From Alphaproteobacteria bacterium (GTDB lineage: Bacteria > Pseudomonadota > Alphaproteobacteria > SP197): a stretch of DNA of 64,000 bases. The stretch is taken from positions 1,191,406 to 1,255,405 of the forward strand of contig CBDAUG010000001.1 of assembly GCA_965200495.1 (NCBI GenBank), in the 5' to 3' direction. The translations under genes and the position numbers were made by a program. Below the pieces are notes generated by a model, which was not told the DNA's origin, searched no databases, and saw nothing but the letters and a program-made list of their open reading frames with translations. Below are positions 1 to 64,000 of the stretch, in pieces; the first letter of the stretch is position 1; the number at the start of each line of letters is the position of its first letter.

Positions 1-170
1 GTTCGTCCTCCGAAGATCTCGACGTCGCCCGCGCCTGCACTGATGAGCTGATCCCTCGCACGGAGCGCCCGTGGCTCATAGTTTCAGGAGCGGCAGTATT
101 CAATTCTGATCGCTTCACTCATGGGTCTTTCCTTCATCCGGACGCGTCATCCTAGATCACTGTTGCCCGG

Positions 171-2588
171 TCAGCCAAGGAGACGCTTGTTGTCGGGGTC
201 GAACGGTGCCGTCGGGGCAATGCGCGCGCGTCGCAGCTCCCCGAGAATCTCGACGTGCAGGGACGTCGATGACAACGCGATTCCAGGATCGAGATAGGCC
301 AGCGCAATCGACTGTCCCACATGGTGACCAAAGCCTCCCGAGGATACCGTGCCCACCACCTCGCCGTTCATCAGGACCGGTTCGTTTCCCCAGGCGTCGG
401 CATCGTCGGCATCCACAAGCAGGGTCACGAGCCGGTAGCGGGGGCCCTCGTTGTGCGCCTTGCGCAGTGCGTCGCGGCCGATGAAATCACCCTTGTCCAT
501 GGCAACGAAGCGCCCCAGTCCGGCTTCGAACGGCGTCGTGTCGGCAGTGAATTCCGCACCCCAGCGTCCGTAGCCCTTCTCGAGCCGCAGGGAGTCAAGG
601 GCCCTCGCTCCGCAAGCGGCCAGATCGAGATCCGTGCCCGCCGCCGTCAGGGCGGCGTGGAGGGATCGCAGATCATGGCGCCCCACGTGGATTTCGTATC
701 CCAGATCGCCTGTGAAGGCGATACGCATGACGAAGGCCGGCAAGCCGGCAATCTCCATGTGACGTGCCGCCAGGAACGGGAATGAGGCGTTTGAAACGTC
801 CTCATGGGCAAGGCGCCCCAGGAGTGTGCGGGCGTTGGGTCCGGCAATGGCAAAGCCGCCATGGTCGGCGGTGACGCTGCGCAGCGTCACCTCGTGACCG
901 GGCAGGAGGCCCGCGAAGTGACGAAGATGGAAGGCCTCGGCAGCACCGGAGCCGACCAGCCAGAACGCCGTATCGGAGAGTCGTGTCACGGTGAAATCGC
1001 CGATGATCCCGCCAGCGGCATTGAGCATGGGTGCGAGGACCGTGCGTGCGTGCTTCCGGGGAAGGCGGCAGGCCAGCAGTTGATCGAGGAAGGCGGTCGC
1101 GTCCGGACCTTCGACCTCGTAGCGGGCAAAGCCGGTGATCTCGATCATGCCGACGGCCCGGCGCAGCGTCCGGCATTCGCGGCCCACGGCACTGAACCAG
1201 TTGGGTCTCCGGAAGGAGGGGATGTCGCGCGCCTCCTCGCCGGGACCGGCAAACCACAAGGGGCGCTCGAGACCGAAGGCGGCACCGAAGACCGCGCCGT
1301 TCCCAGCCAGCAGATCGTGCACCGGAGACGTCGTCACGGGGCGTCCCGACTCGCGTTCTTCTTCCGGCCAGCCAATGGCAAACCGTTTGGAATAGGTCTC
1401 TGCCGAGCGCGCCAGGACAAAGGTCCGGTCGGCCCAGTCGCCGAAGCGGGTGACATCGAGCGGCATCATGTCCAGCGGCGGCACGCCTTCGAGCATCCAC
1501 GCGGCCAGCGCCCAGCCGACGCCGGCGCTCTGGGAGAATCCCGGGATCATGCCGGCGGCGACAAAGTGGCCTTCCCTGCCCGGAACAGGACCGACAAGGG
1601 CCGCGCCGTCGGGCGACCACATCATCGGGCCGTTGACGACCCGCTTTACCCCGGCGGATCCGAGGCAGGGAACGATGCCGATGGCAGCCTCCATGTTGGC
1701 CGAGATGCGGCCGATGTCGTCAGGCAGGAGTTCCATGCCGAAGTCGTGCGGCGTGCCGTCAACGGCCCAGTGCACACCGTTGCGCTCATAGCACCCGATC
1801 AACATGCCGCTGCCTTCCTGGCGCATGTAGAATTCGCTGTCCTGGTCGCGGGTCAGCGGAATTTCACCGTCCAGCGCCGCGACCTCGGCGATGTCGTCGG
1901 TGACGACATACTGGTGTTCCATGGGAACGAGCGGCAGCGTGTAGCCGGCCATGGCAGCCACCTCCCTCGCCCACAGTCCTGCAGCATTGACGACCGTTTC
2001 GGCAACCACCGTGCCGGCGTCTGTCACGACGTCCCAGTCGCCGTCGCGGCGGCGCGCGAAGCCGGTCACCGGCGTGTTTCTCACGATGACACCACCAGCC
2101 TGGCGCACGCCCCGCGCAAAGGCATGGGTCACCCCGGAAGGATCGACGTGGCCGTCCGTTGCCCCCCACATGCCGCCCAGAATCCGGCTGGTATCGACAA
2201 GCGGATTGAGCCTGCGGATGTCGTCGAGGCCGATGATCTCGAAATCCTGCCCGAGATAGCGGGCCCGCGCCCTCTGGATCTTCAGTTCGTCAAGGCGGTC
2301 TGTGCTGGTGGCAAGATAGAGTCCGCCGCAGCGATGCAGACCGCAGGACTGCCCGGTTTCTTCCTCGAGGCTGTCATAGAGCCTCAGCGAATAGTCCTGC
2401 AGGCGGGCAAGGCTGGTGTTGGCGTGCATGGCATGGATGTTGGCGGCGGCATGCCATGTCGACCCCGACGTCAGGTCCGCGCGCTCAAGCAGCAGGACGT
2501 CGCGGCAGCCGGCGCGCACCAGGTGCCAGGCGATCGCGCAACCAAGAACGCCGCCACCCACGATGACGACACGGGCATGGGACTTCAT
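171..2588 (-). CDS. Dimethylglycine/sarcosine dehydrogenase family protein (FAD-dependent oxidoreductase fused to GcvT-like aminomethyltransferase domain)
   Basis: ORF 171..2702(-) trimmed to the ATG at 2588. The N-terminus VVIVGGGVLGCAIAWHL is an FAD dinucleotide-binding fold. The C-terminal roughly 400 aa has GcvT-like folate-binding sequence. There is a GGAG-like RBS just upstream (GAGGACATGTCCCG ATG). About 805 aa is typical for DMGDH/SarDH. Confidence 0.8.
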   Translation of the reverse strand: MKSHARVVIVGGGVLGCAIAWHLVRAGCRDVLLLERADLTSGSTWHAAANIHAMHANTSLARLQDYSLRLYDSLEEETGQSCGLHRCGGLYLATSTDRLDELKIQRARARYLGQDFEIIGLDDIRRLNPLVDTSRILGGMWGATDGHVDPSGVTHAFARGVRQAGGVIVRNTPVTGFARRRDGDWDVVTDAGTVVAETVVNAAGLWAREVAAMAGYTLPLVPMEHQYVVTDDIAEVAALDGEIPLTRDQDSEFYMRQEGSGMLIGCYERNGVHWAVDGTPHDFGMELLPDDIGRISANMEAAIGIVPCLGSAGVKRVVNGPMMWSPDGAALVGPVPGREGHFVAAGMIPGFSQSAGVGWALAAWMLEGVPPLDMMPLDVTRFGDWADRTFVLARSAETYSKRFAIGWPEEERESGRPVTTSPVHDLLAGNGAVFGAAFGLERPLWFAGPGEEARDIPSFRRPNWFSAVGRECRTLRRAVGMIEITGFARYEVEGPDATAFLDQLLACRLPRKHARTVLAPMLNAAGGIIGDFTVTRLSDTAFWLVGSGAAEAFHLRHFAGLLPGHEVTLRSVTADHGGFAIAGPNARTLLGRLAHEDVSNASFPFLAARHMEIAGLPAFVMRIAFTGDLGYEIHVGRHDLRSLHAALTAAGTDLDLAACGARALDSLRLEKGYGRWGAEFTADTTPFEAGLGRFVAMDKGDFIGRDALRKAHNEGPRYRLVTLLVDADDADAWGNEPVLMNGEVVGTVSSGGFGHHVGQSIALAYLDPGIALSSTSLHVEILGELRRARIAPTAPFDPDNKRLLG

Positions 2589-3260
2589 CGGGACATGTCC
2601 TCGGCAAGGGGGAGTCCGGCCGCCATCCCGGTCAGCCGGTGCCGGCGGCGCGCGTGATGTTCTGAAGGCGGACACGAGGACATTGCCGTCAGAACTCTGC
2701 ATTCATGATGTGGCCGAGCGTGGTGCGGTCTGCTCCCTGCTGCACGCCCTGCCCGCGGAACCCGGGGATTGGCGACGCGTCGGCCGCTGGCGGCAGCGTC
2801 ATGCGTTCTCCCGTCTCAGCCCGTTGTTGCCTTCGGTGGCCGTTCTCATCTTTTCTCCGTATCCGTGTGCGAGGCCGGGATGACGTGGCGGTTCGTCGTT
2901 GGTTTCGATGGTTGTGCTCTCAAGTAAAACACCCTTATGTCATTGAGATTAAAACCTTAAGTAAAAAGACGGTTTTCTGTCCTGCAAAGGGCCGCCGGAT
3001 GACGGCGGCGGGTCGTTTGTGGGCGACTGTGTAGCAACCACCGTGCTTCTGCACAAATCCCGCTTCTCGCTGCGCGGACCGGCGTCGACGCCTGCGGACC
3101 GGAAGATGACCTGCAACCGTCATCGTCGTTGTTGCGCGAGGTGATCAGCGGACTGGCGGGCCGCCCTTCAAACGGTTGTTCGAAAGCGCCGGGGCCTGTG
3201 CCATGGTAGGAGCAGCATTGCGGCAAGACCCTCCCACTGGAACAGGATCCGGATCGAACA

Positions 3261-4448
3261 ATGCGCCAGCCCCTTCGGCGCAGGCCGTCCATGCTGGTTC
3301 TGGTGATGATCGCGTCGATCGGTCCCCTGGCGCTGCAGGTCCTGGTCCCTGCGATGCCAGGCCTCGCCAGCGACTTCGACACGGATTTTTCCGTCACCCA
3401 GTTGTCTCTTTCGGTGTACCTGATCGGCATTGTGGCGGGGCAACTCGTCTATGGTCCGTTCTCCGACCGCTTTGGCCGCCGTCCGGTGCTCATCACCGGG
3501 CTCGTGGTCTATATCGGTGGCACGCTCTTTTGCCTGGTGGCCTGGAACATCGAGGCGCTCATCATCGGCCGGGCGTTGCAGGCCCTGGGCGGCAGCGCAG
3601 GGATCGTGCTGGCGCGTGCCATCATCAGGGACATGCATGATCGCGAGGGATCGGCGCAGATGCTGGCCTACGTGACGGCCGGCATGATTGTCGCGCCGAT
3701 GGTCGGCGCCATCGCCGGTGGCTACCTCTACGAGTGGTATGGCTGGCAGTCGGTCATGATTCTGGCGCTCACCATCGGTCTTCTCGTGACCGGAGTGTGC
3801 ATCGTCGTTCTGAGCGAAACCAACACGAAGCGCACATCCCGGACCTCGTTTCGGGACATGGTGAGGGATTGCGCGCGCCTCCTCGGCAAGCGGCTGTTCC
3901 TCGGCTACGCCCTGCAGGTCTCCTTCACCACGGCGACGTTCTTCACCTTCCTGGGAGGCGCATCGGCCGTGGCGGTGACCATCTACGAGCGCAGTCCGTC
4001 CGAGTACGCTCTCTGGTTCATGCTGGTGTCAGGCAGCTATATGACCGGCAATTTCATCTCCGGGCGGATCAGCCGCCGGATCGGCATCGACCGCATGATC
4101 ACCATCGGAACGACAGTCTCCTCCTTGGCCGCTCTCGTCATGGTGGCCCTTTTTCTCTTCGGCTGGTTCGGGCTGGTTCATTTCTTCGTGCTGGCAGGGG
4201 TGATGTCCCTGGGCAACGGTTTCAGCATGCCCAACGGCTTCGCCGGCATCGTCAGCGTGGAGCCTGGCCGCGCCGGGACGGCATCGGGTCTCTCCGGCGC
4301 CCTGCAGATGGGTCTGGGCGCCATCGCCATGACCGTTGTCGGCCACACCCTGACGGACAGCGCAATGCCGGTGATTGTCATCATGCTGATCCTTGCGTTT
4401 CTGGCGCTGATCGCCCATGTGCATGGCACAGGAGGAGACGCACCTTGA
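3261..4448 (+). CDS. MFS transporter, Bcr/CflA-like drug efflux family
   Basis: 395 aa with about 12 predicted TM helices. The N-terminal motif GPLALQVLVPAMPGLASDF...GPFSDRFGRRPV matches the MFS signature (D-R/K-x-G-R-R/K). The alternative start at 3291 (MLVLV) cannot be excluded. Confidence 0.75.
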   Translation: MRQPLRRRPSMLVLVMIASIGPLALQVLVPAMPGLASDFDTDFSVTQLSLSVYLIGIVAGQLVYGPFSDRFGRRPVLITGLVVYIGGTLFCLVAWNIEALIIGRALQALGGSAGIVLARAIIRDMHDREGSAQMLAYVTAGMIVAPMVGAIAGGYLYEWYGWQSVMILALTIGLLVTGVCIVVLSETNTKRTSRTSFRDMVRDCARLLGKRLFLGYALQVSFTTATFFTFLGGASAVAVTIYERSPSEYALWFMLVSGSYMTGNFISGRISRRIGIDRMITIGTTVSSLAALVMVALFLFGWFGLVHFFVLAGVMSLGNGFSMPNGFAGIVSVEPGRAGTASGLSGALQMGLGAIAMTVVGHTLTDSAMPVIVIMLILAFLALIAHVHGTGGDAP

Positions 4449-4477
4449 TGATCATGCCGAACCGGGAGATGCAGCGT

Positions 4478-5448
4478 TGAAAGCCTTGCTGTGCCGAGCG
4501 TGGGGTGGACCTGAAGATCTTGTCGTGGATGATGTGGCGGACCCTGAGCCCGGCCCCGGTGACATTGTCGTCCGCGTCGAAGGCTGCGGCGTGAATTTCG
4601 CCGATACCCTCATCATCCAGGGTGCCTACCAGGTGAAGCCCGAACACCCGTTCACGCCGGGCATGGAAGTGGCCGGCACGGTCCTGAAGACCGGGTCAGG
4701 GGTGGACAACGTCAAGCCCGGCGATGCGGTCATCGCCATGCCCGGTGTCGGTGGTTTCGCCGAGCAGGTGGTGTGCAAGGCTTCTCAGGCGATGCGGCGT
4801 CCCGCCGGCATCGATGCTGTGACAGCCGCCGCCATTCCCATCGCCTATGGTACGGCTCACATCGGCCTCGAGGTGCGGGGCAGGCTTCAACCGGGCGAGA
4901 GTCTCCTCGTGCACGGAGCGTCGGGTGGTGTCGGCCTTGCTGCAGTCGAGGTCGGCAAGGCCATGGGCGCCCTCGTCATTGCCACGGCGAGCAGCGCCGA
5001 CAGGCTGGAGACGGCACGCCGTCACGGTGCGGATCACGTCATCAACTATGGTGACGGCGAATTCCGTGGCGAGGTCAAGGAGATCACCAAGGGTGGCGCC
5101 GACGTCATCTTCGATCCCGTCGGTGGTGACGTCTTCGACCAGTCATTGCGCTGCATTGCCTGGGAAGGACGTCTGCTCACCATCGGATTTGCCTCGGGCC
5201 GCATCCCCCAGGCGCCGGCCAACATCCTGCTGGTCAAGAACATCTCCGTCGTCGGCGTTCACTGGTCCAACTATCGTGAAAGCCGGCCCGCACTCCTCGA
5301 ACGCTCCTTCGGGCAGATCTTCACATGGATGTCCGAAGGCGCACTGCGCCCGCTGGTCTCGAGAACCTTTACCCTCAAGGAGGCGCCGCAAGCCCTTGCC
5401 GATCTCGCCGGACGCCGGGCCCGCGGCAAGATCGTGGTCATTCCCTGA
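4478..5448 (+). CDS. NADPH:quinone oxidoreductase / zinc-type alcohol dehydrogenase superfamily (Qor-like)
   Basis: ORF 4417..5448. Qor-like N-terminus (L)KALLCRAWGGPEDLVV...GDIVVRVEGCGVNFAD and nucleotide-binding GASGGVGLAAVE. I chose the TTG at 4478 as start because it gives MKALLCRAWGG typical of the family, a GGGAGA RBS precedes it, and it avoids overlap with the upstream MFS gene. The ATG at 4417 is the alternative. Confidence 0.7.
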
Positions 5449-5463
5449 CATGGCGAGGAAGAC

Positions 5464-6246
5464 ATGATGAGACATCAAGGCAGGATTGCGGTGGTCACCG
5501 GGGCCGCCCAGGGCATCGGGCTTGCCTGTGCCAGGCGGCTGGCGGGAGAGGGTGCGCTGGTCGTCATGGGGGATGTCCAGGGTGCGAAAGTCGCCGAAGA
5601 GGCAGCGTCGCTGGGCGCCGTCGCCATGACCGTGGACGTGTCGCGTCGCGAGGACGTCGATGCGCTTGTCCGGTGCGCCCTTGATACCCACGGCAGGCTC
5701 GACATCATGGTCAACAATGCCGGTGTCGGTTTCAACGCCGGCGTTCTCGACATCGCCGAGGAGGATTTCGACCGCGTCCTCGGTGTCAATCTCAAGGGCG
5801 TGCTGTTCGGCTCGCAAGCCGCGGGCCGCGTCATGGTGGAGCAGGCGTCCGGCGGCGCCATCGTCAACATGTCTTCGGTCCAGGCAGAACTTGCCATTCC
5901 CAACAGTGTTGCCTACGGCGTCTCGAAGGCGGGGATCAACCAGCTGACAAGGATCTTTTCCGTCGCTCTGGCAAGCCACAATGTCAGGTGCAACGCCGTG
6001 GGGCCAGGCACCATACTGACCGACATGGCACGCGGCGCCGTGCTCTCCAGCGACGAGGCCTACCGCATGATCCTCTCGCGCACGCCGCTGGGTCGCCTCG
6101 GCGAGGCGGACGAGGTCGCGCGCGTCGTGTCGTTTCTGGCAAGCGACGATGCAGCCTATGTCACGGGCCAGGTCATCTATCCCGACGGCGGACGCATGCC
6201 GGTGAACTACACCGTGCCGGTGGAGACGCTGCCCGCCATAGAATGA
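5464..6246 (+). CDS. Short-chain dehydrogenase/reductase (SDR) family oxidoreductase
   Basis: 260 aa. TGAAQGIGLA Rossmann motif, NNAG motif, and a YxxxK catalytic region (SVAYGVSKAG). GAGGAAG RBS before the ATG. Confidence 0.85.
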   Translation: MMRHQGRIAVVTGAAQGIGLACARRLAGEGALVVMGDVQGAKVAEEAASLGAVAMTVDVSRREDVDALVRCALDTHGRLDIMVNNAGVGFNAGVLDIAEEDFDRVLGVNLKGVLFGSQAAGRVMVEQASGGAIVNMSSVQAELAIPNSVAYGVSKAGINQLTRIFSVALASHNVRCNAVGPGTILTDMARGAVLSSDEAYRMILSRTPLGRLGEADEVARVVSFLASDDAAYVTGQVIYPDGGRMPVNYTVPVETLPAIE

Positions 6247-6345
6247 CGCACAACGCCCGACTGCTTCAGCGACCGTCTCCAGGAACATTGCGGGCTTGCC
6301 GGGGCATCGATGCATGATTCCCTTGCCATGGCGGCGGCGTCCTAG

Positions 6346-7470
6346 TCATCGCGAGCGCCCGATGAAGGGCAGAGTCGTGACCTCTCCGTCACGCTCGCCG
6401 TCCGGCGTGGCGACCGACACCCGCGTTCCCGGATCCCAGGCGCTGCTTTCCACCATGGCAAGGGCGATGGTGGCGCCGAGGTCGGGTGAAAAGGCCGCGG
6501 ATGTCACCTGTCCGGCCGGTGCGCCTGACACAAGCAGGGGCCAGGGTTCAACACATGCTGGCGCCGCGGCGCCATCGAACCTGATGCCGCGGATCATCCT
6601 GTCGGGACCGCCCGCGTTGCGGATGCGCTCAAGGGCGTCACGGCCGATGAACTCCACGGGTGAGTCCAGATTCACGAAACGCCCGAGGGCACACTCGAAG
6701 GGATTGTTCTCGATTGTCATGTCGTTGCCGTGCGAGAGAAGGGCTCCCTCGATGCGCTCGATGAGATTCGGACAGCCCGGCCCCACGTGAAGATCCCGGC
6801 CGGCGTCGAAAAGCGCATCCCAAAGAGCCTGCCCGATGGCCGCATCGTCGATGTAGATCTCGAACCCGCCCTGCCTGGACCATCCCGAACGCGCCACCAC
6901 GAAGGCATGACCGGCAAAGGGCAGTGCCGCGAAGCCGAAGAAGCGGATGGTGCGCACCTGATCGCCGAGCACTCTCGAGAGGAGGTCGTCTGCCCTTGGA
7001 CCCTGTACGGCGATGGGGCCGACGCCCGGCTCGAAGACGCGTGCGTCGAGATCCAGGCCAAGGGCCAGGCCCTTGCCCCACAGGGCAACGTCGGAATCGG
7101 CGAGGGAAATCCAGAAACGGTCTTCCGCGAGCCGCAGAATGACCGGATCGTTGATCATGCCTCCCGTCTCGTCCACCATTGGCGCATAGGCACACCGGCC
7201 CGGAGCCAACCGGGAAACATCGCGCGACGTCATCAGTTGCACGAGGCGTGCGGCGTGCGGACCGACCACCTCGACCTGCTGTTCGCAGGTCACGTCCCAG
7301 ACCTGAACATGGCGCTTGAGGTGGTGGTAATCCTCCTCGAACCCGCGGAAGAACGTCGGCAGGAGCATGTGGTTGTAGACGGTGAACCCGCCGACGCCCT
7401 GCGCCTCGATACGTGACGTGAACGGTGTGCGGCGGGTGCGGCGCGACATCGAGATCACTGGCTCGTGCAT
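6346..7470 (-). CDS. Aminomethyltransferase-family (GcvT fold) protein, DmdA-like; candidate dimethylsulfoniopropionate demethylase
   Basis: ORF 6346..7923(-) trimmed to the ATG at 7470 (MHEPVISMSRRTRRTPF...), giving about 375 aa, as expected for single-domain GcvT/DmdA proteins. GcvT-fold motifs (FTVYNHMLLP, VQVWDVTCEQQVEV, GGFEIYIDD) and a C-terminal barrel are present. DmdA specificity is inferred from resemblance only. Confidence 0.65.
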   Translation of the reverse strand: MHEPVISMSRRTRRTPFTSRIEAQGVGGFTVYNHMLLPTFFRGFEEDYHHLKRHVQVWDVTCEQQVEVVGPHAARLVQLMTSRDVSRLAPGRCAYAPMVDETGGMINDPVILRLAEDRFWISLADSDVALWGKGLALGLDLDARVFEPGVGPIAVQGPRADDLLSRVLGDQVRTIRFFGFAALPFAGHAFVVARSGWSRQGGFEIYIDDAAIGQALWDALFDAGRDLHVGPGCPNLIERIEGALLSHGNDMTIENNPFECALGRFVNLDSPVEFIGRDALERIRNAGGPDRMIRGIRFDGAAAPACVEPWPLLVSGAPAGQVTSAAFSPDLGATIALAMVESSAWDPGTRVSVATPDGERDGEVTTLPFIGRSR

Positions 7471-7856
7471 GGTCCTGTCCCTGGTGGCCGAGAAGGCCCT
7501 CAATCGTGCTACGCTCGGCCGCCGGTGTATAGTTTTCCTCGACAGGGTCAGGACATGGTGAAACGCGACATCCTGCAGAAACTCTGCGGCAGCAGGGATC
7601 CGGTCCATGATTCCTGCGCCGAAACCTGTGATGCGACAATCTTCACGACACTGAACGACCGGGATCACGGGCTCGTTGTCGATGCCGTGCGGTCCCGTCC
7701 TGGCGACGATGCGAGGGTCCTTGATGCCGGAGCAGGCAGGGGATTTACCCATGTCGGCGCCATGGATGCCGGTGCCCTGGATCTCTCGGCGGGCATGATC
7801 GTCAAACACGAGAGGCTTGATCTGTTTCGCGATGCGCCACGACCGCTTACCGGCGG

Positions 7857-8645
7857 GTGTCGCCGTGCATGGGTGAGCGAGCCATGCGAGCCCATGCCGG
7901 GCGGTATGCCGGAACTCCGGCACAGGACCTGGCTTTTCCGGGTCATGTCGGGGCGTGCGGCAGCGTGACGGGCGCCGACCCGAAACCCGGACGCCCGGTA
8001 TGCGTGTGGGATCGCCCGACGCGGGTGTTTCACTGGGTTCTCGTCGTGCTTTTCGTCGTTTGCTATGTCAGCGGCGACCGTGGCAGGTTCGACATTCACA
8101 TCATGGCAGGAGAGGCCCTGCTGATCCTTGTCGTGGCGCGGATCATCTGGGGGTTCGTGGGCAGCGACACTGCCCGGTTTCGGCACTTCCTGCGCCCCCC
8201 GGGCGAGATCATGGCCCATGTGCGGTCCCTTGGTGAGCGACGGCCCGGCCACGAGGTCGGTCACAATCCCCTGGGAGGGCTTTCCGTTGTCCTGATGCTG
8301 TTCCTTCTCGTCATCCACACGGGTTCCGGGCTCCTTGCGGTGGATGTCGACGGATGGAACGAAGGACCGCTGTCGCATCTCGTGAGTTACGAAGCAGCGC
8401 GCAGTGCCTCGGCTGTTCACGCCATCACGGTTGACATGCTGCTCGTGCTGGTCGCCCTCCACGTGGCGGCTGTCGGATTTCACTGGCTCTACAGGCGCGA
8501 CAACCTCATCGGTCCCATGGTGACGGGCCGCAAGCGCCTTCCTCCGCAACGTGAGGCTCCGCGTCTCGTCGCGGACATCCGTGCCCTTGCCGCCCTTGCC
8601 ATTGCCGCTGCAGTGGTGTGCGCAGTGCTGTCGCTTGCCGGGTAG
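7857..8645 (+). CDS. Cytochrome b561 family (Ni/Fe-hydrogenase-type b cytochrome, CybB/YodB-like)
   Basis: VWDRPTRVFHWVLVVLFVVCYVSGD is the canonical start of the cytochrome b561 bacterial family. Four TM helices with conserved His residues are present. The start is uncertain: ATG at 7857, ATG at 7884, or the GTG near 7966. Confidence 0.7.
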   Translation: MSPCMGERAMRAHAGRYAGTPAQDLAFPGHVGACGSVTGADPKPGRPVCVWDRPTRVFHWVLVVLFVVCYVSGDRGRFDIHIMAGEALLILVVARIIWGFVGSDTARFRHFLRPPGEIMAHVRSLGERRPGHEVGHNPLGGLSVVLMLFLLVIHTGSGLLAVDVDGWNEGPLSHLVSYEAARSASAVHAITVDMLLVLVALHVAAVGFHWLYRRDNLIGPMVTGRKRLPPQREAPRLVADIRALAALAIAAAVVCAVLSLAG

Positions 8646-8648
8646 TGT

Positions 8649-9122
8649 TCAGTGGTCCTCGGCGCGGAAGACCGCATGACAGCCGCCGCACCCGTCGCGC
8701 CCAAGGGCCATGAAGGCCTCGGTCTGCGAGTCGCCATCTCCCGACGCCAGCGCCGTCTCGAGCATGGTCGCCCGCTCTCCCAGGAGTTGTGATGCCATCT
8801 CGAAGTCGGACCAGTTTTCCCAGATGGCATCGAGAGCGCCGGTTCGGGGCAGGGCGTCGACGCCGGTCCCCGGGGGAAAGAGCGATGGAATGGCGGCAGC
8901 TGCGTCCTTCAGGGCGCCGGTTGCCGCCAGAGCCTCCCCGGCACTGTTGCGGCCGGAGAGGAAACTCTTGATGGTCCGCATGGCTATTCCTATCTCTTTC
9001 ATGACCACGTGGCGCTCCTGGCCCAGCCTTTCGGCGTCCTCGAGGCTGACGATGTCGTCGCCCGACCAGGCCGCGGATCCCAGCACCACAGAAACAATCA
9101 CCGTCAGGATGGACTTACGCAT
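8649..9122 (-). CDS. Cytochrome c' (class II c-type cytochrome)
   Basis: ORF 8649..9170(-), start moved to the ATG at 9122, which has a GGAGGA RBS 8 nt upstream. It has a signal peptide (MRKSILTVIVSVVLGSAAWSG). The single CXXCH heme site (CGGCH) lies near the C-terminus, as in cytochrome c'/c556. Confidence 0.8.
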   Translation of the reverse strand: MRKSILTVIVSVVLGSAAWSGDDIVSLEDAERLGQERHVVMKEIGIAMRTIKSFLSGRNSAGEALAATGALKDAAAAIPSLFPPGTGVDALPRTGALDAIWENWSDFEMASQLLGERATMLETALASGDGDSQTEAFMALGRDGCGGCHAVFRAEDH

Positions 9123-9398
9123 GGCCGGTCCTCCACTTCTCAAGATGTGCAAGAGACTGAAACAGGTCATGTGGAGCCCGCAAGCCCCCGGCGCCGCTGT
9201 GAACGCAATCCGGCTGCCAGGGATCCGTCACGGAGCCTTGCGCAAGGGATCGCAACGAAGCCCGGACTTGACCCGGCATCACGATTGCGTAAATCGTGAG
9301 GCCTGCCCGGGTCACGGTGACATGGACCAGGCGGCCGATACGGTCCCGTGTCATGGGTCACGACAACCGGCTTTTTTTCAGGGCGGGGAGGTGCAGCA

Positions 9399-10844
9399 AT
9401 GAGCAGGGGCACCACTGTCTTTGCCCTTATTGTCTCCGTGCTGCTCATCGCTGTAGCCGGTGTGCTCAACATGCTGGCAAGGCAGAGCGGGGAAGCCGTC
9501 CTCGCCGATGCGGTGACGATGGCAACGGAGATTCGCGACGGCGTACGGGAAGCGGGAGTACCCGCTGTCAACGGAGTCCTGGAGACGGCATCACGCTTGC
9601 GGGCGACCCTTGATGCCGTTTCGGATCCTCAAGAAGACCTTGCCGGCAAGGTTGATGCATTGCGGGAGCGGCTGCAGCGGAGAGAGCGTGCAGCCGAAGC
9701 CCTCGGCGATGCTGATTCGTCGCTTTCCGAGGCGATCGATGTCTGGAAATCGGCGGTTGCCAGAGCCGGGAAGGGGGCATCGGACCTGGCCGGACTCGTG
9801 GAGGGCATGGACCGGTATCTCGCCGGAACCGGCCCTGCCCCGAGCCTTGAATCTGTCCGTTCCCACGGTGATGTGGCGCTTGTTGCGGCAGCAAACAGTC
9901 TGGTGAGCGAAAAGCGCGCTCTGGATGCGCTGCTCGAGGGGCTGGCTGCCAACAGGGTGACCGGTGCAGCCGAGCAACTCGTCATGTCCCTGGAGATCGA
10001 GCGCGGCCGCCGGGCGCTTGTCGCCCGCAACTATGATGATGCGACGGTTGCCGCCTTTGGTGCTCTGGCGCTGGTCTGGGTTCTGCTTGGCATCCGCGGG
10101 CGACGCCCCGGTGAGCCGGCGCAACACAAAGCCGATCCCGTCAGGGGAACACTGCTGATCCGCGGAACGGCGGCAGCGGTGGCGATGCGGGCGCAACGTC
10201 TCGCCGCGCACACCAATGCGCTGAGAGAGACCCGCCAGAGACTTGGAAACGCCATCGTCGAGGCCGGGCTGGACCGGTCGCTCAACGATGATGCTTCCCT
10301 TCACCTGGAAGTGGAAAACCTGGACGGTCATCTCGCCTGCCTGCGCGATGAAACCGGCGAACTGTCGTCTCTGGGCAAGCGCCTGTGGACTCTTGCCGGG
10401 GGGGCAGCGCAGGCGTCGACAGCCAGTATCAACGCGTGCATCAGGGAAGCGCTCGAGGCGATCAGGGCAGGCCACCGGATTCCTGTCATGACGGAACTTG
10501 CCGATGTCGGTGATGTCAGAGGTGTGGCATCCGACATCGTGCTGGCCCTGACGGCCCTGATCGAACGTGTCCTCACGGCGTCGCGGGAAGCAGGAATGGA
10601 CCACAGCGCCATTCGCGTCTTCAGCGCGGCCAGTGATGACCGGGTGCATGTCACGATCACCGGAGGCGCTCCCCTTCCACAGTTCACGGAGCGTACGTTC
10701 AGGCCGTACGGCGCCTCTCACGAGCTGGCACTGGCTATCGCTCTCCTCAGACGTCATGGCGGCAGCGTGATCCTGGGTTCGTCCATCGCCGGGGAGGCCT
10801 CGGCGCGCATATCCCTTGTCGCCGCATCGGGAGATCAGACATGA
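9399..10844 (+). CDS. Membrane-anchored sensor-histidine-kinase-like protein with degenerate (probably inactive) HATPase domain
   Basis: ORF 9348..10844, start at the ATG at 9399, preceded by a GGGGAGG RBS. Topology is TM1 (aa 5-25), a roughly 190 aa extracytoplasmic coiled-coil-rich region, TM2 (about aa 215-235), and a cytoplasmic region with a DHp-like helix (AAHTNALRETRQRL). The CA-like domain has an N-box LTALIERVLT (Asn lost), a G1 box TITGGAP (Asp lost) and a G2 box ASHELALAIA (degenerate). Its stop overlaps the next gene's start (ATGA at 10841-10844). Confidence 0.6.
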   Translation: MSRGTTVFALIVSVLLIAVAGVLNMLARQSGEAVLADAVTMATEIRDGVREAGVPAVNGVLETASRLRATLDAVSDPQEDLAGKVDALRERLQRRERAAEALGDADSSLSEAIDVWKSAVARAGKGASDLAGLVEGMDRYLAGTGPAPSLESVRSHGDVALVAAANSLVSEKRALDALLEGLAANRVTGAAEQLVMSLEIERGRRALVARNYDDATVAAFGALALVWVLLGIRGRRPGEPAQHKADPVRGTLLIRGTAAAVAMRAQRLAAHTNALRETRQRLGNAIVEAGLDRSLNDDASLHLEVENLDGHLACLRDETGELSSLGKRLWTLAGGAAQASTASINACIREALEAIRAGHRIPVMTELADVGDVRGVASDIVLALTALIERVLTASREAGMDHSAIRVFSAASDDRVHVTITGGAPLPQFTERTFRPYGASHELALAIALLRRHGGSVILGSSIAGEASARISLVAASGDQT

Positions 10845-12832
10845 AGGCGCTGCGCTTTCGGGTTCGCAACTATCGCAACATCGAGGACAGCGGCTGGGTA
10901 CCACTCGATCCGGTCACGGTCCTTGTCGGACGCAACGAGTCGGGAAAGACCTCCCTGCTGAAGGCGCTCAACAAGTTCAATCCGGGAACGGCGGAAACCT
11001 TTGACGCTCAGCGCGAATTTCCGCGTGACCGCTATACGCGCGACTATGTCCTTGCCGGTTCCACGGGCGCGGAGTGGCCTGTCTGTTCCATCGAGTTCGA
11101 GATTCCCGACCAGCAGAAACGCGATATCGCAACCCTGCTGGGTCCGGACCGGGCGGTGCCCGAGAAGGTCACCGTCACGCGCCACTACGACGGCTCTCTC
11201 GCATTTTCCTACATGCCTCAGATCGGGGCCAAACCGGCAGGGCCGGATCCTCTCATGGGGGCTCTCGAGGATCTGGCGCTTTCTGACGATTCGCCGCGCC
11301 TGGCTGCATGGGCCAGCGCGTGGCACGATCGGTTGAGCAAGATTGATGACGTCACAAGCGCTGCCGGCCGTGCCGCTCTGGCCGAAATCGACGCAGAGAT
11401 TTCCGGCCTCGGTGATGAACGGCTCGGCGCTCTCGGTGCGATCGTCGCCGCCATGCTGCGGATGCCCTTCGCAAGCAGGGTGATCGATCACGTCAACGCC
11501 CTGGTGGAACGCGAGCTGCCGCGGCTCGTCTACTTCGAGAACTATGGCGTTCTCGACAGTGCCATCTGGCTGCCGGAGATGTTGCGGGGCCTTGAACGCG
11601 AGGAACCGGAACCGCGGTTCCGAACCGCCCTTGCGCTCTTTCGTCATGCGGGCCTTGATCCGCGGGACATCGCGGAACTCGCCTCCCCGGGCAACACGGC
11701 GCCGGGCGAAGACATGCAACGCAAGATGGAGGAGCGGGCCATCCGTCTCAATGCCGCGTCGGTCGACATCAGCCGTCGCTGCAGCGCGTTGTGGTCGCAG
11801 AGGCGCCATCGCATCCGGTATCACGTCGACGGAGATTACTTTCGCATCAGGGTTGCTGACGATTCGCTGGAGGACGTGGAGATCGAGCTGGAATCCCGCG
11901 GCAAGGGTTTCCAGTGGTTCCTCTCGTTTTTCCTCGTCTTTGCCGCGGAGTCGGAGGGCGCCATGGGCGACGCCATCATCCTGCTGGACGAACCCGGCCT
12001 CAGCCTTCACCCGACGGCACAACGTGAACTGCTGGCGTTCTTCGAGCGTTTGTCCGCCGAAAACCAGGTCATCTACACAACGCATTCACCGTTTCTTGTC
12101 GACGGTGATCATCTCGAGCGGGTGCGTCCGGTGTTCGAGGAGGACAACGGGCGTGCCCGCATCCTCAAGGGTTCATGGCCCGCCCATCCCGAAACGGTGT
12201 TCGCGCTCAAGGCGGCTGCCGGATATGCGATGTTCGATTCCCTTGCGCAACGTGGTCGGGCGCTGCTTGTCGAACAGGTCAGCGACGCCTGTTACCTCGA
12301 GGCGCTGTCGCGGCACTGTGGCAGAACGGGGAGGAGCGCGCTGGACGATTCCGTCGACGTGGTGCCCTGTGGCGGTGCGGCGGTGTGCGGTTATCTGGCA
12401 TCCCTCCTCATGGCCGAGCACCGGCGTCCGCTGATCCTCTTCGACGGCACGGACGCCGGGCGCCTGCGGCGGCATGGACTGGTGAAGGGCCTCCTCGACG
12501 AGGGAGACAGTTCGATTGTTCTCCTCGACGAAGCTCTCGGCTGGTCCGGACATGATATGTGCCTCGAGGATCTCTTCGGCGAGAGCATCATCCTCGAGTG
12601 TCTCGGCACTGCGACCGGGATCAGGCTGTCGCTTGCCCATGACGCTGATCGGGCGAGCCTCGTCGGTCGCATCGAGAGCGCAGCAGCGACGGCAAACATT
12701 GCGCTTCCCCGATCCTGGCGGTTGGACACGGCCCTGACGGTGACGTTGTCGCAAGTGTCCCTGCCGGACGACGTCCTCGATTCGGCCTCGCTTCTCTTCA
12801 CGAAGCTTGCCGGTGACGACCAGGGACAATGA
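10841..12832 (+). CDS. OLD-family nuclease-like protein: N-terminal ABC-type (AAA_15/AAA_21) ATPase plus C-terminal Toprim-like domain
   Basis: 663 aa. Walker A GRNESGKTS at aa 30-38. An OLD/AAA_21-type Walker B/signature ILLDEPGLSLHP and an H-loop YTTHSP. The C-terminal about 200 aa has Toprim-like motifs (LLVEQVSD, VVPCGG, ILFDGTD, VLLDEA). Translationally coupled to the upstream gene. Confidence 0.65.
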   Translation: MKALRFRVRNYRNIEDSGWVPLDPVTVLVGRNESGKTSLLKALNKFNPGTAETFDAQREFPRDRYTRDYVLAGSTGAEWPVCSIEFEIPDQQKRDIATLLGPDRAVPEKVTVTRHYDGSLAFSYMPQIGAKPAGPDPLMGALEDLALSDDSPRLAAWASAWHDRLSKIDDVTSAAGRAALAEIDAEISGLGDERLGALGAIVAAMLRMPFASRVIDHVNALVERELPRLVYFENYGVLDSAIWLPEMLRGLEREEPEPRFRTALALFRHAGLDPRDIAELASPGNTAPGEDMQRKMEERAIRLNAASVDISRRCSALWSQRRHRIRYHVDGDYFRIRVADDSLEDVEIELESRGKGFQWFLSFFLVFAAESEGAMGDAIILLDEPGLSLHPTAQRELLAFFERLSAENQVIYTTHSPFLVDGDHLERVRPVFEEDNGRARILKGSWPAHPETVFALKAAAGYAMFDSLAQRGRALLVEQVSDACYLEALSRHCGRTGRSALDDSVDVVPCGGAAVCGYLASLLMAEHRRPLILFDGTDAGRLRRHGLVKGLLDEGDSSIVLLDEALGWSGHDMCLEDLFGESIILECLGTATGIRLSLAHDADRASLVGRIESAAATANIALPRSWRLDTALTVTLSQVSLPDDVLDSASLLFTKLAGDDQGQ

Positions 12833-13077
12833 ACGGCAGATTGATCCCATTCCAGGGTTTCGTCTCTGGAACCCGCCGCTGTTGGTGATGCCGACCGTCT
12901 TCTTCATCGCCAGACCCGTTGCCGATGTCGCGCACGGCACTGCGAGCACCCGGACATTGCCGGCATGGAGGCGGAGTTTGTCGATCGAACGATCCGTTGA
13001 TGCGGTTTGCATTGGCGCCGTGAAGTGGCTATAAGCAGCAATAGCAGGAAACTTCGTTTCATCAGAGGAAACAGACC

Positions 13078-13989
13078 ATGTGCGGAATCGCCGGTATCCT
13101 GTTGAAGAACGGGGACAGTGGCATCGACACCGGGACGGCGCTGGTCGACATGCTCGACGGCTGTCAGCACCGCGGACCGGACTCGACCGGCTTCGCCCTT
13201 TACGAGAGTGGCGAGGAAGGCCATCTCAAGCTGCGGTTTCAGGTCGGGTCCGACAACGAGGCGGGCGACGCCATCGCAGCCCTCAAGAAGGTTCTCGACG
13301 AACACGCCGCCGAGGTCGTCGAGGAAGAACGCATCGCTGGCAGCTATCGGGTCGTGGTGCGTTTCAGCGGTGACCTGCAGGCGTTCTCCTACGCCGTAGA
13401 GCAGGCCGCCAAGGTGGTGTCGATCGGCGAGAGCCTGGAGATCGTGAAAGACGTGGGCGGCGCCCATGACGTCGACGACACCTATGACGTCCATCTGTTC
13501 AGGGGCTCGCACGGTCTGGGGCATGTGCGCCTTGCCACCGAATCGGATGTCAAGCCGGAGGCCTCGCACCCCTTCTGGGCGACCGGATTTGCCGATGTCG
13601 CGATTGTCCACAACGGACAGATCACGAATTACTGGAAGATGCGCCGTCGTCTCGAACGCCGCGGGTTCGCGTTCGCGACGGACAACGACAGCGAACTCAT
13701 TGCCGTCTATCTGGCCGACAAGATGAGTCAGGGGATTGCCCTCAAGGACTCCCTGGCCTCGTCCATTGATGACATGGACGGAACATTCTCCTTTCTTGTG
13801 TCGACCCGTGACGAGATCGGCTATGCGAAGGATCGGCTTGCTGCCAAGCCGATGATCATGTTCGAGAACGATGACCTGATTGCCATTGCCTCTGAAGAGG
13901 TCTCGCTCAATCGCCTGTTCCCGGGCCGCGCACTCGATACCCGTGAACCGCCTCCGGGAAGCTACAGAACATGGTCACGATCGATCTGA
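13078..13989 (+). CDS. Class-II (Ntn) glutamine amidotransferase domain protein, GlxB/MgsA-like glutamate-synthase-type
   Basis: Starts MCGIAGI, with a catalytic N-terminal Cys after Met. 303 aa. GAGGAAACAGACC RBS. First gene of a glutamate-synthase-like operon. Confidence 0.8.
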   Translation: MCGIAGILLKNGDSGIDTGTALVDMLDGCQHRGPDSTGFALYESGEEGHLKLRFQVGSDNEAGDAIAALKKVLDEHAAEVVEEERIAGSYRVVVRFSGDLQAFSYAVEQAAKVVSIGESLEIVKDVGGAHDVDDTYDVHLFRGSHGLGHVRLATESDVKPEASHPFWATGFADVAIVHNGQITNYWKMRRRLERRGFAFATDNDSELIAVYLADKMSQGIALKDSLASSIDDMDGTFSFLVSTRDEIGYAKDRLAAKPMIMFENDDLIAIASEEVSLNRLFPGRALDTREPPPGSYRTWSRSI

Positions 13990-15944
13990 AGAACCTGTCG
14001 ACCCGCGAAGCCAACGAGAGCATTCGCGAGGCTGCGGCACGGGGCGAGACCATCGAGGTTCTCAATCCGGACGCTCGCCATCACATCGGTGTCGGCGTCA
14101 TTCACCCGGTTGATATCCATGTCCGTGGATCTGCCGGATACTTCTGCGCCGGACTGACCGACACACCGCGCTTTCACGTTGAACGCAATGCCGGCTGGGG
14201 GCTGGCAGACAACATGTACCGGGGATCCGTCGTGGTGGGCGGCAACGCCGGCGCCATCGCCGGGGTGGCGATCCGCGGCGCGGAAGTGGTGATCCGGGGC
14301 AACATGGGGTCGCGGGCCGGACAGGTCATGAAAAAAGGGACACTGCTGTGCTGCGGCAACGCCAACTTCATGGCCGGCTACATGATGTATGGCGGACGCC
14401 TGATCATCCTGGGCGAGTCGGGTGAGCGCCTCGGCGAGGACATGACGGGAGGCGAGATCTTCCTTGGCGGCGACCTCGTGTCGCTGGGGTCCGACGCCAT
14501 GGAGATCGATATCGCGCAAGACGAGATGGACGAGGTCCGGGCCTTTCTCGACCGCTACGAGATTGCCTTCCGTGGCGGGTTCCGCAAGATCGTGAATGCC
14601 GGAAAGAAACTGCGCTACGGCACCCCGGAGCGCCAGGTGCGCTCGATTCCCTACTTCAACTTTTCCGGCTCCAGCGATTACTGGAATCACAAGGTCCAGG
14701 AAGACGTCTACATCAAGTCCCAGATCGGACGCTATCGGGTGAGGGGGTACGGCGGCGCCCGCGAACTGCCGCATCTTTCCGACCTTGCCTTTGCCCGGGA
14801 CATCGTTCCGTACGCTGTCGGCGACGATCCGGTCTCCCATGTTCACATGCATACGCTGATTGGCGGCAAGAACGGTGCCAGACCCCTTGACCTGACGATG
14901 CCTGTGCTCATTGCTCCGATGAGCTACGGCGCTCTTTCGCGCTCCGCCAAGCAGGCGGTCGCCATCGCATCGGGCATGGCGGGGATCGCCGAGAATACCG
15001 GGGAAGGCGGCATGAGCGACGCGCAGCGTGACGCGGCAGGTCAGCTCATCTTCCAGATGCTCGGTGGCCGTCTGGGCTGGAACATCCACGACATGAACCG
15101 GGCGGACGGCCTGGAGATCTACATTTCCCAGGGCGCCAAGCCGGGATTCGGCGGCCAGCTCATGGCCAAGAAGGTGACGAAGGAACTGGCCGAGATCCGT
15201 GGCATCCCGGCCGGCATCGACCTTCGTTCACCATCACGCCATCCCGACATCCTGGGCGCCGACGATCTCGTCATCAAGGTCGAGGAGTTGCGCGAGGCGA
15301 CGGGCTACCGCCTGCCGGTCAGCGTCAAGCTGGGGGCGGGCCGCATCCACGACGACATCAAGATTGCCGTCAAGGACGGCTTCGATTTCGTCGAACTCGA
15401 CGGCATGCAGGGTTCGACCGGCGCCGGCGGCGCCGAGGTGATGGAGTATGTCGGCATCCCGACGATCTCTGCCATCTGCGAGGCAGAACGCGCCCTCGCC
15501 TCCATCGGCCGCCGCAAGGATATCGAGATCGTTCTCATGGGAGGGCTGAGAGACGGGGTTGATGCTGTCAAGGCCATGTGCCTGGGGGCCGATGCCGTGG
15601 CGCTGGGGACCGCCGCCATCATTGCCGGTGGCTGCATTGCCTGCATGCAGTGTCATGTCGGCCAGTGTGTCACCGGTATCGCCACCCAGGATCCCGACCA
15701 CGAGAAGCGCTACAAGCCCGAAATCGAGGCGCAGCACATCTATACTTTCCTTGAAAGCGTACGCTGGCAGATCGCGGCCATCACATGGGGATTGGGATAT
15801 GATGACGTACGTGGTCCGTGCCGCGATGACCTCGTCGCTCTCACACCTGAAGCGGCCGAGATTACCGGCCTTGCGCTGCGCCCGGAACGCCGGGCTGCCA
15901 GACTGCCGGAGACCGATGCAGCAATGGAACGGGTCCTTCGATGA
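13971..15944 (+). CDS. Fused GXGXG-domain (GlxC/MgsB-like) and FMN-binding glutamate-synthase central domain (GlxD/MgsC-like) protein
   Basis: 657 aa. The N-terminal about 230 aa has repeated G-x-G motifs (VVVGGNAGAIAG, VIRGNMGSRAG, LLCCGNANFMAG) typical of the GltB C-terminal GXGXG domain. The remainder has FMN-domain motifs (ISQGAKPGFGGQL, LDGMQGSTGAGG, GGLRDGVDAVKAMCLGADAV, CHVGQCVTGIATQD). The 19-nt overlap with the upstream gene is consistent with co-translation. Confidence 0.8.
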   Translation: MVTIDLKNLSTREANESIREAAARGETIEVLNPDARHHIGVGVIHPVDIHVRGSAGYFCAGLTDTPRFHVERNAGWGLADNMYRGSVVVGGNAGAIAGVAIRGAEVVIRGNMGSRAGQVMKKGTLLCCGNANFMAGYMMYGGRLIILGESGERLGEDMTGGEIFLGGDLVSLGSDAMEIDIAQDEMDEVRAFLDRYEIAFRGGFRKIVNAGKKLRYGTPERQVRSIPYFNFSGSSDYWNHKVQEDVYIKSQIGRYRVRGYGGARELPHLSDLAFARDIVPYAVGDDPVSHVHMHTLIGGKNGARPLDLTMPVLIAPMSYGALSRSAKQAVAIASGMAGIAENTGEGGMSDAQRDAAGQLIFQMLGGRLGWNIHDMNRADGLEIYISQGAKPGFGGQLMAKKVTKELAEIRGIPAGIDLRSPSRHPDILGADDLVIKVEELREATGYRLPVSVKLGAGRIHDDIKIAVKDGFDFVELDGMQGSTGAGGAEVMEYVGIPTISAICEAERALASIGRRKDIEIVLMGGLRDGVDAVKAMCLGADAVALGTAAIIAGGCIACMQCHVGQCVTGIATQDPDHEKRYKPEIEAQHIYTFLESVRWQIAAITWGLGYDDVRGPCRDDLVALTPEAAEITGLALRPERRAARLPETDAAMERVLR

Positions 15945-18457
15945 CGGATGCCAACATCCTGCCCGAGGAGCTCGCGGACGATACAGCCGACCGGCATTTC
16001 GTGCCCGCCCCCTGCCAGATCGCCTGCCCGGTCGGCACGGATGCGCCATCCTACATTGCCCATATCTGGGAGGGCAGGTTTGCCGAGGCCTTCGAGGCCA
16101 TCACGGCGACCAACCCGTTCAGCTCTATCTGCGGGCGCGTCTGCGATGCACCCTGTGAGCCGGCGTGTCGGCGCGCCTCAAGCGATGGCCCCTTGCAGAT
16201 CCGCAATCTCAAGCGCTTTGTCATGGACAGGCTCGGGGCCGAATGGGTGCCGGCAGCGGCGGCTGTGACCCGTGAAGAGAGTATCGGCATCGTTGGAGCC
16301 GGGCCGGCCGGACTGGTGGCGGCCCACGATCTTGCCGTTGCCGGCTTCAGGGTCGATGTCTACGAGATGACCGACCGTCCCGGCGGCATGATGATCTGGG
16401 GCATTCCGGCGTTTCGGTTGCCGGCGGGAACCCTGAAGGAAGATATGGACAGGCTGAAGGCCCGCTGTCCCGGTCTTTCCATCCACACGAATATTGCCCT
16501 GGGCCAGGACGTCACGCTTGCCGAGCTCAAGGAACGCCACGCTGCGGTGGGACTCACCATTGGTTCCTGGTGGGGCAAGACCATGGGGATTCCCGGTGAG
16601 GATGACGACCGCGTGATCGACGGCGTCGAGTTCCTGCGCCGGGTGAACGCAGGAGAACGCCCCGACATGCCGGCAACGGTCGTCGTCATTGGCGGCGGCG
16701 ATGTCGCCATGGATGCCTGCCGTGCCGCCCTGCGTTTGCCGGGGTGCGAGGAGGTCAAGGTCATCTACCGCCGCGGGCCGGAAGATATCCCGGCGCGGAA
16801 GATCGAACTCGAGGGCGCCATCGAGGAGGGCATCGAGTTCATCTACAACACGCAGCAGGTCGGCGTTCTTGCCGACAACGAGAACAGCTTGAGACTACGC
16901 TGTGTTCGCACCAAGGCTGGCGAACCGGATGCAGACGGCCGTCGCCGGCCGGTGACGGTCGAGGGATCCGAGCACGACATCAGCTGTGGCATGGTGATCG
17001 CCGCGGTCGGCCAGTATGGCGCCTGCGACGACCCCGCCACCCGGACTCTCATGTCTGACGATCGTGTGCGGACCGACTGGGAGACCATGCGGACCGATGA
17101 TGCGCAGGTCTTTGCCGCCGGTGACGGCGCCTTCGGGGGATCCACCATCGTCATGGCCATGAGCCATGGCCAGCGGCTTGCCTACTACATCAAGGCGTGG
17201 CTCGACGGTATCGACGATCCTGTTCCCTATCGTACGCCGTGGCGGACGCGGCGTGTGCCGGTGGCCCAGGACCTCAAGTGGGAGCTTCTGGGCCTGCATC
17301 ATCCGCCGTTCCACGGTGTTGGCGACAATCCGGTTGCGTTCCCGGAAATCGAGTCGACCTATACCTGGGCCGAAGCCCGCAACGAGGCGGCGCGATGCTA
17401 TCGCTGTGACGCCGAAACAGGCTCGGCGGACTACTCTGTCGCCAACCGGGAGGACATCTTCCTGATGGCGCGGATGAAGCGTGACGATACAACGCGCCAG
17501 GCCGCCATGCTGACCAAGCGCCTGCGGTCGCGCGACAATCCGTTTCCCGCAGATCGTCCGGCCACGGTCGACGATCTGGTTTTCCTGCCGGCCAATCTGT
17601 CGAGGCTGGTGATCGACCCCTATCGCGAGGCCTGCAAGGTGGCGACGGAACTGGGGTCCGGACGCATGGAGCTGGCGCAGCCCTTTTTCGTGACCGGCTT
17701 TGACAACGCGCCGGCCGAAGTGAAGCGGGGGATCGGACGCGGAATTGCAGAAGCGGCAGCGGGCTACATCGGCATGCGGCCGGTCGCCGACGATGTGGCC
17801 TGGCTGCAACTGGTGGTGGAGGGTCAGATTCCGCCACAGGCGGAGGCCGCGGGCCTCATTCATGTCATCGGTCCGCGCTTCGAGGCGCCAGGGAATATCG
17901 GCCGGTTCCGCGACGGGCAGGTCACCGGTCTTGCCGTCTCCCATGCGAGCGCTCTCGAGGATGCCATCGGCTTTGCCCTCGATCAGGACCTCGATGTTCT
18001 CCTGGTCAATGGCAACACCGCCACCGGGCGTGACTGGCCGGAACTGACCGGCGCTCCTGACCTCACGCTCATGCGTGACACCATTGCCTGCCTGCGCCGG
18101 CTCAACCGGGAAGAGGAAATCGATGTCCTCTGGTTTGGCGGCCTGCGTTCCGGAACCGACGCCGCCAAGCTCATCGCCATGGGTGCGAAGTCGCTGGTCA
18201 TGGGCATGACCGTGGCCTTGGCGGCAGGAGCCGAGTTTGACGATTCCCACCGGCTTGCATTTGCCCCCGATATCACGGCCGATGAATGCGCGAGGGCGGT
18301 TGCCAACATCCTGAAGTCGGCAGCGGGCGAGGCGTCGATGATGGCACGTTGCACCGGCAAGACCAATCTCCACAACCTGGAACCCGAAGACCTGCGCGCG
18401 CTCACGCTCGCCACTGCCGAGGCCACCGGACTGATTCTCGCCGGACACGCGTCCTGA
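15941..18457 (+). CDS. GltD-like NAD(P)H-dependent FAD/Fe-S oxidoreductase fused to a degenerate glutamate-synthase FMN-domain-like C-terminal module
   Basis: 838 aa. The N-terminal about 470 aa has Cys clusters (CQIACPVG, CGRVCDAPCEPAC) and dinucleotide folds (IGIVGAGPAGL, VVVIGGGDVAMD) like glutamate synthase small subunit GltD. The C-terminal about 370 aa resembles a GltB FMN barrel (LLVNGNTATG, VLWFGGLRSGTDAAKLIAMGAKSLV) but lacks the canonical GG-GGTGA motif. Start overlaps the upstream stop (ATGA). Confidence 0.7.
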   Translation: MTDANILPEELADDTADRHFVPAPCQIACPVGTDAPSYIAHIWEGRFAEAFEAITATNPFSSICGRVCDAPCEPACRRASSDGPLQIRNLKRFVMDRLGAEWVPAAAAVTREESIGIVGAGPAGLVAAHDLAVAGFRVDVYEMTDRPGGMMIWGIPAFRLPAGTLKEDMDRLKARCPGLSIHTNIALGQDVTLAELKERHAAVGLTIGSWWGKTMGIPGEDDDRVIDGVEFLRRVNAGERPDMPATVVVIGGGDVAMDACRAALRLPGCEEVKVIYRRGPEDIPARKIELEGAIEEGIEFIYNTQQVGVLADNENSLRLRCVRTKAGEPDADGRRRPVTVEGSEHDISCGMVIAAVGQYGACDDPATRTLMSDDRVRTDWETMRTDDAQVFAAGDGAFGGSTIVMAMSHGQRLAYYIKAWLDGIDDPVPYRTPWRTRRVPVAQDLKWELLGLHHPPFHGVGDNPVAFPEIESTYTWAEARNEAARCYRCDAETGSADYSVANREDIFLMARMKRDDTTRQAAMLTKRLRSRDNPFPADRPATVDDLVFLPANLSRLVIDPYREACKVATELGSGRMELAQPFFVTGFDNAPAEVKRGIGRGIAEAAAGYIGMRPVADDVAWLQLVVEGQIPPQAEAAGLIHVIGPRFEAPGNIGRFRDGQVTGLAVSHASALEDAIGFALDQDLDVLLVNGNTATGRDWPELTGAPDLTLMRDTIACLRRLNREEEIDVLWFGGLRSGTDAAKLIAMGAKSLVMGMTVALAAGAEFDDSHRLAFAPDITADECARAVANILKSAAGEASMMARCTGKTNLHNLEPEDLRALTLATAEATGLILAGHAS

Positions 18458-18642
18458 AGCGACCGTCGTCAGGTTCTCCTGACGGATCGCACATCACCAT
18501 GCATCCGTCGCTGACGCCGGGCGCCGTGCGGAAGCGACCGTCTTCAGGTGTTCTCCGAAACACTGTTTCATGTTCCGGGGCACGTGCTCCCAGGCATTCA
18601 TGACCGGTTTTCGTGGCGGGCCGCACAACACGGCGCGACCGT

Positions 18643-19176
18643 TCAGGTTCTCGTGGCGGGTGCGAAATCGATGACCCTGGCCTCGTGACCGCAGGCCGAG
18701 AGGAAGCGCAGGAGATCGCGCGGATGAAGCACTGTCGTCCGGTTGTTGACGAGCGGATGCAGGTTGACGCGATCCGTTTCCATGATGGCTTGATCGATGC
18801 ACACGCCGATGTCCTCGTCCGTGTCATTGATCAGGGCAAAGGGCGTGACGGCCCCGGGTTCGACACCGAGGATGTCACGCACTCTTTCGGGGCGAGCGAA
18901 ACTCAGGCGTGCAGAGCCGATGAGTCCGGCAAGGACCTTGAGGTCGAGTTGGCGTGATTCCTCGACCACCGCGAGCCACAGCTGCGCCTTCTTGTCCTTG
19001 AAGAACAATGTCTTGCAGTGAAGTCCGGGGAGGCTGCCACGCAACGCGCGGTTGTCGGCCACGGTATGCACAGGCTCATGTTCGTGGGTCGTAGAGGAAA
19101 TGCCGAGTTCCTTGAGTCTGGCGATCAGGTCCCCGGACGTCGCCCTGCCCGGCATTGTCGTCGTTGGTCGGTTCAT
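18643..19176 (-). CDS. YbaK/ProX-like aminoacyl-tRNA deacylase domain protein
   Basis: 177 aa ORF. The core (HxxVHT, GSLPGLHCKTLFFKDKK, AGLIGSARLSFARPE, GAVTPFAL) matches the YbaK/ProRS-editing fold. The start is uncertain: 19176 or the ATG at 19155. Confidence 0.6.
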   Translation of the reverse strand: MNRPTTTMPGRATSGDLIARLKELGISSTTHEHEPVHTVADNRALRGSLPGLHCKTLFFKDKKAQLWLAVVEESRQLDLKVLAGLIGSARLSFARPERVRDILGVEPGAVTPFALINDTDEDIGVCIDQAIMETDRVNLHPLVNNRTTVLHPRDLLRFLSACGHEARVIDFAPATRT

Positions 19177-19260
19177 GGGGCATGTGATCCGGTCTGTTGG
19201 TGCAATCGAACCCCGGCCTTGCGGCGGTCGACGAATGTCCTACACTTCGCCGGACCTGAT

Positions 19261-19282
19261 GCAAGGGGTCTCGATCCCTTGC
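19261..19282. promoter_or_regulatory. Perfect 7-bp inverted repeat with 8-nt spacer (GCAAGGG-N8-CCCTTGC) in the amt/ybaK-like divergent upstream region
   Basis: gcaaggggtctcgatcccttgc lies 28 nt upstream of the amt RBS. It could be an operator or an RNA hairpin. No sigma-54 (TGGCAC-N5-TTGCW) element was found nearby. Confidence 0.3.
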
Positions 19283-19309
19283 TGATCACTGCTGGAGGGT
19301 TCCAGGAAG

Positions 19310-20758
19310 ATGACTGAACAACTGGCTTCGCTTACCGTCATCTTCACGGAATTCTACTATTGGGTCACGGTCGTCCTCATGTTCCTGATCCATGTAGGGT
19401 TCTGTGTCTACGAGGTCGGCGCGTCGCGCCGCAAGAATATTCAACACACGCTGATGAAGAACACGATGCTGATCCCGCTGGTCACCATCACGTTCTTCTA
19501 TTTCGGGTGGTGGATCTATTTCGCCTTCCCACACTTCCCGCTGATGGGCGGATTGCTCGATGCGCCCTTTGCCGTGCCGTGGTCCGAACTCATGGGCGCC
19601 CACATGGGTGGCGCAGTCACTGTCCAAGCGTCGAGCCTGACGGCCGATGACACCATGTACTGGGCCCGCATCAACGGGGTCTTCTGGGCAGCATTCCTGC
19701 TGTTCTCATGGACCACCGCGTCGATCGTCTCCGGCGCCGTCATCGAACGCATCAAGACCCAGGCATTCCTGATCGTGGTCGTTCTTGTCGGTTCGGTGAC
19801 ATGGATCATCGATGCCGCCTGGGGCTGGAGCTACAATGGCTGGATGGTACAGCTGTGGGGCTATCACGATGCCTACGCATCCTCGGTGGTGCACGGCATT
19901 GCCGGTGGTTCGGCGCTTGGCATCCTCGTTGTGCTGGGTCCCCGGCTGGGCAAGTTCGCCGCCGATGGCACACCACGCGACATACCCCAGAACAACCCCT
20001 GGCTCGTCACGGTCGGTCTCTTCCTGATCTACACCGGGTTCTGGGGGTTCTATGCCGCGTGCAACATTCCCATCATCGACTACACCGCGGATGTCCTTGG
20101 AGCCGAGGGAGACCCCTTCTTCACGGCCACCAACATCTACCTGACACCGACATCGCTTTCCGCGATTACATTCAACTTCCTGATGTCGCTCTCGGGCGGT
20201 CTCCTGGCAGGCTATCTGGTCTCGAGGGGGCAGCCGTTCTGGAGTTATTCGGGCGGTCTTGCAGGTGTTATCTGCGCCTCTGCCGGCAACGATCTCTATC
20301 ATCCGATCGAGGCGATGCTCATCGCCATGGTCGGTGTGTGGATCGCCTACAAGATGCACCACTGGGTGGAGCGGAAGTTCAGGATCGACGATGCGGTGGG
20401 CGCCGTGGCCGTGCACGGTTACGCCGGTTTCGCCGGGACGGTGATCGCCGGCTTCATGCTTTGGGGTTATCCCTCCAACATCGCCTACGAGGCATCGGGC
20501 TGGTTCGGCAACACCGACGGTGTGGCATCCATCACCCCGCTCGGCCAGTTCCTCGGCGCCGTCATGATGTTCTGGGTTCTTGGTTTCCTGCCCTGCTGGG
20601 TTCTGGCCAAGATTCTCGACGGCCTGGGCTGGCTGCGCGTGCCGCGCGAGGTCGAACTGGCCGGTCTCGATACCCATGACTACGGGGACGCCTTCCCGTA
20701 CCATGCCTATCGGGACACGGCGATGGAGGACATCGACCGCGATCTTGCGAAGAGCTGA
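19310..20758 (+). CDS. amt: Ammonium transporter (Amt/MEP family)
   Basis: 482 aa, 11 TM helices. Amt signatures are present (SGAVIERIK, VVHGIAGGSALGILVVLGPRLGKF). GGAGGG RBS upstream. Confidence 0.85.
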   Translation: MTEQLASLTVIFTEFYYWVTVVLMFLIHVGFCVYEVGASRRKNIQHTLMKNTMLIPLVTITFFYFGWWIYFAFPHFPLMGGLLDAPFAVPWSELMGAHMGGAVTVQASSLTADDTMYWARINGVFWAAFLLFSWTTASIVSGAVIERIKTQAFLIVVVLVGSVTWIIDAAWGWSYNGWMVQLWGYHDAYASSVVHGIAGGSALGILVVLGPRLGKFAADGTPRDIPQNNPWLVTVGLFLIYTGFWGFYAACNIPIIDYTADVLGAEGDPFFTATNIYLTPTSLSAITFNFLMSLSGGLLAGYLVSRGQPFWSYSGGLAGVICASAGNDLYHPIEAMLIAMVGVWIAYKMHHWVERKFRIDDAVGAVAVHGYAGFAGTVIAGFMLWGYPSNIAYEASGWFGNTDGVASITPLGQFLGAVMMFWVLGFLPCWVLAKILDGLGWLRVPREVELAGLDTHDYGDAFPYHAYRDTAMEDIDRDLAKS

Positions 20759-20785
20759 GCGGTCTCGGAAAGGAGACAGGAAACC

Positions 20786-21019
20786 ATGTCTACCAATGTT
20801 CAAAGCTGGTCCGATGTTGCGTCTCTGGGCGCCATCTATCCCTTCCCGGGAATCGAGTGGGTGCTCGTTCTTGCCGCCGTCGCCATCTGGGTGATCTGGC
20901 ACGTCTGGCAGATCCGTTCGGAGAATGCCGAGTACGATGCCGCGGTCAGCCATTACAGGGATGTCGGTATGGATAAGGCCCTCGATCATCGAGGGCGCCA
21001 TGACGCCATGCTCGACTGA
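20786..21019 (+). CDS. Small single-TM membrane protein of unknown function, encoded 27 nt downstream of amt
   Basis: 77 aa. Strong AAGGAGA RBS. One hydrophobic helix (WVLVLAAVAIWVIWHVW). The third codon position is GC-biased like neighbouring genes. Confidence 0.5.
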   Translation: MSTNVQSWSDVASLGAIYPFPGIEWVLVLAAVAIWVIWHVWQIRSENAEYDAAVSHYRDVGMDKALDHRGRHDAMLD

Positions 21020-21311
21020 CGGGCAGTCACCGGTTCCGGGGGGCGGTGGTGGACCGCCTCCTGTCCGACGCGACCGGGGGATGGCATGGCGCCATCCCCC
21101 GATTGCTGTCGGCAAGGGACAATGCACACGTCATGGCTGTCCGGCAGACCGGACCCTGCCTGGCCTGATGAGGTCACGCGACAGCGGACGAAACCGGTCA
21201 TGCGTGCGCTTCGCGAACACGTGCCGCATCGTCCGTTCGACGCTGACGGGATGGCAGCCGGTCACACCTTCAGCAGGCTGTGACATGCCCATCGAACGAG
21301 TGCCCGGGGTG

Positions 21312-21728
21312 TTACAGGCGTACCGGCCAGCGGGGCTCCACCTCGGTCCACTCGTCATCGCGATCCTGCGGCCATGGTGGCATGGTGACCGCGAAGGCCG
21401 AGAGTGCGCCGCCCGGGTCGGCGCGGAACTGGAAGGAGGTGCCAAGCGGGATTGTCAGACAGAGGCCGGGGATCAGTGCGATAACCTCTTCGTGCCCGTC
21501 CATGCGGCGCCACATCTCGCCGCGGCCTTCGAGGATGTACCAGATTTCTTCCACACTGCGGTGGCATCCGGCGCGCGATACGGTGCCCGGTGCCAGGCGG
21601 AAATGGGCGCCGCTGCCGCCGGCAAGAGAGCACAGAATGCGGACCTCCGCACCATCCGGTGCGAGCGTATCGGCTTGGCGTGGCAACTGTCGGGCCGCAG
21701 GGCGCCGTTGGTGAACGTCAGCAATCAT
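21312..21728 (-). CDS. Cupin-domain protein
   Basis: ORF 21312..21887(-). The cupin barrel core (HRSVEEIWYILEGRGEMW...LIPGLCLTIPLGTSFQFRA) fills the C-terminal about 130 aa. The ATG at 21728 gives a typical roughly 138 aa cupin. The longer N-terminal extension to 21887 is not excluded. Confidence 0.55.
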   Translation of the reverse strand: MIADVHQRRPAARQLPRQADTLAPDGAEVRILCSLAGGSGAHFRLAPGTVSRAGCHRSVEEIWYILEGRGEMWRRMDGHEEVIALIPGLCLTIPLGTSFQFRADPGGALSAFAVTMPPWPQDRDDEWTEVEPRWPVRL

Positions 21729-22011
21729 GAGATGGCGTGACAGGAGTTCATCAATGGTGATTCCAGACAGTGCCCGGGCATGAGCGCATTGCGCGAGGGC
21801 GCCAGAGGGTGTGTCAGGTGTGATCCTGAACAGTGTTCGCCCAAGACCCATGGGCACGGGCGCCCCATGGGTACGGGCGATCGGCACGGCGTGTGGTCAT
21901 TCATCGGTGTTGTGATCCCGAAGAGTCGTCGCCCGTAACCCATACCATGCTGGACAAGGAACAGCCATCCGGTGCTGGCGATGCGCTTGGCTGCCGGGTA
22001 TCGTTGCGGCC

Positions 22012-22233
22012 ATGAAACAGGAACTCGATGTGCGGGGACTCGCCTGTCCCCTGCCCGTGCTCAAGGCGCGCAAGCGCCTCAAGGAGATGGCGAGCGGGGA
22101 GGTTCTCGTCGTTCATGCCACGGACCCTGGTTCGCAGAAGGATTTCGAGGCCTTCGCCGACACCACGGGTCATGCCCTGCTGGCCGCGGCGACGGATTCC
22201 GGCGTCTACACCTTCGAGATTCGACGCCGCTGA
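22012..22233 (+). CDS. TusA-like sulfurtransferase (SirA/YedF/YeeD family)
   Basis: 73 aa. The DVRGLACPLPVLKARKRL motif carries the conserved CPxP cysteine. It has the typical two-layer alpha/beta size. Confidence 0.75.
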   Translation: MKQELDVRGLACPLPVLKARKRLKEMASGEVLVVHATDPGSQKDFEAFADTTGHALLAAATDSGVYTFEIRRR

Positions 22234-22275
22234 TCCTTGTCTTGCGGATGGTCGCCTTGTGGTCCACACTGGCAC

Positions 22276-22368
22276 CAGTCACTCACGGGGAGCTCCTTGG
22301 GAGCTGAGAGATGCCGAGAGGCATCGACCCGTCGAACCTGATCCGGATCATGCCGGCGTAGGGATTGA
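22276..22368 (+). ncRNA. TPP (thiamine pyrophosphate) riboswitch, THI-box, in the 5' leader of thiB
   Basis: Conserved THI-element core: CACGGGGAGCTCCTTGGGAGCTGAGAG...GACCC...GAACCTGATCCGGATCATGCCGGCGTAGGGA (CTGAGA and the ACCTGATC(T/C)GGATAATGCCAGCGTAGGGA consensus). Downstream, CACCTCCCC can pair with the thiB SD GGAGG, which would be a translational expression platform. Confidence 0.8.
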
Positions 22369-22429
22369 GGAGACGGTCTTTCCCCCACCAGAAAGGCACC
22401 TCCCCGGCACCGGCGCCGAAGGAGGAACC

Positions 22430-23425
22430 ATGGCAAGAGTCTTGACCTTTCTGTCGGTTGCCTTGCTGACCATGCTGTCAGCGCGCGCCGAAACACTTGA
22501 TATCTACACCTACGAATCCTTTGTCAGCGAGTGGGGCCCGGGACCTGAGATCGAGGAGGCCTTCGAGGCGCGTTGCGCGTGCACCATCCGCTGGACGGCG
22601 GTCGATGACGCCGCAATCCTGTTGTCGAGACTGCGCCTCGAGGGATCAGGCGGCGAGGCGGATGTGGTGCTCGGGCTCGATACCAACCTGATGGCGGAAA
22701 CCCGCGATCTTGGCCTTGTGCGCCCGCACGGCCTTGCCGGCCTGGAGTTTGATCTTCCTGTTCCCTGGGATGATTCCGTCTTTGTTCCCTTCGATTACGG
22801 GTATTTCGCGGTGATCTACGATGATCAGGCGCTGCCTCGGCCACCGGCATCACTCGATGAACTGGTGTCGGGCGGCGACGGCGCCGATCTCATTATCCAG
22901 GATCCCCGTACCAGTACTCCGGGGCTGGGCCTCCTGCTGTGGATGAAGTCTGTCTACGGCGATTCTGCGGCTGACGCCTGGCGCAGGCTGTCGTCACGTG
23001 TTCTCACCGTGACCGCGGGCTGGAGCGAGGCCTACGGGCTGTTCCTGGAGGGCGAGGCGCCGATGGTGCTGAGCTATACAACCTCGCCTGCCTATCACCG
23101 GCTTGTCGAGGGCGAAACGCGTTACCGTGCCGCCATGTTCGAGGAAGGCCACTACATGCAGATCGAGGTGGCGGCCATGGTCGATGGCACGGACCAGGAA
23201 GACCTCGCCCGCGACTTTCTGAGCTTCATTGCGACGCCGGAGTTCCAGGGCGCCATTCCGACGGGCAACTGGATGTACCCGGTGATCGATCTCGGTGACG
23301 ATCTGCCGGACGTCTTCCGTGAACTGCCGGAGCCTGCCATGTCACTGCTGCTGGCGCCGGAAGAAGCCGGCGCCATGCGCCGACAGTGGACCGACGAGTG
23401 GCTGGAGGCGGCCATCGGAGAATGA
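22430..23425 (+). CDS. thiB: Thiamine ABC transporter substrate-binding protein
   Basis: ORF 22028..23425 trimmed to the ATG at 22430, which has a perfect AAGGAGGAACC RBS. Signal peptide MARVLTFLSVALLTMLSARA. Periplasmic binding protein fold of about 331 aa. Preceded by the TPP riboswitch and followed by thiP/thiQ. Confidence 0.85.
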   Translation: MARVLTFLSVALLTMLSARAETLDIYTYESFVSEWGPGPEIEEAFEARCACTIRWTAVDDAAILLSRLRLEGSGGEADVVLGLDTNLMAETRDLGLVRPHGLAGLEFDLPVPWDDSVFVPFDYGYFAVIYDDQALPRPPASLDELVSGGDGADLIIQDPRTSTPGLGLLLWMKSVYGDSAADAWRRLSSRVLTVTAGWSEAYGLFLEGEAPMVLSYTTSPAYHRLVEGETRYRAAMFEEGHYMQIEVAAMVDGTDQEDLARDFLSFIATPEFQGAIPTGNWMYPVIDLGDDLPDVFRELPEPAMSLLLAPEEAGAMRRQWTDEWLEAAIGE

Positions 23426-25023
23426 TGGTCGGTTTGCGGCCGCTGCTATGGCCCGGAGTGTTGGCGCTCGTCGCCTCTCCGGGTCTGGCGGTACTGGCGC
23501 TCGCGGCGCTTCTCGAAGCGGCCCCTCTGGGAGAAGCGGGGCGTCTGCTCGATCGCTACGCACTCCACGTGCTCGCCTTCACGGTTCTCCAGGCCACGCT
23601 CTCCACGGCTCTTTCCCTGGGGTTTGCCGTTCCTCTTGCCCGGGCCCTGGCGCGCCGCCCGGTTTTTCCGGGACGCGGCATCGTGATCCGCCTCTTCGGC
23701 ATCCCGCTGGTCCTGCCGGCCATCGTCGCCGTGTTCGGGGTGGTGGCCGTGTGGGGACACGACGGCGCCGTCAACGCTGCGCTGGGCGCGCTCACAGTGG
23801 AGAAACTCGGTCCGATCTATGGACTGGGCGGCATTCTCATTGCCCACACCTTCTTCAACATTCCGCTTGCCGTGCGCCTGATGCTGCCGCTCTGGGAGTC
23901 CATTCCCGGGGAAACATGGAGGCTTGCCGCCCAGCTCGGCATGTCCTCGTGGCCGATCTTCCGGCTGATCGAGTGGCCCCGCATGGCAGAGATTCTGCCC
24001 GGCATCGCGATGCTCGTCTTTCTCCTCACATTCTCCAGCTTCACCGTCGTGCTCGCCCTTGGCGGCGGCCCCCGGGCGGCCACCCTTGAAGTGGCGATCT
24101 ATCAGGCGCTGCGGCTGGATTTCGACATCGTGCGTGCGGTCTTCCTTGCCGTGCTCCAGGTGGTGATCTGCGGCACCGTTGCCATCGTCCTCTTCCGTTT
24201 CGCCAGATTTTCCCTGAGTGAGGCCGGGGCGGGCAGGATCACCAGGCGTCCTGATTCCCATGGCTGGCCGGGCCGCATCGGCGATGTCCTCATGATCGCC
24301 GCCGGCATCTTCTGGGTTGGCGCGCCGCTGGCCGGAGTCGCGATTTCCGGTCTGACCGGGCCACTCGCGGATGTTCTTGCCCGCCAGGATGTCTGGCTTG
24401 CGGCGCTGCGCAGTGTGGTGGTCGGGCTTGGCGCCGGTGTCGTTGCCGTCACCGTCGGCCTCCTGCTCGGCGCCACGACCTGCGATCTGGCCATGCGCCG
24501 CCACCGTCGCCGCATGGCTGATGTCCTCGAGATTGCCGGCAGTCAGACCCTTGTCGTGTCACCGGTGGTGCTGGGCGCCGGCCTCTTCGTTCTTCTCCTC
24601 GGGCATGTCCGGGTGTTCGACTGGGCCCTGCCGCTTGCCGCCCTGGTCAACGGACTGGTTTGCGTCCCCTATGTGCTGCGACTCGTCTCGCCGGTCCTGC
24701 GCCGGGCGGCAGCCCACCATGACCGGCTGTGCGCCAGTCTGGGTCTTGCAGGAATCCGCCGGATTGTCTGGCTCGAAGGCCCTCTGGCGCTGCGTCCGCT
24801 GGCCACGGCGCTCGCCCTGGCCACGGCGCTGGCCGCAGGCGACCTCACCGCTATCGCGCTGTTTGGAACCGAGCGCGAGGCAACCCTTGCGCTGCTTCTC
24901 TACCGGGCACTGGGCAGTTATCGGATGGATGAGGCGGCGGTGATCGCACTCTTTCTTGTGCTCGTGTGCCTTGCCATCTTTGTTGTCATCGAGGGCCTCG
25001 GTCGTGTCGCTGCCCGGACTTGA
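23422..25023 (+). CDS. thiP: Thiamine ABC transporter permease (duplicated TMD)
   Basis: 533 aa with two tandem ABC permease domains (12 TM). Start overlaps the thiB stop (ATGATG at 23422-23427). Confidence 0.85.
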   Translation: MMVGLRPLLWPGVLALVASPGLAVLALAALLEAAPLGEAGRLLDRYALHVLAFTVLQATLSTALSLGFAVPLARALARRPVFPGRGIVIRLFGIPLVLPAIVAVFGVVAVWGHDGAVNAALGALTVEKLGPIYGLGGILIAHTFFNIPLAVRLMLPLWESIPGETWRLAAQLGMSSWPIFRLIEWPRMAEILPGIAMLVFLLTFSSFTVVLALGGGPRAATLEVAIYQALRLDFDIVRAVFLAVLQVVICGTVAIVLFRFARFSLSEAGAGRITRRPDSHGWPGRIGDVLMIAAGIFWVGAPLAGVAISGLTGPLADVLARQDVWLAALRSVVVGLGAGVVAVTVGLLLGATTCDLAMRRHRRRMADVLEIAGSQTLVVSPVVLGAGLFVLLLGHVRVFDWALPLAALVNGLVCVPYVLRLVSPVLRRAAAHHDRLCASLGLAGIRRIVWLEGPLALRPLATALALATALAAGDLTAIALFGTEREATLALLLYRALGSYRMDEAAVIALFLVLVCLAIFVVIEGLGRVAART

Positions 25024-25735
25024 ATTCGACGGCGTCATGTTCGAACAGGGAGGCTGGAGTCTGGCCGCCGATCTTGCCGTGCGCCGCGGCGCACTGCTGG
25101 CGCTCATCGGCGCCAGCGGCGCCGGAAAGAGTACGCTGCTGTCTCTGGCCGCCGGATTCGACAGGCCGCGCGCGGGGCGCGTTCTCGTCGATGGAAGGGA
25201 GGTCACGGATCTCCCGCCGGCATCGAGACCGATCACCACGCTCTTTCAGGAGCACAATCTGTTTGCCCACCTCTCGGCTCTCGAAAACGTCGCCCTTGGG
25301 CTTCATCCCGGTCTGGCATTGACGGCCACGGAGCGGCGCATGGCCCATGAGGCTCTCTCACGCGTGGAACTGGAGGCCATGGTTCATCGGCGGCCCGGCG
25401 CGTTGTCCGGTGGCGAGCGTCAACGGGTCGCCATTGCAAGGGCGCTTGTGATGAAACGCCCCGTGTTGCTGCTCGACGAGCCCTTCGCGGCTCTCGGCCC
25501 GGCGCTGCGGCGCGCCATGCTCGATCTCGTATCAAGGCTGAGAAGCGAGGCGGGGCTGACCGTGGTCATGGTCACCCATGCCCCCGCCGATGCCCGGCGC
25601 ATTGCCGACTCGGTTGCCTTCATGGACGGCGGACGCATTCTTCTCACCGGGCCCACGGACACGGTTCTTGACGCTCCGGAACTGCCCGAGCTGGTGCGCT
25701 ATCTTGATCCCGGTCAGGATGAGGATGGGTTGTGA
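25004..25735 (+). CDS. thiQ: Thiamine ABC transporter ATP-binding protein
   Basis: Walker A GASGAGKSTLL, signature LSGGERQRVAIARAL, Walker B LLLDEPFAAL. Start chosen as the GTG at 25004, overlapping the thiP end. The ATG at 24956 would overlap thiP by 68 nt. Confidence 0.8.
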   Translation: MSLPGLEFDGVMFEQGGWSLAADLAVRRGALLALIGASGAGKSTLLSLAAGFDRPRAGRVLVDGREVTDLPPASRPITTLFQEHNLFAHLSALENVALGLHPGLALTATERRMAHEALSRVELEAMVHRRPGALSGGERQRVAIARALVMKRPVLLLDEPFAALGPALRRAMLDLVSRLRSEAGLTVVMVTHAPADARRIADSVAFMDGGRILLTGPTDTVLDAPELPELVRYLDPGQDEDGL

Positions 25736-26133
25736 TCCGCCAGGGCGGTAGCAAGGGCTGCCTTCTCGGGGCCGGCAACGAGAGGACTTGCGAACACCGC
25801 GTCGGGGTCCATGAACTGCATGTCGATCTCCTCGCCCGGCGGCACGCACGGAGAATCGTCCGACTCGATCAGGTAGTAGACTGGCGTGTAGGGTGCGCGT
25901 GTCCACGCGCTGATGAGCGTTCCCGGATCATGGAGCTCCCGCACGATCCGAATGTCCATGCCGGTCTCTTCCCGGAACTCCCTCCGAAGGGCCTCGTATG
26001 CGGTCTCGCCGTCATCGACTCCACCGCCCGGGTACTTCCATACGAAGACCCCGGCGACATGTTCGGCGGCAACGAGAACCTGGCGGCTGCGCAACAGGAC
26101 GCCATAGACACGGTAGTTCTGTGGATGGGTCAT
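25714..26133 (-). CDS. NUDIX hydrolase
   Basis: ORF 25714..26385(-) trimmed to the ATG at 26133 (MTHPQNYRVYGVLL...), about 139 aa. Nudix box GGGVDDGETAYEALRREFREETG. Convergent with thiQ. Confidence 0.75.
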   Translation of the reverse strand: MTHPQNYRVYGVLLRSRQVLVAAEHVAGVFVWKYPGGGVDDGETAYEALRREFREETGMDIRIVRELHDPGTLISAWTRAPYTPVYYLIESDDSPCVPPGEEIDMQFMDPDAVFASPLVAGPEKAALATALADHNPSSS

Positions 26134-26217
26134 GAGGCGGGCGCCGACCGCATTCGTGTCATGATGCAGGACCTGTTGTAAGAGACACGGGTGGTCGGCT
26201 CTACCGGAAAATGCACC

Positions 26218-27591
26218 ATGGCGGCAAGCACGAACATTCTCGAGACCATCGGCAACACGCCGATTGTCGAGGTGCGATCCTTCGATACCGGTCCCTGTCG
26301 TTTGTTCCTGAAGCTGGAAAACCAGAATCCGGGAGGATCGATCAAGGATCGCCCGGCGCTTTCCATGGTGGAGGCCGCTGAACAATCAGGTGCCATCGGG
26401 CCTGGCGGTACGCTGATCGAGGCAACTGCGGGGAACACGGGCCTCGGCCTTGCCCTCGTGGCGCGCCAGAAGGGCTATCGCCTGCTTCTCGTGATACCCG
26501 ACAAGATGAGCCAGGAGAAGATCTTCAACCTGCAGGCCATGGGAGCGGAAGTGCGCCTGACGCGGTCGGATGTCACGAAGGGGCACCCGGAGTACTACCA
26601 GGATCTTGCCCGCCGCCTTGCCGACGAGACCCCCAACAGCGTCTTCGTCAACCAGTTCGGCAATCCGGCGAATCCCTTGGCCCACGAACAGGGCACGGCG
26701 CCGGAGATCTGGGAGCAGATGGACCACGCGGTGGATGCCGTGGTCTGCGGTGTGGGATCAGGCGGCACGATCACCGGGATGGGCCGCTTCTTCGGCCGTG
26801 AGGCACCGCATGTCGAGATGATCCTCGCCGATCCGGTCGGATCGATTCTGGCCGACCACGTCAACACGGGAACCATGGGATCGCTGGGATCCTGGCTTGT
26901 CGAAGGTATCGGCGAGGACTTCATTCCCGAGGTCAGCGATCTCTCCCTCGTCGCGAAGGCCTACAAGGTGACGGATGCCGAAGCCTTTGCTGCGGCGCGC
27001 AAGCTCCTCGTTGACGAAGGCATCCTGGCAGGTTCGTCTTCGGGCACCCTGCTGGCGGCCGCGCTGGCCTATTGTCGTGAACAGGATGAGAAGAAGAACG
27101 TGGTGACGCTGGTCTGCGACAGCGGCAACAAGTACCTCTCCAAGATGTACAACAACTACTGGATGCTCGATCAGGGATTTCTCGAGCGCGAGACCCACGG
27201 CGACCTGCGCGATCTCATCGCCCGTCCCCACGCCGAACGGGCCTCCGTCACCACGTCACCGGACGACACGCTCGCCAACGCGCTGTCGCGCATGAAGCTC
27301 TATGACATCAGCCAGCTTCCCGTCATGACCGGCAACAACGTGGTCGGCATCATCGATGAATCCGACATCCTGTGGGTCGTTCACCGGCGTCCGGATGCCT
27401 TCACGGATCGCGTCGCCTCGGCGATGTCGGCAAGCCCGGAAACCGTCGACGCCACCGCCGACATCGACACCCTGATGACCATCTTCCGCCGCGACCTGAC
27501 GGCGATCGTCGTCGACGGCGACGCCTTTCTCGGCGTCATCACCCGAATCGATCTGCTCAACTGGCTGCGCCGGGAGCGTCGCACGGCCTGA
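26218..27591 (+). CDS. Cystathionine beta-synthase-like protein (PLP-dependent CysK/CBS fold plus C-terminal CBS-domain pair)
   Basis: The PLP lysine region (GGSIKDRPAL) and TAGNTGLGLALVA are typical of the tryptophan-synthase beta / cysteine-synthase family. The C-terminal about 120 aa has two CBS motifs (YDISQLPVMTGNNVVGIIDESDIL..., AIVVDGDAFLGVITRIDLL). Start at the ATG at 26218. Confidence 0.75.
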   Translation: MAASTNILETIGNTPIVEVRSFDTGPCRLFLKLENQNPGGSIKDRPALSMVEAAEQSGAIGPGGTLIEATAGNTGLGLALVARQKGYRLLLVIPDKMSQEKIFNLQAMGAEVRLTRSDVTKGHPEYYQDLARRLADETPNSVFVNQFGNPANPLAHEQGTAPEIWEQMDHAVDAVVCGVGSGGTITGMGRFFGREAPHVEMILADPVGSILADHVNTGTMGSLGSWLVEGIGEDFIPEVSDLSLVAKAYKVTDAEAFAAARKLLVDEGILAGSSSGTLLAAALAYCREQDEKKNVVTLVCDSGNKYLSKMYNNYWMLDQGFLERETHGDLRDLIARPHAERASVTTSPDDTLANALSRMKLYDISQLPVMTGNNVVGIIDESDILWVVHRRPDAFTDRVASAMSASPETVDATADIDTLMTIFRRDLTAIVVDGDAFLGVITRIDLLNWLRRERRTA

Positions 27592-27648
27592 CGAACGCTG
27601 GCTGCAACCCGTTTCCGCGGGGGGTCCTCGGCGGGCGTCGTTCTTGCG

Positions 27649-27906
27649 GTGACGCGGCTGCCAAAGTGGATTGAAAGGCGCGACGATCGACGCTATATCT
27701 CCGGCATGAGCACGTGCAGTCACACAGACGCGCCGCCCGACATACCGGGGTTTCCCCGAGACTGGCGCGAGCAGATCAGGGCGGATCTGGCGGCCCAGCT
27801 TGAGGCCGGCGGTACGCTTTACGGTGTGCGTTCGGACGGCGCCTATATCGCACGCACCAAGGACGGGGACCGGGTGCTTGAGGTGTCCGGGCGAACATCT
27901 GCCTGA
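27649..27906 (+). CDS. Hypothetical small protein (possible remnant antitoxin partner of the downstream zeta-like ATPase)
   Basis: 85 aa ORF immediately upstream of the ATPase remnant. No recognizable motif. The coding call is weak. Confidence 0.25.
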   Translation: MTRLPKWIERRDDRRYISGMSTCSHTDAPPDIPGFPRDWREQIRADLAAQLEAGGTLYGVRSDGAYIARTKDGDRVLEVSGRTSA

Positions 27907-28470
27907 CCCGGTCGCCGCCCGCTCCGACTCTTCTCGTCGTCGCCGGTCCGAACGGGTGCGGCAAGTCCACCCTGACCCGCATGAGCGGGTTCAACGGCAT
28001 TGACATCATCGACCCTGACGCCATTGTGCGCAACATCGAGTCCGGCGACCTTCTTCTACAAGCGGCGCGCGCGTCGCTTCGTCGCCGGCGGGAGGCGTTG
28101 GACGCCGGACGGTCGCATCTGGTGGAGACCACGCTCGCAGGTTCCAGCATTATCCCCCACATGGCGGCGGTCCGGCTACCGGGTCGTCCTGCATGACGTG
28201 TCGATCGCCTCGCCGGAACAGGCGCTCGACCGCATCCGCAGCCGGGTGGCGCTTGGCGGCCACGATGTCCCGGAGGCGGACGCACGCCGGCGGTTCGTGC
28301 GCTCGTACACCAATCTCCCGGTTGCGATGGTGCACGCTGAGGAGGTTTTGCTCTACGACAACACCGACCCCGACAGGCCGCACCGGGAGGTTGCGATCCT
28401 GATGAACGGGATCCGGTGGGTTGCCGGGGCGGTTCCCGGCTGGGCGGCTGCGGCTCTCGCTCGAAGCTGA
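27882..28470 (+). pseudogene. Zeta-toxin-like / COG4185-type P-loop ATPase, disrupted (no canonical start, one frameshift)
   Basis: Intact Walker A LLVVAGPNGCGKSTL and ETTLAGSS motifs in one frame, 27882-28196. The rest of the family core (GYRVVLHDVSIASPEQALDRIRSRVALGGHDVPEADARRRF) continues in the +1 frame up to 28470. The shift maps to the C5 homopolymer at about 28153-28157. No ATG or GTG lies upstream of the P-loop in frame. Confidence 0.5.
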
Positions 28471-28498
28471 ATCGGCCCATGCCGCTGGATAACGGAGG

Positions 28499-29477
28499 GT
28501 GTCGGACGTGTGCCCGGACCAGATCACGATCGAGGCCTCGGGCCTGAGAGACGCGTACCCTGGTGGACATCGTCTTCGAGGTCACCGCCACCCGTGTCGA
28601 GGCCGCGATCAAGACCTGCCTGAGACTGCCGCAAGGAGACCCGCGGCGTCTTCCCCGACACCATGCCCGGTCCGCTCCAGGACGGGCATGGCATCATCGC
28701 CTTCGCCATCCACCAGATGGCCGCCCACATGGTGCCCCTCAGCCGTGTCGCGCAGACCCTCAAGGCGCTCACCGGACGCTGCATCGCCGAGGCCACACTG
28801 CTGGCCTGGTGCACACGCCACGGCCAGCGCCCTCGAAGAGGTGGGAAAAGGCCGCCATCGCGTCCGTCCTCGCGGCACCGGTCCTGCACACAGACGAGAC
28901 CTCGATCCGCATCAACGGGAAGAACCACGGGCTGCACGATGGCAGCACGGGAGACATCACTGATGTTCTGCCACCCCAACAGGGGGCGCGCCGCCATGAA
29001 CGACATCGGGATCATCCCCCGTTACGGGGGCGTCCTCATCCACGACCGATGGTCGAGCTCTCTCTCCTTCGTGCACTGCCTCCACGCACTGTGCGGCGCC
29101 CACCTCGAACGCGACCTCCAGTGCATCGTCGATGCGCAACACATGCTCGCGCTGTTGAACCGGACCGCGCGCAAGGTCGGCAAGAGATCCGACAGGACGC
29201 TCTGCAGGAAGGACGTCAAGGCCCTGCGCAAACGCGACAGAACCATCCTCACCATGGGCCGGCGGGAACTCCCGCCCGTCCCGCCGCGCACGGACGGCAA
29301 ACGCGGACGCATCGCCAGGCCGAAAACCCCCTCGAAGCCCTCGCCAAACACGAAGACGCCGTCATAGGGTGCCGCATCGACAGCGACTTGAAGTCCGCAA
29401 GCGACCAGAGATACAACCCTCTCACCGCCATCCAGATCGCTCTCAAGGAAAACGCCGTCAACCTGACCCCCGGGTAA
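28499..29477 (+). mobile_element. IS66-family-like transposase remnant (multiple frameshifts, no intact ORF)
   Basis: Transposase-like segments are scattered over three frames: VLHTDETSIRINGKNHGLH, IGIIPRYGGVLIHDRWSSSLSFVHCLHALCGAHLERDL, and RDRTILTMGRRELPP. These resemble the IS66 TnpC DDE region and C-terminus. No inverted repeats identified. Confidence 0.5.
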
Positions 29478-29538
29478 TCACTCAAGTACGTGCAAAATGG
29501 GGCGAGTCGTTACGTTCCAGGATTCGATTCGTGACGGA

Positions 29539-30024
29539 TCATGCCTGGTACATGTGGTAGCGGCCGTGTGCGATGCCGTCGGGGAGGGCGAGGGGGCGCC
29601 AGGCGGCATGGGCGAGGGGCTGATCGCTGATGATGATGGCATCCTCGGCGAGAAGGGGCGGCAGGGCTTTGGCGAGCCAGGCGGCCAGGGCGAGGCTCGC
29701 CTGGCGGTCGCCCGAGCCGATATCGGCGTGGGCAAGGACGGCGGATGGCCCGAGGCGGTGCGCGGCACGGGGAAGTGTGTCGCGAAGCTCGCCGGAAAAC
29801 ATGTGGTGATCGTCGGGGATACAGTCGGGATGGGCGGCGATCCGACGGTCGAAACAGTAGATGTCGCGCTTGCCGAGGAGACAGCGCAGGTGGTCGTAGG
29901 TGCGGCCGTTGCCAAGCCCGATTTCAAGGATGTGACCGGGCCGCGCGCTGACAAGGCGGGCGGCCTCGTCGAGGCACAGCCGCTGGGCCTGAAGACGGCG
30001 AATGGCGCTGTCGAGCCGGCTCAC
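29539..30024 (-). CDS. Class I SAM-dependent methyltransferase-like protein
   Basis: ORF 29539..30093(-). A GTG start at 30024 avoids overlap with the upstream cNMP gene. The ILEIGLGNGRT glycine-rich SAM-binding motif I is present. Confidence 0.55.
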   Translation of the reverse strand: MSRLDSAIRRLQAQRLCLDEAARLVSARPGHILEIGLGNGRTYDHLRCLLGKRDIYCFDRRIAAHPDCIPDDHHMFSGELRDTLPRAAHRLGPSAVLAHADIGSGDRQASLALAAWLAKALPPLLAEDAIIISDQPLAHAAWRPLALPDGIAHGRYHMYQA

Positions 30025-30028
30025 GCCT

Positions 30029-30478
30029 TCAGGAGCCGGCCATGGCGTCACGCAGGAGGGTGGTCGTTTTCTCCACGCGGCGGGCGAGTTCACGCATGAT
30101 CTCGATCGAGATCGACGGGAACTGGTTGACCAACTGGAAGAAGAGCTCCTTGGAAATCATCAGTGTCTCCACCTTCGTCGAGGCCTTCACCGTTGCCGTG
30201 CGCGGCACGTCGCACAGGATCGCATTCTCTCCGAGGAGATCGTTGGGACCGAGCGTTGCCACCTTCACCGGCCCGGACTCCGATTCGACGAGGACATCGG
30301 CGTCGCCGGCAATGATGATGTAGGCGGCATCGCCCTCGTCACCCTGGCGGCACAGCAGATCACCGGGTGCGAAGGTCAGGCGTTGCGCCGTGAAGGCAAG
30401 GAGCTTCAGCCGGCTCGGCTCGATTTTCGAGAACAGCGGGATGGTGCGCAACAGGTCGACTTCCTCCTGCAGGCTCAT
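30029..30478 (-). CDS. Cyclic-nucleotide-binding (cNMP/CAP effector) domain protein, stand-alone
   Basis: 149 aa. CAP-family cNMP-binding signatures are present (LLRTIPLFSKIEPSRL...FAPGDLLCRQGDEGDAAYIIIAGDADVL...LGPNDLLGENAIL...RTATVKA). No DNA-binding HTH follows. Confidence 0.75.
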   Translation of the reverse strand: MSLQEEVDLLRTIPLFSKIEPSRLKLLAFTAQRLTFAPGDLLCRQGDEGDAAYIIIAGDADVLVESESGPVKVATLGPNDLLGENAILCDVPRTATVKASTKVETLMISKELFFQLVNQFPSISIEIMRELARRVEKTTTLLRDAMAGS

Positions 30479-30497
30479 GGGTTATGTCCTCCTCATG

Positions 30498-33176
30498 TCA
30501 TTCTTGTGCTATCAGGCGGGCGAGAACGGAATCGGCGCTTTGGGTGAGTTCCGCGAAGGTGCCCCTCTCGGCAAGCGTGCCGTCCTTCAAGACGAGGACC
30601 TGGTCGAACCGGGCGGCATCGCTTGGCCGGTGTACCACCCAGATCAGCGCTCTCGAGCGAAATTCCTGGCGCACATTGTCCATGACGGCGGCCTGGGAGG
30701 CTCCGTCGAGCATGGCTGTCGCTTCCGAGAGGACCATGATAGCCGGACGTTTGAGAATCGCACGGGCAATGGCTGTCTTCTGCCGCTGCGCCGGCGAGAG
30801 ACGGGCGCCGCCGATTCCGACCTCGGTTTCGAGGCCGAGTTCGATTACCAGGGGGCGAAGATCGAGGTCGCGGATGACGTCGGCCATCAGGCGTCCCACC
30901 TTCTCCTGGGATCCGGCCATGCCCCAGGCGATCTTGCCGAAGAGGATGTTGTCCTGGAGTGACAGCGCGGGATTGTATTGCGCCCGGTCGAAGAACGAGA
31001 TGGCGCTCTTGAGGTCTTCCGAAAGGTTGGCGGCAAAGGCGTGACGCACCTCGAGAAGCCGGTCCTGCATGGCGTCGTCGATCAGGCCGAGACGATGGCG
31101 CGCCGGGGCGAGGCGGAAGGGAAGTGCGAGGAAGCGCTGGCGTTCCTCGTCATCGAGACTCTCCTCGCCGCTGCGTCCCACCTTGGCAAGCAGTGTGCGG
31201 TATTCGGGCAGATCATCGGGCGAAATGAACGAGAACTGCAGGAAGAACTCGTGATCTGCCGGCAGGTCGGCGAAGAGTTCGACCATGGTGCGGGCGACCT
31301 CGCACCCCATGGTCAGGAACTCTTCCGTCAGCCCGGCGCTGGTGAGCAGGGACATGACGTGGTCGTTTTGCGGCAGGCGATCAAGATCGAAGGTGTCACC
31401 GACGGGCGTGCCGAAGAGCAGGTTCTCGCCGACCGTCGCATTGGTGTTGTAGGTGCCACGGTCGAACGGCTCGACCAGTCCGGCCAGAGTATCGCACGCG
31501 AGGCGTTCCTCGAGAATGCGGCGCGCCTCGAGGAGCCTTTCCGCCTCCCGGGGGCGGCTCGCCGGATCAAGCTGGCGCCGCAGTCCCATACGGTAGACAT
31601 CATCCTCGAAATCGGCGACCGCCAGGGCGTGGCGTACCGCATCGATCAGGCCTGACCCGGTGTCCGCACCGGCCAGGCCCAGGTTGACCCAGTCGTCCTC
31701 GACGTCATCGGGACTGTTGGCCGTCAGTTGACGCTCGCGCGCCTGGCGGGCCACTGCATCCTCGATCGCCTGCGGGACAGGCCGCGACTCTTGCGGCGTC
31801 TGGCGCAGACCGTAGAGAAGATTGTCGAGAAGTGATGCGGAAAACAGCGACGTCGCGGGGCCGACATAACCGATCCGTCGCCCCAGGGTGGCCTCCGGAA
31901 GATCGCCGGCGTCCTCGACTCCGTAGGAAAGACGGCCCTGCGTGGTGTCGACGAGACGGACGATCAGTGCCGCAATCCTGTCGCGACCGCTTGCCGCGTC
32001 GCCGGTGACGGCGACGTGACTGTCGAGCGGAATGTCGAAGTTGAGACTGTCAATGAGAGTGTCATCGTCCTCGATGTACTTCACGCCGGTTGCCGCCAGG
32101 CTACCCGTAAACGGCGCGACCTCGCGGTCGTCAAAGACGACGGCGTCGCTTCTCATGCCGGCCGGCGCAAACTGGGTGACCACCTGGTCGTACTTGATCC
32201 TGGCGTCCTCGCGGATCTGGTAGTGATTGAGCAGTTCCTTCCAGGGAGGCGGCAGATCCTTGTAGGCGGCCAGGACGGCAACCAGGCCACCAAGGGTGAG
32301 CGATCCATCGATCACGAACCAGCCGCCGATGGCATAAAAGAAGAATGGTGTGATCTGCGCCAGAAAGTTGTTGAGGAACTTGATGAAGAACTTCTTGCGA
32401 TAGATCTGGTAGCGGATGTCGAAGATGCGACCCATGCGCGCGGTAAACTCGGCCGCCTCCCAGCGCGCCATGCCGTTGGCGTGCAGTTCCTCGACCCCCT
32501 GGACGGTTTCCGAGATGCGCTCCGAGACCTTGCGCACTTCCCTGACGCGATCCTTCGCAAGAAGATTGACCTGGCGCTGGAGTTTCGGAATGAGCCAACC
32601 TTGCATGGGGTAGAGCGCGACCGAGGCGAGGCCCATCAGGGGATCCTGCACGAAGATGAAGAACAGGGCCGTGATCAGGAGGCCACCCTGATACATGGGC
32701 AGGGCAAAGGCGTCGCCGATAAAGCCGCCGAGAGGCTCGACTTCCTGTGTCACCATGGGGATCAGTTCGCCGGAACTCACCCGCCGGAAGTGGGGGGAGG
32801 GAAAGCGCAGGATCCGGCTGTAGAGCTGGTAGCGCAGCCGCCGCAGCATGCGCTCGCCAAGAAGGCCCTTGTACACGTTGATGGCGTACTTGAAGCCGCC
32901 GTTGGCAAGCACGAGAGCCAGGAAGAGACCGCAATAGAGGGCGAGCAGTGTCAGACGTTCCATCTCGCCGAGGTGCATGCCAAGGACGACGACAGGGCGC
33001 AGGTCCGCCGTGCCGGGAGAAAGCGAGTCCGGGTCCTCGAGCACGTGGTTGACGATGAGCTTGGGAATGTCGAGGGAGGCGTAATAGAACGGCAACGAGA
33101 ACAGCGTGAAGAGCAGGATGAAGATCTGCTCCTTGCGCGAGTACCGGAAGATGAACTTGTAGACTGTGGATTCCAT
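30498..33176 (-). CDS. ABC-exporter-like protein: N-terminal 6-TM ABC transmembrane domain plus long C-terminal NBD-like region with degenerate Walker A
   Basis: 892 aa. The N-terminal about 330 aa is a type-1 ABC TMD. The C-terminal region retains the signature LSPAQRQKTAIARAIL and Walker B IMVLSEATAMLD. The Walker A position reads VTGDAASGRDRIAALIV, with no GKS/T. A roughly 300 aa insertion lies between the A-site and the signature. Confidence 0.65.
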   Translation of the reverse strand: MESTVYKFIFRYSRKEQIFILLFTLFSLPFYYASLDIPKLIVNHVLEDPDSLSPGTADLRPVVVLGMHLGEMERLTLLALYCGLFLALVLANGGFKYAINVYKGLLGERMLRRLRYQLYSRILRFPSPHFRRVSSGELIPMVTQEVEPLGGFIGDAFALPMYQGGLLITALFFIFVQDPLMGLASVALYPMQGWLIPKLQRQVNLLAKDRVREVRKVSERISETVQGVEELHANGMARWEAAEFTARMGRIFDIRYQIYRKKFFIKFLNNFLAQITPFFFYAIGGWFVIDGSLTLGGLVAVLAAYKDLPPPWKELLNHYQIREDARIKYDQVVTQFAPAGMRSDAVVFDDREVAPFTGSLAATGVKYIEDDDTLIDSLNFDIPLDSHVAVTGDAASGRDRIAALIVRLVDTTQGRLSYGVEDAGDLPEATLGRRIGYVGPATSLFSASLLDNLLYGLRQTPQESRPVPQAIEDAVARQARERQLTANSPDDVEDDWVNLGLAGADTGSGLIDAVRHALAVADFEDDVYRMGLRRQLDPASRPREAERLLEARRILEERLACDTLAGLVEPFDRGTYNTNATVGENLLFGTPVGDTFDLDRLPQNDHVMSLLTSAGLTEEFLTMGCEVARTMVELFADLPADHEFFLQFSFISPDDLPEYRTLLAKVGRSGEESLDDEERQRFLALPFRLAPARHRLGLIDDAMQDRLLEVRHAFAANLSEDLKSAISFFDRAQYNPALSLQDNILFGKIAWGMAGSQEKVGRLMADVIRDLDLRPLVIELGLETEVGIGGARLSPAQRQKTAIARAILKRPAIMVLSEATAMLDGASQAAVMDNVRQEFRSRALIWVVHRPSDAARFDQVLVLKDGTLAERGTFAELTQSADSVLARLIAQE

Positions 33177-33325
33177 GGTCCCGGTCCGTCATTCCTTCTC
33201 CCGGCGATACTAGGTTCGCATGGCGCCGGATCAAGACTCTGCGCGTTTGCCGGCATTCATCCGGTGACGACAGGGCGGCGGACATGGCAGGATGCGGACC
33301 GGATCGGGAAACAGACGGGTGCGTC

Positions 33326-34573
33326 ATGAGCAAGGTGCCGGAACGCCCGCGCGTCCTGATCTACAGTCATGACAGTTTCGGACTGGGGCATTTGCGCCGG
33401 TGCCGGGCCATCGCCCATGCCATGGTGGGAGCCGTCGACAACCTCACTGTCCTCATCCTTTCCGGCCTTCCCATCATTGGCAGCTTCGATTTTCGTGCCC
33501 GGGTGGACTTCGTGCGCATTCCGGGTGTCATCAAGTTGCGCAACGGAGAGTACTCGCCGCTCAATCCGATGCTCGGTATCGAGCAGACCATGGCGTTGCG
33601 CTCTTCCATCATGCGGCACACCGCCGACATCTTTGATCCCGATATCTTCCTCGTCGACAAGGAACCCCTCGGACTGCGGGGCGAGGTCCGCGAAACGATC
33701 GACATGCTCAAGGATCGCGGCACCAGGATCATTCTCGGTCTGCGTGACGTCATGGATGACCCTGAGCTCCTGAAGCCGGAGTGGGAGCGCAAGAACGCGG
33801 TCCCGGCCCTGAGCGATCTCTACGACGAAATCTGGATCTATGGCCTGCCCCAGATTCATGATCCGCTTGTCGAGATCGACATGCCGGACTCGGTGCGTCG
33901 CAAGGTGGTCTACACGGGATATCTCAAGCGCACGGTGCCCGTGCTGAGCCCGGAAGCAGCGCTGCCGGACGCCATTGATGAGCCCTTTGTGCTCGTCACC
34001 ACGGGTGGTGGAGGGGATGGCGATTTGCTGGTTGACCGGGCGCTGGCAGCCTACGAAAGCGCCAGGGCGCCTGAACAGCCGGCTCTGGTGGTGTTCGGAC
34101 CATTCATGCAGCCCGAGGTCAAGACTGCGTTCCAGCTCCGTGTCGATCGCCTTGAACAGGTATCGGCCATCACCTTCGAGACGCACCTCGAGTCGCTGAT
34201 GGCGCGGGCCGTGGGTGTGGTGGCCATGGGGGGCTACAACACGTTCTGCGAGATCCTGTCATTCGACAAGCCGGCTCTCATCGTTCCGCGACAGGCGCCG
34301 CGCCGCGAGCAGATGATCCGGGCCAGCCGCGCCTGCGAACTCGGCCTTGTCTCGATGCTGACCGAAGACGCCGCGGCCCGTGACGACGCAATGGCGACGG
34401 CGATTCGCCAACTGCCGCAACAGCGCCGCCCCAGCCAGGTTGTGGTTCCAGGGCTCCTCGACGGCCTCGAGAATGTCAATCGGCTGGTCGGGATGCATCT
34501 CGCCGCAAACCGCGCTGGCCCGCGCCCTGCGCCAGAAGGGTTGACCGTCAGCCGGCGGCACGGCGGTGGATGA
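33326..34573 (+). CDS. Glycosyltransferase, GT-B fold, COG4671 / GT28-MGT-like (UDP-sugar dependent)
   Basis: ORF 33284..34573, start at the ATG at 33326. N-terminal motif YSHDSFGLGHLRRCRAIAHAM and C-terminal GGYNTFCEIL resemble MurG/UDP-glycosyltransferase GT-B enzymes. Paralogous to 39458..40588. Confidence 0.65.
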   Translation: MSKVPERPRVLIYSHDSFGLGHLRRCRAIAHAMVGAVDNLTVLILSGLPIIGSFDFRARVDFVRIPGVIKLRNGEYSPLNPMLGIEQTMALRSSIMRHTADIFDPDIFLVDKEPLGLRGEVRETIDMLKDRGTRIILGLRDVMDDPELLKPEWERKNAVPALSDLYDEIWIYGLPQIHDPLVEIDMPDSVRRKVVYTGYLKRTVPVLSPEAALPDAIDEPFVLVTTGGGGDGDLLVDRALAAYESARAPEQPALVVFGPFMQPEVKTAFQLRVDRLEQVSAITFETHLESLMARAVGVVAMGGYNTFCEILSFDKPALIVPRQAPRREQMIRASRACELGLVSMLTEDAAARDDAMATAIRQLPQQRRPSQVVVPGLLDGLENVNRLVGMHLAANRAGPRPAPEGLTVSRRHGGG

Positions 34574-35741
34574 GAGCACTTCGTGCAAGCCACAGCGCCG
34601 GAATGAGGAAGAGCGGTATGGAGGTGAGGATGAATGTCGACCAGCCCAGGGTCACTGTCAGCGCTCCTGAGGCAAAGGACGCAACCGCAGCCGCGAGCGC
34701 GATCAGAGTCTCGTTCAGTCCCTGGATCCGTGACTGATCCTCGGGCCGGACATGTTCGGCAAGCAGGCTTGTCGCCCCGATGAAGCCGAAGTTCCAGCCG
34801 AGCCCGAGCAGGACAAGGGCAAGATAGAAGTTCTCCAGAGCAACACCGGACCACGCGGTGAAGGCGGCCGCAGCCAGCAGGGCAAGACCGATGGCAATGA
34901 CACGGTACGTCCCCCAGCGGGCGATCAGCGACCCGGTCAGGAAGCTCGGGCCAAACATGGCGACGACGTGCCAGCGCACCACGTCGGCCGACTGATCGGT
35001 CGACAGCCCGCAGCTGGCCATCGCGATACTGGTGGGTGTCATCACGAATACCATCATGGCATGGGCGGCGGCGGCGCAGACAATGGCGGTCACCACTGGC
35101 GGGCTGCCAAGAATCTGCCCCAGTGGCCGTGCCGTTGTCCGTGGACGCGCAGGAGGCTTTGCAAGATCGAGAAAGGCGACCGGAAGACAGCCGACAAGGC
35201 AGATGATCACGATGGCCGCATAGGCCCCGGCAAAGGGTACGGGGAAGAAGTGATCCCGGGTGTGGATCAGGATTTCCGGGCCGAGCAGCGCGGCAATCAG
35301 ACCCGCTCCGGTGATGATGGCGATGGCCTTGGGTTTCCAGGGGCCGTCAACGGCATCGGCGGCGGCGAAGCGGAAGTACCACAGGCTGCTCTGCATGGCG
35401 CCGAAGCACACATGGGCGAGGCACAGATAGACGAAATCCCTTTCGAAGAGGGCCACCGCGCCCAGCCAGCCTCCTGCCATGGCGCACCCGGCACCGCCAA
35501 GAAACCCGGCGCGGCGTCCGAATCTCCCCATGATGAGGGAAATGGGCGTGGCCATGACCATGGCGCTCAGCATCTGCAGGGAAATGGCGACGGTGGCGAG
35601 ACTGGGCACAGGCGCCACGTAGGTTCCGGCAAGTCCCGCCATGATGATGAGCATGGGCATCTGGGCGCCAAGCACGGCGTTGCCCGCAAACAGCAGGACG
35701 AGATTGCGCACGGCACTTCGATCGTTGACTGAATGGCTCAC
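34548..35741 (-). CDS. MFS transporter
   Basis: 397 aa, 12 TM. MFS loop motif MGRFGRRAG. Convergent with the glycosyltransferase; their 3' ends overlap by 26 nt. Confidence 0.75.
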   Translation of the reverse strand: MSHSVNDRSAVRNLVLLFAGNAVLGAQMPMLIIMAGLAGTYVAPVPSLATVAISLQMLSAMVMATPISLIMGRFGRRAGFLGGAGCAMAGGWLGAVALFERDFVYLCLAHVCFGAMQSSLWYFRFAAADAVDGPWKPKAIAIITGAGLIAALLGPEILIHTRDHFFPVPFAGAYAAIVIICLVGCLPVAFLDLAKPPARPRTTARPLGQILGSPPVVTAIVCAAAAHAMMVFVMTPTSIAMASCGLSTDQSADVVRWHVVAMFGPSFLTGSLIARWGTYRVIAIGLALLAAAAFTAWSGVALENFYLALVLLGLGWNFGFIGATSLLAEHVRPEDQSRIQGLNETLIALAAAVASFASGALTVTLGWSTFILTSIPLFLIPALWLARSALIHRRAAG

Positions 35742-36538
35742 GCGTTCAGCCTCCGGTCCGTTTCACGGGTCATCGCCATGCCTGGAGGCAACGCTTCCTC
35801 TGCGCGCAGACGCGCCAGTTCCTGGCGCCACGCCAAGGATTTGAACACCGCTTGTGCCGTGCCGTACCTTGCGCATGTCGGGTGCGCATGCGTTGCCTTC
35901 TCAGGCTGCTCAATCCGGCGGCGCGTATGAAGCCGTCCTTGCGGCGCACGCTGGCGCCGGGTTTGTCGACGACATCCCGGGTGCCGGGGTCTTTCGCAAT
36001 GACCGCTCCGCTCGCCGGCTTCCGGGAGGCGAGACGCCGCCGGTTGCGCCGCTTCATGGCAATGCTGCACGTCGTCCGGCCATGCCCGCCGCATGAATGA
36101 TCCCGCAGTCACCGGTGGCCCTCTGGCCCGTCTTCATGTCGAGACCTGTCACGCTGCCAGCCTGCAACGGGCGGTTGCCGTTGATTCGCCTCATGACAGC
36201 GCGCAACGGGGTTTGCCGTCACGGCGTCACCGGCCCGGTCTGCGGTACGCTGTCGATGGACAATCTGACGACATTCGGTATCGTCCGCCATGCGCGGTCG
36301 GCTCTCCATTGAGCGTTTGGTGGGGCGGGGTAGGCGGCCCCGGAACCACATGCCTCATCCCGTAACATCGCCATTCAGTCAAGAACTGCTGACGGGCGTA
36401 TCATGGTTCGCTGCACGGAGGATCTACCGGGCGATGAAAGGGAAAGGCTGTTCATGACGGACTCGTCGAGTGTGCGGGACAGATCACATCGCCGGCGCCG
36501 TGCCCGATGCCTCCACTCCGGGCGGATGTTGCTGACTC

Positions 36539-37777
36539 GTGCCCGGTAACGTTGCCTTCGTGGTGAAGGGTTGGCCCCGCCTCTCCGAGACCTTCATCGC
36601 CCAGGAGATCCTGGCCCTGGAGAAGCGCGGACTCGACATCCGGATCGTCTCCCTGCGTCATCCATCGACGCCGGATCGTCATGCGATCCACGATGCCGTG
36701 AGGGCACCGGTCACGTGGCTTCCGGAGTATCTTCACGAGGAACCCGTGCGGACCTGGAAGGCCTGGCAACGTGCCCGGAAACTGCCGGGCTATGCCAGCG
36801 CGAGGCGCTGCTGGTGGTCCGATCTCCGGCGGGACCCGACACGCAACAGGGTGCGGCGCTTCGGTCAGGCCTGTGTTGTTGCCACGGAAATCACCCCTTT
36901 CGTGAACCACCTTCATGCCCATTTTCTCCATACCCCGGCATCCGTGACCCGCTATGCAGCGATGATGACCGGGCTTTCGTGGTCGGCATCGGCCCATGCG
37001 AAGGACATCTACACCACCCCCCGTCGCGATCTCGCGGACAAGATGTCCGACTGCGCCTGGCTGGTGACCTGTACGGCGGCAAACCGTGACTGGCTCGAGT
37101 CGCTGGCTCCGGGGCGACGTGTGTCACTCGCCTATCACGGCATTGATCAGGCGCGATGGCCGTCACCGGTCCGTTCCCCGGCGATACGCGATGGCAGCAA
37201 TGCGGACGATCCCGTGCGCCTTGTCACGGTGGGCCGCGCCGTCGAGAAAAAGGGGTATGGCACGCTCCTTGCCGCACTCGCCCTGCTGCCTGATGATCTC
37301 CACTGGCGCCTTATCCATGCCGGCGACGGACCGCTGCTTTCCTCGCTCGCCGAAACAGCCGCCCGGAAGGGACTCGACAGGAGAATCACCTGGCTGGGCG
37401 CCAGACGCCAGGACGAGATCCTTCAAACTCTTCAGGAGGGAGACCTCTTTGTTCTGGCGCCCCTCATCGCCCGTGACGGGGACCGTGACGGGCTTCCCAA
37501 TGTTCTCATGGAGGCGCAGAGCCAGGCACTCGCGGTGGTCACGACGGATGTCTCGGCAGTCGGCGAACTGGTGATCGACGGTTTCAACGGCTGTCTGGTT
37601 CCCCCAGACGATGCCCCGGCGCTGGCTGCCCGGCTCAGTCATCTTGTCCGCAACCCGCAGTTGCGCGAGCGCATGGGCCGCAACGGTGAGGATCGTGTGA
37701 GAACGGAGTTTTCCATGGAGAGCGGCATCGACAGGCTTGTTGATCTCTTCGCGTCGAGCGGGGTGACATGCGCGTAG
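36539..37777 (+). CDS. Glycosyltransferase family 1 (GT4-type, WcaL/colanic-acid-like)
   Basis: 412 aa. The C-terminal GT1 motif is present (VLAPLIARDGDRDGLPNVLMEAQSQALAVVTTDVSAVGELV). GTG start at 36539 per the ORF track. Confidence 0.8.
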   Translation: MPGNVAFVVKGWPRLSETFIAQEILALEKRGLDIRIVSLRHPSTPDRHAIHDAVRAPVTWLPEYLHEEPVRTWKAWQRARKLPGYASARRCWWSDLRRDPTRNRVRRFGQACVVATEITPFVNHLHAHFLHTPASVTRYAAMMTGLSWSASAHAKDIYTTPRRDLADKMSDCAWLVTCTAANRDWLESLAPGRRVSLAYHGIDQARWPSPVRSPAIRDGSNADDPVRLVTVGRAVEKKGYGTLLAALALLPDDLHWRLIHAGDGPLLSSLAETAARKGLDRRITWLGARRQDEILQTLQEGDLFVLAPLIARDGDRDGLPNVLMEAQSQALAVVTTDVSAVGELVIDGFNGCLVPPDDAPALAARLSHLVRNPQLRERMGRNGEDRVRTEFSMESGIDRLVDLFASSGVTCA

Positions 37778-38871
37778 CCTTCTATGCACCCATGAAGGCG
37801 CCGTACCACGAACGGCCCTCGGGTGATCGAACGATGGCACGACAGTTCCTGCGCCTTCTGGGCGAACTCGGACACAACGTGGACGTCGCCTCGACGCTGC
37901 GCGCATGGGAGCATGGCGACGAGAAACGCCAGGAGGCGATCCTTGAGGCGGCGGTCCGGGAAAGGGAACGTCTCCTCAGCCGCTGGCAGTCCCGGCCGCC
38001 CCACGCGTGGTTCACCTATCATCTCTACCACAAGGCGCCCGATCACCTCGGACCGGCCATCGCCGATGCCCTGGGAATTCCCTATGTCGTCGCCGAGCCG
38101 TCGATATCTCCCGCCCGGGCTCACGGCCGGTGGCGGCGTCCCTGGGCCCATGCACGGGCAGCCCTCGAGCGTGCCGATGTTCTGCTGACCATGACGATGA
38201 AGGACGAACGGGGTCTCCTCGCCGCCGGTTTGCCGTGTCGCAGGATCGTGCGCCTGCCACCCTTCATCGATGCTGCGGATGCACCGGTCGCGAGGATGGA
38301 GGCGCGGCGCACCCTTGTTCGGGACTTCGGTCTTGATGGAGAGCGCATGATTGCCATCACCGTGGCCATGATGCGCGCCGGCGACAAGCTTGAGTCCTAC
38401 CGCGTCCTGGCCCGGGTGCTGGCGGCGCTGGATCGCGACGACTTTCATCTTCTGGTTGTCGGCGACGGTCCGTCGCGCGGCGAGGTTGAACACCTCCTCG
38501 CCGGGCGCGCCGTCTTCACCGGGGTCCGTGACGAGGACTCGATCCGGCAGATCCTGGCCGGGTGCGACGTCTTCATCTGGCCCGCCATCAACGAGGCTTA
38601 TGGCATGGCGATCCTTCTCGCCCAGGCCTGCGGATGCCCGGTGGTCGCCGGTGACGCGCCGGGGGTCGGCGAGATCATCGGTCATGGCGACACCGGTCTT
38701 CTGGCACCGTCAGGCGATGCGGCAGCGCTGGCTCTTGCCGTTTCCCGCCTGCTCGACGATCCGGATCTGCGCCGGTCCATGGGGGATGCCGGACGACGCC
38801 ATGTCCTCGCGAATCATTCGCGCGATACGGCCCGGCGCATTCTCGGCCGGGCGCTGGAGACGCGGCCGTGA
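37768..38871 (+). CDS. Glycosyltransferase family 1 (GT4-type)
   Basis: 367 aa. GT1 C-terminal E-x7-E region (FIWPAINEAYGMAILLAQACGCPVVAGDAPGVGEII). Overlaps the upstream gene by 10 nt. Confidence 0.8.
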   Translation: MRVAFYAPMKAPYHERPSGDRTMARQFLRLLGELGHNVDVASTLRAWEHGDEKRQEAILEAAVRERERLLSRWQSRPPHAWFTYHLYHKAPDHLGPAIADALGIPYVVAEPSISPARAHGRWRRPWAHARAALERADVLLTMTMKDERGLLAAGLPCRRIVRLPPFIDAADAPVARMEARRTLVRDFGLDGERMIAITVAMMRAGDKLESYRVLARVLAALDRDDFHLLVVGDGPSRGEVEHLLAGRAVFTGVRDEDSIRQILAGCDVFIWPAINEAYGMAILLAQACGCPVVAGDAPGVGEIIGHGDTGLLAPSGDAAALALAVSRLLDDPDLRRSMGDAGRRHVLANHSRDTARRILGRALETRP

Positions 38872-39458
38872 AACTCGCGTTGCTGAGACATGCGCAGACA
38901 AAGTGGAACGAGGCAGGCCGGCTCCAGGGTCTGAGCGACATAGGGCTCTCGAGGACAGGCAGGACCGCGGCCAGGGCCTGGCGGTTGCCCGGTCACCTGC
39001 ATGGCTGGCGACGGCTTTCGAGTCCGTTGCTGAGAGCGCTGGAAACGGCTGCGCTCACGGGTTTGGCGGATCCGGAGATTGAACCGCGGCTGCGCGAAAT
39101 GGATTGGGGAGACTGGGAAGGCAAGACGCTCGACAGTCTGCGCCATGCCGATCCATCGGCCATGTCCGCCAACGAGGCAGCGGGTCTCGACTTTCGCCCC
39201 CCTGACGGCGAAAGCCCCCGGGACGTCCGGCGCCGTCTCCTCGATCTTGTCCGGGACCTTGCGGCAGACGGCCGCCACACGGTTGCCGTGACACATCGCG
39301 GTGTGATGCGCGCAGCCCTCTCGGCTGCCACAGGCTGGGATTTCACAGGCGCGCCGCCCATCAGGATGCCGCGATACGGACTGCTGATGCTCACCGTGGA
39401 CGACAACGCGGCAGTCGTTCCCGACGATCCCCCTGTCATTGCGACGGGAGGAGGCTGA
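38868..39458 (+). CDS. Histidine phosphatase family protein (phosphoglycerate-mutase-like)
   Basis: N-terminal LLRHAQTKWN (catalytic RHG-type His) and a later VTHRGVMRA motif (second His). 196 aa. GTG start overlaps the upstream stop (GTGA). Confidence 0.75.
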   Translation: MKLALLRHAQTKWNEAGRLQGLSDIGLSRTGRTAARAWRLPGHLHGWRRLSSPLLRALETAALTGLADPEIEPRLREMDWGDWEGKTLDSLRHADPSAMSANEAAGLDFRPPDGESPRDVRRRLLDLVRDLAADGRHTVAVTHRGVMRAALSAATGWDFTGAPPIRMPRYGLLMLTVDDNAAVVPDDPPVIATGGG

Positions 39459-40588
39459 TGGACGGGCCGGTTCTCTTCTGGGTCCAGCATCTCTTGGGAA
39501 GCGGCCATCTCAAGCGCGTGGCGCGCATTGCGTCGGTGCTGGCCGGGAACGGCACGGCGGCGGTGATCGCGTCGGGAGGCATGCCTGTGGCGACTCTCGA
39601 TACGGGAAAGGCCCGTCTCGTCCAGTTGCCGGCGGTGCGTGCGGGTGATGAGACGTTCTCCAGGCTTGTGGACGCTGCAGGGCGGCCCGTGGACGCGGCC
39701 TTTCTCGATGATCGCCGCCGCCGCCTCGAAGACCTGGTTGGTCAACTCGACGCGCGTCTTGTGGTCACCGAGACCTGGCCGTTTGGCAGGCGCCAGCTCA
39801 CGGCGGAAGTGCTCGCTCTTGTTGCTGCCGCACGCCGTCATCGCTGCAACACGATGGTGGTCAGTTCGGTGCGGGACATTCTTCAGCGCCCGTCAAGGCC
39901 CGAACGCCACGACACCATGCGCGACCTGGCGCTGCAGCACTGCGATCACGTCATGGTACACGGAGTCGAGAGCTTCGTGCCGTTCGGGAAGACCTTTTGC
40001 CATGCTGGGGCCTTGAGCCACCTGCTTCACTACACAGGCTACGTCGCCGACGCGCCGCCGGTCGTCAGCGAATGGGGTCCCGGCCGCGGGGAAATCGTGG
40101 TCTCTGCTGGCGGCGGGGCTGTCGGAGAAGGTCTCCTCAAGGCAGCCATGGCGGCGCCAGCGTACTCGAAGCGCGCCCGCCGGAAACGGTGGCGGCTCCT
40201 GGTCGGTGACAGCGGTCTTGCGCCATGCGAACAACAGGGCATGGTGGCCGAACCCAATCGTTCCGATTTTCCCGAACTTCTTCGCCGTTGCGCCGTTTCG
40301 GTGTCGCAGGGTGGCTACAACACGGTGGCGGAGATCCTTGGCGCCGGCGCCCGGGCCGTCGTCGTGCCATGGTCAGCGGCCGGCGAAACCGAACAGACGG
40401 AGCGCGCACGGCACTTGCAGCAGCGCCGGCTTGCCATCGTTCTCGATGACGCGGCACTGACACCCCGAAGCATGGCAAGGGCTGTCGATGAAGCCTTCGA
40501 CCTCGAACCAGGGAACATGGGGGACATCAGGCTCGATGGTGCCGGCGAGAGCGCCAGGCTTATCGCTGACTGGCTGCGCCATGGCTGA
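39458..40588 (+). CDS. Glycosyltransferase, COG4671 / GT28-MGT-like (paralog of 33326..34573)
   Basis: N-terminal FWVQHLLGSGHLKRVARIASVL parallels YSHDSFGLGHLRRCRAIAHAM of the paralog. C-terminal GGYNTVAEIL. GGAGGAGG RBS. TGATG overlap with the upstream gene. Confidence 0.65.
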   Translation: MDGPVLFWVQHLLGSGHLKRVARIASVLAGNGTAAVIASGGMPVATLDTGKARLVQLPAVRAGDETFSRLVDAAGRPVDAAFLDDRRRRLEDLVGQLDARLVVTETWPFGRRQLTAEVLALVAAARRHRCNTMVVSSVRDILQRPSRPERHDTMRDLALQHCDHVMVHGVESFVPFGKTFCHAGALSHLLHYTGYVADAPPVVSEWGPGRGEIVVSAGGGAVGEGLLKAAMAAPAYSKRARRKRWRLLVGDSGLAPCEQQGMVAEPNRSDFPELLRRCAVSVSQGGYNTVAEILGAGARAVVVPWSAAGETEQTERARHLQQRRLAIVLDDAALTPRSMARAVDEAFDLEPGNMGDIRLDGAGESARLIADWLRHG

Positions 40589-41354
40589 CTGGACGGCGCT
40601 GGTGCGGGAGCTTGGCCTGTGGGCGCAATCAGGACGGACGGCGACGTTCTGGTGGCGGGACGACGATGCCGGCAACGATGTCGCGAAACTCAAGGAGCTC
40701 CTTCATCTGCAACAGAGTCTCGGCGTTCCCCTTGCCATCGCCGTGGTGCCGGGCTGGCTGAGCGATGAGGTCGCAGCGCTCATTGCCGGGACGGGCGATA
40801 TCCATGTATTGCAGCACGGCGTGGCCCATGCCGACCACAGCGCAGGCAGGGGGCGCAGAATGGAGCTCTGTGACAGGGCCCTGTCTTCCGGTCTCCGCCA
40901 AGCCCTGATACGGTCGCGAAACGTGCTTCGCGCATCCTTTCCGTCGACACTGAGGGAGGTCATGGTACCCCCATGGAACAGGATTGATGAGGCGGTGGTT
41001 TCCATCCTTGCCAGGAGCGGATTTGTTGGTCTCTCGACACTCGGTCCACGGCGCGGCGCACGAAGGCACGGTCTTGTTGTCAACAACGTTCATGTCGATA
41101 TCATCGACTGGAAGGCGGGAAGGCGGTTTGCCGGCGACAAAGCCTGCCTGGAAGCATCGCTCAGACACCTCGAAGATCGCCGCCTTGGTGTCGTGGACTC
41201 CGCGGAAGCCACAGGGCTGATGACTCATCACCTCGTTCACGACGCAGCATGTCGCACCTTCATTGACCGATTCGTCCATACCGTTGCGCGGCACCCGGCG
41301 GGCCGCTGGCTCTCCGCCGGCACGGTGTTTGCCGCAGGGGGGGCGGATGCATGA
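40578..41354 (+). CDS. Polysaccharide-deacetylase-like (NodB-fold) protein
   Basis: ORF 40488..41354 trimmed to the ATG at 40578, which overlaps the upstream stop. ATFWWRDDD and a His-rich VLQHGVAHADH motif are present. About 259 aa. Confidence 0.55.
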   Translation, partial: AMADWTALVRELGLWAQSGRTATFWWRDDDAGNDVAKLKELLHLQQSLGVPLAIAVVPGWLSDEVAALIAGTGDIHVLQHGVAHADHSAGRGRRMELCDRALSSGLRQALIRSRNVLRASFPSTLREVMVPPWNRIDEAVVSILARSGFVGLSTLGPRRGARRHGLVVNNVHVDIIDWKAGRRFAGDKACLEASLRHLEDRRLGVVDSAEATGLMTHHLVHDAACRTFIDRFVHTVARHPAGRWLSAGTVFAAGGADA

Positions 41355-41884
41355 AGGCACCCGGGGTTCTTTGCTATGATACCCGGAGCATCGCAGCCGA
41401 CTATGCGCGTGCCGTGTTCGGCGCGGTGGTATGCCTCGCGCCGCCGCTGCTGATGGACGTCGCTGCCGTGCTGGCGTGGATCCTGGTGGCGATGGGTGCG
41501 CTGTTCGTGGCCTTCGGCCTGAGAACCCTGCTGCGCCATCTGACCGTCTATGAACTCACCCCGGAAGGGATGACAGCCAGCGGACCGCTTGGCGCTGCGG
41601 TTTCCTGGGAGGACCTGACGGCCATCAACCTCGCCTATTTTCAGACGCGCCCGCGGCGCAAGATCATCACACAGTCCCCGAGCGGCTGGATGGAGCTCAC
41701 CCTTCGCGAGGGGCGCCAGACCATCAAGGTCGATTCCTCCCTTCAGGGATTCGATGATGTCGTCGGCGAGGCCGCCCGGGTTGCCCGCGAGCGTGGATTG
41801 ACGCTCAATTCGGTGACGCTCGCCAACCTGGCGGCCATGGGGTTCGTCCACGCTTCGCCGGAAAGCGGGGAGGTGTCGTTGTGA
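41351..41884 (+). CDS. Membrane protein with two N-terminal TM helices and a bacterial PH-like (YdbT/bPH) domain
   Basis: 177 aa. Hydrophobic segments AVFGAVVCLAPPLL and VLAWILVAMGALFVAFGL. The C-terminal segment has a bPH-like fold prediction from pattern only. ATGA overlap with the upstream gene. Confidence 0.45.
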   Translation: MKAPGVLCYDTRSIAADYARAVFGAVVCLAPPLLMDVAAVLAWILVAMGALFVAFGLRTLLRHLTVYELTPEGMTASGPLGAAVSWEDLTAINLAYFQTRPRRKIITQSPSGWMELTLREGRQTIKVDSSLQGFDDVVGEAARVARERGLTLNSVTLANLAAMGFVHASPESGEVSL

Positions 41885-43749
41885 CCCCGCTCATCGAGGT
41901 CGACGATCTCCACATCAGCTTCCGGATCGGCGATGGCACCGTCGAAGCTGTCAAGGGGGTGTCGCTCACCATGTTGCCGGCGCGCACCCTTGCACTGGTG
42001 GGTGAATCGGGCTCCGGCAAGACCGTGATCTCCCAGGCCATCATGCGCATTCTGCCGCGCGTTGCCGAGATCACCTCGGGCCGCATCCTGTTTCACGACC
42101 CTCACAACCGTGATGGAGGGCCGGTCGATATCGTTTCCCTCGAGGAGAATGGTCGGGGGATGAGAGCCATCCGTGGCGGGCGCATATCGGTGATCTTCCA
42201 GGAGCCGATGACATCCCTCTCGCCGTTGCATACGGTGGGTGATCAGGTCGGTGAAGCCCTCCATCTCCACCGCCGCTGCTCAAGGGCCGAAGGCCATGAA
42301 CTGACCATCGACATGCTGCGCCTTGCCGGTTTTCCGGATGCGCGCGCCGCCTTCAACAGCTACCCCTTCGAACTGTCCGGTGGTCTGCGTCAACGCGCCA
42401 TGATCGCCATGGCGCTGGTCTGTCGTCCGGCGTTGCTGATCGCCGATGAACCCACCACCGCTCTTGATGTCACCGTCCAGGCACAGATCCTCAAGCTGGT
42501 GAACGACCTCAAGGCCGAGCTTTCCATGGCCGTGTTGATGATCACGCACGATCTCGGTGTTGTCGCCAACGTCGCCGAGGACATTGTGGTGATGTACCAC
42601 GGCAGGATCATGGAACGGGGCTCCCTCGACGACATCTTCCATCGGGCTCGCCATCCCTATCTCAAGGGACTGCTGGCGGCCGTGCCACGCTTTGGTCTTC
42701 GTCCCGGAGAGCGGCTGGTTCCGCTGCGCACGATACCGATGACGAACATTGCTTCCATGAGCCGGACGGGAGTGCGCGGGAACGCCGGCGAAACGCTGCT
42801 TTCGGTGCATGGTCTCGTGAAGACATTCACCACCCGCAAATCCGGATTGCTGGCCCGGGCCCGGACCTCCCATGTTGCGGTCAACGATGTCAGCTTCGAG
42901 GTGCGGCGCGGCGAGTGCCTTGGTCTGGTCGGCGAGTCGGGATGCGGCAAGACCACGACAAGCAAGCTCATACTGAGGGCTCTCGACCCCGATGCGGGAA
43001 CCATCACCTTCCTTGACGACGGGGTGCCGCGGGACGTCTTTGCCCTGAAGGACAAGGACCTCTTCGCCTACCGCAGGAAGGTGCAGTTCATCTTCCAGGA
43101 CCCATTCGGATCGCTCAATCCACGCATGACGGTGTTCGACATCATCGTCGAACCACTGCTGATTCATGGTGTGGGTAACGCCGAAGGGCGCGCCGAAAGG
43201 GTCAAGGATCTCATCAATGTCGTCGGCCTGGATGTCCGCCACCTGCGCCGCTATCCGCACAGTTTTTCCGGAGGGCAGCGTCAGCGGATCGGCATTGCCC
43301 GGGCCCTTGCCCTTGAACCGGAGCTGCTGATCTGCGATGAACCGGTCTCGGCTCTCGACGTGTCGATCCAGGCGCAGGTTCTCAACCTGCTGAAGGACCT
43401 GCAACGGGAGATGGGCCTCACCTACATCTTCATTTCGCACAATCTCGCCGTGGTCGACTACATGGCCGACCGCATTGCCGTGATGTGTGCCGGGCGTCTC
43501 GTCGAGCAGGCGAGTCGCGAGGAACTGTTCAGCAATCCGGTGCATCCCTACACCCGGGCCCTGCTCGCCGCGGTTCCCGAGCCCGACCCCGAACGCCAGC
43601 TTGATCTCTCACTGCTCATGGAAGGCCGCGCCTCCGTTCCGGGCGAGTGGCCCGAGCCCTTCAGGGAGACCGGCTGCCTCGGGATCGTCAGCGTCGGCGC
43701 CGATCACTGGGTGCGGGCCACGGCAGAGCCGGGAGACGTCCGGATATGA
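41881..43749 (+). CDS. Fused double-NBD ABC ATP-binding protein of a peptide/opine importer (YejF/DppDF-like)
   Basis: 622 aa with two complete NBDs (GESGSGKT... [12 protein letters not shown]... [10 protein letters not shown], and GESGCGKTT... [12 protein letters not shown]... [10 protein letters not shown]). GTGA overlap with the upstream gene. Confidence 0.85.
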
Positions 43750-45632
43750 GCGGGCGTGTCGCAGTGGCGCTGCTTGTGGCGTTTCTCGCCATGCCTGTCC
43801 CGGCGTCCGAGGCGCCCTGGTTTGCGGAACAGGTCGCTTCCGGCGATCTGCCGGCCCTTCACGAGCGTCTGCCGGACAACCCGCGCGTTGTCGACGATGG
43901 CCGGGAAACCGGCGACTACGGCGGCGACTGGAACATGCTGATCGCGCGCAGCAAGGACACGCGAATCCTCGCGGTCTTCGGCTACGCCCGGCTGATCGGA
44001 TACGACAAGACCTTCACCCTTCAACCGGATCTCCTCGACTCCTTCACCGTCGAGGACGGGCGCATCTTCACCTTCCGCTTGCGCAGAGGCCACCGATGGT
44101 CGGATGGTCATCCCTTTAGCTCAGAGGATTTTCGCTACTGGTGGGAGGACGTTGCCGGCAACCCTGAACTCTCTCCGTCGGGCCCGCCGACTGCCATGCG
44201 CGCCGGCGGCGTCTTGCCTCTTTTCGAAGTCATCAGCGACGAGGTCGTGCGCTACACCTGGCCCGTTCCCAACCCCGATTTCCTGCCGGCACTGGCCGGT
44301 GCTGCGCCCCTCTTCATCTACCGTCCGGCGCACTACATGAAGCAGTTCCACGTGGATCATGGTGACGCCGAGGCCATCCGGCGTCAGGCCACCGAGGCCG
44401 GCAAGCCTGGCTGGGCATCGCTTCACAACGCCAACGACAACCTCTATCGCTTCGACAACCCCGACCTTCCCACACTGCAGCCATGGTTCATCACCAACGA
44501 GGCGCCGGCCCAGCGGTTCATCGCGGAGCGAAATCCCTTCTTTCACAGGGTGGATGCCCGGGGGCGGCAGCTTCCCTACATTGACCGCGTCGTCATGACC
44601 GTCGTTGACAGCAAGCTCATCCCCCTCAAGACGTGGGCCGGGGAAGCCGATCTGCAGGTACGGGGGCTTGCCTTCAACGACTACACCTTCCTGAAGGAAG
44701 GAGAGGAGCACAACGACTACCAGGTACGGCTGTGGCAGACGGCGAGAGGGAGCCAGCTGGCACTCTATCCCAATCTCAACGTCGCCGATCCGGTGTGGCG
44801 CACGGTGCTGCGGGACCTTCGCTTCAGGCGGGCTCTTTCGCTGGCCATCAACCGCCGGGAGATCAACCAGGTGATCTACTTCGGTCTCGGCATCGAAGGG
44901 CAGAACACGGTTCTTCCCGCATCGCCCCTCCACCGCGCCGAGTTCCGGGATGCCTGGGCCCAGTTCGATCTTGAGGAGGCCAATCGGCTGCTCGACGACA
45001 TGGGACTCATTGTCGATGACGGCATGCGCCTGCTTCCCGATGGCAGACCGCTGGAAATCATCGTCGAGACCGCGGGCGAGAACCCCGAAGAGACCGACAT
45101 ACTCGAACTGATCCACGATTCCTGGGCAGCGGCCGGAATCAAGCTCTATCCCAAACCCCTGCAGCGAGAGGTCCTGCGCAACCGCATCTTTGCCGGGGAG
45201 ACGGTGATGGCCATGTGGTTCGGCAATGAGAACGGCGTACCCGTGGCCGACATGAGTCCCGGTGAGTTCGCTCCGACGACCCAACAGCTGCTGATGTGGC
45301 CGCGGTGGGGCCAGCACCACGAAACCGGCGGTGCCGCCGGGGAGCCGATCGACATGGAAGTGCCGCGCCGCCTTATGGATCTCTATCTCGCTTGGCGCAC
45401 CAGCAGGACCTCCGATGAGCGCCGGGCCATCTGGGACGAGATGCTGGAACTCTACTGCAACGGGGTCTACTCCATCGGCCTGGTTGCCGGCATCCTCCAG
45501 CCCCTTGCCGTCTCGAACCGGATGAGGAACGTGCCGGCGGAAGCCATCTACAACTGGGATCCCGGAGCCCAGCTCGGTGTGTGGCAACCTGACACCTTCT
45601 TCTTCGTCGATGGCGACGACGGTCGGTCATGA
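43746..45632 (+). CDS. ABC transporter substrate-binding protein, family 5 (YejA/oligopeptide-like)
   Basis: ORF 43647..45632, start at the ATG at 43746, overlapping the upstream stop. Signal peptide [23 protein letters not shown]. The roughly 628 aa size fits YejA-type SBPs. Confidence 0.85.
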   Translation: MSGRVAVALLVAFLAMPVPASEAPWFAEQVASGDLPALHERLPDNPRVVDDGRETGDYGGDWNMLIARSKDTRILAVFGYARLIGYDKTFTLQPDLLDSFTVEDGRIFTFRLRRGHRWSDGHPFSSEDFRYWWEDVAGNPELSPSGPPTAMRAGGVLPLFEVISDEVVRYTWPVPNPDFLPALAGAAPLFIYRPAHYMKQFHVDHGDAEAIRRQATEAGKPGWASLHNANDNLYRFDNPDLPTLQPWFITNEAPAQRFIAERNPFFHRVDARGRQLPYIDRVVMTVVDSKLIPLKTWAGEADLQVRGLAFNDYTFLKEGEEHNDYQVRLWQTARGSQLALYPNLNVADPVWRTVLRDLRFRRALSLAINRREINQVIYFGLGIEGQNTVLPASPLHRAEFRDAWAQFDLEEANRLLDDMGLIVDDGMRLLPDGRPLEIIVETAGENPEETDILELIHDSWAAAGIKLYPKPLQREVLRNRIFAGETVMAMWFGNENGVPVADMSPGEFAPTTQQLLMWPRWGQHHETGGAAGEPIDMEVPRRLMDLYLAWRTSRTSDERRAIWDEMLELYCNGVYSIGLVAGILQPLAVSNRMRNVPAEAIYNWDPGAQLGVWQPDTFFFVDGDDGRS

Positions 45633-46627
45633 TCGCCTTCACTGTCCACAGGCTCATCATCATGGTGCCGACGCTGATCGGCATCAGCCTCATCACCTTT
45701 GTCATCATCCAGCTTCCGCCCGGCGATTTCCTGTCGACCATGATTGCCGAATGCGAGGCCCAGGGTGAGTCGGGTTGCATGGAACAGATTGGCATATACC
45801 GCCAGGAGTTCGGTCTCGACCGGCCCATGTCGCATCAGTACGTGATATGGGTTGCTGACCTTGTCCGGGGCGACATGGGAATCAGCTTCGAATACAACCG
45901 GCCGGTGGCCGAGGTCATCGGCGAGAGCCTTTGGCTTACCATCATTGTTTCCGGCGCGACCATCATCTTTACCTGGGTTGTCGCCTTTCCCATCGGGGTC
46001 TACTCGGCGACACATCAGTATTCCTGGGGCGATCACGGGCTCACCTTCCTGGGATTTCTCGGCCTGGCGACGCCCAATTTCCTGCTCGCCCTTGTGCTGC
46101 TGTTCCTCGGGAACGTGTGGTTCGGGACATCGATTGGCGGTCTCATGGATCCCGTCTATATCGATCAGCCCTGGACCTGGGGAAAATTCCTCTCGATCCT
46201 CGAACACCTGTGGATTCCGGTGGTGGTGATCGGCACCTCCGGCACGGCGGGCATGATCCGCCGCCTTCGCGCCAATCTGCTTGACGAACTCCACAGGCAG
46301 TATGTCGTCACGGCGAAGGCCAAGGGCCTGCATCCGGCGCGCGTGCTTGTCCGCTACCCGCTGCGCATGGCCCTCAATCCGTTCATTGCCGATATCGGCA
46401 ATCTTCTTCCCCAGGTCATCTCAGGAGCGGTGATCGTGTCGGTGGTGCTGTCGCTCCCCACCACCGGCCCCATCCTTCTGCGCGCCCTGCAGACCCAGGA
46501 CATGTATCTCGCCGGTTCGTTCCTGATGTGTCTGGCGCTGCTGACCGTTCTCGGGGTGCTGGCCTCCGATCTGCTGCTGGCGCTGCTCGATCCACGCATC
46601 CGTCTGGGGAGCAGCGGGAACAGGTAA
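45629..46627 (+). CDS. ABC transporter permease (YejB/DppB-like)
   Basis: 332 aa, 6 TM. ABC permease EAA-like loop. ATGA overlap upstream. Confidence 0.85.
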   Translation: MIAFTVHRLIIMVPTLIGISLITFVIIQLPPGDFLSTMIAECEAQGESGCMEQIGIYRQEFGLDRPMSHQYVIWVADLVRGDMGISFEYNRPVAEVIGESLWLTIIVSGATIIFTWVVAFPIGVYSATHQYSWGDHGLTFLGFLGLATPNFLLALVLLFLGNVWFGTSIGGLMDPVYIDQPWTWGKFLSILEHLWIPVVVIGTSGTAGMIRRLRANLLDELHRQYVVTAKAKGLHPARVLVRYPLRMALNPFIADIGNLLPQVISGAVIVSVVLSLPTTGPILLRALQTQDMYLAGSFLMCLALLTVLGVLASDLLLALLDPRIRLGSSGNR

Positions 46628-47790
46628 TGAGCGGCGCACCTGGCCAGACCGATCACTGGGCCGACACCCGGCCGTGGGATCCTCATGACGTCGACAAGCT
46701 GACACCGGAGCTGGAGCGCTTCTATCTCGCCAACCAGTGGACGCTGATGTGGTGGAAGTTCCGCCGCCACCGCCTCGCCGTCATTTCCGGCATGATCCTC
46801 CTGGCGACGTTCTTTTCCATCGCCGTTTCAGAGATTCTCGCTCCCTACAATCTCCATACGCGCAACACTGATCACATCTATGCGCCGCCGCAGATGGTGC
46901 GGCTGTTTCACGAAGGCCGGTTCATCGGACCCTTCGTCTACGGCTACGACTATCATCTCGACATGTCCAACCTGCAGCGGGTCTACACCCCGGATCCAAC
47001 CAGGGTCGAACCTCTGCGATTCTTCTGCCTGGGGGATGCGTACACGTTCTGGGGCATGGTCGAGATGCGCTTCCATGTCGTCTGTCCGGCCGAGGGCGGC
47101 ACCCTCTTCCTGCTGGGAACCGACAGGCTGGGGCGCGATCTCCTGTCGAGGATTCTCATGGGTGCGCGCATATCGCTCACCGTGGGCCTCATCGGCATCG
47201 CCATCAGCTTCCTCCTGGGGATCGTCCTGGGTGGCCTTTCGGGCTACTACGGCGGCTGGGTCGACAGCCTTGTTCAGCGCACGATCGAGATCATCCGCAG
47301 TTTCCCGGAGTTACCCTTGTGGATGGCGTTGTCGGCGGCCCTGCCGATCACCTGGAGCCCGGTCCTGGTCTATTTCGGCATCACCATCATCCTCGGCCTC
47401 TTCGACTGGACCGGTCTGGCGCGGGCCGTGCGTTCGAAACTGCTGGCCCTGCGGGAGGAAGACTTTGCCACGGCCGCCGTGCTGATGGGCGCAAAGCCGT
47501 CACGGGTCATCTTTCGTCACCTGCTTCCGGGCTTCACCAGCCACCTCATTGCCTCGGCGACCCTTTCCGTTCCCGGCATGATCCTCGGAGAGACGGCGCT
47601 CTCCTTCCTGGGTCTGGGTCTCAGGCCACCGATCACGAGCTGGGGCGTTCTCCTCAACGAGGCCCAGAACATCAACATCGTGGCGCTCTATCCCTGGCTC
47701 ATGCTGCCCGTCGTTCCCGTCATCATTGTCGTCCTCGCCTTCAACTTCCTCGGCGACGGACTGCGCGACGCCGCCGATCCCTACCGCTAG
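46627..47790 (+). CDS. ABC transporter permease (YejE/DppC-like)
   Basis: ORF 46528..47790, start at the ATG at 46627 (TAATG overlap). A long N-terminal periplasmic extension precedes 6 TM, as in YejE. Confidence 0.85.
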   Translation: MSGAPGQTDHWADTRPWDPHDVDKLTPELERFYLANQWTLMWWKFRRHRLAVISGMILLATFFSIAVSEILAPYNLHTRNTDHIYAPPQMVRLFHEGRFIGPFVYGYDYHLDMSNLQRVYTPDPTRVEPLRFFCLGDAYTFWGMVEMRFHVVCPAEGGTLFLLGTDRLGRDLLSRILMGARISLTVGLIGIAISFLLGIVLGGLSGYYGGWVDSLVQRTIEIIRSFPELPLWMALSAALPITWSPVLVYFGITIILGLFDWTGLARAVRSKLLALREEDFATAAVLMGAKPSRVIFRHLLPGFTSHLIASATLSVPGMILGETALSFLGLGLRPPITSWGVLLNEAQNINIVALYPWLMLPVVPVIIVVLAFNFLGDGLRDAADPYR

Positions 47791-48521
47791 TCCGCATCGC
47801 GGGATCATGATCGGGCCCCGCGCACGCTCCGTCACCGTGTCGCCCTGGCTGGAAGGCGAGGACGTCGGGTGCGTTTTTCCGGCGAGCCTTCTGTGATCGG
47901 TTTTGTCCCCGTGGGCAACGGCAGTCGGGAGCGGGTATTGCACCCTGGCTGTCAGGGACGGGCGCCGACGCGAGAACGGCGCTGACAGGCACGCCACGCA
48001 CTTTCGGTGAACTCCCTGGCGTTCTCCTTGCTTTCGACATCTCAAGGTCCTGATCAACGCGTCGAGCATGTCCTCGACGCGCATGCCGCGCAAAACGGCT
48101 CACAATTCCTTTGCTTCGCCCTCAACGTCGACCGCCGCGCTTGCGCCCGCCTTCCGGCACCAACGTCTCCCGGACCTTGATGGCCGTCGAATCCCGCGAG
48201 ACATGGCCTACAATCTCACAGCCCAGCGCCTCCTCAGACGAGGTCTCCCCGCAAGACGCGACGGGGAGAACTCAAGCCTCGCGTGGACTTCCGGCAAGCG
48301 CGACCAGCCGCGCAGCCGGCACAAGCGTCGCGTCCTCCAGCAGCCTCTTCGATCAGGCGGCACGCGTCCACACACCGCCTTGGCCCTGAAGGCCCGGACC
48401 GTCCCCACGTGCCTGACCGGCAAGGCGCTCCACCTGAACCAGTGACAAGGACGGTCACGAAACGCCGGTTCCGTTCGAGAAAGGGGGCCGGCCTCCTCGG
48501 CCAGATCGCCCTTGCTTGCTT

Positions 48522-48791
48522 CTAGGAGCCGCCCACCAATTGCTGCAAATTGGGCGCAAAAGTGATCAGGGCTGCAATGGCGGCAATCAGGATGGCCGTC
48601 TGCCACCATCTCGCGTTGGCATCCCGCTCTGATCGCGCCGCATCCCGTTCTGATCGTGCCGCATCCCGTTTCGCCATGTCTTCGGCCAGGCGGGCAATGT
48701 CCGTGCGATACTCGGCCTGCATCGTCTTCATGCGTTCCTCCAGGGCGGCAAGTTGCCGTGCCAGTTCGTGGTTGTCCGGTGCTTCACTCAT
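48522..48791 (-). CDS. Small coiled-coil, C-terminally tail-anchored membrane protein (ElaB/DUF883- or XhlA-like) with internal RDAARSE tandem repeat
   Basis: 89 aa. The N-terminus is predicted coiled coil (LARQLAALEERMKTMQAEYRTDIARLAEDM). It has an RDAARSE x2 repeat and a C-terminal TM (WWQTAILIAAIAALITF). A frameshifted paralog lies at 51506-51726 on the other strand. Confidence 0.5.
   Translation of the reverse strand: MSEAPDNHELARQLAALEERMKTMQAEYRTDIARLAEDMAKRDAARSERDAARSERDANARWWQTAILIAAIAALITFAPNLQQLVGGS
48619..48675. repeat. Tandem direct repeat, 21-bp unit x about 2.7 (GCATCCCG[C/T]TCTGATCG[C/T]GCC), inside the small-protein CDS
   Basis: The sequence shows gcatcccgctctgatcgcgcc, then gcatcccgttctgatcgtgcc, then a partial gcatcccgtttcgcc. 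It encodes the RDAARSE peptide repeat on the minus strand. Confidence 0.9.
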
Positions 48792-49420
48792 GCGTCATGG
48801 TCGTTGTGAATCCTGCGACGCCGAGCAGGACGTCATGGCATCCACCCGCAAGCGCTGGCATCGCCGACGCTGCCAGTGCCACAAATAGTTGCTACAATGT
48901 TCAGTTGCTTCACGATCGGTTCTCGACCCGAACTCAGCGTCGGATGGTTCTGTTGGCCATTGCGCAACCCTGTTCCCGTGCCTAACAGTATGTGCATTCA
49001 GGGCGGGTCCATCAAGCGGTTATGCGTATTGCGCCACATGATTGCCCTCGCGATCCTGTCGCCGCCCGGGTGCCCGGTCGCCACCGCGCCCGAACAATGG
49101 TGGCGCTATCTCGATGAGAGGAAGGGCATCAGTCACGACACCCGTATCTCCTGACTCAATGCCATTGCCCTCGGCTGGGGGTAAGAAACATCATGTTGGT
49201 TTGCGACGAAACCGCGCCAATTCCCATGTCACGAAGCGCTGCCGCCAGACGGGCTGCACGAGCGTGATCTTCTGCCAGTTGCGGCAAATGATGTTCCAGA
49301 GCATACAGTTCCGCGGCGGCCAAGAAACGCCACAGCCTGCCGGCACATCCAGAAGTCTTCCCCGTCAATCAGGGCGCGGGCTGCGCACATCGTCCCGGAA
49401 ACCGCCGTCGGGAAGGTCGT

Positions 49421-50386
49421 TCACGAAGGTCCATCGTCATAGGAGAATGCTCTGGCCATGCGTGATACCAGGTAATCGCCGCAGGCAATCGGATCGTGGG
49501 CCGGAATTTCACCGTGCGCGCACGATACCGACGGATCGATCAGGGTGTCGAAATCGGGGTCGAAAGCCACAACGATGGACAGTCTCTCGCGTCCCGACCG
49601 GTTGATGACCCGGTGCGGTGTCGAACGCAGTTTCCCGTTGCTCCATCGCTCCAGCAGGTCGCCCACGTTGACGACGAGTGTGCCTGGAACAGGAGGTGCG
49701 GCGATCCATTCGCCTTCGTAGTCCTGAACGTGGAGACCTCCGACCTCGTCCTGGCATAGCACGGTCAGAACTCCGAAGTCAGTGTGCGGCGAGACACCGA
49801 AGACCTCCGGGCCCAGGGTGTCGGGTTGAGGCGGATAGTAGGTCAGTGACGCCCGGCTGAGAGGCCTCGAGGTGGTCTGAAGAAAGGCATCGGCCGACAG
49901 GCCAAGACCCAGGGCGCAGCCGCGCAGGACATGCCGGGCGACGTCGCTGGCGGACGTGAGATAGCGTTCCAGAAGCGGACGCAGGGCCGGCATCGACGCG
50001 GGCCACCGGTTGACGCCCTGCAAGGGCCTGTTGCGTTGTGAGACGGGGAAGTCATGACCCCACACGAAACTCTCCTTGAGATCTGCAATGGCGTCATCAT
50101 CCATTTTCGAGGCGCCCTGTCTCAGATAGCCCCGGTGGTCTCTGCTGATGGAGACGTCCTGCTTGATCTCGTCCTTCTGCCGGAAGAACGCCAGTCCCAT
50201 GCGATGCGCCCGGGCGATCAGCTCCGCATCGATCCCGTGATTGCGGATGTAGAGAAACCCGACATCCCGGCTGGCTTCGTGGATCTCCCTGGCAACGCGC
50301 AACTCTGCAGAACCGTCGCGCAACGGGTCGATATCGATGATCGGTATGACAGAGGCGTCGATCTCCCTGTGTGCGGCGTAACCCAT
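49421..50386 (-). CDS. 2-oxoglutarate/Fe(II)-dependent oxygenase, isopenicillin-N-synthase-like family
   Basis: ORF 49421..50410(-), start at the ATG at 50386, which has an AGGAGA RBS. The HxD...H facial triad context is present (SPHTDFGVLTVLCQD ... RSTPHRVIN) with an RxS 2OG-binding motif. It has the N-terminal non-haem dioxygenase domain. Confidence 0.8.
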   Translation of the reverse strand: MGYAAHREIDASVIPIIDIDPLRDGSAELRVAREIHEASRDVGFLYIRNHGIDAELIARAHRMGLAFFRQKDEIKQDVSISRDHRGYLRQGASKMDDDAIADLKESFVWGHDFPVSQRNRPLQGVNRWPASMPALRPLLERYLTSASDVARHVLRGCALGLGLSADAFLQTTSRPLSRASLTYYPPQPDTLGPEVFGVSPHTDFGVLTVLCQDEVGGLHVQDYEGEWIAAPPVPGTLVVNVGDLLERWSNGKLRSTPHRVINRSGRERLSIVVAFDPDFDTLIDPSVSCAHGEIPAHDPIACGDYLVSRMARAFSYDDGPS

Positions 50387-50387
50387 G

Positions 50388-50987
50388 TCAGGTATCTCCT
50401 GTCGTCTCACCGGCTGAGACGTAAAATCCTACCATGTCGCCTGCAAGGGTCACGCCAAGACCGTTAAGCAGGCGGTTGACGTAGTTGAAGTAGCCGCAGA
50501 TCTGGTTGACTTCAAGAATGACGCCGTCGTCAACGCCACAGTCACGCATGGCGGCAAGATCACTTTCGACCATCGTGCCGGGGTCGAGGGTCAGTTTCTC
50601 GGCATAACGAAGCATGGCGAGATGAGCGGTTTCGAAGGCGGTCTCCGGACGCCCGGCCTTGAGCGCGTTGAGGATGGTGTCGGCACGTTCGTCATCGGCG
50701 ATGAGATGGCGGGCGTTGGCGAAGTGGTTGGTGAGTGAGTAGTCGCAACGGTTGAGAATGCTGACCCAGGAGGCGATCACCTCCTGAAACCACATGGGGA
50801 GCTCGTTCCCGTCGTTGTGCAGGACGCTCATGTAGAGTTCCCAATGGCCCATCATGGTGTGTGGCCGCAGCGCATGGACACGCATGACGTTGTCCACCCG
50901 CCCGGACGGGCCACGCGCCCGTTCGAGAGTGGCCTTCAGCTCCGGCGAGGCCTTCGAATCCTCGATCATGGTGATCCAGGCCGTCAT
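50388..50987 (-). CDS. Carboxymuconolactone decarboxylase / AhpD-like (peroxidase-related) family protein
   Basis: ORF 50388..51050(-) trimmed to the ATG at 50987, which has a GAGGAGG RBS. The CDYSLTNH motif fits the AhpD-fold CxxxH-type signature. About 199 aa. Its stop sits 1 nt before the oxygenase start codon. Confidence 0.65.
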   Translation of the reverse strand: MTAWITMIEDSKASPELKATLERARGPSGRVDNVMRVHALRPHTMMGHWELYMSVLHNDGNELPMWFQEVIASWVSILNRCDYSLTNHFANARHLIADDERADTILNALKAGRPETAFETAHLAMLRYAEKLTLDPGTMVESDLAAMRDCGVDDGVILEVNQICGYFNYVNRLLNGLGVTLAGDMVGFYVSAGETTGDT

Positions 50988-51505
50988 GGATGACCTCCTC
51001 GTGACGCGTCGCAAGCCGCCACATTGTCGGGATTGCCCCTGCGAGTCCACGACGCAGATCCGGCGATCGATCGGAAACCGCCTGAAATCCCCGAGAAGGG
51101 ATCATCCGCTGCCGCCTTGGTCTCGCGAGTGTTTTCTCGGTGCAGACGGTCTCCGATGTGCGCGAGCATACCGATCCAGACTGACTGGCGCCCTTTAACC
51201 GCTCATTCTGGATCAGCGTGATCCAACGGCTCACCCTTGGTTTGAAGTGCCTGCCCTTGTTCATTTGTCGGGAGGAACCCGAATGGACCGAGCGCGTCCT
51301 TGACCACCTGAACCGTGCCCGGCGTCGGGGCGCCCATGGGGCGCGCCGGATCAGATGGGCCCGGGACTCTGCGACGGTCCTGAGCCCATCACCTTCCCCG
51401 AGGAGTTGCGGCGTCTGTCAGACCCCGACGCGCAAAGCGCAGTTCCAGAACGGACGCACCCCCTGCGGGCTTGAGCGGTCCGGCAGGCGCGCCTATCCTT
51501 GGGGC

Positions 51506-51726
51506 ATGGGTGGTACGTCGGACAACCACGAGCTCAACCGGCGGGTCGCCATTCTGGATGAATGCATGAAAACGATGCAGGCCGACCTTTCGGCGTCCCT
51601 TGAGCGGTTCCGGGCCGACATGGGTCACACCGTAATGCGGCGAAACGGGACAGGGACAACCAGCGCTGGCAGATCGCTCTCTGGATCGCCGCCGTTGTCA
51701 TCCTGGATTTCCTGATCCGGGCATGA
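51506..51726 (+). pseudogene. Frameshifted paralog of the small coiled-coil tail-anchored protein (inverted relative to copy at 48522-48791)
   Basis: MGGTSDNHELNRRVAILDECMKTMQADLSASLERFRADM parallels copy 1 (MSEAPDNHELARQLAALEERMKTMQAEYRTDIARLAEDM). The C-terminal TM-like segment (NQRWQIALWIAAVVILDFLIRA) is only readable in the +2 frame after about 51625, consistent with a 2-nt insertion. Confidence 0.35.
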
Positions 51727-51887
51727 GCGGCATGCCGACTGCCCGGGATTGGTATAATCTCCTTTCGTTCGGCGCGCGTGCCGTCGACCGGAACCATGGC
51801 GTTTGAACGGGTCAACGAAACCCGGGAACCAGGATGCTCAACTCTTTGAAAGGTGGCCAAGGTCGACCGGAGTATTCCGCGATTCGC

Positions 51888-53354
51888 TCAGTTCCGGGTT
51901 CCGCGAAGAGTCAGGCGGTCGCCCGTATCGGCGAGCATGGCGACCGTGCGTCGTATGTCATCCTCGCTGGTTCGGGGGTTGATGAGGCACATGCGCAGCA
52001 CGGTTCGACCGTTCAAAACAGTTGAGGTGACGACAGCTTCGCCAGTCGCCATGATTTCATGCGGTATCGCGCCGTTGACCTCGTCGAGCCTCGCATCCCC
52101 GTGCGATCCGTTGCCGACATAGCGAAAGGTGACGATGCCCAGGCATGCCGATGATGTCACCTCAAGCCGGTCATCGCTTTTGACCTCCCGCGCCGCCACC
52201 TCTGCAAGAAGAATGCCCCTGTCGATGGCTTCCCTGATGGCGTCCAGCCCCAGGCACTGAAGGCTCACCCAGAGCTTGAGGGCCCGAAATCCACGGCTCA
52301 ACTGGATGCCGCAGTCGCAAAAATTGACTTCCTGGCCGATTGTCTTCGCGTCCTGCATGTAGTCGCCCGAGTTGCGAAACGTCTTGGCGAGCAGGGTCCT
52401 GTCACGCACCAGGACGGCACCTATCTCGTATGGCTGGAACATCCACTTGTGGGGATCGAGAACCAGGGAGTCGGCCCTGCCCAGGTCCGCCAGCAGTTCC
52501 CCGGAGCGCTGGCCCAGGGCCGCACTTGCGCCATAGGCGCCGTCAACGTGCAGCCACATTTCCTCCTCGCTGCAGATGTCAGCCAGGGGAGCCAGTGGAT
52601 CGACGGCGCCGGTGTTGGTTGAACCTGCATTGGCAACGACACAAAACGGCCGTTTTCCCTGGGTGCGATCCCTCGCGATGGCCTCGCGAAGACGATCGGG
52701 ATCCAGCCTGAAATCGCAGTCGGCCCTGATTCGGAGAAGTTGATGAGATGCAAAGCCGAGCAGGTGGAGCGCCTTGTCGACGGACGCGTGCACCTGATCG
52801 GAGCAATAGATGACAGTGTTGTCCGTTCGATCATCGAGCCTCTCGCGGCGTGCGACTGCCAGACCGGTCAGATTGGCCACCGAACCGCCACTGACAAACA
52901 GCCCCCCCGACCGTGGCGGCAGGCCCACCGTCCGGCACAACCAGTCGATCAGGGAGAGTTCGACCGCCGCCGGTCCGGAGCTTTCGAGCCAGGTGCCGGT
53001 AAAGACGTTGAAACCGGAGGCCAGCACGTCTCCCAGGACGCCATAGAAGTTGCTCGGACCAGGGACGAAGGCAAAGTAGCGCGGGTGGTTGCAGAGCAGG
53101 CTGTTCGCGAAAATGTCTTTGCTGGCATGCGACAGGACATCCGCAAACGGGCGCCCCTTCTCGGGCGGATCGGCGGAGAAGAGGTCCGTCATCTCGCCCA
53201 CGGAACCGACCTGTCCGACCGAACGGTCCGCAAGTGTGGCGAGGTGTTCGACCAGGAGATCGATGGCAGCGTAGCCGTCACGTCGCATCTGCTCGATGTC
53301 GGGCTCAAGACGCGCACGCCACGGCGCATAGCCGTGCTCCGGCTGATCTTTCAT
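51888..53354 (-). CDS. Pyridoxal-phosphate-dependent group II decarboxylase (aromatic amino acid / diaminobutyrate / glutamate decarboxylase family)
   Basis: 488 aa. PLP-lysine region SLVLDPHKWMFQPYEIG and the upstream motifs (HVDGAYGASAA, SGGSVANLTGLAVAR) are characteristic of the group II decarboxylase fold. Confidence 0.8.
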   Translation of the reverse strand: MKDQPEHGYAPWRARLEPDIEQMRRDGYAAIDLLVEHLATLADRSVGQVGSVGEMTDLFSADPPEKGRPFADVLSHASKDIFANSLLCNHPRYFAFVPGPSNFYGVLGDVLASGFNVFTGTWLESSGPAAVELSLIDWLCRTVGLPPRSGGLFVSGGSVANLTGLAVARRERLDDRTDNTVIYCSDQVHASVDKALHLLGFASHQLLRIRADCDFRLDPDRLREAIARDRTQGKRPFCVVANAGSTNTGAVDPLAPLADICSEEEMWLHVDGAYGASAALGQRSGELLADLGRADSLVLDPHKWMFQPYEIGAVLVRDRTLLAKTFRNSGDYMQDAKTIGQEVNFCDCGIQLSRGFRALKLWVSLQCLGLDAIREAIDRGILLAEVAAREVKSDDRLEVTSSACLGIVTFRYVGNGSHGDARLDEVNGAIPHEIMATGEAVVTSTVLNGRTVLRMCLINPRTSEDDIRRTVAMLADTGDRLTLRGTRN

Positions 53355-53566
53355 GGCGCCGATCCCGGGACATCCGTATCCCTGCCTGGCGCGGCCTCCA
53401 CTCTCGCAGAGTTGCCAACGGAATGACGAAACTTCGTGTCATGATGGGATGGGGAGCAGCCGTGGTTGACAAGCCGCGCGACCGGTTCGAGTTCACGGTC
53501 ACTGGCGAAAAAGCCGTCGGCTTCCTCCGGTTCAACCATGTCAAGCCAGCAAGACGGGTCGGCCAT
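53351..53566 (-). CDS. Candidate small Cys/His-containing ORF translationally coupled upstream of the decarboxylase (hypothetical)
   Basis: About 71 aa (MADPSCWLDMVEPEEADGFFASDRELEPVARLVNHGCSPSHHDTK...). A GGTGGAGAG RBS precedes its ATG. Its stop overlaps the decarboxylase ATG (ATGA on the minus strand at 53351-53354). The third codon position is only moderately GC-biased, so the coding call is tentative. Confidence 0.25.
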   Translation of the reverse strand: MADPSCWLDMVEPEEADGFFASDRELEPVARLVNHGCSPSHHDTKFRHSVGNSARVEAAPGRDTDVPGSAP

Positions 53567-53967
53567 CGCGCTCTCCACCGGAGGCCCGTCGTGACACACT
53601 CACACAGCACCGACCTTCCTTGTCGCCAGCCTAGGTAGGCGATCCATCACCCGTCAAGACGGTGATCATTGAGTGATAGGAAGGGCCGCAACGCGCCATG
53701 ACCCACCCTCTTTCCTTCCCTTCATGGCCGCCGGAGGGCACGGTCTGGCGATCGCCTGGTCCTTGATCCGCTAGACTCCGTAAACGGCCCATTGTTGTGG
53801 GAATTATAGCGGAAAGCCACCATGCGGCGGGTCAGGGTGACCCGTCGCGGATGAATCTCACTGGCCGGAAGAACGTACGCCGGATCTTCTCGTCGTCCAT
53901 CTCCGGCATACGGATCGCATCCCACGCCGTGGCGTAGAAACCTGGGCACACTCAGCGCCGCGTTGCA

Positions 53968-55620
53968 TCAGTTTCCGGCCGCTTTCTGGCCGGTTCGGCG
54001 CCGGTGTTCCATGACCGTCTCGAGCCAGCCGACCTTGAGGTCGGGAACGGACTTCACGAGCAGATCGGTGTAGTCATGATGAGGCGGCCGCAGCACCTCG
54101 GCTGTCGGCCCCGCCTCGACGATTGCGCCGTCACGCATGACCGCCACCCGGTCGGCAATGCGCGCGATCGTGGAAATGTCGTGGGAGATGAAGATGTAGG
54201 CCACATTCAGCCGCTCTTGCAGGGAAATGAGAAGGTCCAGGATGGCCTCGGCGACCACCGTGTCGAGAGCCGAGGTGATTTCGTCGCAGATGATAAGCTG
54301 GGGGTCGGCGGCAAGGGCCCGGGCCAGGTTGACCCGCTGTTTTTGACCGCCGGACATCTCGCGTGGAAGGCGCCGCGCAAAGGCGGGATCGAGACCGACC
54401 AGTTCAAGGAGTTCGCTGACCCGTCTCTCGATCGCCTGGCGGTCCGCGCCGAAATAGAATGCCAGCGGGCGGCCCAGGATCTTGGCGACAGTGTGACGCG
54501 GATTGAGCGCCACATCGGCCATCTGGAAGACGATCTGGATATTGCGCAACTCGTCACGCGTGCGTTGCTTCAGAGAAGCGGCAAGCGGCTCGCCCCTGAG
54601 CAGGATCTCGCCTGTCCAGGGCGCCATGAGTCCACTGACAACGCGACCGAGCGTCGACTTTCCGGAACCGGATTCACCGATGACGCCGACGGTTTCCGCG
54701 ACACGGACGTCGATGGAGACATTGCGCAGGGCCGGCACTTTCTGCTGGCGGCCATACCCGGCCGAGACACCGTTAACCGAAAGCAGGTGCGTCCCTTCGC
54801 CTTGCGAGGCTCTCTGCCTGACCTCCGTCGGCATGACATGGGCCGCGGCGATCAACTGTCTGGTGTAATCCTGCCGTGGAACGGTGATGATCGTTTCCGC
54901 AGGTCCGCACTCAATCATTCGGCCGTCCTTGAGAACCAGAATCTCGTCGGCGATCTGGGCAACAACGGCAAGGTCATGGCTGACATAGATGGCCGAGGTC
55001 CGGTTCTCGCGCACCAGGTTCTTGAATGCCTGCAGGACTTCGATCTGGGTCGTGACATCAAGTGCGGTGGTCGGCTCGTCCAGGATCAGCAGCTTCGGAC
55101 TGCACATCATCGCCATGGCTGCCATCAGGCGTTGCAACTGGCCGCCGCTGACCTGATGGGGATAGCGCCGTCCGATTGTCTCCGGCGACGGCAGGTCGAG
55201 CTCGCCGTAGAGTGCTGCCGCCTTGCGGGTTGCATCATCCCGGCTCATCAGATTGCGGATCAGCGGGATTTCGGTGACCTGGCGGTTGATGGAGAGGGCG
55301 CTGTTGAACGATGCGGCGGCGCTCTGGGCGACATAGGAGACATCGACGCCACGGATCTGCTGACGCCTGACAAGGCTGAGCTGCAGCACGTCGCTGCCGT
55401 CAAGCAGGATTTCGCCGCCCCTGAAGGCGCAGCCAGGGCGGGTATAACCCAGACAGGCAAGCGAAATGGTTGTCTTGCCCGAACCGGATTCACCGATCAG
55501 CGCAACCACCCTGCCGGGAGCGACCGAGAAGGAGACATCCTCGACAATCGGCGTGCGCCCGCCACGTTTGGCGACGGCGTCGACCGACAGGTTGCGCACA
55601 TCGATGACGTTGTCGGCCAT
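53968..55620 (-). CDS. Fused double-NBD ABC ATP-binding protein (glutathione/peptide importer GsiA-like)
   Basis: 550 aa with two NBDs (GESGSGKTT...VSGGQLQRLMAA...[11 protein letters not shown], and GESGSGKSTL...MSGGQKQRVNLA...IICDEITSALD). Confidence 0.85.
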   Translation of the reverse strand: MADNVIDVRNLSVDAVAKRGGRTPIVEDVSFSVAPGRVVALIGESGSGKTTISLACLGYTRPGCAFRGGEILLDGSDVLQLSLVRRQQIRGVDVSYVAQSAAASFNSALSINRQVTEIPLIRNLMSRDDATRKAAALYGELDLPSPETIGRRYPHQVSGGQLQRLMAAMAMMCSPKLLILDEPTTALDVTTQIEVLQAFKNLVRENRTSAIYVSHDLAVVAQIADEILVLKDGRMIECGPAETIITVPRQDYTRQLIAAAHVMPTEVRQRASQGEGTHLLSVNGVSAGYGRQQKVPALRNVSIDVRVAETVGVIGESGSGKSTLGRVVSGLMAPWTGEILLRGEPLAASLKQRTRDELRNIQIVFQMADVALNPRHTVAKILGRPLAFYFGADRQAIERRVSELLELVGLDPAFARRLPREMSGGQKQRVNLARALAADPQLIICDEITSALDTVVAEAILDLLISLQERLNVAYIFISHDISTIARIADRVAVMRDGAIVEAGPTAEVLRPPHHDYTDLLVKSVPDLKVGWLETVMEHRRRTGQKAAGN

Positions 55621-56477
55621 TACCGGAGATCTTCCGGCGAGCTGGCGTCGCTGCGACGCAGATACCAGTCGACCAGGAGATTGATGCTGACGGTGACGGC
55701 CGCGATGCAGAGCGCCGGATAGAGCGGCGTGAACGTGCCATAGAGGAGACCCTGCATGTTCTCCCGGATGAGGACGCCGAGGTCCGCCTGCGGCGGCTGC
55801 ACGCCAAGGCCAAGGAAGCTCAGTGCAGAGATGAACAGGATGGCATAGGTGAAGCGGATACCGAATTCCGCCGCCAGCGGGACGAGGGCGTTGGGCAGGA
55901 TTTCATGCCACATCAGCCAACCGAACCGCTCCCCGCGCACGGTCGCTGCCTCAATGTAGTCCTGAACCACGATATCGATGCCAAGCGCTCGCGCCACCCG
56001 GAAGACCCGGGTTGAATCGATAAAGGCGATGGTGACCACAAGAACCGGGATCGACGGGCCGAGCGCCGTGAGCACGATCAGCGCCAGCATGATCGCCGGG
56101 AAAGCGATGAGCGCGTCGACCAGACGGCTGATCAGCATGTCGAAACGGCCTCCGAGGACGGCGGCCAGGAAACCGAGGCTGCAGCCGACGAGGAAAGCCA
56201 GGAAAGCAATCAGGAAAGAGACGACGACGGTCAGCCGGAGGCCGTAGAACAGCCGTGAAAAGAGGTCGCGCCCCAGATAGTCGCTGCCCAGCAGCAAGCC
56301 CCCGCCCGGCGACGCGAAGCTGCCGGTCGTCAGGATCTCGCCTTCCCGGTAGGGAGCCAGGAATGGCGCCAGGATCGCGGCAAGCAGGATCAGACCGATG
56401 ATCACCAGGCATACCGTGGCCGTCGGCGTCAGATCGCGTCTGGTTTCGCCAAGCGCGATGGCGATACGTTCGACCAT
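55620..56477 (-). CDS. ABC transporter permease (DppC/GsiD-like)
   Basis: 285 aa, 6 TM, binding-protein-dependent transport permease fold. Stop overlaps the ATPase start. Confidence 0.85.
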   Translation of the reverse strand: MVERIAIALGETRRDLTPTATVCLVIIGLILLAAILAPFLAPYREGEILTTGSFASPGGGLLLGSDYLGRDLFSRLFYGLRLTVVVSFLIAFLAFLVGCSLGFLAAVLGGRFDMLISRLVDALIAFPAIMLALIVLTALGPSIPVLVVTIAFIDSTRVFRVARALGIDIVVQDYIEAATVRGERFGWLMWHEILPNALVPLAAEFGIRFTYAILFISALSFLGLGVQPPQADLGVLIRENMQGLLYGTFTPLYPALCIAAVTVSINLLVDWYLRRSDASSPEDLR

Positions 56478-57431
56478 CTACCTGGGATGCCTGACGCGCG
56501 GGTTGGCGATCAGCGAGATGATGTCGGCAGCCAGATTCAGCACGACATAGGTCGAACAGAAGATCATCGCTGCGGCCTGCACCAGCGGGATATCGCGCGT
56601 GGTCACGCCTTCGACCATCAGCCTGCCAACGCCTGGAAAGTTGAACATCGACTCGATCACGACAATACCGGTGATGAGATAGGCGAGGTTGAGCGCGATC
56701 ACGTTGACGATCGGCGCAATGGCGTTCGGCAGCGCATGAACCAGAATGATCCGCCACTTCGGCACACCCTTGAGGATCGCCATTTCGATTGGCGACGAGG
56801 TCAGCACGCTGAGGACGGCGCTGCGTGTCATCCGCGCCATGTGCGCCATGATGGTGAAGGAAAGCGCAGTGACCGGCAGGGCGAGGACCCGCGCGTACTC
56901 GAGAAAGCCGTCGACGCGGTTCAGATTGGCGATCGCCGGCAGCCAGCCGAGCTGAACGGCAAAAAGGGACACCAGGAGGACCGCAATCAGGAAGTCGGGT
57001 ACGGAAATGAGCGCCAGGGTCGATGTCGAGATCAGCCGGTCAACCGCGCTGTCCGGTCGGGTCGAGGCCACCAGGCCGAGCACGATCGAGAGCGGCACGG
57101 CGATTGCCGCCGTCACGGCTGCCAGCAGAACCGTGTTGCCGATGCGCTCACCGATGACATCGTTCAGGATCGCCCCGTTGGCCAACGAGGTGCCGAGATC
57201 GCCACGCAGCAATTCACCCAGCCAGGCGAGGTAGCGCAGGGAGGCCGGCACATCGAGACCCAGCCGTTCCCGTATGTTGGCGACCAGTTCGGGCGTTGCT
57301 CCCTGCCCCAGGATGGCATGGGCGACATCGCCAGGCAGGATCTCGGTACCTGCAAAGACCAGAAGCGAGACGATCAGCACGGTCAGAATGCCCAGCCCCA
57401 AACGCTGCACGATCACGCCGAGGATGTTCAT
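56478..57431 (-). CDS. ABC transporter permease (DppB/GsiC-like)
   Basis: 317 aa, 6 TM. Adjacent to and co-oriented with the other transporter genes. Confidence 0.85.
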   Translation of the reverse strand: MNILGVIVQRLGLGILTVLIVSLLVFAGTEILPGDVAHAILGQGATPELVANIRERLGLDVPASLRYLAWLGELLRGDLGTSLANGAILNDVIGERIGNTVLLAAVTAAIAVPLSIVLGLVASTRPDSAVDRLISTSTLALISVPDFLIAVLLVSLFAVQLGWLPAIANLNRVDGFLEYARVLALPVTALSFTIMAHMARMTRSAVLSVLTSSPIEMAILKGVPKWRIILVHALPNAIAPIVNVIALNLAYLITGIVVIESMFNFPGVGRLMVEGVTTRDIPLVQAAAMIFCSTYVVLNLAADIISLIANPRVRHPR

Positions 57432-57524
57432 GAATCCTGCTTCCCGTCACCGGACGGCGATTCAACAGCCACCGCGCAAGCGAACCCCGCGGTGGCTGTT
57501 ATGGGCGAGAGGGAACCTTGAGGC

Positions 57525-59123
57525 TCAGCTCTCGGCGTTCTCAATCCACGCGGTACGCGCAATCTGGTAAAAACCGAGCGGCCCTGACGGATGCGGCTCG
57601 GTCCCCTGGACTTCGGCTCGCGTTGCGTCCATGTAGTCGGCGAAAGCCATGGTGATATGGCCGCCGTCGTTCTGGAGCATGCGTTGCAGTGCGCAGTACA
57701 TCTCGCTGCGCAGCGCGAAGTCGGTGACACCACGCGCTTCGACCATAATCTTGTCGAAGTCCGGATTGTTCCATGCCGTCTCGTTGTACGAGGCGCCGCC
57801 GGCAAAGGCGATCGACAGGATGAGGTCGGGTACGGGCCGCGCATCCCAACCGGAAACGCACATCGGTTTCACCAGCCACGCGGTCTGCCAGTAGGTATCT
57901 GCCGGCGGCTGGATCAGGTTGATGTCGATGCCCGCTGCCCGCGCCGATTCCTGGAAGACCTGGCCGGCGGCAAGACCACCCTGTCCCGGCACGTCGGAGG
58001 CATAGAAATCGATGGGCGTGCCCTCAAGTCCGGTTTTCCGGAAATGGAACCTGGCCTTGTCAGGGTCATAGGCACGCTGTTCGACGGCGTCGCAGTAGTA
58101 GGGATCGATCGGCGAGATCGGATGATCATTGCCGACATGGGCGAAGCCCTTCATCACGTTGTTGACGATCGCCTCGCGATCGATGGCGTGCTTCATCGCC
58201 AGCCGGAAGTCGGGATCGCTCGTCGGCTCACGGTCGAGCATCATGGCGATGTTGAGGAAGGAGGCGCTCTTCGAGTTCAGCACCCGGACATCGTCTCGCT
58301 GTTCAATCAGACCGACCGCCTTGGGATCAAGATAGAGCAACACGTTGATGTCGTCGGACAGCAATGCGTTGGTCCGCGCCGTCGGGTCGCCGATCGCCAC
58401 TGTTTCGAATTCGTCGACCCAGGGGCCGTCTTCACCCCAATAGTCATTGTTGCGCTCGAAGACATAGCTCAGGCCGGCCTGGAAATCCTTGACCCTGAAC
58501 GGTCCCGTACCAGAGGTGTTGTTGGTGAAATCGGTCCAGCCTTCCTGGGAGACATGGACGCGCGTATCGCTGAGGACGATCGGAAAGTCCGCATTGGGCG
58601 ATGACAGCCTGAACTTGACGACGTGATCGCCGTCCTTCGTCATCTCGACGATCTGTCCCAGATAGGCCTTGGCCGGTGATTCCGAATCCTCCGCGAGGTG
58701 GCGGCCAAAGGAGAAGATGACGTCATCGGCGTTGAATGTCTTTCCGCTGTGAAAGGTGACGCCCTTGCGCAGTTCGAAGGTCCACTCCGTCGCGTCGTCG
58801 TTGACGTCCCAACCGGTGGCGAGCCAGGGAACGGGACGCAGGTCGGGTCCGCGGTTGACCATGAGGTCATAGACCGAGAATCCCCGCAGCAGATCGGATG
58901 TCGAGTAGAACCCTGTCGGATCGAGCGAATCGACGTTCTGCGCGGCTTCCACACCGACCGTGAGACGACCGCCTTTCTTCGGCGATTGCGCGCTGGCCGC
59001 GTTTGTGATGAGGTCGGGAAGGATCGATGCGCCAACTCCGGCAGCCGCCATGCGGCCGGCAAACTCGCGGCGCGAAATGCGCCGTTTCACGAACAAGTCC
59101 GTCAGATAGTCAATCCTTGACAT
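57525..59123 (-). CDS. ABC transporter substrate-binding protein, family 5 (peptide/glutathione/nickel-type), Tat-type signal
   Basis: ORF 57525..59498(-) trimmed to the ATG at 59123, which has a GAGGAGG RBS 6 nt upstream. The N-terminus [35 protein letters not shown] is a twin-arginine signal peptide. Family 5 SBP body of about 532 aa. Confidence 0.85.
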
Positions 59124-59496
59124 GGATGCCTCCTCTTCTGCCTCCATGGTAGCCGGTGGGGGCAATGGCACTGTGATCGATGCGAAACGATGATCACACA
59201 GTGTAAGGGCTTGATGAAGCGATTCAAGGAAATTGCCGGATGGCTGCGAGAGGGCGATTCTGTCCCTGTGCCTCGACGTTGCGCCATCCACATCGTGTGC
59301 GTTGTCCGCAATCCCGCAGGGATTGCTGCAGCAGATCCGCGACGATGATCCAGGGTCCGCAAGGTCGGCCTTCTTGTCGGATAGATGGCGGCAGCCCTTG
59401 ATCGTTCCCGACTGATTCATCACAGTGTTGCAGCTGTCCCGAACAACGGCGTTTCGCTCAACAGGGTCGCGATCTGTCAACGACGGAGGCTGGGTC

Positions 59497-60504
59497 ATGT
59501 CCGATACCTTTTCCGCACTCGTTGCGGTCGATGTGTCACCCCTGTTTGGTGGCGTTCAGGCCGAAGTGGCGGATACGGGAGCGGCCATGCTGACGGCCAT
59601 GGAGACATCCAATGGCTTTGTTGCGACCGGGCTGCCCGGCGCGGCATCTCTCGACGCCCGGATCGGCAATCTGCTCCGCTTCTTCGAATTGCCGGAGCCG
59701 GAACGGTTGGCGCTTGCCACGCGCCGGCACCGTGCCGACGCCGGACATTGCTACCGTGGCTATTTTCCCTTGCCCGAAGAGAGGGGCTGGGCCCACAACG
59801 AGATTTTCGATTTCGGACCGAATGAGCCGTCTCTCGCGCCGCAAGGTCATCCGATAAAGCGGTTTCTGGAAGAGAGGAACCAGTGGCCGACACGCGAGCC
59901 CTGTTCAGGCTGGCGCAGCGCAGCCGAAGCGCTCTTTGGCGATTTGCGCGCACTTTCCGTTGCTGTCATGGCGGCGCTTGCCGGTGCGCTCAAGGAGGAT
60001 GTCGGGGCCGTGATGAGCAAGTTCTCTGACGGGAACGGGACGCTCCGCATTCTCCACTATCCGCCGCCGTCTGACGACTTCGTCGCCGCGGTGAGGGAGA
60101 ACCTTCCAGAGCGGGTGGACGCTGCGGGACGACGCATCATCACCCACCGCCATACCGACGCCTGTGTCCTTTCGGTGCTTTGGCAGGACCGGATCGGCGG
60201 TCTGCAATACGAGGGACGTGACGGCGCATGGCGCGACGTGCCGTCCGGCAACGGACGGCTTTCGATACACGCAGGCCGTGCCCTGACCCTGATGACCCGT
60301 GATCGTATCGCGGGTACGCCGCACAGGGTCGTCGGTACGGGACTGGACCGCTGTTCCCTGGGTTTCTTCCTTGAGCCCGGCTTTGCCGAGGTGATCGCCC
60401 TTGACGAAGAGGAAGGGCCGTTCACCTACGCCGATCACATGAAGGATGATTTCGCCGGTCTGGACGACTACGCCGACGTCATGGGAGATGCCGTGGCGGC
60501 ATAG
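59497..60504 (+). CDS. 2-oxoglutarate/Fe(II)-dependent oxygenase, isopenicillin-N-synthase-like family (second copy)
   Basis: ORF 59425..60504, start at the ATG at 59497 with a GGAGG RBS. Motifs [17 protein letters not shown] and GTPHRVV (HxD...H plus RxS) are present. Divergently transcribed from the peptide ABC importer. Confidence 0.8.
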
Positions 60505-60831
60505 CAGCACGATAACGGGTCCGAACCGCTTCGGTCGCGCCGGACGTTGCGGCGGCGCGTTCCCTTGCGCAAGCCGGTCCGGTACTGGGAAAAGCTGCCG
60601 GTGTCGGGCCCTTATCGTCGGGGACGCTGGTGAAACCGTCAATGAGCCATCCGTTTGCTCCGGTGGGCCAGCATGCCTGTGCTCTCGTACCAGGTGCTGG
60701 CAGACGTCGCGCAGCGCATGTCGGGATCCTCACGGCCCGTGATCTGGACGTTGTGGTTGCCACCAAGAGGTGTGATGCTCCCTGATGGTGGCGGGTCAGG
60801 GAGCGTCGGGAGGGGCGCCAGTGTCGTGACG

Positions 60832-61479
60832 TCATGACCCCTGGTCCGTGCGGCCGGCAATCCATCGCTCGTAGACAAGCTGCACGCTTGGCCGGGGCAT
60901 GACAGCATCGGCGATCCGCCTGACATTGGGGAATGCGGCTGGTGCCGGATGGCCCTGCGAAGGAACAAGCCAGGTCGTCAGCATGAAGAGGTAGATATCG
61001 ACCGCACTGAAGCGGTTGCCGAGAACCCATTCATTGTCGCCAATCTGATCGTCGATCACCTTCCACGATTCGCGCAATCGTCTGATGCCCCGTCGTTGCG
61101 CACTTGATTCATCGGCCGCCGCATCGACAAAGCGATCCGGATAGTAGTAGGTCTGGAAGGCCGTCTGCACGGTGTTGGAAAAGTACACCAGTGTCTGCAG
61201 GTACCGGGCGCGTTCCGGCTCGTCGAGCCCGGGCGCCAGGTTTGCCTCGCAGTGACGATCGCACAGGAACATCGTGATCGCGGCGCACTCGTACATGCCC
61301 TTGTTGTCCCACAGGAGAACCGGCACCCAGCCGTTGGGATTGACCGCCAGCTGTTCGGGCGGGCGCGGCACACCCATGTTTATCGTTGACGGGATCAGTT
61401 CGTAGGGGCTGCCGATTTCTTCCAGGATCACCCGAACCCCCTGGGCGGCGCTGCCTTCGGCATAGAACAGCTTGTACAT
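60832..61479 (-). CDS. Glutathione S-transferase
   Basis: ORF 60832..61785(-) trimmed to the ATG at 61479 with an AAGGAG RBS. N-terminal thioredoxin-like GST domain (MYKLFYAEGSAAQGVRVILEEIG...VPVL) and a helical C-terminal domain. 215 aa. Confidence 0.8.
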   Translation of the reverse strand: MYKLFYAEGSAAQGVRVILEEIGSPYELIPSTINMGVPRPPEQLAVNPNGWVPVLLWDNKGMYECAAITMFLCDRHCEANLAPGLDEPERARYLQTLVYFSNTVQTAFQTYYYPDRFVDAAADESSAQRRGIRRLRESWKVIDDQIGDNEWVLGNRFSAVDIYLFMLTTWLVPSQGHPAPAAFPNVRRIADAVMPRPSVQLVYERWIAGRTDQGS

Positions 61480-61771
61480 CGTGGACTCCTTCCCGTTCGT
61501 CCGCGCCATTGCTTCTGCGTCCCTGCAGGATACGTGGGGATACAGAACGCCAACATCCCTGTAAACACGACGTCTGCATGCGTCGTCCGAAAAGAGTCCG
61601 ACCTGCTGCTGTGCGCACGCTTTCCCGACACCGGGTTCCGGTCGCCCTTGTCCGATTGATCCCGCCGGCATGCGCCGGCCGGTTCCCGGCAAGACGCTGC
61701 GGGTGGCGTGAGGGCGCCGGTCCCGCAGTGCGCGGCTGTGCCGGTATTCCCGGCAACACCATTGTAACGGG

Positions 61772-62689
61772 TTGTTGCCTGACAAGACCTTGAAGGCATC
61801 GGGCCATGTGGCGAATAATGGCGGACTTGTAATGGCGGACTTGGCGATTCAAGCCCGTCCCTTCGCTGGCGGCCCGGAATTCGATTTGATGTACACAAGA
61901 CGGTGGCTGGAGTTTACATCCTCCATACCGCGCACGACGGCCATCGCACTCGGCGTCGCCATCTGGCTGATCTTCTTCGGGTTGTGGGAAATGGCGGTGA
62001 TGCTGGCATGGGTCAACTCCCTGTTCATGCCACCGCCCCACATCGTGCTTGCGACACTCTGGTCCCTTCTGACGAGTGGCGATTATCTTGTCGATATCGG
62101 CGTCAGCATCTACAGGATCGCCACAAGCTTCGCGGCCGCATGTCTGGTGGCCACCGTCCTCGGCATCCTCATGGGATCCTTCCGCCGCGTCGAAGCCTTC
62201 TTCAATCCCCTGGTGTCCGCATGGCGCTACCTCCCTGCGCCCTCGTTCATCCCTCTTCTCCTGATGTGGTTCGGCACCGGCGAGGGACAGAAAATCGCGC
62301 TTCTCTTCATCGGCGTACTGTGGTTCCTCATCACGCTGATCATGGACCATGTCAAGGCTGTCCGCCGTGAACTCATCGAAACCTCGATGACACTCGGGGG
62401 CAACCGCTGGCAGATCCTGATGACCGTCGTCGTGCCCGCCTCGATGCCCAACATCGTGGTCGCCATGCGACAGATGCTTGCCGTCAGCTGGACATACCTT
62501 GTTATCGCGGAAATCGTCGCCGCGACCACGGGAATAGGCGCCGTCATGATGCGCGCCAAGAGATTCCTGCATGTCGACAAGATCATGGCGAGCATCATTG
62601 TCATTGGCCTTCTCGGTCTTCTGTTCGATTTCCTTTTCCGTGTTGTGCACCGTCGGCTGTTCCCATACCTTGAACAAAGGAACCGTTGA
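61772..62689 (+). CDS. ABC transporter permease, NitT/TauT (nitrate/sulfonate/bicarbonate) family
   Basis: 6 TM permease with the family-typical loop (LIETSMTLGGNRWQILMTVVVPASMP). The start is uncertain: TTG at 61772 or ATG at 61832. Confidence 0.7.
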   Translation: MLPDKTLKASGHVANNGGLVMADLAIQARPFAGGPEFDLMYTRRWLEFTSSIPRTTAIALGVAIWLIFFGLWEMAVMLAWVNSLFMPPPHIVLATLWSLLTSGDYLVDIGVSIYRIATSFAAACLVATVLGILMGSFRRVEAFFNPLVSAWRYLPAPSFIPLLLMWFGTGEGQKIALLFIGVLWFLITLIMDHVKAVRRELIETSMTLGGNRWQILMTVVVPASMPNIVVAMRQMLAVSWTYLVIAEIVAATTGIGAVMMRAKRFLHVDKIMASIIVIGLLGLLFDFLFRVVHRRLFPYLEQRNR

Positions 62690-62715
62690 CGATCACGCAA
62701 ACCGGAGAATTCAGC

Positions 62716-63774
62716 ATGATGAAGAAGATCGGAGTCGTCGCGGTGGCAGTGCTGGCATGTCTTGGCGTGTCCATCGTATCCACAAGTCGCGTTCTTGGCA
62801 GCGAGGAAGTGCGTGTTGCCGGTCTGACCTGGCCCGGCTACGGCTTCTGGTTCATCGCCGACGAGAAGGGTCTCGCTCCCGATCTCGAGATCAGCTACCA
62901 GGCCATCGAGGATCCCTTCCAGACCTTTGCACTCGCGGCGGCAGGCCAGATCGACGTGGTCTCGAGCACCATTGAATTCGCGCCCATCGCCGCTGCGGAG
63001 GGCATACCCGTCAAGCTCGTCGCCTATGGCAACATCTCCTACGGCACCGACAAGATCGTGGTCGCGCCGGGCATCGAGAGCGCGGCGGACCTCGTGGGCA
63101 AGAAGGTTGCGGTGCTTGAGGGCGGTCTGGCCCAGCTCTACATGGCAATCTGGCTGGAACAGAACGGTGTTGCGTACGACGAGGTCGAGTATGTCAACCT
63201 GATCATGGACGACGCCGCCTCGGCGATGATCGGCGGGGATGTTGCTGCTGCCGAGTTCTGGGAGCCCTTCGGTACCCAGGTCCTGGAAGCCCGGGAGGGC
63301 ACGTCGCTCGCTGCCCATTCGCAGGAACCCTTCTGGTTGCAGAATGCCCTTATCGCTGATGCGCTCTTCATGAATGCGACCTTCATCGAGGATCGCCGTG
63401 ACGTCGCGCTCAAGACCATGAAGGCGCTCTACGATGCGATCGCGTGGTGGCGTGAAAACCCGGCAGAAGGCAACGAAATCATCGCCCGCGGGATGAAAAT
63501 GTCCGTGGAAGATGTCGAACTCGTCATTGGCAGGGATGGAACCGGCACCGACGGTGGCCTCTATCCCTATTCGTTCATCGAGACCGCCCGGTTCTGCGGA
63601 TCGGCGCCGGGAGAGCCGCCCTTTGGCCAGTCCAACGGACAGATCGCCGATCACTGGCGCATGACGAATGAATGGTGGATCAGGTTCGGCCTCATGTCAG
63701 AGACCGTCGAACCGTCCCGGGGAACCGATTGTTCGCTCCTCTCGGATCTTCATGCTTCCGGTTACGGGGGATGA
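62716..63774 (+). CDS. ABC transporter substrate-binding protein, NitT/TauT family (aliphatic sulfonate/taurine-like)
   Basis: ORF 62686..63774, start at the ATG at 62716 with a GGAGAA RBS. Signal peptide MMKKIGVVAVAVLACLGVSIVSTSRVLG. SsuA/TauA-like periplasmic fold. Confidence 0.75.
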   Translation: MMKKIGVVAVAVLACLGVSIVSTSRVLGSEEVRVAGLTWPGYGFWFIADEKGLAPDLEISYQAIEDPFQTFALAAAGQIDVVSSTIEFAPIAAAEGIPVKLVAYGNISYGTDKIVVAPGIESAADLVGKKVAVLEGGLAQLYMAIWLEQNGVAYDEVEYVNLIMDDAASAMIGGDVAAAEFWEPFGTQVLEAREGTSLAAHSQEPFWLQNALIADALFMNATFIEDRRDVALKTMKALYDAIAWWRENPAEGNEIIARGMKMSVEDVELVIGRDGTGTDGGLYPYSFIETARFCGSAPGEPPFGQSNGQIADHWRMTNEWWIRFGLMSETVEPSRGTDCSLLSDLHASGYGG

Positions 63775-63864
63775 GATCACAGTGACTCCATCGCCGGTGT
63801 GCCGGGCTCCGCTCACGGTCCGGCCCATCGCCCTTTTTGACGGGTTTCGCGCACGAGCGCCGGC

Positions 63865-64000
63865 ATGAGTCAGAATGAACAGAGCATCAAGAACTCCAAG
63901 CTCTCGGTGTCAGGTGTCGGCAAGACCTATCGTTCCGGTGCCAACCGCAGCATTGATGCGGTCGTGGACATGACCTTCGACGTTGTCGACAATGAACTCT
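63865..64000 (+). CDS. ABC transporter ATP-binding protein (NitT/TauT family), 5'-partial at window end
   Basis: The N-terminal 45 aa (MSQNEQSIKNSKLSVSGVGKTYRSGANRSIDAVVDMTFDV) is typical of SsuB/TauB-type NBD starts. Truncated by the window edge. Confidence 0.55.
   Translation, partial: MSQNEQSIKNSKLSVSGVGKTYRSGANRSIDAVVDMTFDVVDNEL

What the first reader, a model, noticed from the sequence alone, without database searches (positions are those of the whole stretch)
13078..18457. Atypical split-and-refused glutamate-synthase-like operon next to an ammonium transporter
Three coupled genes encode a class-II GATase (GlxB/MgsA-like), a single polypeptide fusing the GXGXG domain to the FMN domain (GlxC+GlxD/MgsB+MgsC-like), and a GltD-like NAD(P)H/FAD/Fe-S subunit. 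The GltD-like subunit carries an extra degenerate copy of the FMN-barrel at its C-terminus (LLVNGNTATG in place of GG-GGTGA). This is neither canonical GltBD, nor the archaeal three-gene GOGAT, nor the glxBCD/mgsABC arrangement in which the GXGXG and FMN modules are separate polypeptides and which has no GltD-type subunit. It suggests an NAD(P)H-linked amine-forming or amine-oxidizing enzyme. It may act on a methylated amine, since DMGDH and a DmdA-like gene lie in the same window, and its nitrogen supply may come through the adjacent Amt.
Basis: partly seen in the sequence, partly recalled or inferred. Interest (0 to 1): 0.6.

Follow-up and report, generated by a model that had tools for sequence, protein, structure and literature searches.

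The report
GOGAT-like N-methylglutamate synthase variant operon
Three coupled genes encode a glutamate-synthase-like enzyme built from N-methylglutamate-synthase-type parts plus its own NAD(P)H-driven electron-input subunit; the cassette is conserved in hundreds of uncultured marine bacteria and may show how methylamine nitrogen is reductively passed onto 2-oxoglutarate.

Summary
Three translationally coupled + strand genes encode: g1 (13078-13989), a GlxB/MgsA-type class-II amidotransferase; g2 (13971-15944), a GXGXG module fused to an FMN barrel; and g3 (15941-18457), a GltD/NfnB-like module fused to a degenerate copy of the GlxD/MgsC barrel.

It is not a one-off. The same cassette, in the same order, occurs in at least 335 species-level genomes. 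All of the 80 best matches are marine MAGs from several phyla.

The key new facts:
- g2 carries the GltB-type Cys loop for an Fe-S cluster. Four canonical MgsC/GlxD proteins lack it.
- In 13 related loci, g3 is followed directly by a GmaS-type type III glutamine synthetase. In 5 of these, SoxBDAG/Mgd-like genes are also present, with folD in 4. There the cassette sits where mgsABC normally sits.
- The degenerate barrel also occurs free-standing, fused to g2, or fused to g2 plus g3.

Best reading (about 0.5): an NAD(P)H-dependent, GOGAT-style synthase that makes N-methylglutamate from γ-glutamylmethylamide or methylamine plus 2-oxoglutarate. An ordinary glutamine-dependent GOGAT remains a serious rival (about 0.3).

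The window itself holds no gmaS or mgd genes. Its Amt gene is nearby but separated from g3 by a convergent gene. This is a new variant of a known kind.

The parts
13007..13035 (+). Possible sigma-70-type promoter, TTGCAT-17 nt-TATAAG, 43 nt upstream of g1. Hand-read only.
   Evidence: Read from the sequence. The consensus scan did not report it, because the second hexamer ends in G. No sigma-54 consensus lies upstream of g1. Weak evidence.
13078..13989 (+). g1: GlxB/MgsA-type class-II (Ntn) glutamine amidotransferase, 303 aa, with the Cys nucleophile directly after Met1 (MCGIAG).
   Evidence: Pfam GATase_6/7. 40% identity over the full length to Methylobacterium MgsA, E 3e-62, with no BLAST hit to the E. 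coli GltB N-terminus. The 19-nt overlap with g2 is conserved in 60 of 63 loci.
13971..15944 (+). g2: fusion of a GXGXG beta-helix module (aa 35-165, nt 14073-14465) with the catalytic FMN barrel (aa 304-610, nt 14880-15800). It is colinear with GlxC+GlxD (MgsB+MgsC).
   Evidence: Pfam. tblastn runs colinearly over adjacent glxC and glxD genes at about 35% identity. BLASTP: 33% to MgsB, 38% to MgsC, 36% to E. coli GltB. The substrate and FMN motifs QGAKPGFGGQL, SPSRHPD, DGMQGSTGAGG and MGGLRDGVDAVK are present. All 120 best homologues are fused, 610-657 aa.
15627..15692 (+). Fe-S loop of g2: GGCIACMQCHVGQCVTGIATQD. Cys555, 558, 561 and 566 are invariant in the family.
   Evidence: It aligns with E. 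coli GltB [20 protein letters not shown] (C-x5-C-x4-C). Four canonical MgsC/GlxD proteins have a Cys-free, 16-residue-longer loop instead. Invariance shown.
15941..17410 (+). g3 N-terminal part (aa 1-490): GltD/NfnB-type electron-input module. It holds Fe-S cysteines (C25, C29, C64, C68, C72, C76, plus C486-x2-C489), an FAD motif GAGPAG (aa 119-124) and an NAD(P)H motif GGGDVAMD (aa 251-258).
   Evidence: Pfam Fer4_20 plus Pyr_redox_2. NCBIfam PRK12771 375 bits and PRK12814 365 bits, both below their cut-offs. 33% identity to E. coli GltD, with the first CxxC of GltD missing. Motifs are invariant across 24 homologues. Foldseek: NfnABC subunit A 36-37% identity, NfnB 34%, Azospirillum GltS beta 32%.
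17411..17572 (+). g3 linker (aa 491-544). AF2 confidence is low here.
   Evidence: pLDDT below 50 over 491-513 and 523-567.
17573..18457 (+). g3 C-terminal part (aa 545-838): degenerate GlxD/MgsC-type TIM barrel. It keeps FGGLRSGTDAAK (aa 732-743). DG..GGTGA is degraded to LLVNGNTATG (aa 687-696). It lacks the QGAKPG/SP..H.D substrate loops and the Fe-S loop. The flanking segments FLPANLSRLVIDPYREAC (aa 548-565) and EASMMARCTGKTNLHNLEPEDLR (aa 797-819) are invariant.
18450..18660 (.). Intergenic direct repeats GCGACCGTC(N)TCAGGT(G)TTCTC between g3 and the convergent gene. Function unknown.
   Evidence: 2 full copies; chance expectation 0.02.
18643..19176 (-). Convergent YbaK/ProX-like tRNA_edit gene that separates g3 from Amt. 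It is conserved at this place in the window's clade.
   Evidence: Pfam tRNA_edit, E 1e-30. Present in 12 of the 80 loci compared (11 related loci plus the window). A 33%-identical homologue sits next to the distant variant L087.
19310..20758 (+). Divergent Amt-family transporter. It recurs next to the cassette but is not in the operon here.
   Evidence: Pfam Ammonium_transp, E 1.5e-51. TIGR00836 173 bits against a cut-off of 343. 93-96% identical copies lie downstream in the window clade. 64-68% identical copies lie upstream of g1 in five GmaS-linked loci: divergent in L049, L050, L053 and L068, same strand in L066.

Best explanation
g1, g2 and g3 form one redox-coupled amidotransferase complex that works like glutamate synthase but is assembled from GlxBCD/MgsABC-type modules.

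Proposed mechanism:
- g3's GltD/NfnB-like half takes electrons from NAD(P)H through FAD and its Fe-S clusters.
- Those electrons pass to the Fe-S cluster bound by the Cys loop of g2, and from there to g2's FMN.
- g1 (Cys1 Ntn hydrolase) releases an amine from a gamma-glutamyl amide.
- The amine adds to 2-oxoglutarate at the g2 FMN site, and the imine is reduced.
- The degenerate barrel on g3 is a non-catalytic paralogue of the FMN subunit. It docks the electron-input module onto g2/g1 as a pseudo-subunit adaptor.

Most likely physiological reaction: gamma-glutamylmethylamide (or free methylamine) + 2-oxoglutarate + NAD(P)H gives N-methylglutamate (+ glutamate). That would be an NAD(P)H-dependent N-methylglutamate synthase working with GmaS and N-methylglutamate dehydrogenase.

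Shown: the domain content, the homologies, the Fe-S loop, the conservation, the natural fusions and the gene neighbourhoods. Inferred: the electron path, the adaptor role of the barrel, and above all the identity of the amide or amine donor.
For: 1. Module identities. g1 is 40% identical to MgsA. g2 is colinear with MgsB+MgsC (33% and 38%). g3's N-terminal part is 33% identical to GltD. g3's C-terminal part matches MgsC at E 4e-18.

2. g2 has the invariant Cys loop aligned with the GltB C-x5-C-x4-C motif. Four canonical MgsC/GlxD proteins (Methylobacterium, Pseudosulfitobacter, P. aeruginosa, Ca. Mycobacterium methanotrophicum) have no Cys there. This fits a need for electron entry from g3.

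3. Coupling and cohesion. All three genes are present in the same order in 63 of 81 loci; 17 of the other 18 are cut by contig ends. The 19-nt g1/g2 overlap is conserved in 60 of 63. Natural fusions exist: g2+g3 (P0245, 1486 aa) and g2+barrel (P0248, 1031 aa).

4. Context. A type III glutamine synthetase (TIGR03105, 675 bits, cut-off 470; 68% identical to the GmaS encoded next to mgsABC in Methylobacterium) starts 144-264 bp after g3 in 13 loci from several gamma- and alphaproteobacterial lineages. SoxB/A-like (Mgd) genes are present in 5 of these and folD in 4, and no separate mgsABC is seen. Variant L087 has the order SoxBDAG-like, regulator, GATase, g2+barrel, GS-like.

5. GmaS-linked loci occupy several early branches of the g3 tree. 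The window's g1 keeps 95.7% and its g2 keeps 92.8% of the positions invariant among GmaS-linked homologues.

6. Literature. The canonical order is mgsABC-gmaS. NMGS is proposed to act GOGAT-like on gamma-glutamylmethylamide plus 2-oxoglutarate, and its redox cofactor is stated to be unknown (PMC6237917).

7. The barrel lacks the substrate loops and the Fe-S loop. Its invariant flanks are predicted disordered in isolation, as expected for interface segments.
Against: - The window holds no gmaS, mgd or folD, and neither do the 20-kb loci of the window's own clade.
- Only 13 of about 65 loci with enough downstream sequence show the GmaS link. A LarA-like gene is the more frequent downstream neighbour (18 loci), and this model does not explain it.
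- Some MgsC-like proteins without a fused GltD also carry the Cys loop (P0371, P0375, P0248), so the loop alone does not prove that g3 is the donor.
- Nothing in the sequences distinguishes glutamine from gamma-glutamylmethylamide as the g1 substrate.
- Whether these genomes also have gltBD could not be checked.
- g3 has only 6 of the 8 N-terminal GltD cysteines. That C486-x2-C489 replaces the missing pair is an inference.
Confidence: 0.5

Rival explanations
1. An ordinary, glutamine-dependent NAD(P)H glutamate synthase in an unusual split and fused format. It would serve ammonium assimilation together with GS and the nearby Amt.
For: It has the full GOGAT cofactor logic: Ntn amidotransferase, FMN barrel with a GltB-type Cys loop, GXGXG module and GltD-like subunit. 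Its neighbours are nitrogen-assimilation genes: Amt in 17 loci, GlnE (NF010706, 1001 bits) in 6 loci, and a GS-family gene in 13. Source annotations call it 'glutamate synthase'.
Against: g1 and g2 are GlxB/C/D-type, not GltB-type. g1 gives no BLAST hit to GltB, and the module order is GXGXG then FMN, as in glxC-glxD. The adjacent GS is the GmaS type and sits with Mgd/Sox-like and folD genes, which an ordinary GOGAT does not need. g2 is 76-80% identical in loci recorded as Alpha- and Gammaproteobacteria, Planctomycetota and Latescibacterota, and the flanks vary. That pattern looks like a mobile accessory module, not a housekeeping enzyme. All GltD and GltB NCBIfam models score far below their cut-offs.
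Confidence: 0.3
2. The same redox-coupled machinery, but acting on another amine or amide donor, or tied to 2-hydroxy-acid metabolism. For example, it could use other gamma-glutamyl-alkylamides. Alternatively the LarA-like racemase and a GlpD-like FAD dehydrogenase could supply 2-oxoglutarate from 2-hydroxyglutarate.
For: A LarA-like gene (Ni_dep_LarA 362 bits, below the cut-off of 460) starts 105-526 bp after g3 in 18 loci. In 7 loci an MFS transporter and a GlpD-like dehydrogenase follow. An ArgE/DapE-type deacylase lies within about 0.2-3.5 kb upstream of g1 in 12 loci. The GS-like gene in variant L087 is only 38% identical to GmaS. A PuuR-like regulator is present in some loci.
Against: No biochemical precedent links LarA enzymes to glutamate-synthase-type enzymes. 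The LarA-linked loci belong to a few alphaproteobacterial clades. g1 and g2 show no obvious active-site divergence between LarA-linked and GmaS-linked groups: 151 of 187 (g1) and 359 of 414 (g2) GmaS-invariant columns are also invariant in LarA-linked loci.
Confidence: 0.15
3. g3 is a self-contained NAD(P)H-dependent flavoenzyme of the dihydropyrimidine-dehydrogenase type. Its own barrel would bind FMN and a substrate, and it would work independently of g1 and g2.
Against: The barrel lacks the substrate loops, the Fe-S loop and a clean first phosphate motif. g3 is always preceded by g1-g2 wherever the contig allows. The barrel is found fused to g2 without any GltD part (P0248), and g2 is found fused to g3 (P0245). 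The barrel is GlxD-derived, not DHODH-like.
Confidence: 0.05

Closest known systems
N-methylglutamate synthase MgsABC / GlxBCD (EC 2.1.1.21; Methyloversatilis universalis, Methylobacterium extorquens; glxBCD of rhizobia and SAR11)
   Same: g1 is a GlxB/MgsA-type amidotransferase (40% identity, full length). g2 is colinear with MgsB+MgsC (33% and 38%). Even g3's barrel derives from MgsC/GlxD; its C-terminal tail resembles the MgsC tail more than g2's own tail does. In 13 related loci the cassette sits directly before a GmaS-type gene, as in the canonical order mgsABC-gmaS (PMC6237917).
   Different: The B and C modules are fused. The FMN barrel carries a GltB-type Cys loop that four canonical MgsC proteins lack. 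There is a third gene encoding a GltD/NfnB-like NAD(P)H/FAD/Fe-S module fused to a degenerate second barrel. None of the canonical loci inspected (L082, L084, L085, L086) has a GltD-like gene.
Bacterial NADPH-glutamate synthase GltBD (E. coli, Azospirillum brasilense)
   Same: The same set of catalytic modules and, by inference, the same electron path. g3's N-terminal part is 33% identical to E. coli GltD and 32% to the Azospirillum beta subunit in the fold match. The C-x5-C-x4-C loop sits at the same place in the FMN barrel.
   Different: No Glu_syn_central domain is detected. The amidotransferase is GlxB-type, not GltB-type. The module order is GXGXG then FMN. There are three polypeptides. 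The GltD part lacks the first CxxC and has an extra CxxC after the nucleotide-binding domains. A degenerate barrel is attached to it.
Archaeal-type split glutamate synthase (separate amidotransferase, FMN and GXGXG polypeptides). Recalled from general knowledge, not tested here.
   Same: The GltB functions are split over several small polypeptides, without a central domain.
   Different: As I recall it, that system has separate GXGXG and FMN proteins and no GltD-type subunit fused to a barrel. I could not fetch sequences for a comparison.
NfnB / NfnABC subunit A / StnC and dihydropyrimidine dehydrogenase (the wider GltD-like family)
   Same: The best structural matches of the g3 N-terminal half are NfnABC subunit A (36-37% identity) and NfnB (34%). 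DPD shares the general idea of a GltD-like module fused to a TIM barrel.
   Different: Different partner domains. The DPD barrel is DHODH-like, catalytic, and followed by two 4Fe-4S clusters. The g3 barrel is GlxD-derived and has lost its catalytic loops.

Membership tests
NADPH-glutamate synthase GltBD | Large subunit as a single polypeptide with the order amidotransferase, central domain, FMN barrel, GXGXG | tested here: not met
   The modules are split over g1 and g2, the order is GXGXG then FMN, and Pfam finds no Glu_syn_central. NF008730 scores 162 bits against a cut-off of 1047.
NADPH-glutamate synthase GltBD | Cys loop (C-x5-C-x4-C) for the 3Fe-4S cluster in the FMN barrel | tested here: met
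   g2 C555/C561/C566 (plus C558) align with the E. coli GltB motif and are invariant in 18 homologues. Cluster binding itself was not tested.
NADPH-glutamate synthase GltBD | GltD small subunit: two 4Fe-4S sites (8 Cys), FAD and NADPH motifs, family HMM above its cut-off | tested here: inconclusive
   The FAD and NADPH motifs are present and invariant. Only 6 of the 8 N-terminal Cys are present, plus an extra invariant C486-x2-C489. TIGR01317 scores 181 (cut-off 448) and TIGR01318 scores 251 (cut-off 483).
NADPH-glutamate synthase GltBD | Catalyses glutamine + 2-oxoglutarate + NADPH to give 2 glutamate | not testable with these tools
   Needs an enzyme assay or a complementation experiment.
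N-methylglutamate synthase MgsABC/GlxBCD | GlxB-type amidotransferase, GXGXG protein and FMN protein homologous to MgsA, MgsB and MgsC | tested here: met
   40%, 33% and 38% identity to the Methylobacterium proteins, full-length and colinear.
N-methylglutamate synthase MgsABC/GlxBCD | Three separate polypeptides and no dedicated pyridine-nucleotide or Fe-S subunit; the MgsC loop has no Cys | tested here: not met
   The B and C modules are fused, g2 has the Cys loop, and g3 adds a GltD-like module.
N-methylglutamate synthase MgsABC/GlxBCD | Encoded with gmaS and mgdABCD (the N-methylglutamate pathway cluster) | tested here: inconclusive
   Not met in the window or in its clade. Met in 13 related loci for gmaS, in 5 for Mgd/Sox-like genes and in 4 for folD.
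N-methylglutamate synthase MgsABC/GlxBCD | Forms N-methylglutamate from methylamine or gamma-glutamylmethylamide | not testable with these tools
   Needs an enzyme assay with product analysis.
FMN-dependent Glu_synthase barrel (g3 C-terminal domain) | Homology to PF01645 and a TIM-barrel fold | tested here: met
FMN-dependent Glu_synthase barrel (g3 C-terminal domain) | Catalytic and substrate motifs (QGAKPG..GG, SP..H.D), both FMN phosphate motifs, and the Fe-S loop | tested here: not met
   Only the second phosphate motif (GGxRSGTDAAK) is kept. The others are absent or degraded. FMN binding itself cannot be tested here.

The most novel reading that the evidence does not exclude
Many uncultured marine bacteria run a 'methylamine GS-GOGAT cycle'. 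GmaS captures methylamine with ATP. This NAD(P)H-driven enzyme then moves the methylamine group reductively onto 2-oxoglutarate. N-methylglutamate dehydrogenase finally releases the methyl group to tetrahydrofolate. In this scheme the long-unknown reductant of N-methylglutamate synthase is hard-wired here as a GltD-like subunit, and that subunit is recruited by a dead paralogue of the catalytic barrel acting as an adaptor.
Probability: 0.35. Interest if true: 0.75.

Novelty: new variant of a known kind. Interest (0 to 1): 0.6.

Why it matters
The biochemistry of N-methylglutamate synthase is still open. A 2018 study states that its redox cofactor is unknown and lists NADH, NADPH or ferredoxin as candidates (PMC6237917). 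This cassette is a natural version in which the electron donor appears to be built in, so one expression experiment could test the GOGAT-like mechanism directly.

The family is also ecologically relevant. It occurs in at least 335 species-level genomes, almost all uncultured marine Alpha- and Gammaproteobacteria, Planctomycetota and others. JGI names several of its g2 homologues 'methylamine-glutamate N-methyltransferase subunit C'. Ocean metaproteome surveys that count MgsB and MgsC (PMC9477243 and PMC8889253) may therefore include this different enzyme; that is my inference. If it is instead an ordinary GOGAT, those counts would overstate methylamine use.

The degenerate barrel is a clear case of a pseudo-enzyme domain retained as a module that moves between partners.

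Tried and rejected
- Nitrogen-regulated sigma-54 promoter upstream of g1. Matches to TGGCAC-N5-TTGCW occur at chance level, and none lies in 12833-13077.
- Search of the whole window for gmaS, mgd or folD. None found.
- L032, a locus with only a barrel fragment. It lies beside a transposase-like HTH gene and a truncated GS. I judged it a rearranged remnant and did not pursue it.
- Solved-structure sequence search with the barrel profile. It gave only weak hits around the GGxRxGxD motif.
- Five literature searches found no description of a GltD-like subunit or a degenerate barrel associated with mgs/glx genes. The library is limited to open-access papers.
- DMGDH and DmdA as evidence for a methylamine role. 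They lie 5-13 kb upstream, beyond a defence-like ATPase trio, and outside the flanks I could fetch for relatives. The point is untested and I gave it little weight.
- Checking whether cassette-bearing genomes also have gltBD or gmaS elsewhere.

Full report
**Observation**

g1 and g2 overlap by 19 nt. g2 and g3 share ATGA.

Pfam gives the following:
- g1: GATase_6/7.
- g2: GXGXG (aa 35-165) followed by Glu_synthase (aa 304-610, E 1e-93).
- g3: Fer4_20 plus Pyr_redox_2 (aa 23-410), then a weak Glu_synthase/FMN_dh match at aa 684-764.

NCBIfam places g3 aa 23-490 nearest PRK12771/PRK12814 (375 and 365 bits). Every GltB, GltD and glmS/purF-type model scores far below its cut-off.

**The extra barrel is real**

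Four independent results support it:
- A profile of the g3 C-terminal region (A2) aligns with the g2 family (A3) at 97.8% probability, E 1e-12.
- BLASTP of g3 against Methylobacterium MgsC hits both ends of the barrel, at E 4e-18 and 2e-6.
- AF2 folds the region as a TIM barrel (pLDDT 70.5, pTM 0.75).

A multiple alignment shows what is kept and what is lost:
- The second FMN-phosphate motif, FGG(V/L)RSGTDAAK, is invariant.
- DG..GGTGA is DGSAGLG..W in the family and NGNTATGRDW in the window.
- The 2-oxoglutarate/glutamate loops (QGAKPG..GG and SP..H.D) are absent.
- The Fe-S loop is absent.

The most conserved parts of the whole protein are the segments flanking the barrel: FLPANLSRLVIDPYREAC (aa 548-565) and EASMMARCTGKTNLHNLEPEDLR (aa 797-819). 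Both are predicted with pLDDT below 50 in the isolated domain and in the full-length model. I read them as interface segments; that is an inference. The tail resembles the MgsC tail (EAQTIARACGKSHLHNLEPEDLVALT) more than g2's own tail does.

**Relationship of the modules**

BLASTP results:
- g1 is 40% identical over its full length to the MgsA encoded next to gmaS on a Methylobacterium plasmid. It gives no hit to E. coli GltB.
- g2 is 33% identical to MgsB over aa 1-237 and 38% to MgsC over aa 224-636. Against E. coli GltB it is 36% identical over only 274 aa.
- g3's N-terminal part is 33% identical to E. coli GltD.

tblastn against plasmids runs colinearly across adjacent glxC and glxD genes.

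The g3 N-terminal part lacks the first CxxC of GltD. It has an extra, family-invariant C486-x2-C489 after the nucleotide-binding domains. Its best structural matches are NfnABC subunit A (36-37% identity), NfnB (34%) and the Azospirillum GltS beta subunit (32%).

**The decisive sequence feature**

At the position where E. coli GltB has [20 protein letters not shown], the g2 family has an invariant GGCIACMQCHVGQCVTGIATQD. The GltB motif is the C-x5-C-x4-C motif known, from established work on glutamate synthase, to hold the 3Fe-4S cluster.

Four canonical MgsC/GlxD proteins from Alpha- and Gammaproteobacteria and Actinomycetota have instead a longer loop with no cysteine: GDNDPR...YDDW..G.DPAGITTQD.

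So g2 is MgsBC-like in descent but GltB-like at the electron-entry point. This fits the presence of a GltD-type partner. One caveat applies. Some MgsC-like proteins without a fused GltD also carry a Cys loop (P0371, P0375, P0248).

**How widespread it is**

- g3 has more than 100 full-length homologue clusters at 64-92% identity.
- g2 has 120 at 77-96% identity, all fused, 610-657 aa.
- A scan of one genome per species found 335 loci encoding the barrel. The best 80 are all MAGs, recorded as marine Alpha- and Gammaproteobacteria, Acidiferrobacterales, Planctomycetota, Acidimicrobiia and Latescibacterota.
- In 63 of 81 loci all three genes are present in the same order. Of the other 18, 17 are cut by contig ends and one (L032) holds only a barrel fragment. 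The 19-nt g1/g2 overlap is conserved in 60 of 63.
- An exhaustive profile search found 95 representative clusters at E below 1e-30.

That search also revealed other arrangements of the barrel:
- g2 fused to g3 (P0245, 1486 aa).
- g2 fused to the barrel without any GltD part (P0248, 1031 aa).
- Free-standing barrels of about 360-430 aa. One (P0282) is encoded directly after a 648-aa g2-like gene.

The barrel is therefore a mobile module that always travels with the g2-type subunit.

**Gene neighbourhoods**

- In 13 loci from several gamma- and alphaproteobacterial lineages, g3 is followed after 144-264 bp by a type III glutamine synthetase (a 14th, L057, has one about 3.5 kb downstream). It scores 675 bits on TIGR03105 (cut-off 470) and is 68% identical to the Methylobacterium GmaS.
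- Five of these loci (L049, L053, L075, L079, L080) also hold SoxB/A-like genes, with delta- and gamma-like subunits identified in L075; four hold folD. All Sox-like genes score below the sarcosine-oxidase cut-offs, as expected for N-methylglutamate dehydrogenase. No separate mgsABC is present.
- The canonical order in Methylobacterium and Pseudosulfitobacter is regulator, glxB, glxC, glxD, glnT. The cassette therefore sits in the mgsABC slot, with g3 inserted before gmaS.
- The distant variant L087 reads SoxBDAG-like, HTH/cupin regulator, GATase, g2+barrel, GS-like, tRNA_edit.
- In 18 loci the immediate downstream gene is LarA-like. In 7 of these an MFS transporter and a GlpD-like dehydrogenase follow.
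- GlnE lies nearby in 6 closely related loci.
- A divergent Amt (173 bits against a cut-off of 343) is found in 17 loci. Eleven are relatives in the window's clade and one is the window itself, where Amt lies downstream. Five are GmaS-linked loci, where it lies upstream at 64-68% identity to the window's copy: divergent in four (L049, L050, L053, L068) and on the same strand in L066.
- In the window, Amt is separated from g3 by a convergent YbaK-like gene.
- In an NJ tree of g3, GmaS-linked loci occupy several early branches, and the window's clade is a derived crown group.
- The window's g1 retains 95.7%, and its g2 92.8%, of the positions invariant among GmaS-linked homologues. I see no sign of a specificity shift.

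**Interpretation**

I am fairly confident (about 0.85) of the general mechanism: a GOGAT-type electron path from NAD(P)H through g3 to the FMN of g2, coupled to amide hydrolysis by g1.

The donor substrate is not settled. The GmaS/Mgd/folD clusters, the GlxBCD descent and the accessory, horizontally spread distribution favour a reductive N-methylglutamate synthase. This matches the GOGAT-like scheme proposed for NMGS, whose reductant is still unknown (PMC6237917).

Against this, the window and its clade show no gmaS or mgd nearby. The LarA link is unexplained. An ordinary glutamine-dependent GOGAT would look much the same at this level of analysis.

**Novelty**

Five literature searches found no description of this arrangement. 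SAR11 and the methylotrophs described so far have plain glxBCD/mgsABC. I rate it a new variant of a known kind, with moderate to good interest.

Noticed in passing
window 18450-18660: The 186-nt spacer between the g3 stop and the stop of the convergent tRNA_edit gene holds two full direct copies and one partial copy of GCGACCGTC(N)TCAGGT(G)TTCTC. Chance expectation for two copies in the window is 0.02.
   Followed up: partly
window 8710-12832: Three co-oriented ORFs lie directly upstream of g1. Two have no family hit (8710-9402, 9348-10844). The third is an AAA_15/AAA_21 ATPase (10841-12832) whose best PADLOC hits are AriA, Old, GajA and PtuA (E 4e-26). The 498-aa ORF (9348-10844) and the ATPase are conserved upstream of the cassette in part of the window's clade (5 and 9 of the related loci), so this may be an uncharacterised defence system.
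   Followed up: partly
window 18643-19176 (-) and L087 12977-13426: A YbaK/ProX-like aminoacyl-tRNA editing-domain gene sits next to the cassette in the window's clade (12 of the 80 loci compared, the window included). In another orientation, it also sits next to the distant g2+barrel variant in L087 (33% identity). The recurrence is unexplained.
   Followed up: partly
L058 11105-12391 and 17 other loci; L084 11912-13969: A LarA-like, nickel-pincer-type racemase homologue (below all NCBIfam cut-offs) is the commonest gene directly downstream of g3 (18 loci). LarA and LarC genes also lie about 4 kb from a canonical glxBCD-glnT cluster on a Pseudosulfitobacter plasmid.
   Followed up: partly
window 19310-20758; L053 3565-4971: The Amt next to the cassette belongs to a divergent subfamily (TIGR00836 166-173 bits, cut-off 343). 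It is 64-68% identical between alpha- and gammaproteobacterial loci, as if it travels with the cassette. It could be a methylammonium transporter.
   Followed up: partly
window 6346-7923 (-) and 171-2702 (-): The GCV_T-type ORF is a true DmdA by NCBIfam (539 bits, cut-off 410). The listed ORF start is probably about 150 codons too far upstream. The 843-aa gene has a DMGDH-like architecture (DAO plus GCV_T).
   Followed up: partly
P0245, P0248, P0282; L087, L089: Natural variants of the module set exist: g2+g3 as one 1486-aa protein, g2+barrel without GltD (1031 aa), and free-standing barrels of about 360-430 aa encoded after a g2-like gene.
   Followed up: partly
L032 9842-10849: An isolated fragment of the g3 barrel, without g1 or g2, lies beside a transposase-like HTH gene, an M20 peptidase and a truncated GS-like gene. 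It is probably a rearranged remnant.
   Followed up: no
window 15941-17410 (g3 N-terminal half): The closest solved structures are the NfnB-like subunits of the electron-bifurcating NfnABC complexes (36-37% identity), slightly closer than the glutamate synthase beta subunit (32%). Whether that has any mechanistic meaning is unknown.
   Followed up: no

What the first reader, a model, noticed from the sequence alone, without database searches (positions are those of the whole stretch)
29539..35741. cNMP-binding protein plus ABC-exporter-like protein with dead Walker A plus COG4671 glycosyltransferase: possible cyclic-nucleotide-gated glycan export module
On the minus strand, an 892-aa protein joins a typical ABC exporter TMD to an NBD-like region. 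That region keeps the signature and Walker B but has no P-loop lysine/serine (GDAASGRDR) and carries a roughly 300-aa insertion. It is followed 20 nt later by a stand-alone CAP-type cNMP-binding domain and then, 4 nt after that, by a SAM methyltransferase. A COG4671-type GT-B glycosyltransferase is divergently encoded, and an MFS gene converges on it. A non-hydrolysing ABC-like membrane protein partnered with a nucleotide-second-messenger receptor and a glycosyltransferase is a recurring logic in c-di-GMP/cAMP-controlled exopolysaccharide secretion. This exact combination is not a described system.
Basis: partly seen in the sequence, partly recalled or inferred. Interest (0 to 1): 0.55.

Follow-up and report, generated by a model that had tools for sequence, protein, structure and literature searches.

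The report
cNMP-coupled dead-ATPase ABC protein cluster
An ABC-exporter-like membrane protein with a crippled ATPase always sits beside, or is fused to, a cyclic-nucleotide sensor inside a conserved sugar-transferase and peptide-importer gene cluster, which corresponds to the little-studied 'opt-red' operon that Rhizobium needs for nodule life.

Summary
The genes are real and the P-loop really is non-canonical (GDAASGRDR). About 300 extra residues sit inside the nucleotide-binding domain. Rhizobial orthologues have lost the Walker A Lys, the catalytic Glu and the H-loop His.

The pairing with the cNMP-binding protein is not chance. It follows the ABC gene in 71 of 71 metagenome loci that extend far enough. 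It is fused to the ABC C-terminus in 11 of 11 long relatives scanned. A class III cyclase lies next to the cluster in Rhizobiaceae and in one gammaproteobacterial locus.

The module belongs to a larger cluster of about 18 kb: methyltransferase, cNMP, ABC, then divergently RedA-like GT, GT4 (RedB-like), GT4, histidine phosphatase, second RedA-like GT, two unknown proteins and an Opt/Yej-type ABC importer. The MFS gene is a lineage-specific passenger.

In Rhizobium leguminosarum 3841 the orthologues are pRL110046-55 (cyaA-optDABC-redA-redB-redAh-ABC-cNMP). Published INSeq data mark the cNMP protein, the ABC-like protein and redB as needed in nodules.

The substrate and the mechanism are not known. 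A cNMP-gated, non-hydrolysing glycoconjugate exporter or flippase is the best guess.

The parts
29539..30024 (-). Methyltransf_17 (PF12692) small SAM methyltransferase. Recurrent accessory gene. The likely start is the GTG at 30024.
   Evidence: Pfam E 5.4e-49. It follows the cNMP gene in 53 of 61 metagenome loci that are long enough. It lies directly upstream of the ABC gene in Azospirillum oryzae. It is absent in Rhizobiaceae and in L018.
30029..30478 (-). Stand-alone cyclic-nucleotide-binding (CNB) domain protein of 149 aa, with no DNA-binding domain.
   Evidence: PF00027 E 9.4e-20. Best solved relatives are PKG and PKA CNB domains. The phosphate-binding cassette G-E-x-A-I-L-x-x-x-P-R-T-A-T is conserved in 98 orthologues, with Arg in 98 of 98. 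The gene follows the ABC gene in 71 of 71 loci.
30498..33176 (-). ABC type IV exporter-like half-transporter of 892 aa with a degenerate NBD.
32157..33176 (-). Transmembrane domain (about aa 1-340).
   Evidence: ABC_membrane covers residues 77-302. The AF2 model has long helices.
31977..32003 (-). Degenerate Walker A GDAASGRDR (aa 392-400).
   Evidence: Alignment to ABCB19.
30843..31799 (-). Family-specific, mostly helical insertion in the helical subdomain of the NBD (aa 460-778). It contains two extra copies of the 'FDRxxYN..(E/D)N(I/L)LFG' Q-loop-like unit.
   Evidence: position. (hhalign, 560-625 against 720-785, probability 96.6%, E 4.8e-10). (949 clusters at 50% identity carry it). (AF2 pLDDT 83.9; no Foldseek PDB match with E <= 1e-3).
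30501..30842 (-). C-terminal part of the NBD: signature LSPAQ, Walker B VLSE, D-loop and H-loop.
33177..33283 (.). Divergent intergenic region between the ABC gene and the RedA-like GT gene.
   Evidence: Gene coordinates. The same divergent layout is seen in most loci. Promoters were not tested.
33284..34573 (+). GT-B glycosyltransferase with a GT28_C-like C-terminal half. RedA-like (GTa). The probable start is Met15 at 33326.
   Evidence: 49-50% identical to R. leguminosarum, R. etli and S. meliloti redA-position genes. Present in 50 of 58 loci.
34548..35741 (-). MFS transporter. A lineage-specific passenger, not a core part.
   Evidence: MFS_1. Present only in the closest relatives L001-L009, absent in L010-L014 and in the metagenome loci.
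36539..37777 (+). GT4 glycosyltransferase, RedB-like (GT4a).
   Evidence: Glycos_transf_1 E 8e-27. Present in 27 of 27 loci. 48-50% identical to the rhizobial redB-position gene.
37768..38871 (+). Second GT4 glycosyltransferase (GT4b).
   Evidence: Present in 26 of 27 loci. Absent in Rhizobiaceae.
38868..39458 (+). Histidine phosphatase (His_Phos_1).
   Evidence: E 3.8e-41. Present in 21 of 27 loci. Absent in Rhizobiaceae.
39458..40588 (+). Second GT28_C-like GT-B transferase, a RedA homologue (GTb).
   Evidence: Present in 27 of 27 loci. 37-38% identical to the rhizobial redAh-position gene.
40581..41354 (+). Conserved protein X of about 257 aa, with no family match.
   Evidence: No Pfam or PDB match. 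Present in 27 of 27 loci.
41351..41884 (+). Conserved small membrane protein (177 aa), with no family match.
   Evidence: Present in 17 of 17 loci.
41881..47790 (+). Opt/Yej-type ABC importer: a fused double ATPase (41881-43749), a family-5 binding protein (43647-45632) and two permeases (45629-46627, 46528-47790).
   Evidence: Pfam. 56-64% identical to rhizobial optDABC. The ATPase is present in 17 of 17 loci.

Best explanation
The region is the left arm of a conserved cluster of about 18 kb (29.5-47.8 kb). This cluster is the Rhodospirillales-type version of the rhizobial cyaA-optDABC-redA-redB-redAh-ABC-cNMP operon.

Proposed mechanism:
1. The cytoplasmic GT-B transferases (two RedA-like, two GT4), helped here by a histidine phosphatase and a small methyltransferase, build a small glycoconjugate. 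It is an oligosaccharide or a glycolipid, not a polymer.
2. The 892-aa protein is an ABC type IV exporter fold whose NBD has lost, or is losing, ATP hydrolysis. It has gained a helical insertion of about 300 aa.
3. The protein acts as a homodimeric membrane gate or flippase for that product.
4. Opening of the gate is controlled by the CNB protein, which docks on the NBD or the insertion and responds to cAMP or cGMP. The nucleotide is made by the adjacent class III cyclase in Rhizobiaceae and by a cyclase encoded elsewhere in this organism.
5. The co-transcribed Opt importer takes up the product, a precursor or a related external ligand.

Shown: the fold, the degenerate motifs, the intact cNMP-binding cassette, the obligatory linkage and fusion, and the shared nodule phenotype of the orthologues.

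Inferred: that anything is transported, the direction of transport, the chemistry of the product, the ligand identity and the docking site.
For: - Degenerate catalytic motifs in this protein, in 116 close homologues, in 68 representatives at 50% identity and in Rhizobium, Sinorhizobium, Azospirillum and Ruegeria orthologues. In Rhizobium Walker A is GPNGSGAEAF, Walker B is FIFNRP and the H-loop has Ser.
- No second half-transporter gene is conserved in the cluster.
- The CNB phosphate-binding cassette is conserved, with Arg in 98 of 98 orthologues.
- The CNB gene follows the ABC gene in 71 of 71 loci. It is fused C-terminally in 9 of 9 long representatives, plus Azospirillum and Ruegeria. Two members carry an additional GGDEF domain.
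- A class III cyclase lies adjacent in R. etli, R. leguminosarum, Sinorhizobium sp. B11 and S. meliloti, and cyclase domains flank the pair in the gammaproteobacterial locus L013.
- The gene set is kept through at least four different gene orders.
- INSeq in R. leguminosarum 3841: pRL110046 (CNB) is ES in nodule bacteria and in bacteroids; pRL110047 (ABC-like) is ES then DE; redB is ES in both.
- All GTs are soluble GT-B types. There is no polyprenyl-phosphate primer, no synthase and no Wzx/Wzy.
Against: - No substrate, no transport and no nucleotide binding has been measured for any member.
- redA and redAh insertions are neutral in the same INSeq data in which redB, the ABC-like gene and the CNB gene are not. 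The genes therefore do not all share one phenotype.
- cyaA is also neutral in those data.
- No cyclase was found in this window.
- In the query's own clade the catalytic Glu and the H-loop His are kept, and most close homologues keep the Walker A Lys. Some ATP use cannot be excluded.
- Distant family members (Ruegeria, P0137, P0221) lack the GT and Opt context. The ABC-CNB pair is therefore a more general device than a glycan exporter.
- The published R. etli work, as I recall it, attributed the operon's phenotypes to oligopeptide uptake.
Confidence: 0.4

Rival explanations
1. The ABC-like protein transports nothing. It is a membrane-anchored signalling or regulatory scaffold, in the way SUR is an ABC fold used as a regulator. 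It passes cNMP status to the Opt importer or to the glycosyltransferases, or passes a membrane or periplasmic cue to the CNB protein.
For: Catalytic residues are lost across the whole family. Some members carry a further GGDEF output domain after the CNB domain. The link to the Opt ATPase gene is tight and the two genes are directly adjacent in Azospirillum. The family also occurs without any GT genes.
Against: A complete six-helix exporter TMD is conserved with many invariant residues. That is costly for a mere anchor. optA/optD and the ABC and CNB genes have opposite INSeq phenotypes: advantaged in the rhizosphere against required in nodules.
Confidence: 0.2
2. It is still an ATP-driven exporter. 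Either it has an unusual but working site, or it works as a heterodimer with a canonical half-transporter encoded elsewhere. The unusual site would arise because, in close homologues, the acidic residue has moved to Walker A (G-S-G-K-E/D) and the hydroxyl to Walker B (h-h-h-h-S-E).
For: Among 117 close sequences, Lys is kept in 109, the catalytic Glu in 111 and the H-loop His in 109. The S/T to E/D change in Walker A and the D to S change in Walker B co-occur, which looks compensatory.
Against: The query has Arg in place of the Walker A Lys. Rhizobial, Azospirillum and Ruegeria orthologues lack Lys, Glu and His altogether. The signature glycines are lost as well, so neither composite site would be canonical even in a heterodimer. 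No partner gene is conserved nearby.
Confidence: 0.15
3. It is an uptake system rather than an exporter. It would be an ATP-independent importer of ABC fold, analogous to SbmA/BacA, working beside the Opt/Yej-type importer on peptides or glycopeptides, with cNMP gating.
For: In rhizobia BacA and YejABEF are the two known parallel peptide uptake routes (abstract of PMC10128002). The cluster pairs a Yej/Opt paralogue with an ABC-fold protein that lacks a working ATPase.
Against: The TMD matches ABC_membrane PF00664, and the best structural matches are exporters. There is no specific similarity to SbmA/BacA. The conserved GT genes have no role in this reading.
Confidence: 0.1
4. The genes are merely neighbours inherited together and have no functional link.
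For: Most sampled loci come from one orthologous clade at 46-65% identity.
Against: There are domain fusions. Gene orders are shuffled while the gene set is kept across Rhodospirillales-like, Rhizobiaceae, Azospirillum and a gammaproteobacterial locus. The INSeq phenotypes agree.
Confidence: 0.02

Closest known systems
Rhizobium etli opt operon (Vos et al. 2007, Environ Microbiol 9:1665, pmid 17564602) and R. leguminosarum 3841 pRL110046-pRL110055 (cyaA, optDABC, redA, redB, redAh, ABC exporter permease, 'FNR/CRP regulator')
   Same: Orthologous core set. OptDABC is 49-64% identical, RedA-like GT 49-50%, RedB-like GT4 48-50%, second RedA-like GT 37-38%, the ABC-like protein 37% with the same insertion, and the CNB protein 51-53%. 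The gene names come from the INSeq tables.
   Different: Here the cluster is split into two divergent operons. It has four extra core genes (GT4b, histidine phosphatase, X, the 177-aa membrane protein) and a Methyltransf_17 gene. It has no adjacent cyclase and no UDP-sugar dehydrogenase. The NBD is less decayed, keeping Glu and His. The R. etli paper itself could not be read. My recollection is that it describes oligopeptide uptake, bacitracin, ampicillin and osmotic phenotypes and about 50% lower nitrogen fixation, and does not treat the ABC-CNB pair.
HetC-type and NHLM-type peptidase-containing ABC exporters with a cNMP-binding-like domain (PMC10986499; NCBIfam TIGR03796/TIGR03797/TIGR03896)
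   Same: A type IV ABC exporter combined with a CNB-fold regulatory domain, either in cis or as a neighbouring protein. The CNB protein here gives a weak hit to TIGR03896 (E 5.8e-10) and the ABC-like protein to TIGR03796.
   Different: In HetC the domain is N-terminal, binds ppGpp in vitro, comes with a C39 peptidase, and the ATPase glutamate is essential. Here the domain is C-terminal or separate, has a canonical cAMP/cGMP cassette, there is no peptidase, and the ATPase is degenerate. All scores are far below the families' cut-offs.
ABC proteins with degenerate nucleotide sites used as gated channels or regulators (CFTR, SUR), and heterodimeric exporters with one degenerate site (TM287/288, TmrAB, BmrCD)
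   Different: Those proteins keep at least one competent ATP site. Here a single half-transporter gene has Walker A, Walker B, Q-loop and signature all altered. The cNMP receptor binds directly rather than through a kinase, and there is a 300-aa insertion with no structural match.
Type IV ABC exporters of glycolipids and glucans (MsbA, PglK, NdvA/ChvA, HepA)
   Same: These are the best NCBIfam similarities: MsbA 187 bits and HepA family 160 bits. PglK and ChvA are also listed. Those genes also lie beside glycosyltransferase genes.
   Different: Scores are far below the equivalog cut-offs (602, 725). Those proteins are canonical ATPases of about 580 aa with no insertion and no CNB partner.
Second-messenger-gated polysaccharide secretion (BcsA-PilZ, Alg44, PelD)
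   Same: The logic is the same: a nucleotide second-messenger receptor attached to the membrane component of a glycan pathway.
   Different: Those systems use c-di-GMP, and their folds differ (a GT2 synthase channel; PilZ or GGDEF-like receptors). There is no homology. This comparison is from general knowledge and was not tested here.

Membership tests
ABC type IV exporter fold (ABC_membrane PF00664 plus NBD) | Six-helix exporter TMD followed by an NBD of RecA-like and helical subdomains | tested here: met
Catalytically competent ABC ATPase | Walker A G-x-x-G-x-G-K-[ST] | tested here: not met
   GDAASGRDR: G4 to A, K to R, S/T to D. Across the family K is variable and the next residue is almost never S/T.
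Catalytically competent ABC ATPase | Walker B h-h-h-h-D-E and Q-loop Gln | tested here: not met
   IMVLSE has Ser in place of Asp, with the Glu kept. The Q-loop Gln is Pro. Rhizobial orthologues have FIFNRP.
Catalytically competent ABC ATPase | Signature LSGGQ | tested here: not met
   LSPAQ. The family consensus is L-S-[APST]-A-Q-R-Q-K.
Catalytically competent ABC ATPase | H-loop histidine and D-loop | tested here: met
   VVHRPS and AMLD are present in this protein. The His is lost in Rhizobium, Sinorhizobium, Azospirillum and Ruegeria and in most distant representatives.
Cyclic-nucleotide-binding domain (PF00027, CAP/PKA type) | Beta-roll with the phosphate-binding cassette G-E-...-R-[ST]-A | tested here: met
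   70.8 bits against a cut-off of 27.5. GENAILCDVPRTATV: Arg is invariant in 98 orthologues and Glu is present in 91 of 98. Actual ligand binding is not testable here.
CRP/FNR transcription factors | C-terminal helix-turn-helix DNA-binding domain | tested here: not met
   The protein has 149 aa and only PF00027 is found. The CRP and FtrB NCBIfam hits cover only the N-terminal 134-136 profile positions. The R. leguminosarum annotation 'FNR/CRP family regulator' is therefore misleading.
GT-B glycosyltransferase, GT28 / MurG-like ('COG4671') | C-terminal nucleotide-sugar-binding Rossmann half of GT28 | tested here: inconclusive
   Glyco_tran_28_C scores 28.1 bits against a cut-off of 22, over 75 residues only. 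MJ1255/VC2487 scores 32 bits against a cut-off of 196. There is no PDB sequence match. No COG library was available.
Rhizobial opt-red operon | Co-linear optDABC, redA, redB, redA homologue, ABC-like and CNB genes | tested here: met
   All nine have reciprocal-looking tblastn matches of 37-64% in R. etli p42e, R. leguminosarum pRL11 and S. meliloti pSymB. Names are mapped by gene order. The cyclase is not present here.
Classical exopolysaccharide or capsule pathways (Wzx/Wzy, ABC-2 Wzm/Wzt or KpsMT, synthase) | Polyprenyl-phosphate priming GT, flippase/polymerase or GT2 synthase, OPX/PCP proteins | tested here: not met
   None was found among the conserved cluster genes.

The most novel reading that the evidence does not exclude
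The ABC-CNB pair is a cyclic-nucleotide-gated, ATP-independent conduit or flippase of ABC fold. It would be a bacterial device in which an exporter scaffold has been turned into a ligand-gated gate, with the CNB domain replacing ATP as the switch and the duplicated helical insertion acting as its docking platform. It would release a small RedA/RedB-made glycoconjugate that rhizobia need inside nodules. The Opt importer would recapture that product, giving a secretion and re-uptake signalling loop.
Probability: 0.15. Interest if true: 0.85.

Novelty: new variant of a known kind. Interest (0 to 1): 0.6.

Why it matters
ABC exporters are normally defined by ATP hydrolysis. Here a large family has let the catalytic site decay. 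The insertion alone defines 949 sequence clusters at 50% identity, found in soil, marine and lake metagenomes and on the chromids of Rhizobium, Sinorhizobium and Azospirillum. The family keeps the membrane domain and has acquired an obligatory cyclic-nucleotide receptor.

That points to a different energising or gating principle for an ABC fold. It also gives cAMP/cGMP a direct, non-transcriptional output in bacteria.

The orthologues lie in genetically tractable rhizobia. There, transposon sequencing already marks the CNB protein, the ABC-like protein and one glycosyltransferase as needed in pea nodules, so the question can be tested directly. It may explain part of the old 'opt operon' symbiosis phenotype.

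Tried and rejected
- A literature search for 'COG4671' gave nothing. Searches that combined cNMP-binding, ABC transporter and glycosyltransferase terms found no description of the pair. The Clr regulon paper concerns a different pSymB cluster. One badly chosen query was wasted. 'redA redB rhizobi*' gave nothing relevant. The Vos 2007 paper is not held.
- Sequence searches of the PDB with GTa, GTb and protein X gave no significant match. Pfam found nothing for X or for the 177-aa protein, even at E <= 5.
- Foldseek of the insertion alone against the PDB gave no match with E <= 1e-3 and no TM score above 0.14. This is a piece cut out of its domain, so absence of a match is weak evidence.
- I looked for a cyclase in the window by scanning most large ORFs and found none.
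- I looked for a conserved second half-transporter that could form a heterodimer and found none in any locus.
- I considered the MFS gene as part of the module and rejected it, because it is present only in the closest relatives.
- I considered a classical EPS pathway and rejected it, because the hallmark genes are missing.
- Rfam found no riboswitch in or next to the cluster.

Full report
**1. What is in the sequence**

Pfam gives these matches:
- The 892-aa protein (30498-33176, minus strand): ABC_membrane over residues 77-302 (E 1.2e-20), and ABC_tran only over residues 726-821 (E 1.6e-9).
- The 149-aa protein (30029-30478, minus strand): cNMP_binding (E 9.4e-20).
- The next ORF: Methyltransf_17 (E 5.4e-49).
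- The divergent 429-aa protein: a weak Glyco_tran_28_C match.
- The convergent 397-aa protein: MFS_1.

Orthologues of the methyltransferase align only from residues 21-24 of the longest ORF.

**2. The nucleotide-binding domain**

I compared the protein residue by residue with ABCB19.

| Motif | This protein | ABCB19 | Change |
|---|---|---|---|
| Walker A | VAVTGDAASGRDR | VAVVGGSGSGKST | G to A, K to R, S to D |
| Q-loop | IGYVGPATSLF | IGLVNQEPALF | Gln replaced by Pro |
| Signature | LSPAQRQ | LSGGQKQ | both Gly lost |
| Walker B | IMVLSEAT | ILLLDEAT | Asp replaced by Ser, Glu kept |
| H-loop | VVHRPS | VAHRLS | His kept |

Between 'DNLLYG' (about residue 459) and 'GLETEVG' (about residue 779) lie about 320 residues. 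ABCB19 has about 22 at that position.

In 116 full-length close homologues:
- The Walker A Lys is usual (109 of 117 sequences). Arg occurs only in the query's clade.
- The residue after it is Glu or Asp, almost never Ser or Thr.
- The Walker B Asp is Ser, Ala or Asn.
- The acid and the hydroxyl appear to have swapped places. I cannot explain this.

In 68 more distant representatives, and in the Rhizobium, Sinorhizobium, Azospirillum and Ruegeria orthologues, the catalytic residues are simply gone. Rhizobium has Walker A GPNGSGAEAF, Walker B FIFNRP and Ser in the H-loop. A degenerate NBD is therefore the rule for this family.

**3. Fold and insertion**

An AlphaFold2 model built on 66 sequences has mean pLDDT 81.5. 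The NBD and the insertion score about 88-94.

The insertion is mostly helical. It holds two further copies of the strand-helix-strand unit 'FDRxxYN..(E/D)N(I/L)LFG', which resembles the Q-loop region. Profile comparison of residues 560-625 with 720-785 gives probability 96.6% and E 4.8e-10. The insertion therefore arose at least partly by internal duplication of the start of the helical subdomain.

Modelled alone (pLDDT 83.9), the insertion has no Foldseek match in the PDB with E <= 1e-3.

Searched alone against 1.84 billion representatives, the insertion finds 949 clusters at E <= 1e-3, of which 263 are at E <= 1e-30. Nearly all are proteins of 830-1200 aa with the insertion at the same position.

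**4. Coupling to the cNMP receptor**

- All nine representatives of 1010-1206 aa that I scanned carry a PF00027 domain fused after the NBD. Two of them carry a GGDEF domain after that.
- The Azospirillum oryzae and Ruegeria plasmid-borne members are fused in the same way.
- In 80 metagenome loci the separate CNB gene follows the ABC gene in 71 of the 71 loci with at least 600 nt of downstream sequence. The median gap is 44 nt.
- The CNB protein has the classical phosphate-binding cassette GENAILCDVPRTATV. Arg is invariant in 98 orthologues and Glu is present in 91.
- Its best solved relatives are PKG and PKA cNMP domains.
- It has no DNA-binding domain, so it is not a CRP-type regulator despite that annotation in Rhizobium.
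- In R. etli, R. leguminosarum, Sinorhizobium sp. B11 and S. meliloti, a class III cyclase gene lies at the head of the same gene string. In the gammaproteobacterial locus L013, cyclase domains flank the pair.
- I found no cyclase in this window.

**5. The real extent of the unit**

tblastn of window proteins against 15 genomes and 80 metagenome contigs shows one conserved cluster. Its order is:

[Methyltransf_17] - CNB - ABC-like, then divergently [RedA-like GT] - GT4a - GT4b - histidine phosphatase - second RedA-like GT - protein X - 177-aa membrane protein - fused double ATPase - family-5 binding protein - two permeases.

In the window this spans 29539-47790.

Presence among the metagenome loci that reach far enough:

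| Gene | Loci with the gene / loci that reach far enough |
|---|---|
| GT4a, GTb, X | 27 / 27 |
| GT4b | 26 / 27 |
| Histidine phosphatase | 21 / 27 |
| Membrane protein, importer ATPase | 17 / 17 |
| RedA-like GT (GTa) | 50 / 58 |
| Methyltransferase | 53 / 61 |

Four observations show that the gene set, not just the gene order, is conserved:
- In L084 all genes point one way, and ABC-CNB sits between GTb and X.
- In Azospirillum the order is methyltransferase - ABC(CNB) - importer - GTs.
- In Rhizobiaceae it is one operon-like string: cyclase - importer - GTa - GT4a - GTb - ABC-like - CNB.
- The gammaproteobacterial locus L013 keeps ABC-CNB plus GT4a, GT4b, the phosphatase, GTb and X.

The MFS gene occurs only in the closest relatives and is not part of the unit. 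Some distant family members (Ruegeria, P0137, P0221) have no GT or importer genes nearby.

**6. Link to published work**

[quoted passage not shown] I mapped the tags by gene order and product, so the mapping is an inference.

INSeq calls are (ES essential, DE defective, AD advantaged, NE neutral).

| Old tag | Name in the INSeq tables | Gene in this report | INSeq calls |
|---|---|---|---|
| pRL110056 | UDP-sugar dehydrogenase | none in this window | DE in nodule bacteria, ES in bacteroids |
| pRL110055 | cyaA | cyclase (none here) | NE |
| pRL110054-51 | optD, optA, optB, optC | Opt importer | optA and optD AD in rhizosphere and on roots |
| pRL110050 | redA | GTa | NE |
| pRL110049 | redB | GT4a | ES in nodule bacteria and in bacteroids |
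| pRL110048 | redAh | GTb | NE |
| pRL110046 | 'FNR/CRP family regulator' | CNB protein | DE in rhizosphere, ES in nodule bacteria and in bacteroids |

The operon was first described by Vos et al. [quoted passage not shown] The reference is confirmed, but the text is not held. From memory, it reports an Opt oligopeptide transporter with two redA homologues and one redB, reduced nitrogen fixation, and altered bacitracin, ampicillin and osmotic tolerance.

I found no work on the ABC-like and CNB pair itself.

**7. What it most likely does**

All the transferases are soluble GT-B enzymes. No priming transferase, synthase, Wzx/Wzy or outer-membrane export gene is conserved. The product is therefore more likely a small oligosaccharide or glycolipid than a polymer.

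The closest solved relatives of the binding protein are an uncharacterised 'oligopeptide-binding protein' (5ipw, E 4e-85), Sphingomonas SPH1118 (E 2e-61) and an alpha-galactoside-binding protein. From memory, SPH1118 binds pectin oligosaccharides. The importer's ligand need not be a peptide.

The most economical reading is this: the ABC-fold protein moves or flips the GT product across the inner membrane without a normal ATPase cycle, and the CNB protein switches it in response to cAMP or cGMP. I give this 0.4.

The rivals are:
- a non-transporting regulatory scaffold (0.2);
- a still ATP-driven exporter with an odd site or a hidden partner (0.15);
- a BacA-like uptake function (0.1);
- chance neighbourhood (0.02).

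The remainder is left for something not considered here.

Points against the favoured model: redA, redAh and cyaA are neutral in the INSeq data, there is no biochemical evidence of any kind, and the family also occurs without GT genes.

**8. Comparison and novelty**

The unit is orthologous to a genetically known but mechanistically unexplained rhizobial operon.

The ABC-like protein belongs to the type IV exporter fold but fails four of the five catalytic-motif tests.

ABC exporters with cNMP-like domains are known, for example HetC, whose N-terminal domain binds ppGpp and whose ATPase is essential. The arrangement here differs: a C-terminal or separate canonical cNMP domain, a decayed ATPase and a duplicated helical insertion. 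I therefore class it as a new variant of a known kind.

Interest is moderate to high (0.6). The family is large, it breaks the defining property of its superfamily, and tractable model organisms with an existing phenotype are available.

Noticed in passing
window 22276-22382 (+): TPP riboswitch (RF00059, 79.7 bits, E 4e-14). It lies about 1 kb upstream of an ABC importer permease and ATPase pair (23386-25735). This may be a thiamine-related uptake system.
   Followed up: no
window 27600-29540: A segment of about 1.9 kb with an IS66-family transposase fragment (28663-29367, PF03050 E 5e-9) and ORFs with no family match. It has no counterpart in any fetched locus. In relatives L004 and L006-L008 the CBS/PALP gene (26191-27591 here) directly abuts the methyltransferase gene. 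It looks like a decayed insertion at the edge of the cluster.
   Followed up: partly
window 35741-36396: About 650 bp of extra sequence between the MFS gene and the GT4a gene. Relatives have only about 130 bp there. There is no similarity to any fetched locus, and the one ORF (35738-36112, minus strand) has no family match.
   Followed up: partly
window 9591-12832: An AAA_15/AAA_21 ATPase (10841-12832, +) lies next to a 437-aa ORF with no Pfam match (9591-10904, -). This domain pair is typical of OLD/Gabija-like or AbiEii-like defence ATPases.
   Followed up: no
window 53968-59498 (-): A second, separate Opp/Dpp-type ABC importer: fused double ATPase, two permeases and a family-5 binding protein. 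It is a paralogue of the one in the cluster.
   Followed up: no
P0180, P0221 (relatives of the ABC-like protein): Two family members carry TMD - degenerate NBD - cNMP_binding - GGDEF in one chain. This links a cyclic mononucleotide input to a possible c-di-GMP output on an ABC scaffold.
   Followed up: partly
Close homologues of the ABC-like protein, Walker A and Walker B columns (query residues 399 and 817): The Ser/Thr after the Walker A Lys is replaced by Glu/Asp, and the Walker B Asp is replaced by Ser, in the same sequences. This looks like a reciprocal swap of the two Mg-coordinating positions. It is unexplained.
   Followed up: partly
Start of the insertion in several homologues (for example those with 927-981 aa): Long low-complexity stretches rich in Lys, Glu, Thr, Pro and Ala, for example KKKKKKKKRKKKKKGG, are inserted right after the 'LYGL(K/R)xRP' motif. 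They are absent from the query.
   Followed up: no
L033, L076, L079: Two tandem Methyltransf_17 genes follow the CNB gene instead of one.
   Followed up: no

Follow-up and report, generated by a model that had tools for sequence, protein, structure and literature searches.

The locus described here raises the question of why an ABC importer should be encoded in one operon with glycan-building enzymes, and what it would import. Within the window, a 64,000-nt stretch of DNA from an Alphaproteobacteria bacterium, the region 36539-47790 holds ten ORFs (G1-G10, Table 1), all on the + strand. The initial annotation had described a ten-gene overlapping operon in the order GT4, GT4, histidine phosphatase, COG4671 glycosyltransferase, deacetylase-like protein and bPH membrane protein, followed by the transporter genes. 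This order and the family assignments stand (Pfam, Sinorhizobium meliloti homologs). With starts picked by homolog lengths and alignments, all nine junctions are overlapped by 1-10 nt, so that the largest overlap is 10 nt and not in the range of 10-19 nt given earlier. Across 33000-48600, neither terminator-like sites (4 versus 8.6 expected) nor promoter-like sites (2 versus 2.4 expected) are in excess. Because tight junctions are frequent within operons of this genome, the run of nine is read as one operon and as nothing beyond chance. At the G6/G7 boundary the gap has a median of -4 nt across 42 collinear relatives, and the view that glycan and importer genes form one translationally coupled unit is supported. 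A promoter-like match at 41077-41104 falls within G5.

Table 1. Genes of the module and junctions of the ten-gene operon (positions counted from the first nucleotide of the window)
Feature	Position	Strand	Observation
SAM-dependent methyltransferase, Methyltransf_17	29539..30093	-	Pfam PF12692 E 5e-49
Stand-alone cyclic-nucleotide-binding (cNMP-binding) protein, 149 aa	30029..30478	-	Pfam cNMP_binding E 9e-20
MsbA-like ABC exporter-type protein, 892 aa	30498..33176	-	Pfam ABC_membrane and weak ABC_tran; SMb21269 homolog, 37% identity
COG4671/GT28-C-like glycosyltransferase (GT28a)	33284..34573	+	Pfam Glyco_tran_28_C E 2.5e-6; redA (SMb21264) homolog, 50% identity
G1, GT4 glycosyltransferase	36539..37777	+	Pfam Glycos_transf_1 E 8e-27; redB (SMb21265) homolog, 50% identity
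G2, GT4 glycosyltransferase	37768..38871	+	Pfam Glycos_transf_1 E 2.6e-26; SMb21252 homolog, 43% identity
G3, histidine phosphatase (branch 1)	38868..39458	+	Pfam His_Phos_1 E 4e-41
G4, second COG4671/GT28-C-like glycosyltransferase (GT28b)	39458..40588	+	Pfam Glyco_tran_28_C E 2.6e-10; SMb21266 homolog, 39% identity
G5, cytoplasmic CE4/NodB-fold deacetylase	40581..41354	+	SMb21253 homolog
G6, small membrane protein, accessory	41351..41884	+	Two TM helices and cytoplasmic PH-like domain
G7, fused double-NBD ATPase, PepT-family importer	41881..43749	+	Two ABC_tran domains and oligo_HPY
G8, periplasmic family-5 (cluster C) substrate-binding protein, signal peptide	43746..45632	+	SBP_bac_5 E 9.5e-50
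G9, OppB/DppB-type permease	45629..46627	+	BPD_transp_1 and BPD_transp_1_N
G10, OppC/DppC-type permease	46627..47790	+	OppC_N and BPD_transp_1
G1/G2 junction	37768 vs 37777		10 nt overlap
G2/G3 junction			4 nt overlap, GTGA
G3/G4 junction			1 nt overlap, TGATG
G4/G5 junction	40581 vs 40588		8 nt overlap; homologs of G5 begin MADW
G5/G6 junction			4 nt overlap, ATGA
G6/G7 junction (glycan block/transporter)	41881-41884		4 nt overlap, GTGA
G7/G8 junction	43746		4 nt overlap, ATGA
G8/G9 junction			4 nt overlap, ATGA
G9/G10 junction	46627		1 nt overlap, TAATG

G1 and G2 both carry the GT-B C-terminal Glycos_transf_1 domain of the GT4 family, and neither reaches the cut-off of an NCBIfam equivalog. 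The best solved relatives of G2 are BshA, PimB', sucrose-phosphate synthase and MshA; those of G3 are PhoE, alpha-ribazole phosphatase and glucosyl-3-phosphoglycerate phosphatase. The COG4671 label is listed for the S. meliloti homologs of both GT28-C-like enzymes, SMb21266 and redA (PMC10128002, Data Set S1). G5, which does not match the Pfam Polysacc_deac_1 model, has the deformed (beta/alpha) barrel of the CE4 fold, and a positional comparison with the CE4 motif pattern gives invariant WWRDDD (D27-29), QHGxxH (H79, H83), PPWNR and THH (H216, H217). G6 has the bPH architecture, a helix-capped PH-like beta-sandwich behind a pair of TM helices at the N-terminus; even with E values up to 1 it matches nothing in Pfam, and so no bPH sequence model, and in NCBIfam it hits STM3941 alone, weakly and below threshold.

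By its domains, the transporter encoded by G7-G10 is a generic PepT-family (Opp/Dpp/Nik-type) ABC importer with a fused ATPase, combining a family-5 binding protein, OppB/OppC-type permeases and an ATPase with an oligo_HPY C-terminal region. It had been annotated initially as YejABEF-type, an identity that we rejected on all of its components and on their order. First, the BLASTP alignment of G8 with Escherichia coli YejA, 333 aa long, scores 24 bits at 19% identity, and the YejA model is missing from the NCBIfam matches of G8. Second, the permeases, 27% and 32% identical to those of E. coli Yej, stay far short of the NCBIfam cut-offs of YejB (113 against 445 bits) and YejE (113 against 439 bits) and score higher with Opp4B (G9, 230 bits) and Opp4C (G10, 258 bits). 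Third, G7 scores 622 bits with GsiA and 578 bits with YejF (cut-off 834), both below cut-off. Lastly, the genes run ATPase, binding protein, permease, permease (F-A-B-E) versus A-B-E-F in E. coli. What the importer does share with the YejABEF of E. coli (b2177-b2180) and with rhizobial YejABEF/YejBEF-YepA is the PepT family, dependence on a binding protein and two ATPase domains in one polypeptide, G7 being 43% identical to E. coli YejF. The true YejABEF of S. meliloti is encoded by separate genes, which were examined alongside the cluster discussed below (PMC10128002). The habit of annotating a fused-ATPase Opp-like system automatically as 'Yej/peptide' is hereby corrected. At a distance of 6 kb there is another PepT system with a fused ATPase.

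The operon is part of a 14-gene module, with four further genes upstream (Table 1). The methyltransferase gene is the final gene of a divergent exporter unit, its true start probably lying downstream of the longest-ORF start, and 33 related loci have a homolog placed likewise. The cNMP-binding protein, in which no DNA-binding domain was detected, occurs in 55 related loci with all gene orders, S. meliloti included (51% identity). In the exporter-type protein, an insertion of ~300 aa in the nucleotide-binding domain splits the MsbA model into residues 84-477 and 779-889, and the ATPase motifs (Walker A, Walker B, signature) are non-canonical, being degenerate family-wide. The module contains no gene for a priming phosphoglycosyltransferase, a polymerase or outer-membrane export.

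By protein homology, the module is the counterpart of S. meliloti smb21252-smb21271 (redA/redB) on pSymB, the 'phazolicin-protecting polysaccharide' (PPP) cluster. The envelope glycan that depends on this cluster, chemically uncharacterised, makes cells less sensitive to phazolicin, a peptide antibiotic (Travin et al. 2023, PMC10128002), and papers cited there also tie the cluster to Agrobacterium pyocyanin tolerance and legume-host fitness. Eleven window proteins have homologs in the S. meliloti cluster at 33-65% identity; in tblastn, the matches to redA, redB, SMb21266, SMb21252, SMb21253 and SMb21269 (50, 50, 39, 43, 33 and 37% identity, respectively) each cover at least 94% of the query, gene identities being assigned by coordinate match to Data Set S1 (PMC10128002). 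Common to both are two GT4 enzymes (SMb21252, redB/SMb21265), two COG4671 glycosyltransferases (redA/SMb21264, SMb21266), the CE4 deacetylase SMb21253, the atypical ABC exporter SMb21269, the cNMP-binding protein and four importer subunits (SMb21260-63). In contrast to the module, the S. meliloti cluster is split into blocks, lacks the PH-like membrane protein, the Methyltransf_17 gene and the histidine phosphatase, an accessory part that is missing from some other module versions as well, and has in addition a PF14099 polysaccharide lyase, a nucleotide-sugar oxidase, a cyclase and an FkbM methyltransferase. The product of the module may be a polysaccharide, an oligosaccharide or a glycoside. 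Nine genes are counted in the PPP cluster in the published account, which does not discuss the importer, and nine (biosynthesis, export, other) were transposon-screen hits with log2FC of -3.5 to -5.4 (PMC10128002). The importer genes smb21260-63 are missing from the complete Affected_genes sheet of this one Tn-seq screen in one medium (PMC10128002), an absence that does not prove them irrelevant to the glycan.

The pairing of glycan and importer genes had been called unusual, and its absence elsewhere had been named as grounds for discarding it; we find instead that it recurs in dozens of species and matches a named S. meliloti cluster (PMC10128002). The deacetylase family occurs in at least 596 species. 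Among 52 species loci anchored on the deacetylase gene and having full flanks, 48 contain the glycosyltransferase block, 41 the block with at least three of the four importer genes, in many gene orders, 41 the exporter and 40 the cNMP-binding protein, and glycan genes were present in 7/7 importer-anchored loci. The gene orders at the deacetylase-anchored loci span Alpha-, Beta- and Gammaproteobacteria. In two importer-anchored loci (L093, L094) the binding-protein gene is separated from the permease genes by a COG4671-like gene and a methyltransferase gene, and Azospirillum lipoferum p4 has an importer-first arrangement. At six loci (L016, L025, L026, L030, L069, L080) no importer lies within 10 kb. 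The PPP-type module, known in S. meliloti, is thereby seen to be widespread, the full module being present in most examined loci, from marine and sponge-type Alphaproteobacteria to Azospirillum and Marinobacterium, with the importer, the cNMP-binding protein and the atypical exporter as conserved parts.

The top solved relatives of the binding protein G8 are 5ipw (no ligand), SPH1118 and MelB. The closest overall, 5ipw from T. maritima, is annotated as an oligopeptide binder (OppA), and the best ligand-verified relatives, SPH1118 (211 bits) and MelB (86 bits), take pectin oligosaccharides and alpha-galactosides, respectively (PMC9314435); DppA, OppA and NikA score at most 42 bits. G8 has the large ~630-aa architecture of Sphingomonas SPH1118 (7VER) and Agrobacterium MelB (6EPY), and its pocket-equivalent residues R306, R474, W491 and W604 are conserved. 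It retains equivalents of the SPH1118 stacking Trp594 and of Arg294/Arg466, this Trp and the two pocket Arg being kept in at least 116/119 G8 orthologs. The SPH1118 arginines that hold the galacturonate carboxylate (R57, R438, R496), however, are A, N and G in G8, and the ligand would therefore not be a pectin oligosaccharide. Furthermore, the SPH1118 and MelB systems are catabolic and lie outside biosynthetic operons, whereas G8 is encoded within one. Its ligand is most likely a carbohydrate, be it the product of the module, a fragment or a turnover product of it.

We postulate that the module makes a PPP-type envelope glycan and that its importer retrieves, recycles or senses a carbohydrate related to the module's own product, a reading that we hold to be somewhat probable. 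In the presumed order of events, the two GT4 and two COG4671 glycosyltransferases, all of them soluble, cytoplasmic and of GT-B type, would assemble the glycan, which the cytoplasmic CE4 enzyme would de-N-acetylate (or de-O-acetylate) and the methyltransferase methylate, with the histidine phosphatase stripping phosphate from an intermediate in most lineages. The MsbA-like protein would carry the product over the inner membrane, probably under the control of its cyclic-nucleotide-binding partner. The importer, as a distinct module-dedicated PepT lineage, would handle carbohydrate and not peptide. More tentatively, these steps could close into a loop through which a small glycan, methylated and partly de-N-acetylated, is made, exported and retrieved; an exporter-fold ABC protein gated by its cNMP partner would work without canonical ATPase chemistry, and the PepT-type importer would take the product or a processed form back up. 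We would give this more specific version only a modest chance. If true, the molecule would not form a passive surface barrier but would be recycled as a carrier, shared as a common good or read as a signal. Handles on the identity and handling of the glycan are provided by G8, usable as a ligand trap, by mutants of the importer and by the exporter together with its cNMP-binding partner.

Retrieval of product need not be the reason for the association, as the importer could instead bring in an exogenous or periplasmic sugar as primer or acceptor for the four glycosyltransferases, import then being the first and a required step. The lack of a priming transferase, the carbohydrate-leaning type of G8 and the position of the importer genes, downstream of or interleaved with the glycosyltransferase genes and translationally coupled to them, would all agree with this. 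However, the S. meliloti importer genes are off the affected-gene list while every other core gene scores, which obligatory import would not predict unless the primer were also made internally, and we consider such a supply role unlikely.

The initial annotation had proposed that a peptide or glycopeptide (e.g. a muropeptide) is imported and then glycosylated, dephosphorylated or deacetylated by the cytoplasmic enzymes. Peptide importers do dominate the PepT family; 5ipw, the closest solved relative, is annotated OppA (PMC9314435); in Agrobacterium, muropeptides are taken up by Yej permeases that work with an alternative binding protein, according to PMC9790009; and MurG belongs to GT28 and peptidoglycan deacetylases to CE4. 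Against this, the ligand-verified relatives of G8 bind sugars, G8 is related to YejA no closer than at family level, the module encodes no peptidase, ligase or amidase, and the S. meliloti PPP hits include the enzymes and not the importer genes, so that import of a peptide precursor appears quite improbable. We likewise see little chance that G8 and the importer serve chiefly to report periplasmic product or a host or environmental glycan, tuning synthesis together with the cyclic-nucleotide branch and with uptake incidental. Such a role would fit the cNMP-binding proteins at the core of the module, the cyclases and MBL-fold genes found repeatedly beside it, the presence of cyaA and a cyclic-nucleotide phosphodiesterase among the S. 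meliloti screen hits (PMC10128002), and the part that SPH1118 plays in chemotaxis as well as uptake (PMC9314435). Yet the importer is conserved with all four of its components, the fused ATPase included, which speaks for real transport, and a signalling partner for G8 is not evident. That the importer is functionally unrelated and merely lies beside the glycan genes through one ancestral arrangement is very improbable: importer and glycan protein identities co-vary over loci (rho 0.5-0.8), as co-inheritance would also give, yet the association persists through many rearrangements in three proteobacterial classes, glycan genes sit inside the importer operon in some genomes and the boundary junction remains overlapped.

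The combination of a GT4 enzyme, a phosphatase and a deacetylase is also the logic of the mycothiol/bacillithiol and sugar-phosphate compatible-solute pathways, which are related to the module by analogy only. BshA, MshA and sucrose-phosphate synthase are among the relatives of G2 and glucosyl-3-phosphoglycerate phosphatase among those of G3, with a deacetylase next. All of these similarities lie far under family cut-offs, however, and several lineages do without the phosphatase; the four glycosyltransferases, the methyltransferase and the exporter point to a larger exported glycan. Among glycan exporters, the NdvA/ChvA cyclic-glucan exporter and S. meliloti MsbA2 are likewise MsbA-fold half-transporters encoded beside glycosyltransferases. 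MsbA2 is described as exporting an unknown polysaccharide, its loss being harmful only with intact upstream glycosyltransferases (PMC12239276); msbA2 lies in a different pSymB region from the PPP cluster, and its likeness to the module exporter may be one of analogy only. Unlike NdvA/ChvA and MsbA2, the module exporter combines the ~300-aa insertion and degenerate ATPase motifs with a cNMP-binding protein partner.

The ten plus-strand ORFs at 36539-47790, in a window with a G+C content of ~64%, form one operon (G1-G10: two GT4 transferases, a histidine phosphatase, a COG4671 transferase, a deacetylase, a PH-like membrane protein and four importer genes). With start codons picked by agreement with the lengths and N-termini of homologs, adjacent genes overlap at all nine junctions, by 10, 4, 1, 8, 4, 4, 4, 4 and 1 nt from G1 to G10. 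The run of overlapping genes described in the initial annotation is therefore borne out, although its range of junction sizes was too wide, the largest overlap being 10 nt. The boundary it had singled out as a possible break, 41881-41884, is a GTGA overlap that leaves no space for a terminator. Consensus scanning of 33000-48600 returned four terminator-like sites against 8.6 expected and two promoter-like sites against 2.4 expected; between 47791 and the end of the scan at 48600, no terminator-like site was found. An Rfam scan of 30000-49000 gave no credible match, and thus no riboswitch or leader, and a small ORF at 36454-36549 was dropped as a leader peptide candidate because its protein is not conserved in relatives. 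The ~1.6 kb 3' of the operon (47791-49420) contains no convincing ORF, and no blastn or tblastx similarity was found between it and the related loci fetched.

The four distal genes encode a fused double ATPase (G7), a family-5 binding protein that carries a signal peptide (G8) and two permeases (G9 and G10), and constitute a dedicated PepT-family importer that is not a Yej system, contrary to the earlier label of 'YejABEF-type'. First, the permeases score 113 bits on the NCBIfam YejB/YejE models (cut-offs ~440) but higher, at 230 and 258 bits, with Opp4B/C; the ATPase reaches neither of its cut-offs and is nearer to GsiA (622 bits) than to YejF (578 bits); and no match of the binding protein to the YejA model was found. 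Second, BLASTP identity to the E. coli K-12 proteins is 19% for YejA (24 bits), 27% for YejB, 32% for YejE and 43% for YejF. Lastly, the gene order of yejABEF differs from that of the window importer. The fused ATPase is not diagnostic, because a second PepT-family importer in the window (53968-59498, minus strand; binding protein, permease, permease, fused ATPase) has one too; this second system is Nik/Opp-like and falls under every Yej cut-off.

The unit extends beyond the operon to four more genes upstream, encoding a further COG4671-type transferase (GT28a), an MsbA-like exporter, a cNMP-binding protein and a methyltransferase. In most species a GT28a-type transferase lies directly 5' of G1, and the intervening MFS gene is seen only in the window and its closest relatives (L001 and L007, the latter OZ219747.1). 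The cNMP-binding and methyltransferase genes come after the exporter; the cNMP-binding protein was found in 55 related loci, and cyclases and MBL-fold genes (possible phosphodiesterases) recur near its gene in other genomes. An IS66-family transposase fragment (28663-29367, plus strand; Pfam DDE_Tnp_IS66, E 5e-9) adjoins the methyltransferase end. The module contains neither a priming transferase nor an outer-membrane component.

Features of the module and its relatives, with S. meliloti counterparts
Feature	Position	Strand	Remark	S. meliloti counterpart
Methyltransf_17 methyltransferase	29539-30093	-		
Stand-alone cNMP-binding protein	30029-30478	-	149 aa	
MsbA-like exporter	30498-33176	-	892 aa; divergent	SMb21269, ABC exporter
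GT28a, COG4671-type transferase	33284-34573	+		SMb21264 (redA), COG4671 transferase
MFS gene	34548-35741	-	between GT28a and G1	
Promoter-like site	36257-36284		5' of G1; consensus scan	
G1			GT4	SMb21265 (redB), GT4
G2			GT4	SMb21252, GT4
G4			COG4671 transferase	SMb21266, COG4671 transferase
G5	start 40581	+	N-terminus MADW	SMb21253, deacetylase
Promoter-like site	41077-41104		within G5; consensus scan	
G7-G10			importer	SMb21260-63, four importer genes
G8	start 43746	+		
G10	start 46627	+		
None				SMb21259, PF14099 polysaccharide lyase
None				SMb21271, methyltransferase-like
Importer region, L093	10001-16349		interleaved	
Importer region, L094	10001-16182		interleaved	
PF14099 lyase gene, L091 (S. 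meliloti pSymB)	21817-22797		directly 5' of importer genes; Sinorhizobium only	SMb21259

Non-canonical ATPase motifs occur throughout the exporter family: R, G, I or M often takes the place of the Walker A Lys, with D or E as the next residue, N or S stands in for the Walker B Asp, and the LSGGQ signature reads RLSxAQRQK. The window member carries the Q-loop-like motif YNxNA[ST]xxENLLFG three times (residues 437-456, 576-591 and 734-748), which amounts to an insertion of ~300 aa. The S. meliloti homolog has neither the Walker A Lys nor the Walker B acidic pair and is nonetheless required in Tn-seq. The operon enzymes, for their part, are soluble and cytoplasmic. The GT4 Glycos_transf_1 domain is present in both G1 and G2, neither of which reaches an NCBIfam equivalog cut-off; the solved relatives of G2 (BshA, PimB', sucrose-phosphate synthase and MshA) resemble it only in the donor-binding half. 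G3 belongs to branch 1 of the histidine phosphatases, with PhoE, alpha-ribazole phosphatase and glucosyl-3-phosphoglycerate phosphatase as solved relatives. The GT28 C-terminal domain of G4 is a weak one, and its matches among solved structures stay at chance level, so we draw no conclusion on its donor or acceptor. Literature searches on COG4671 and on redA/redB by name found nothing relevant.

Loci were anchored on either the importer or the deacetylase. Looked up through binding-protein homologs (80, 67, 60, 60, 60 and 59% identity), the full block is present in five contexts (L001, L002/L003, L004, L093 and L095). In L094 the order is binding-protein gene, COG4671-like gene, TylF-type methyltransferase gene and then permease genes; L093 shows the same interleaving plus the remainder of the block, and has an AMP-binding (adenylating) enzyme gene between its deacetylase and PH-like genes. 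Relatives of G5 occur in at least 596 species (one genome scanned per species), and the best 80 of these yielded 52 loci with at least 9 kb on each side. At least three of the four transferases are found in 48 of the 52, and 41 have in addition at least three of the four importer genes; the exporter is present in 41 and the cNMP-binding protein in 40. In a few loci (L016, L025, L026, L030, L069 and L080) no importer was found within 10 kb. Gene orders range widely. Besides collinear loci there are an Azospirillum type whose GT4 block is inverted, a Marinobacterium type in which the importer lies past the exporter on the opposite strand, and a gammaproteobacterial type; the importer comes first on A. 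lipoferum plasmid p4, and on S. meliloti pSymB the module is broken into blocks. Across 42 collinear relatives the median gap at the G6/G7 junction is -4 nt, and a single gap is wider than 50 nt. Because synteny recurs and this junction stays tight, the concern raised initially, that the transferase block and importer might never be syntenic elsewhere, falls away. The coupling is under selection and not an accident of the window genome. Identity correlations between importer and glycan proteins were given little weight, as they fit coupling but plain co-descent as well. Megablast of the region against plasmids recovered no complete cluster, the matches being confined to transporter fragments at 70-83% identity.

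The conserved module is homologous to the S. meliloti red/PPP cluster (smb21252-smb21271; Travin et al. 2023, PMC10128002), which is needed for the so-called phazolicin-protecting polysaccharide (PPP). Gene identities rest on tblastn positions on pSymB that match the coordinates of Data Set S1 (PMC10128002), and UniProt names the GT28a homolog RedA. Under phazolicin, transposon insertions in the PPP cluster show log2FC of -3.5 to -5.4, and the MIC is 8-fold lower in smb21252 and smb21265 mutants (PMC10128002). The importer genes smb21260-63, as well as smb21270, are absent from the complete Affected_genes sheet of Data Set S1 (PMC10128002). Hits in the same screen include cyaA and a cyclic-nucleotide phosphodiesterase (PMC10128002), which fits a core role in the module for the cNMP-binding protein. 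Next to the PPP cluster lies the Clr/cAMP-activated nodP2-smb21248 cluster, which was rejected as the counterpart for that reason, and msbA2, in another pSymB region, was set aside as a parallel case.

G8 (43746-45632), whose S. meliloti equivalent is SMb21261, is a periplasmic binding protein, closest among solved structures to T. maritima 5ipw (289 bits), which is annotated as OppA and has no ligand complex. It scores 211 bits against Sphingomonas SPH1118, whose ligands are pectin oligosaccharides (PMC9314435), 86 bits against Agrobacterium MelB, which binds alpha-galactosides, and at most 42 bits against DppA, OppA, MppA and NikA. When the SPH1118 ligand contacts were transferred onto G8 and conservation was counted over 119 orthologs, the stacking Trp594 (W604 in G8) and Arg294/Arg466 (R306/R474) were kept in at least 116. 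The three carboxylate-binding arginines of SPH1118 are lost in G8, and a pectin-oligosaccharide ligand was rejected on this ground. We infer a pocket of carbohydrate type with a specificity unlike that of SPH1118.

As predicted from sequence, four GT-B transferases would assemble a glycan that would be deacetylated and methylated in the cytoplasm, and in most lineages also dephosphorylated, and that would then be moved out via the MsbA-like protein. The importer would probably take up a product-related carbohydrate, for recycling, salvage or sensing. Pure sensing was weighed as an alternative alongside three others. Import of a peptide or glycopeptide has to be set against the sugar ligands of the ligand-verified relatives of G8, and obligatory import of a primer against an importer that does not appear to be needed for making the protective product in S. 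meliloti. Hitch-hiking of the importer is at odds with a coupling maintained across so many gene orders.

The initial finding is real, and is better seen as one case of the red/PPP-type envelope-glycan module, whose PepT importer is dedicated to it and not of Yej type. The module cannot count as categorically new, since a cluster with a name and phenotypes was already described in S. meliloti; its breadth of conservation, its integral importer and its pairing of a cNMP-binding protein with an atypical exporter do not appear in the literature we found. The polysaccharide lyase SMb21259, among the nine PPP hits (PMC10128002), and a nucleotide-sugar dehydrogenase are additions specific to Sinorhizobium, found in neither the window nor the other loci; the lyase and a nucleotide-sugar oxidase hint at a uronic acid in the Sinorhizobium product.
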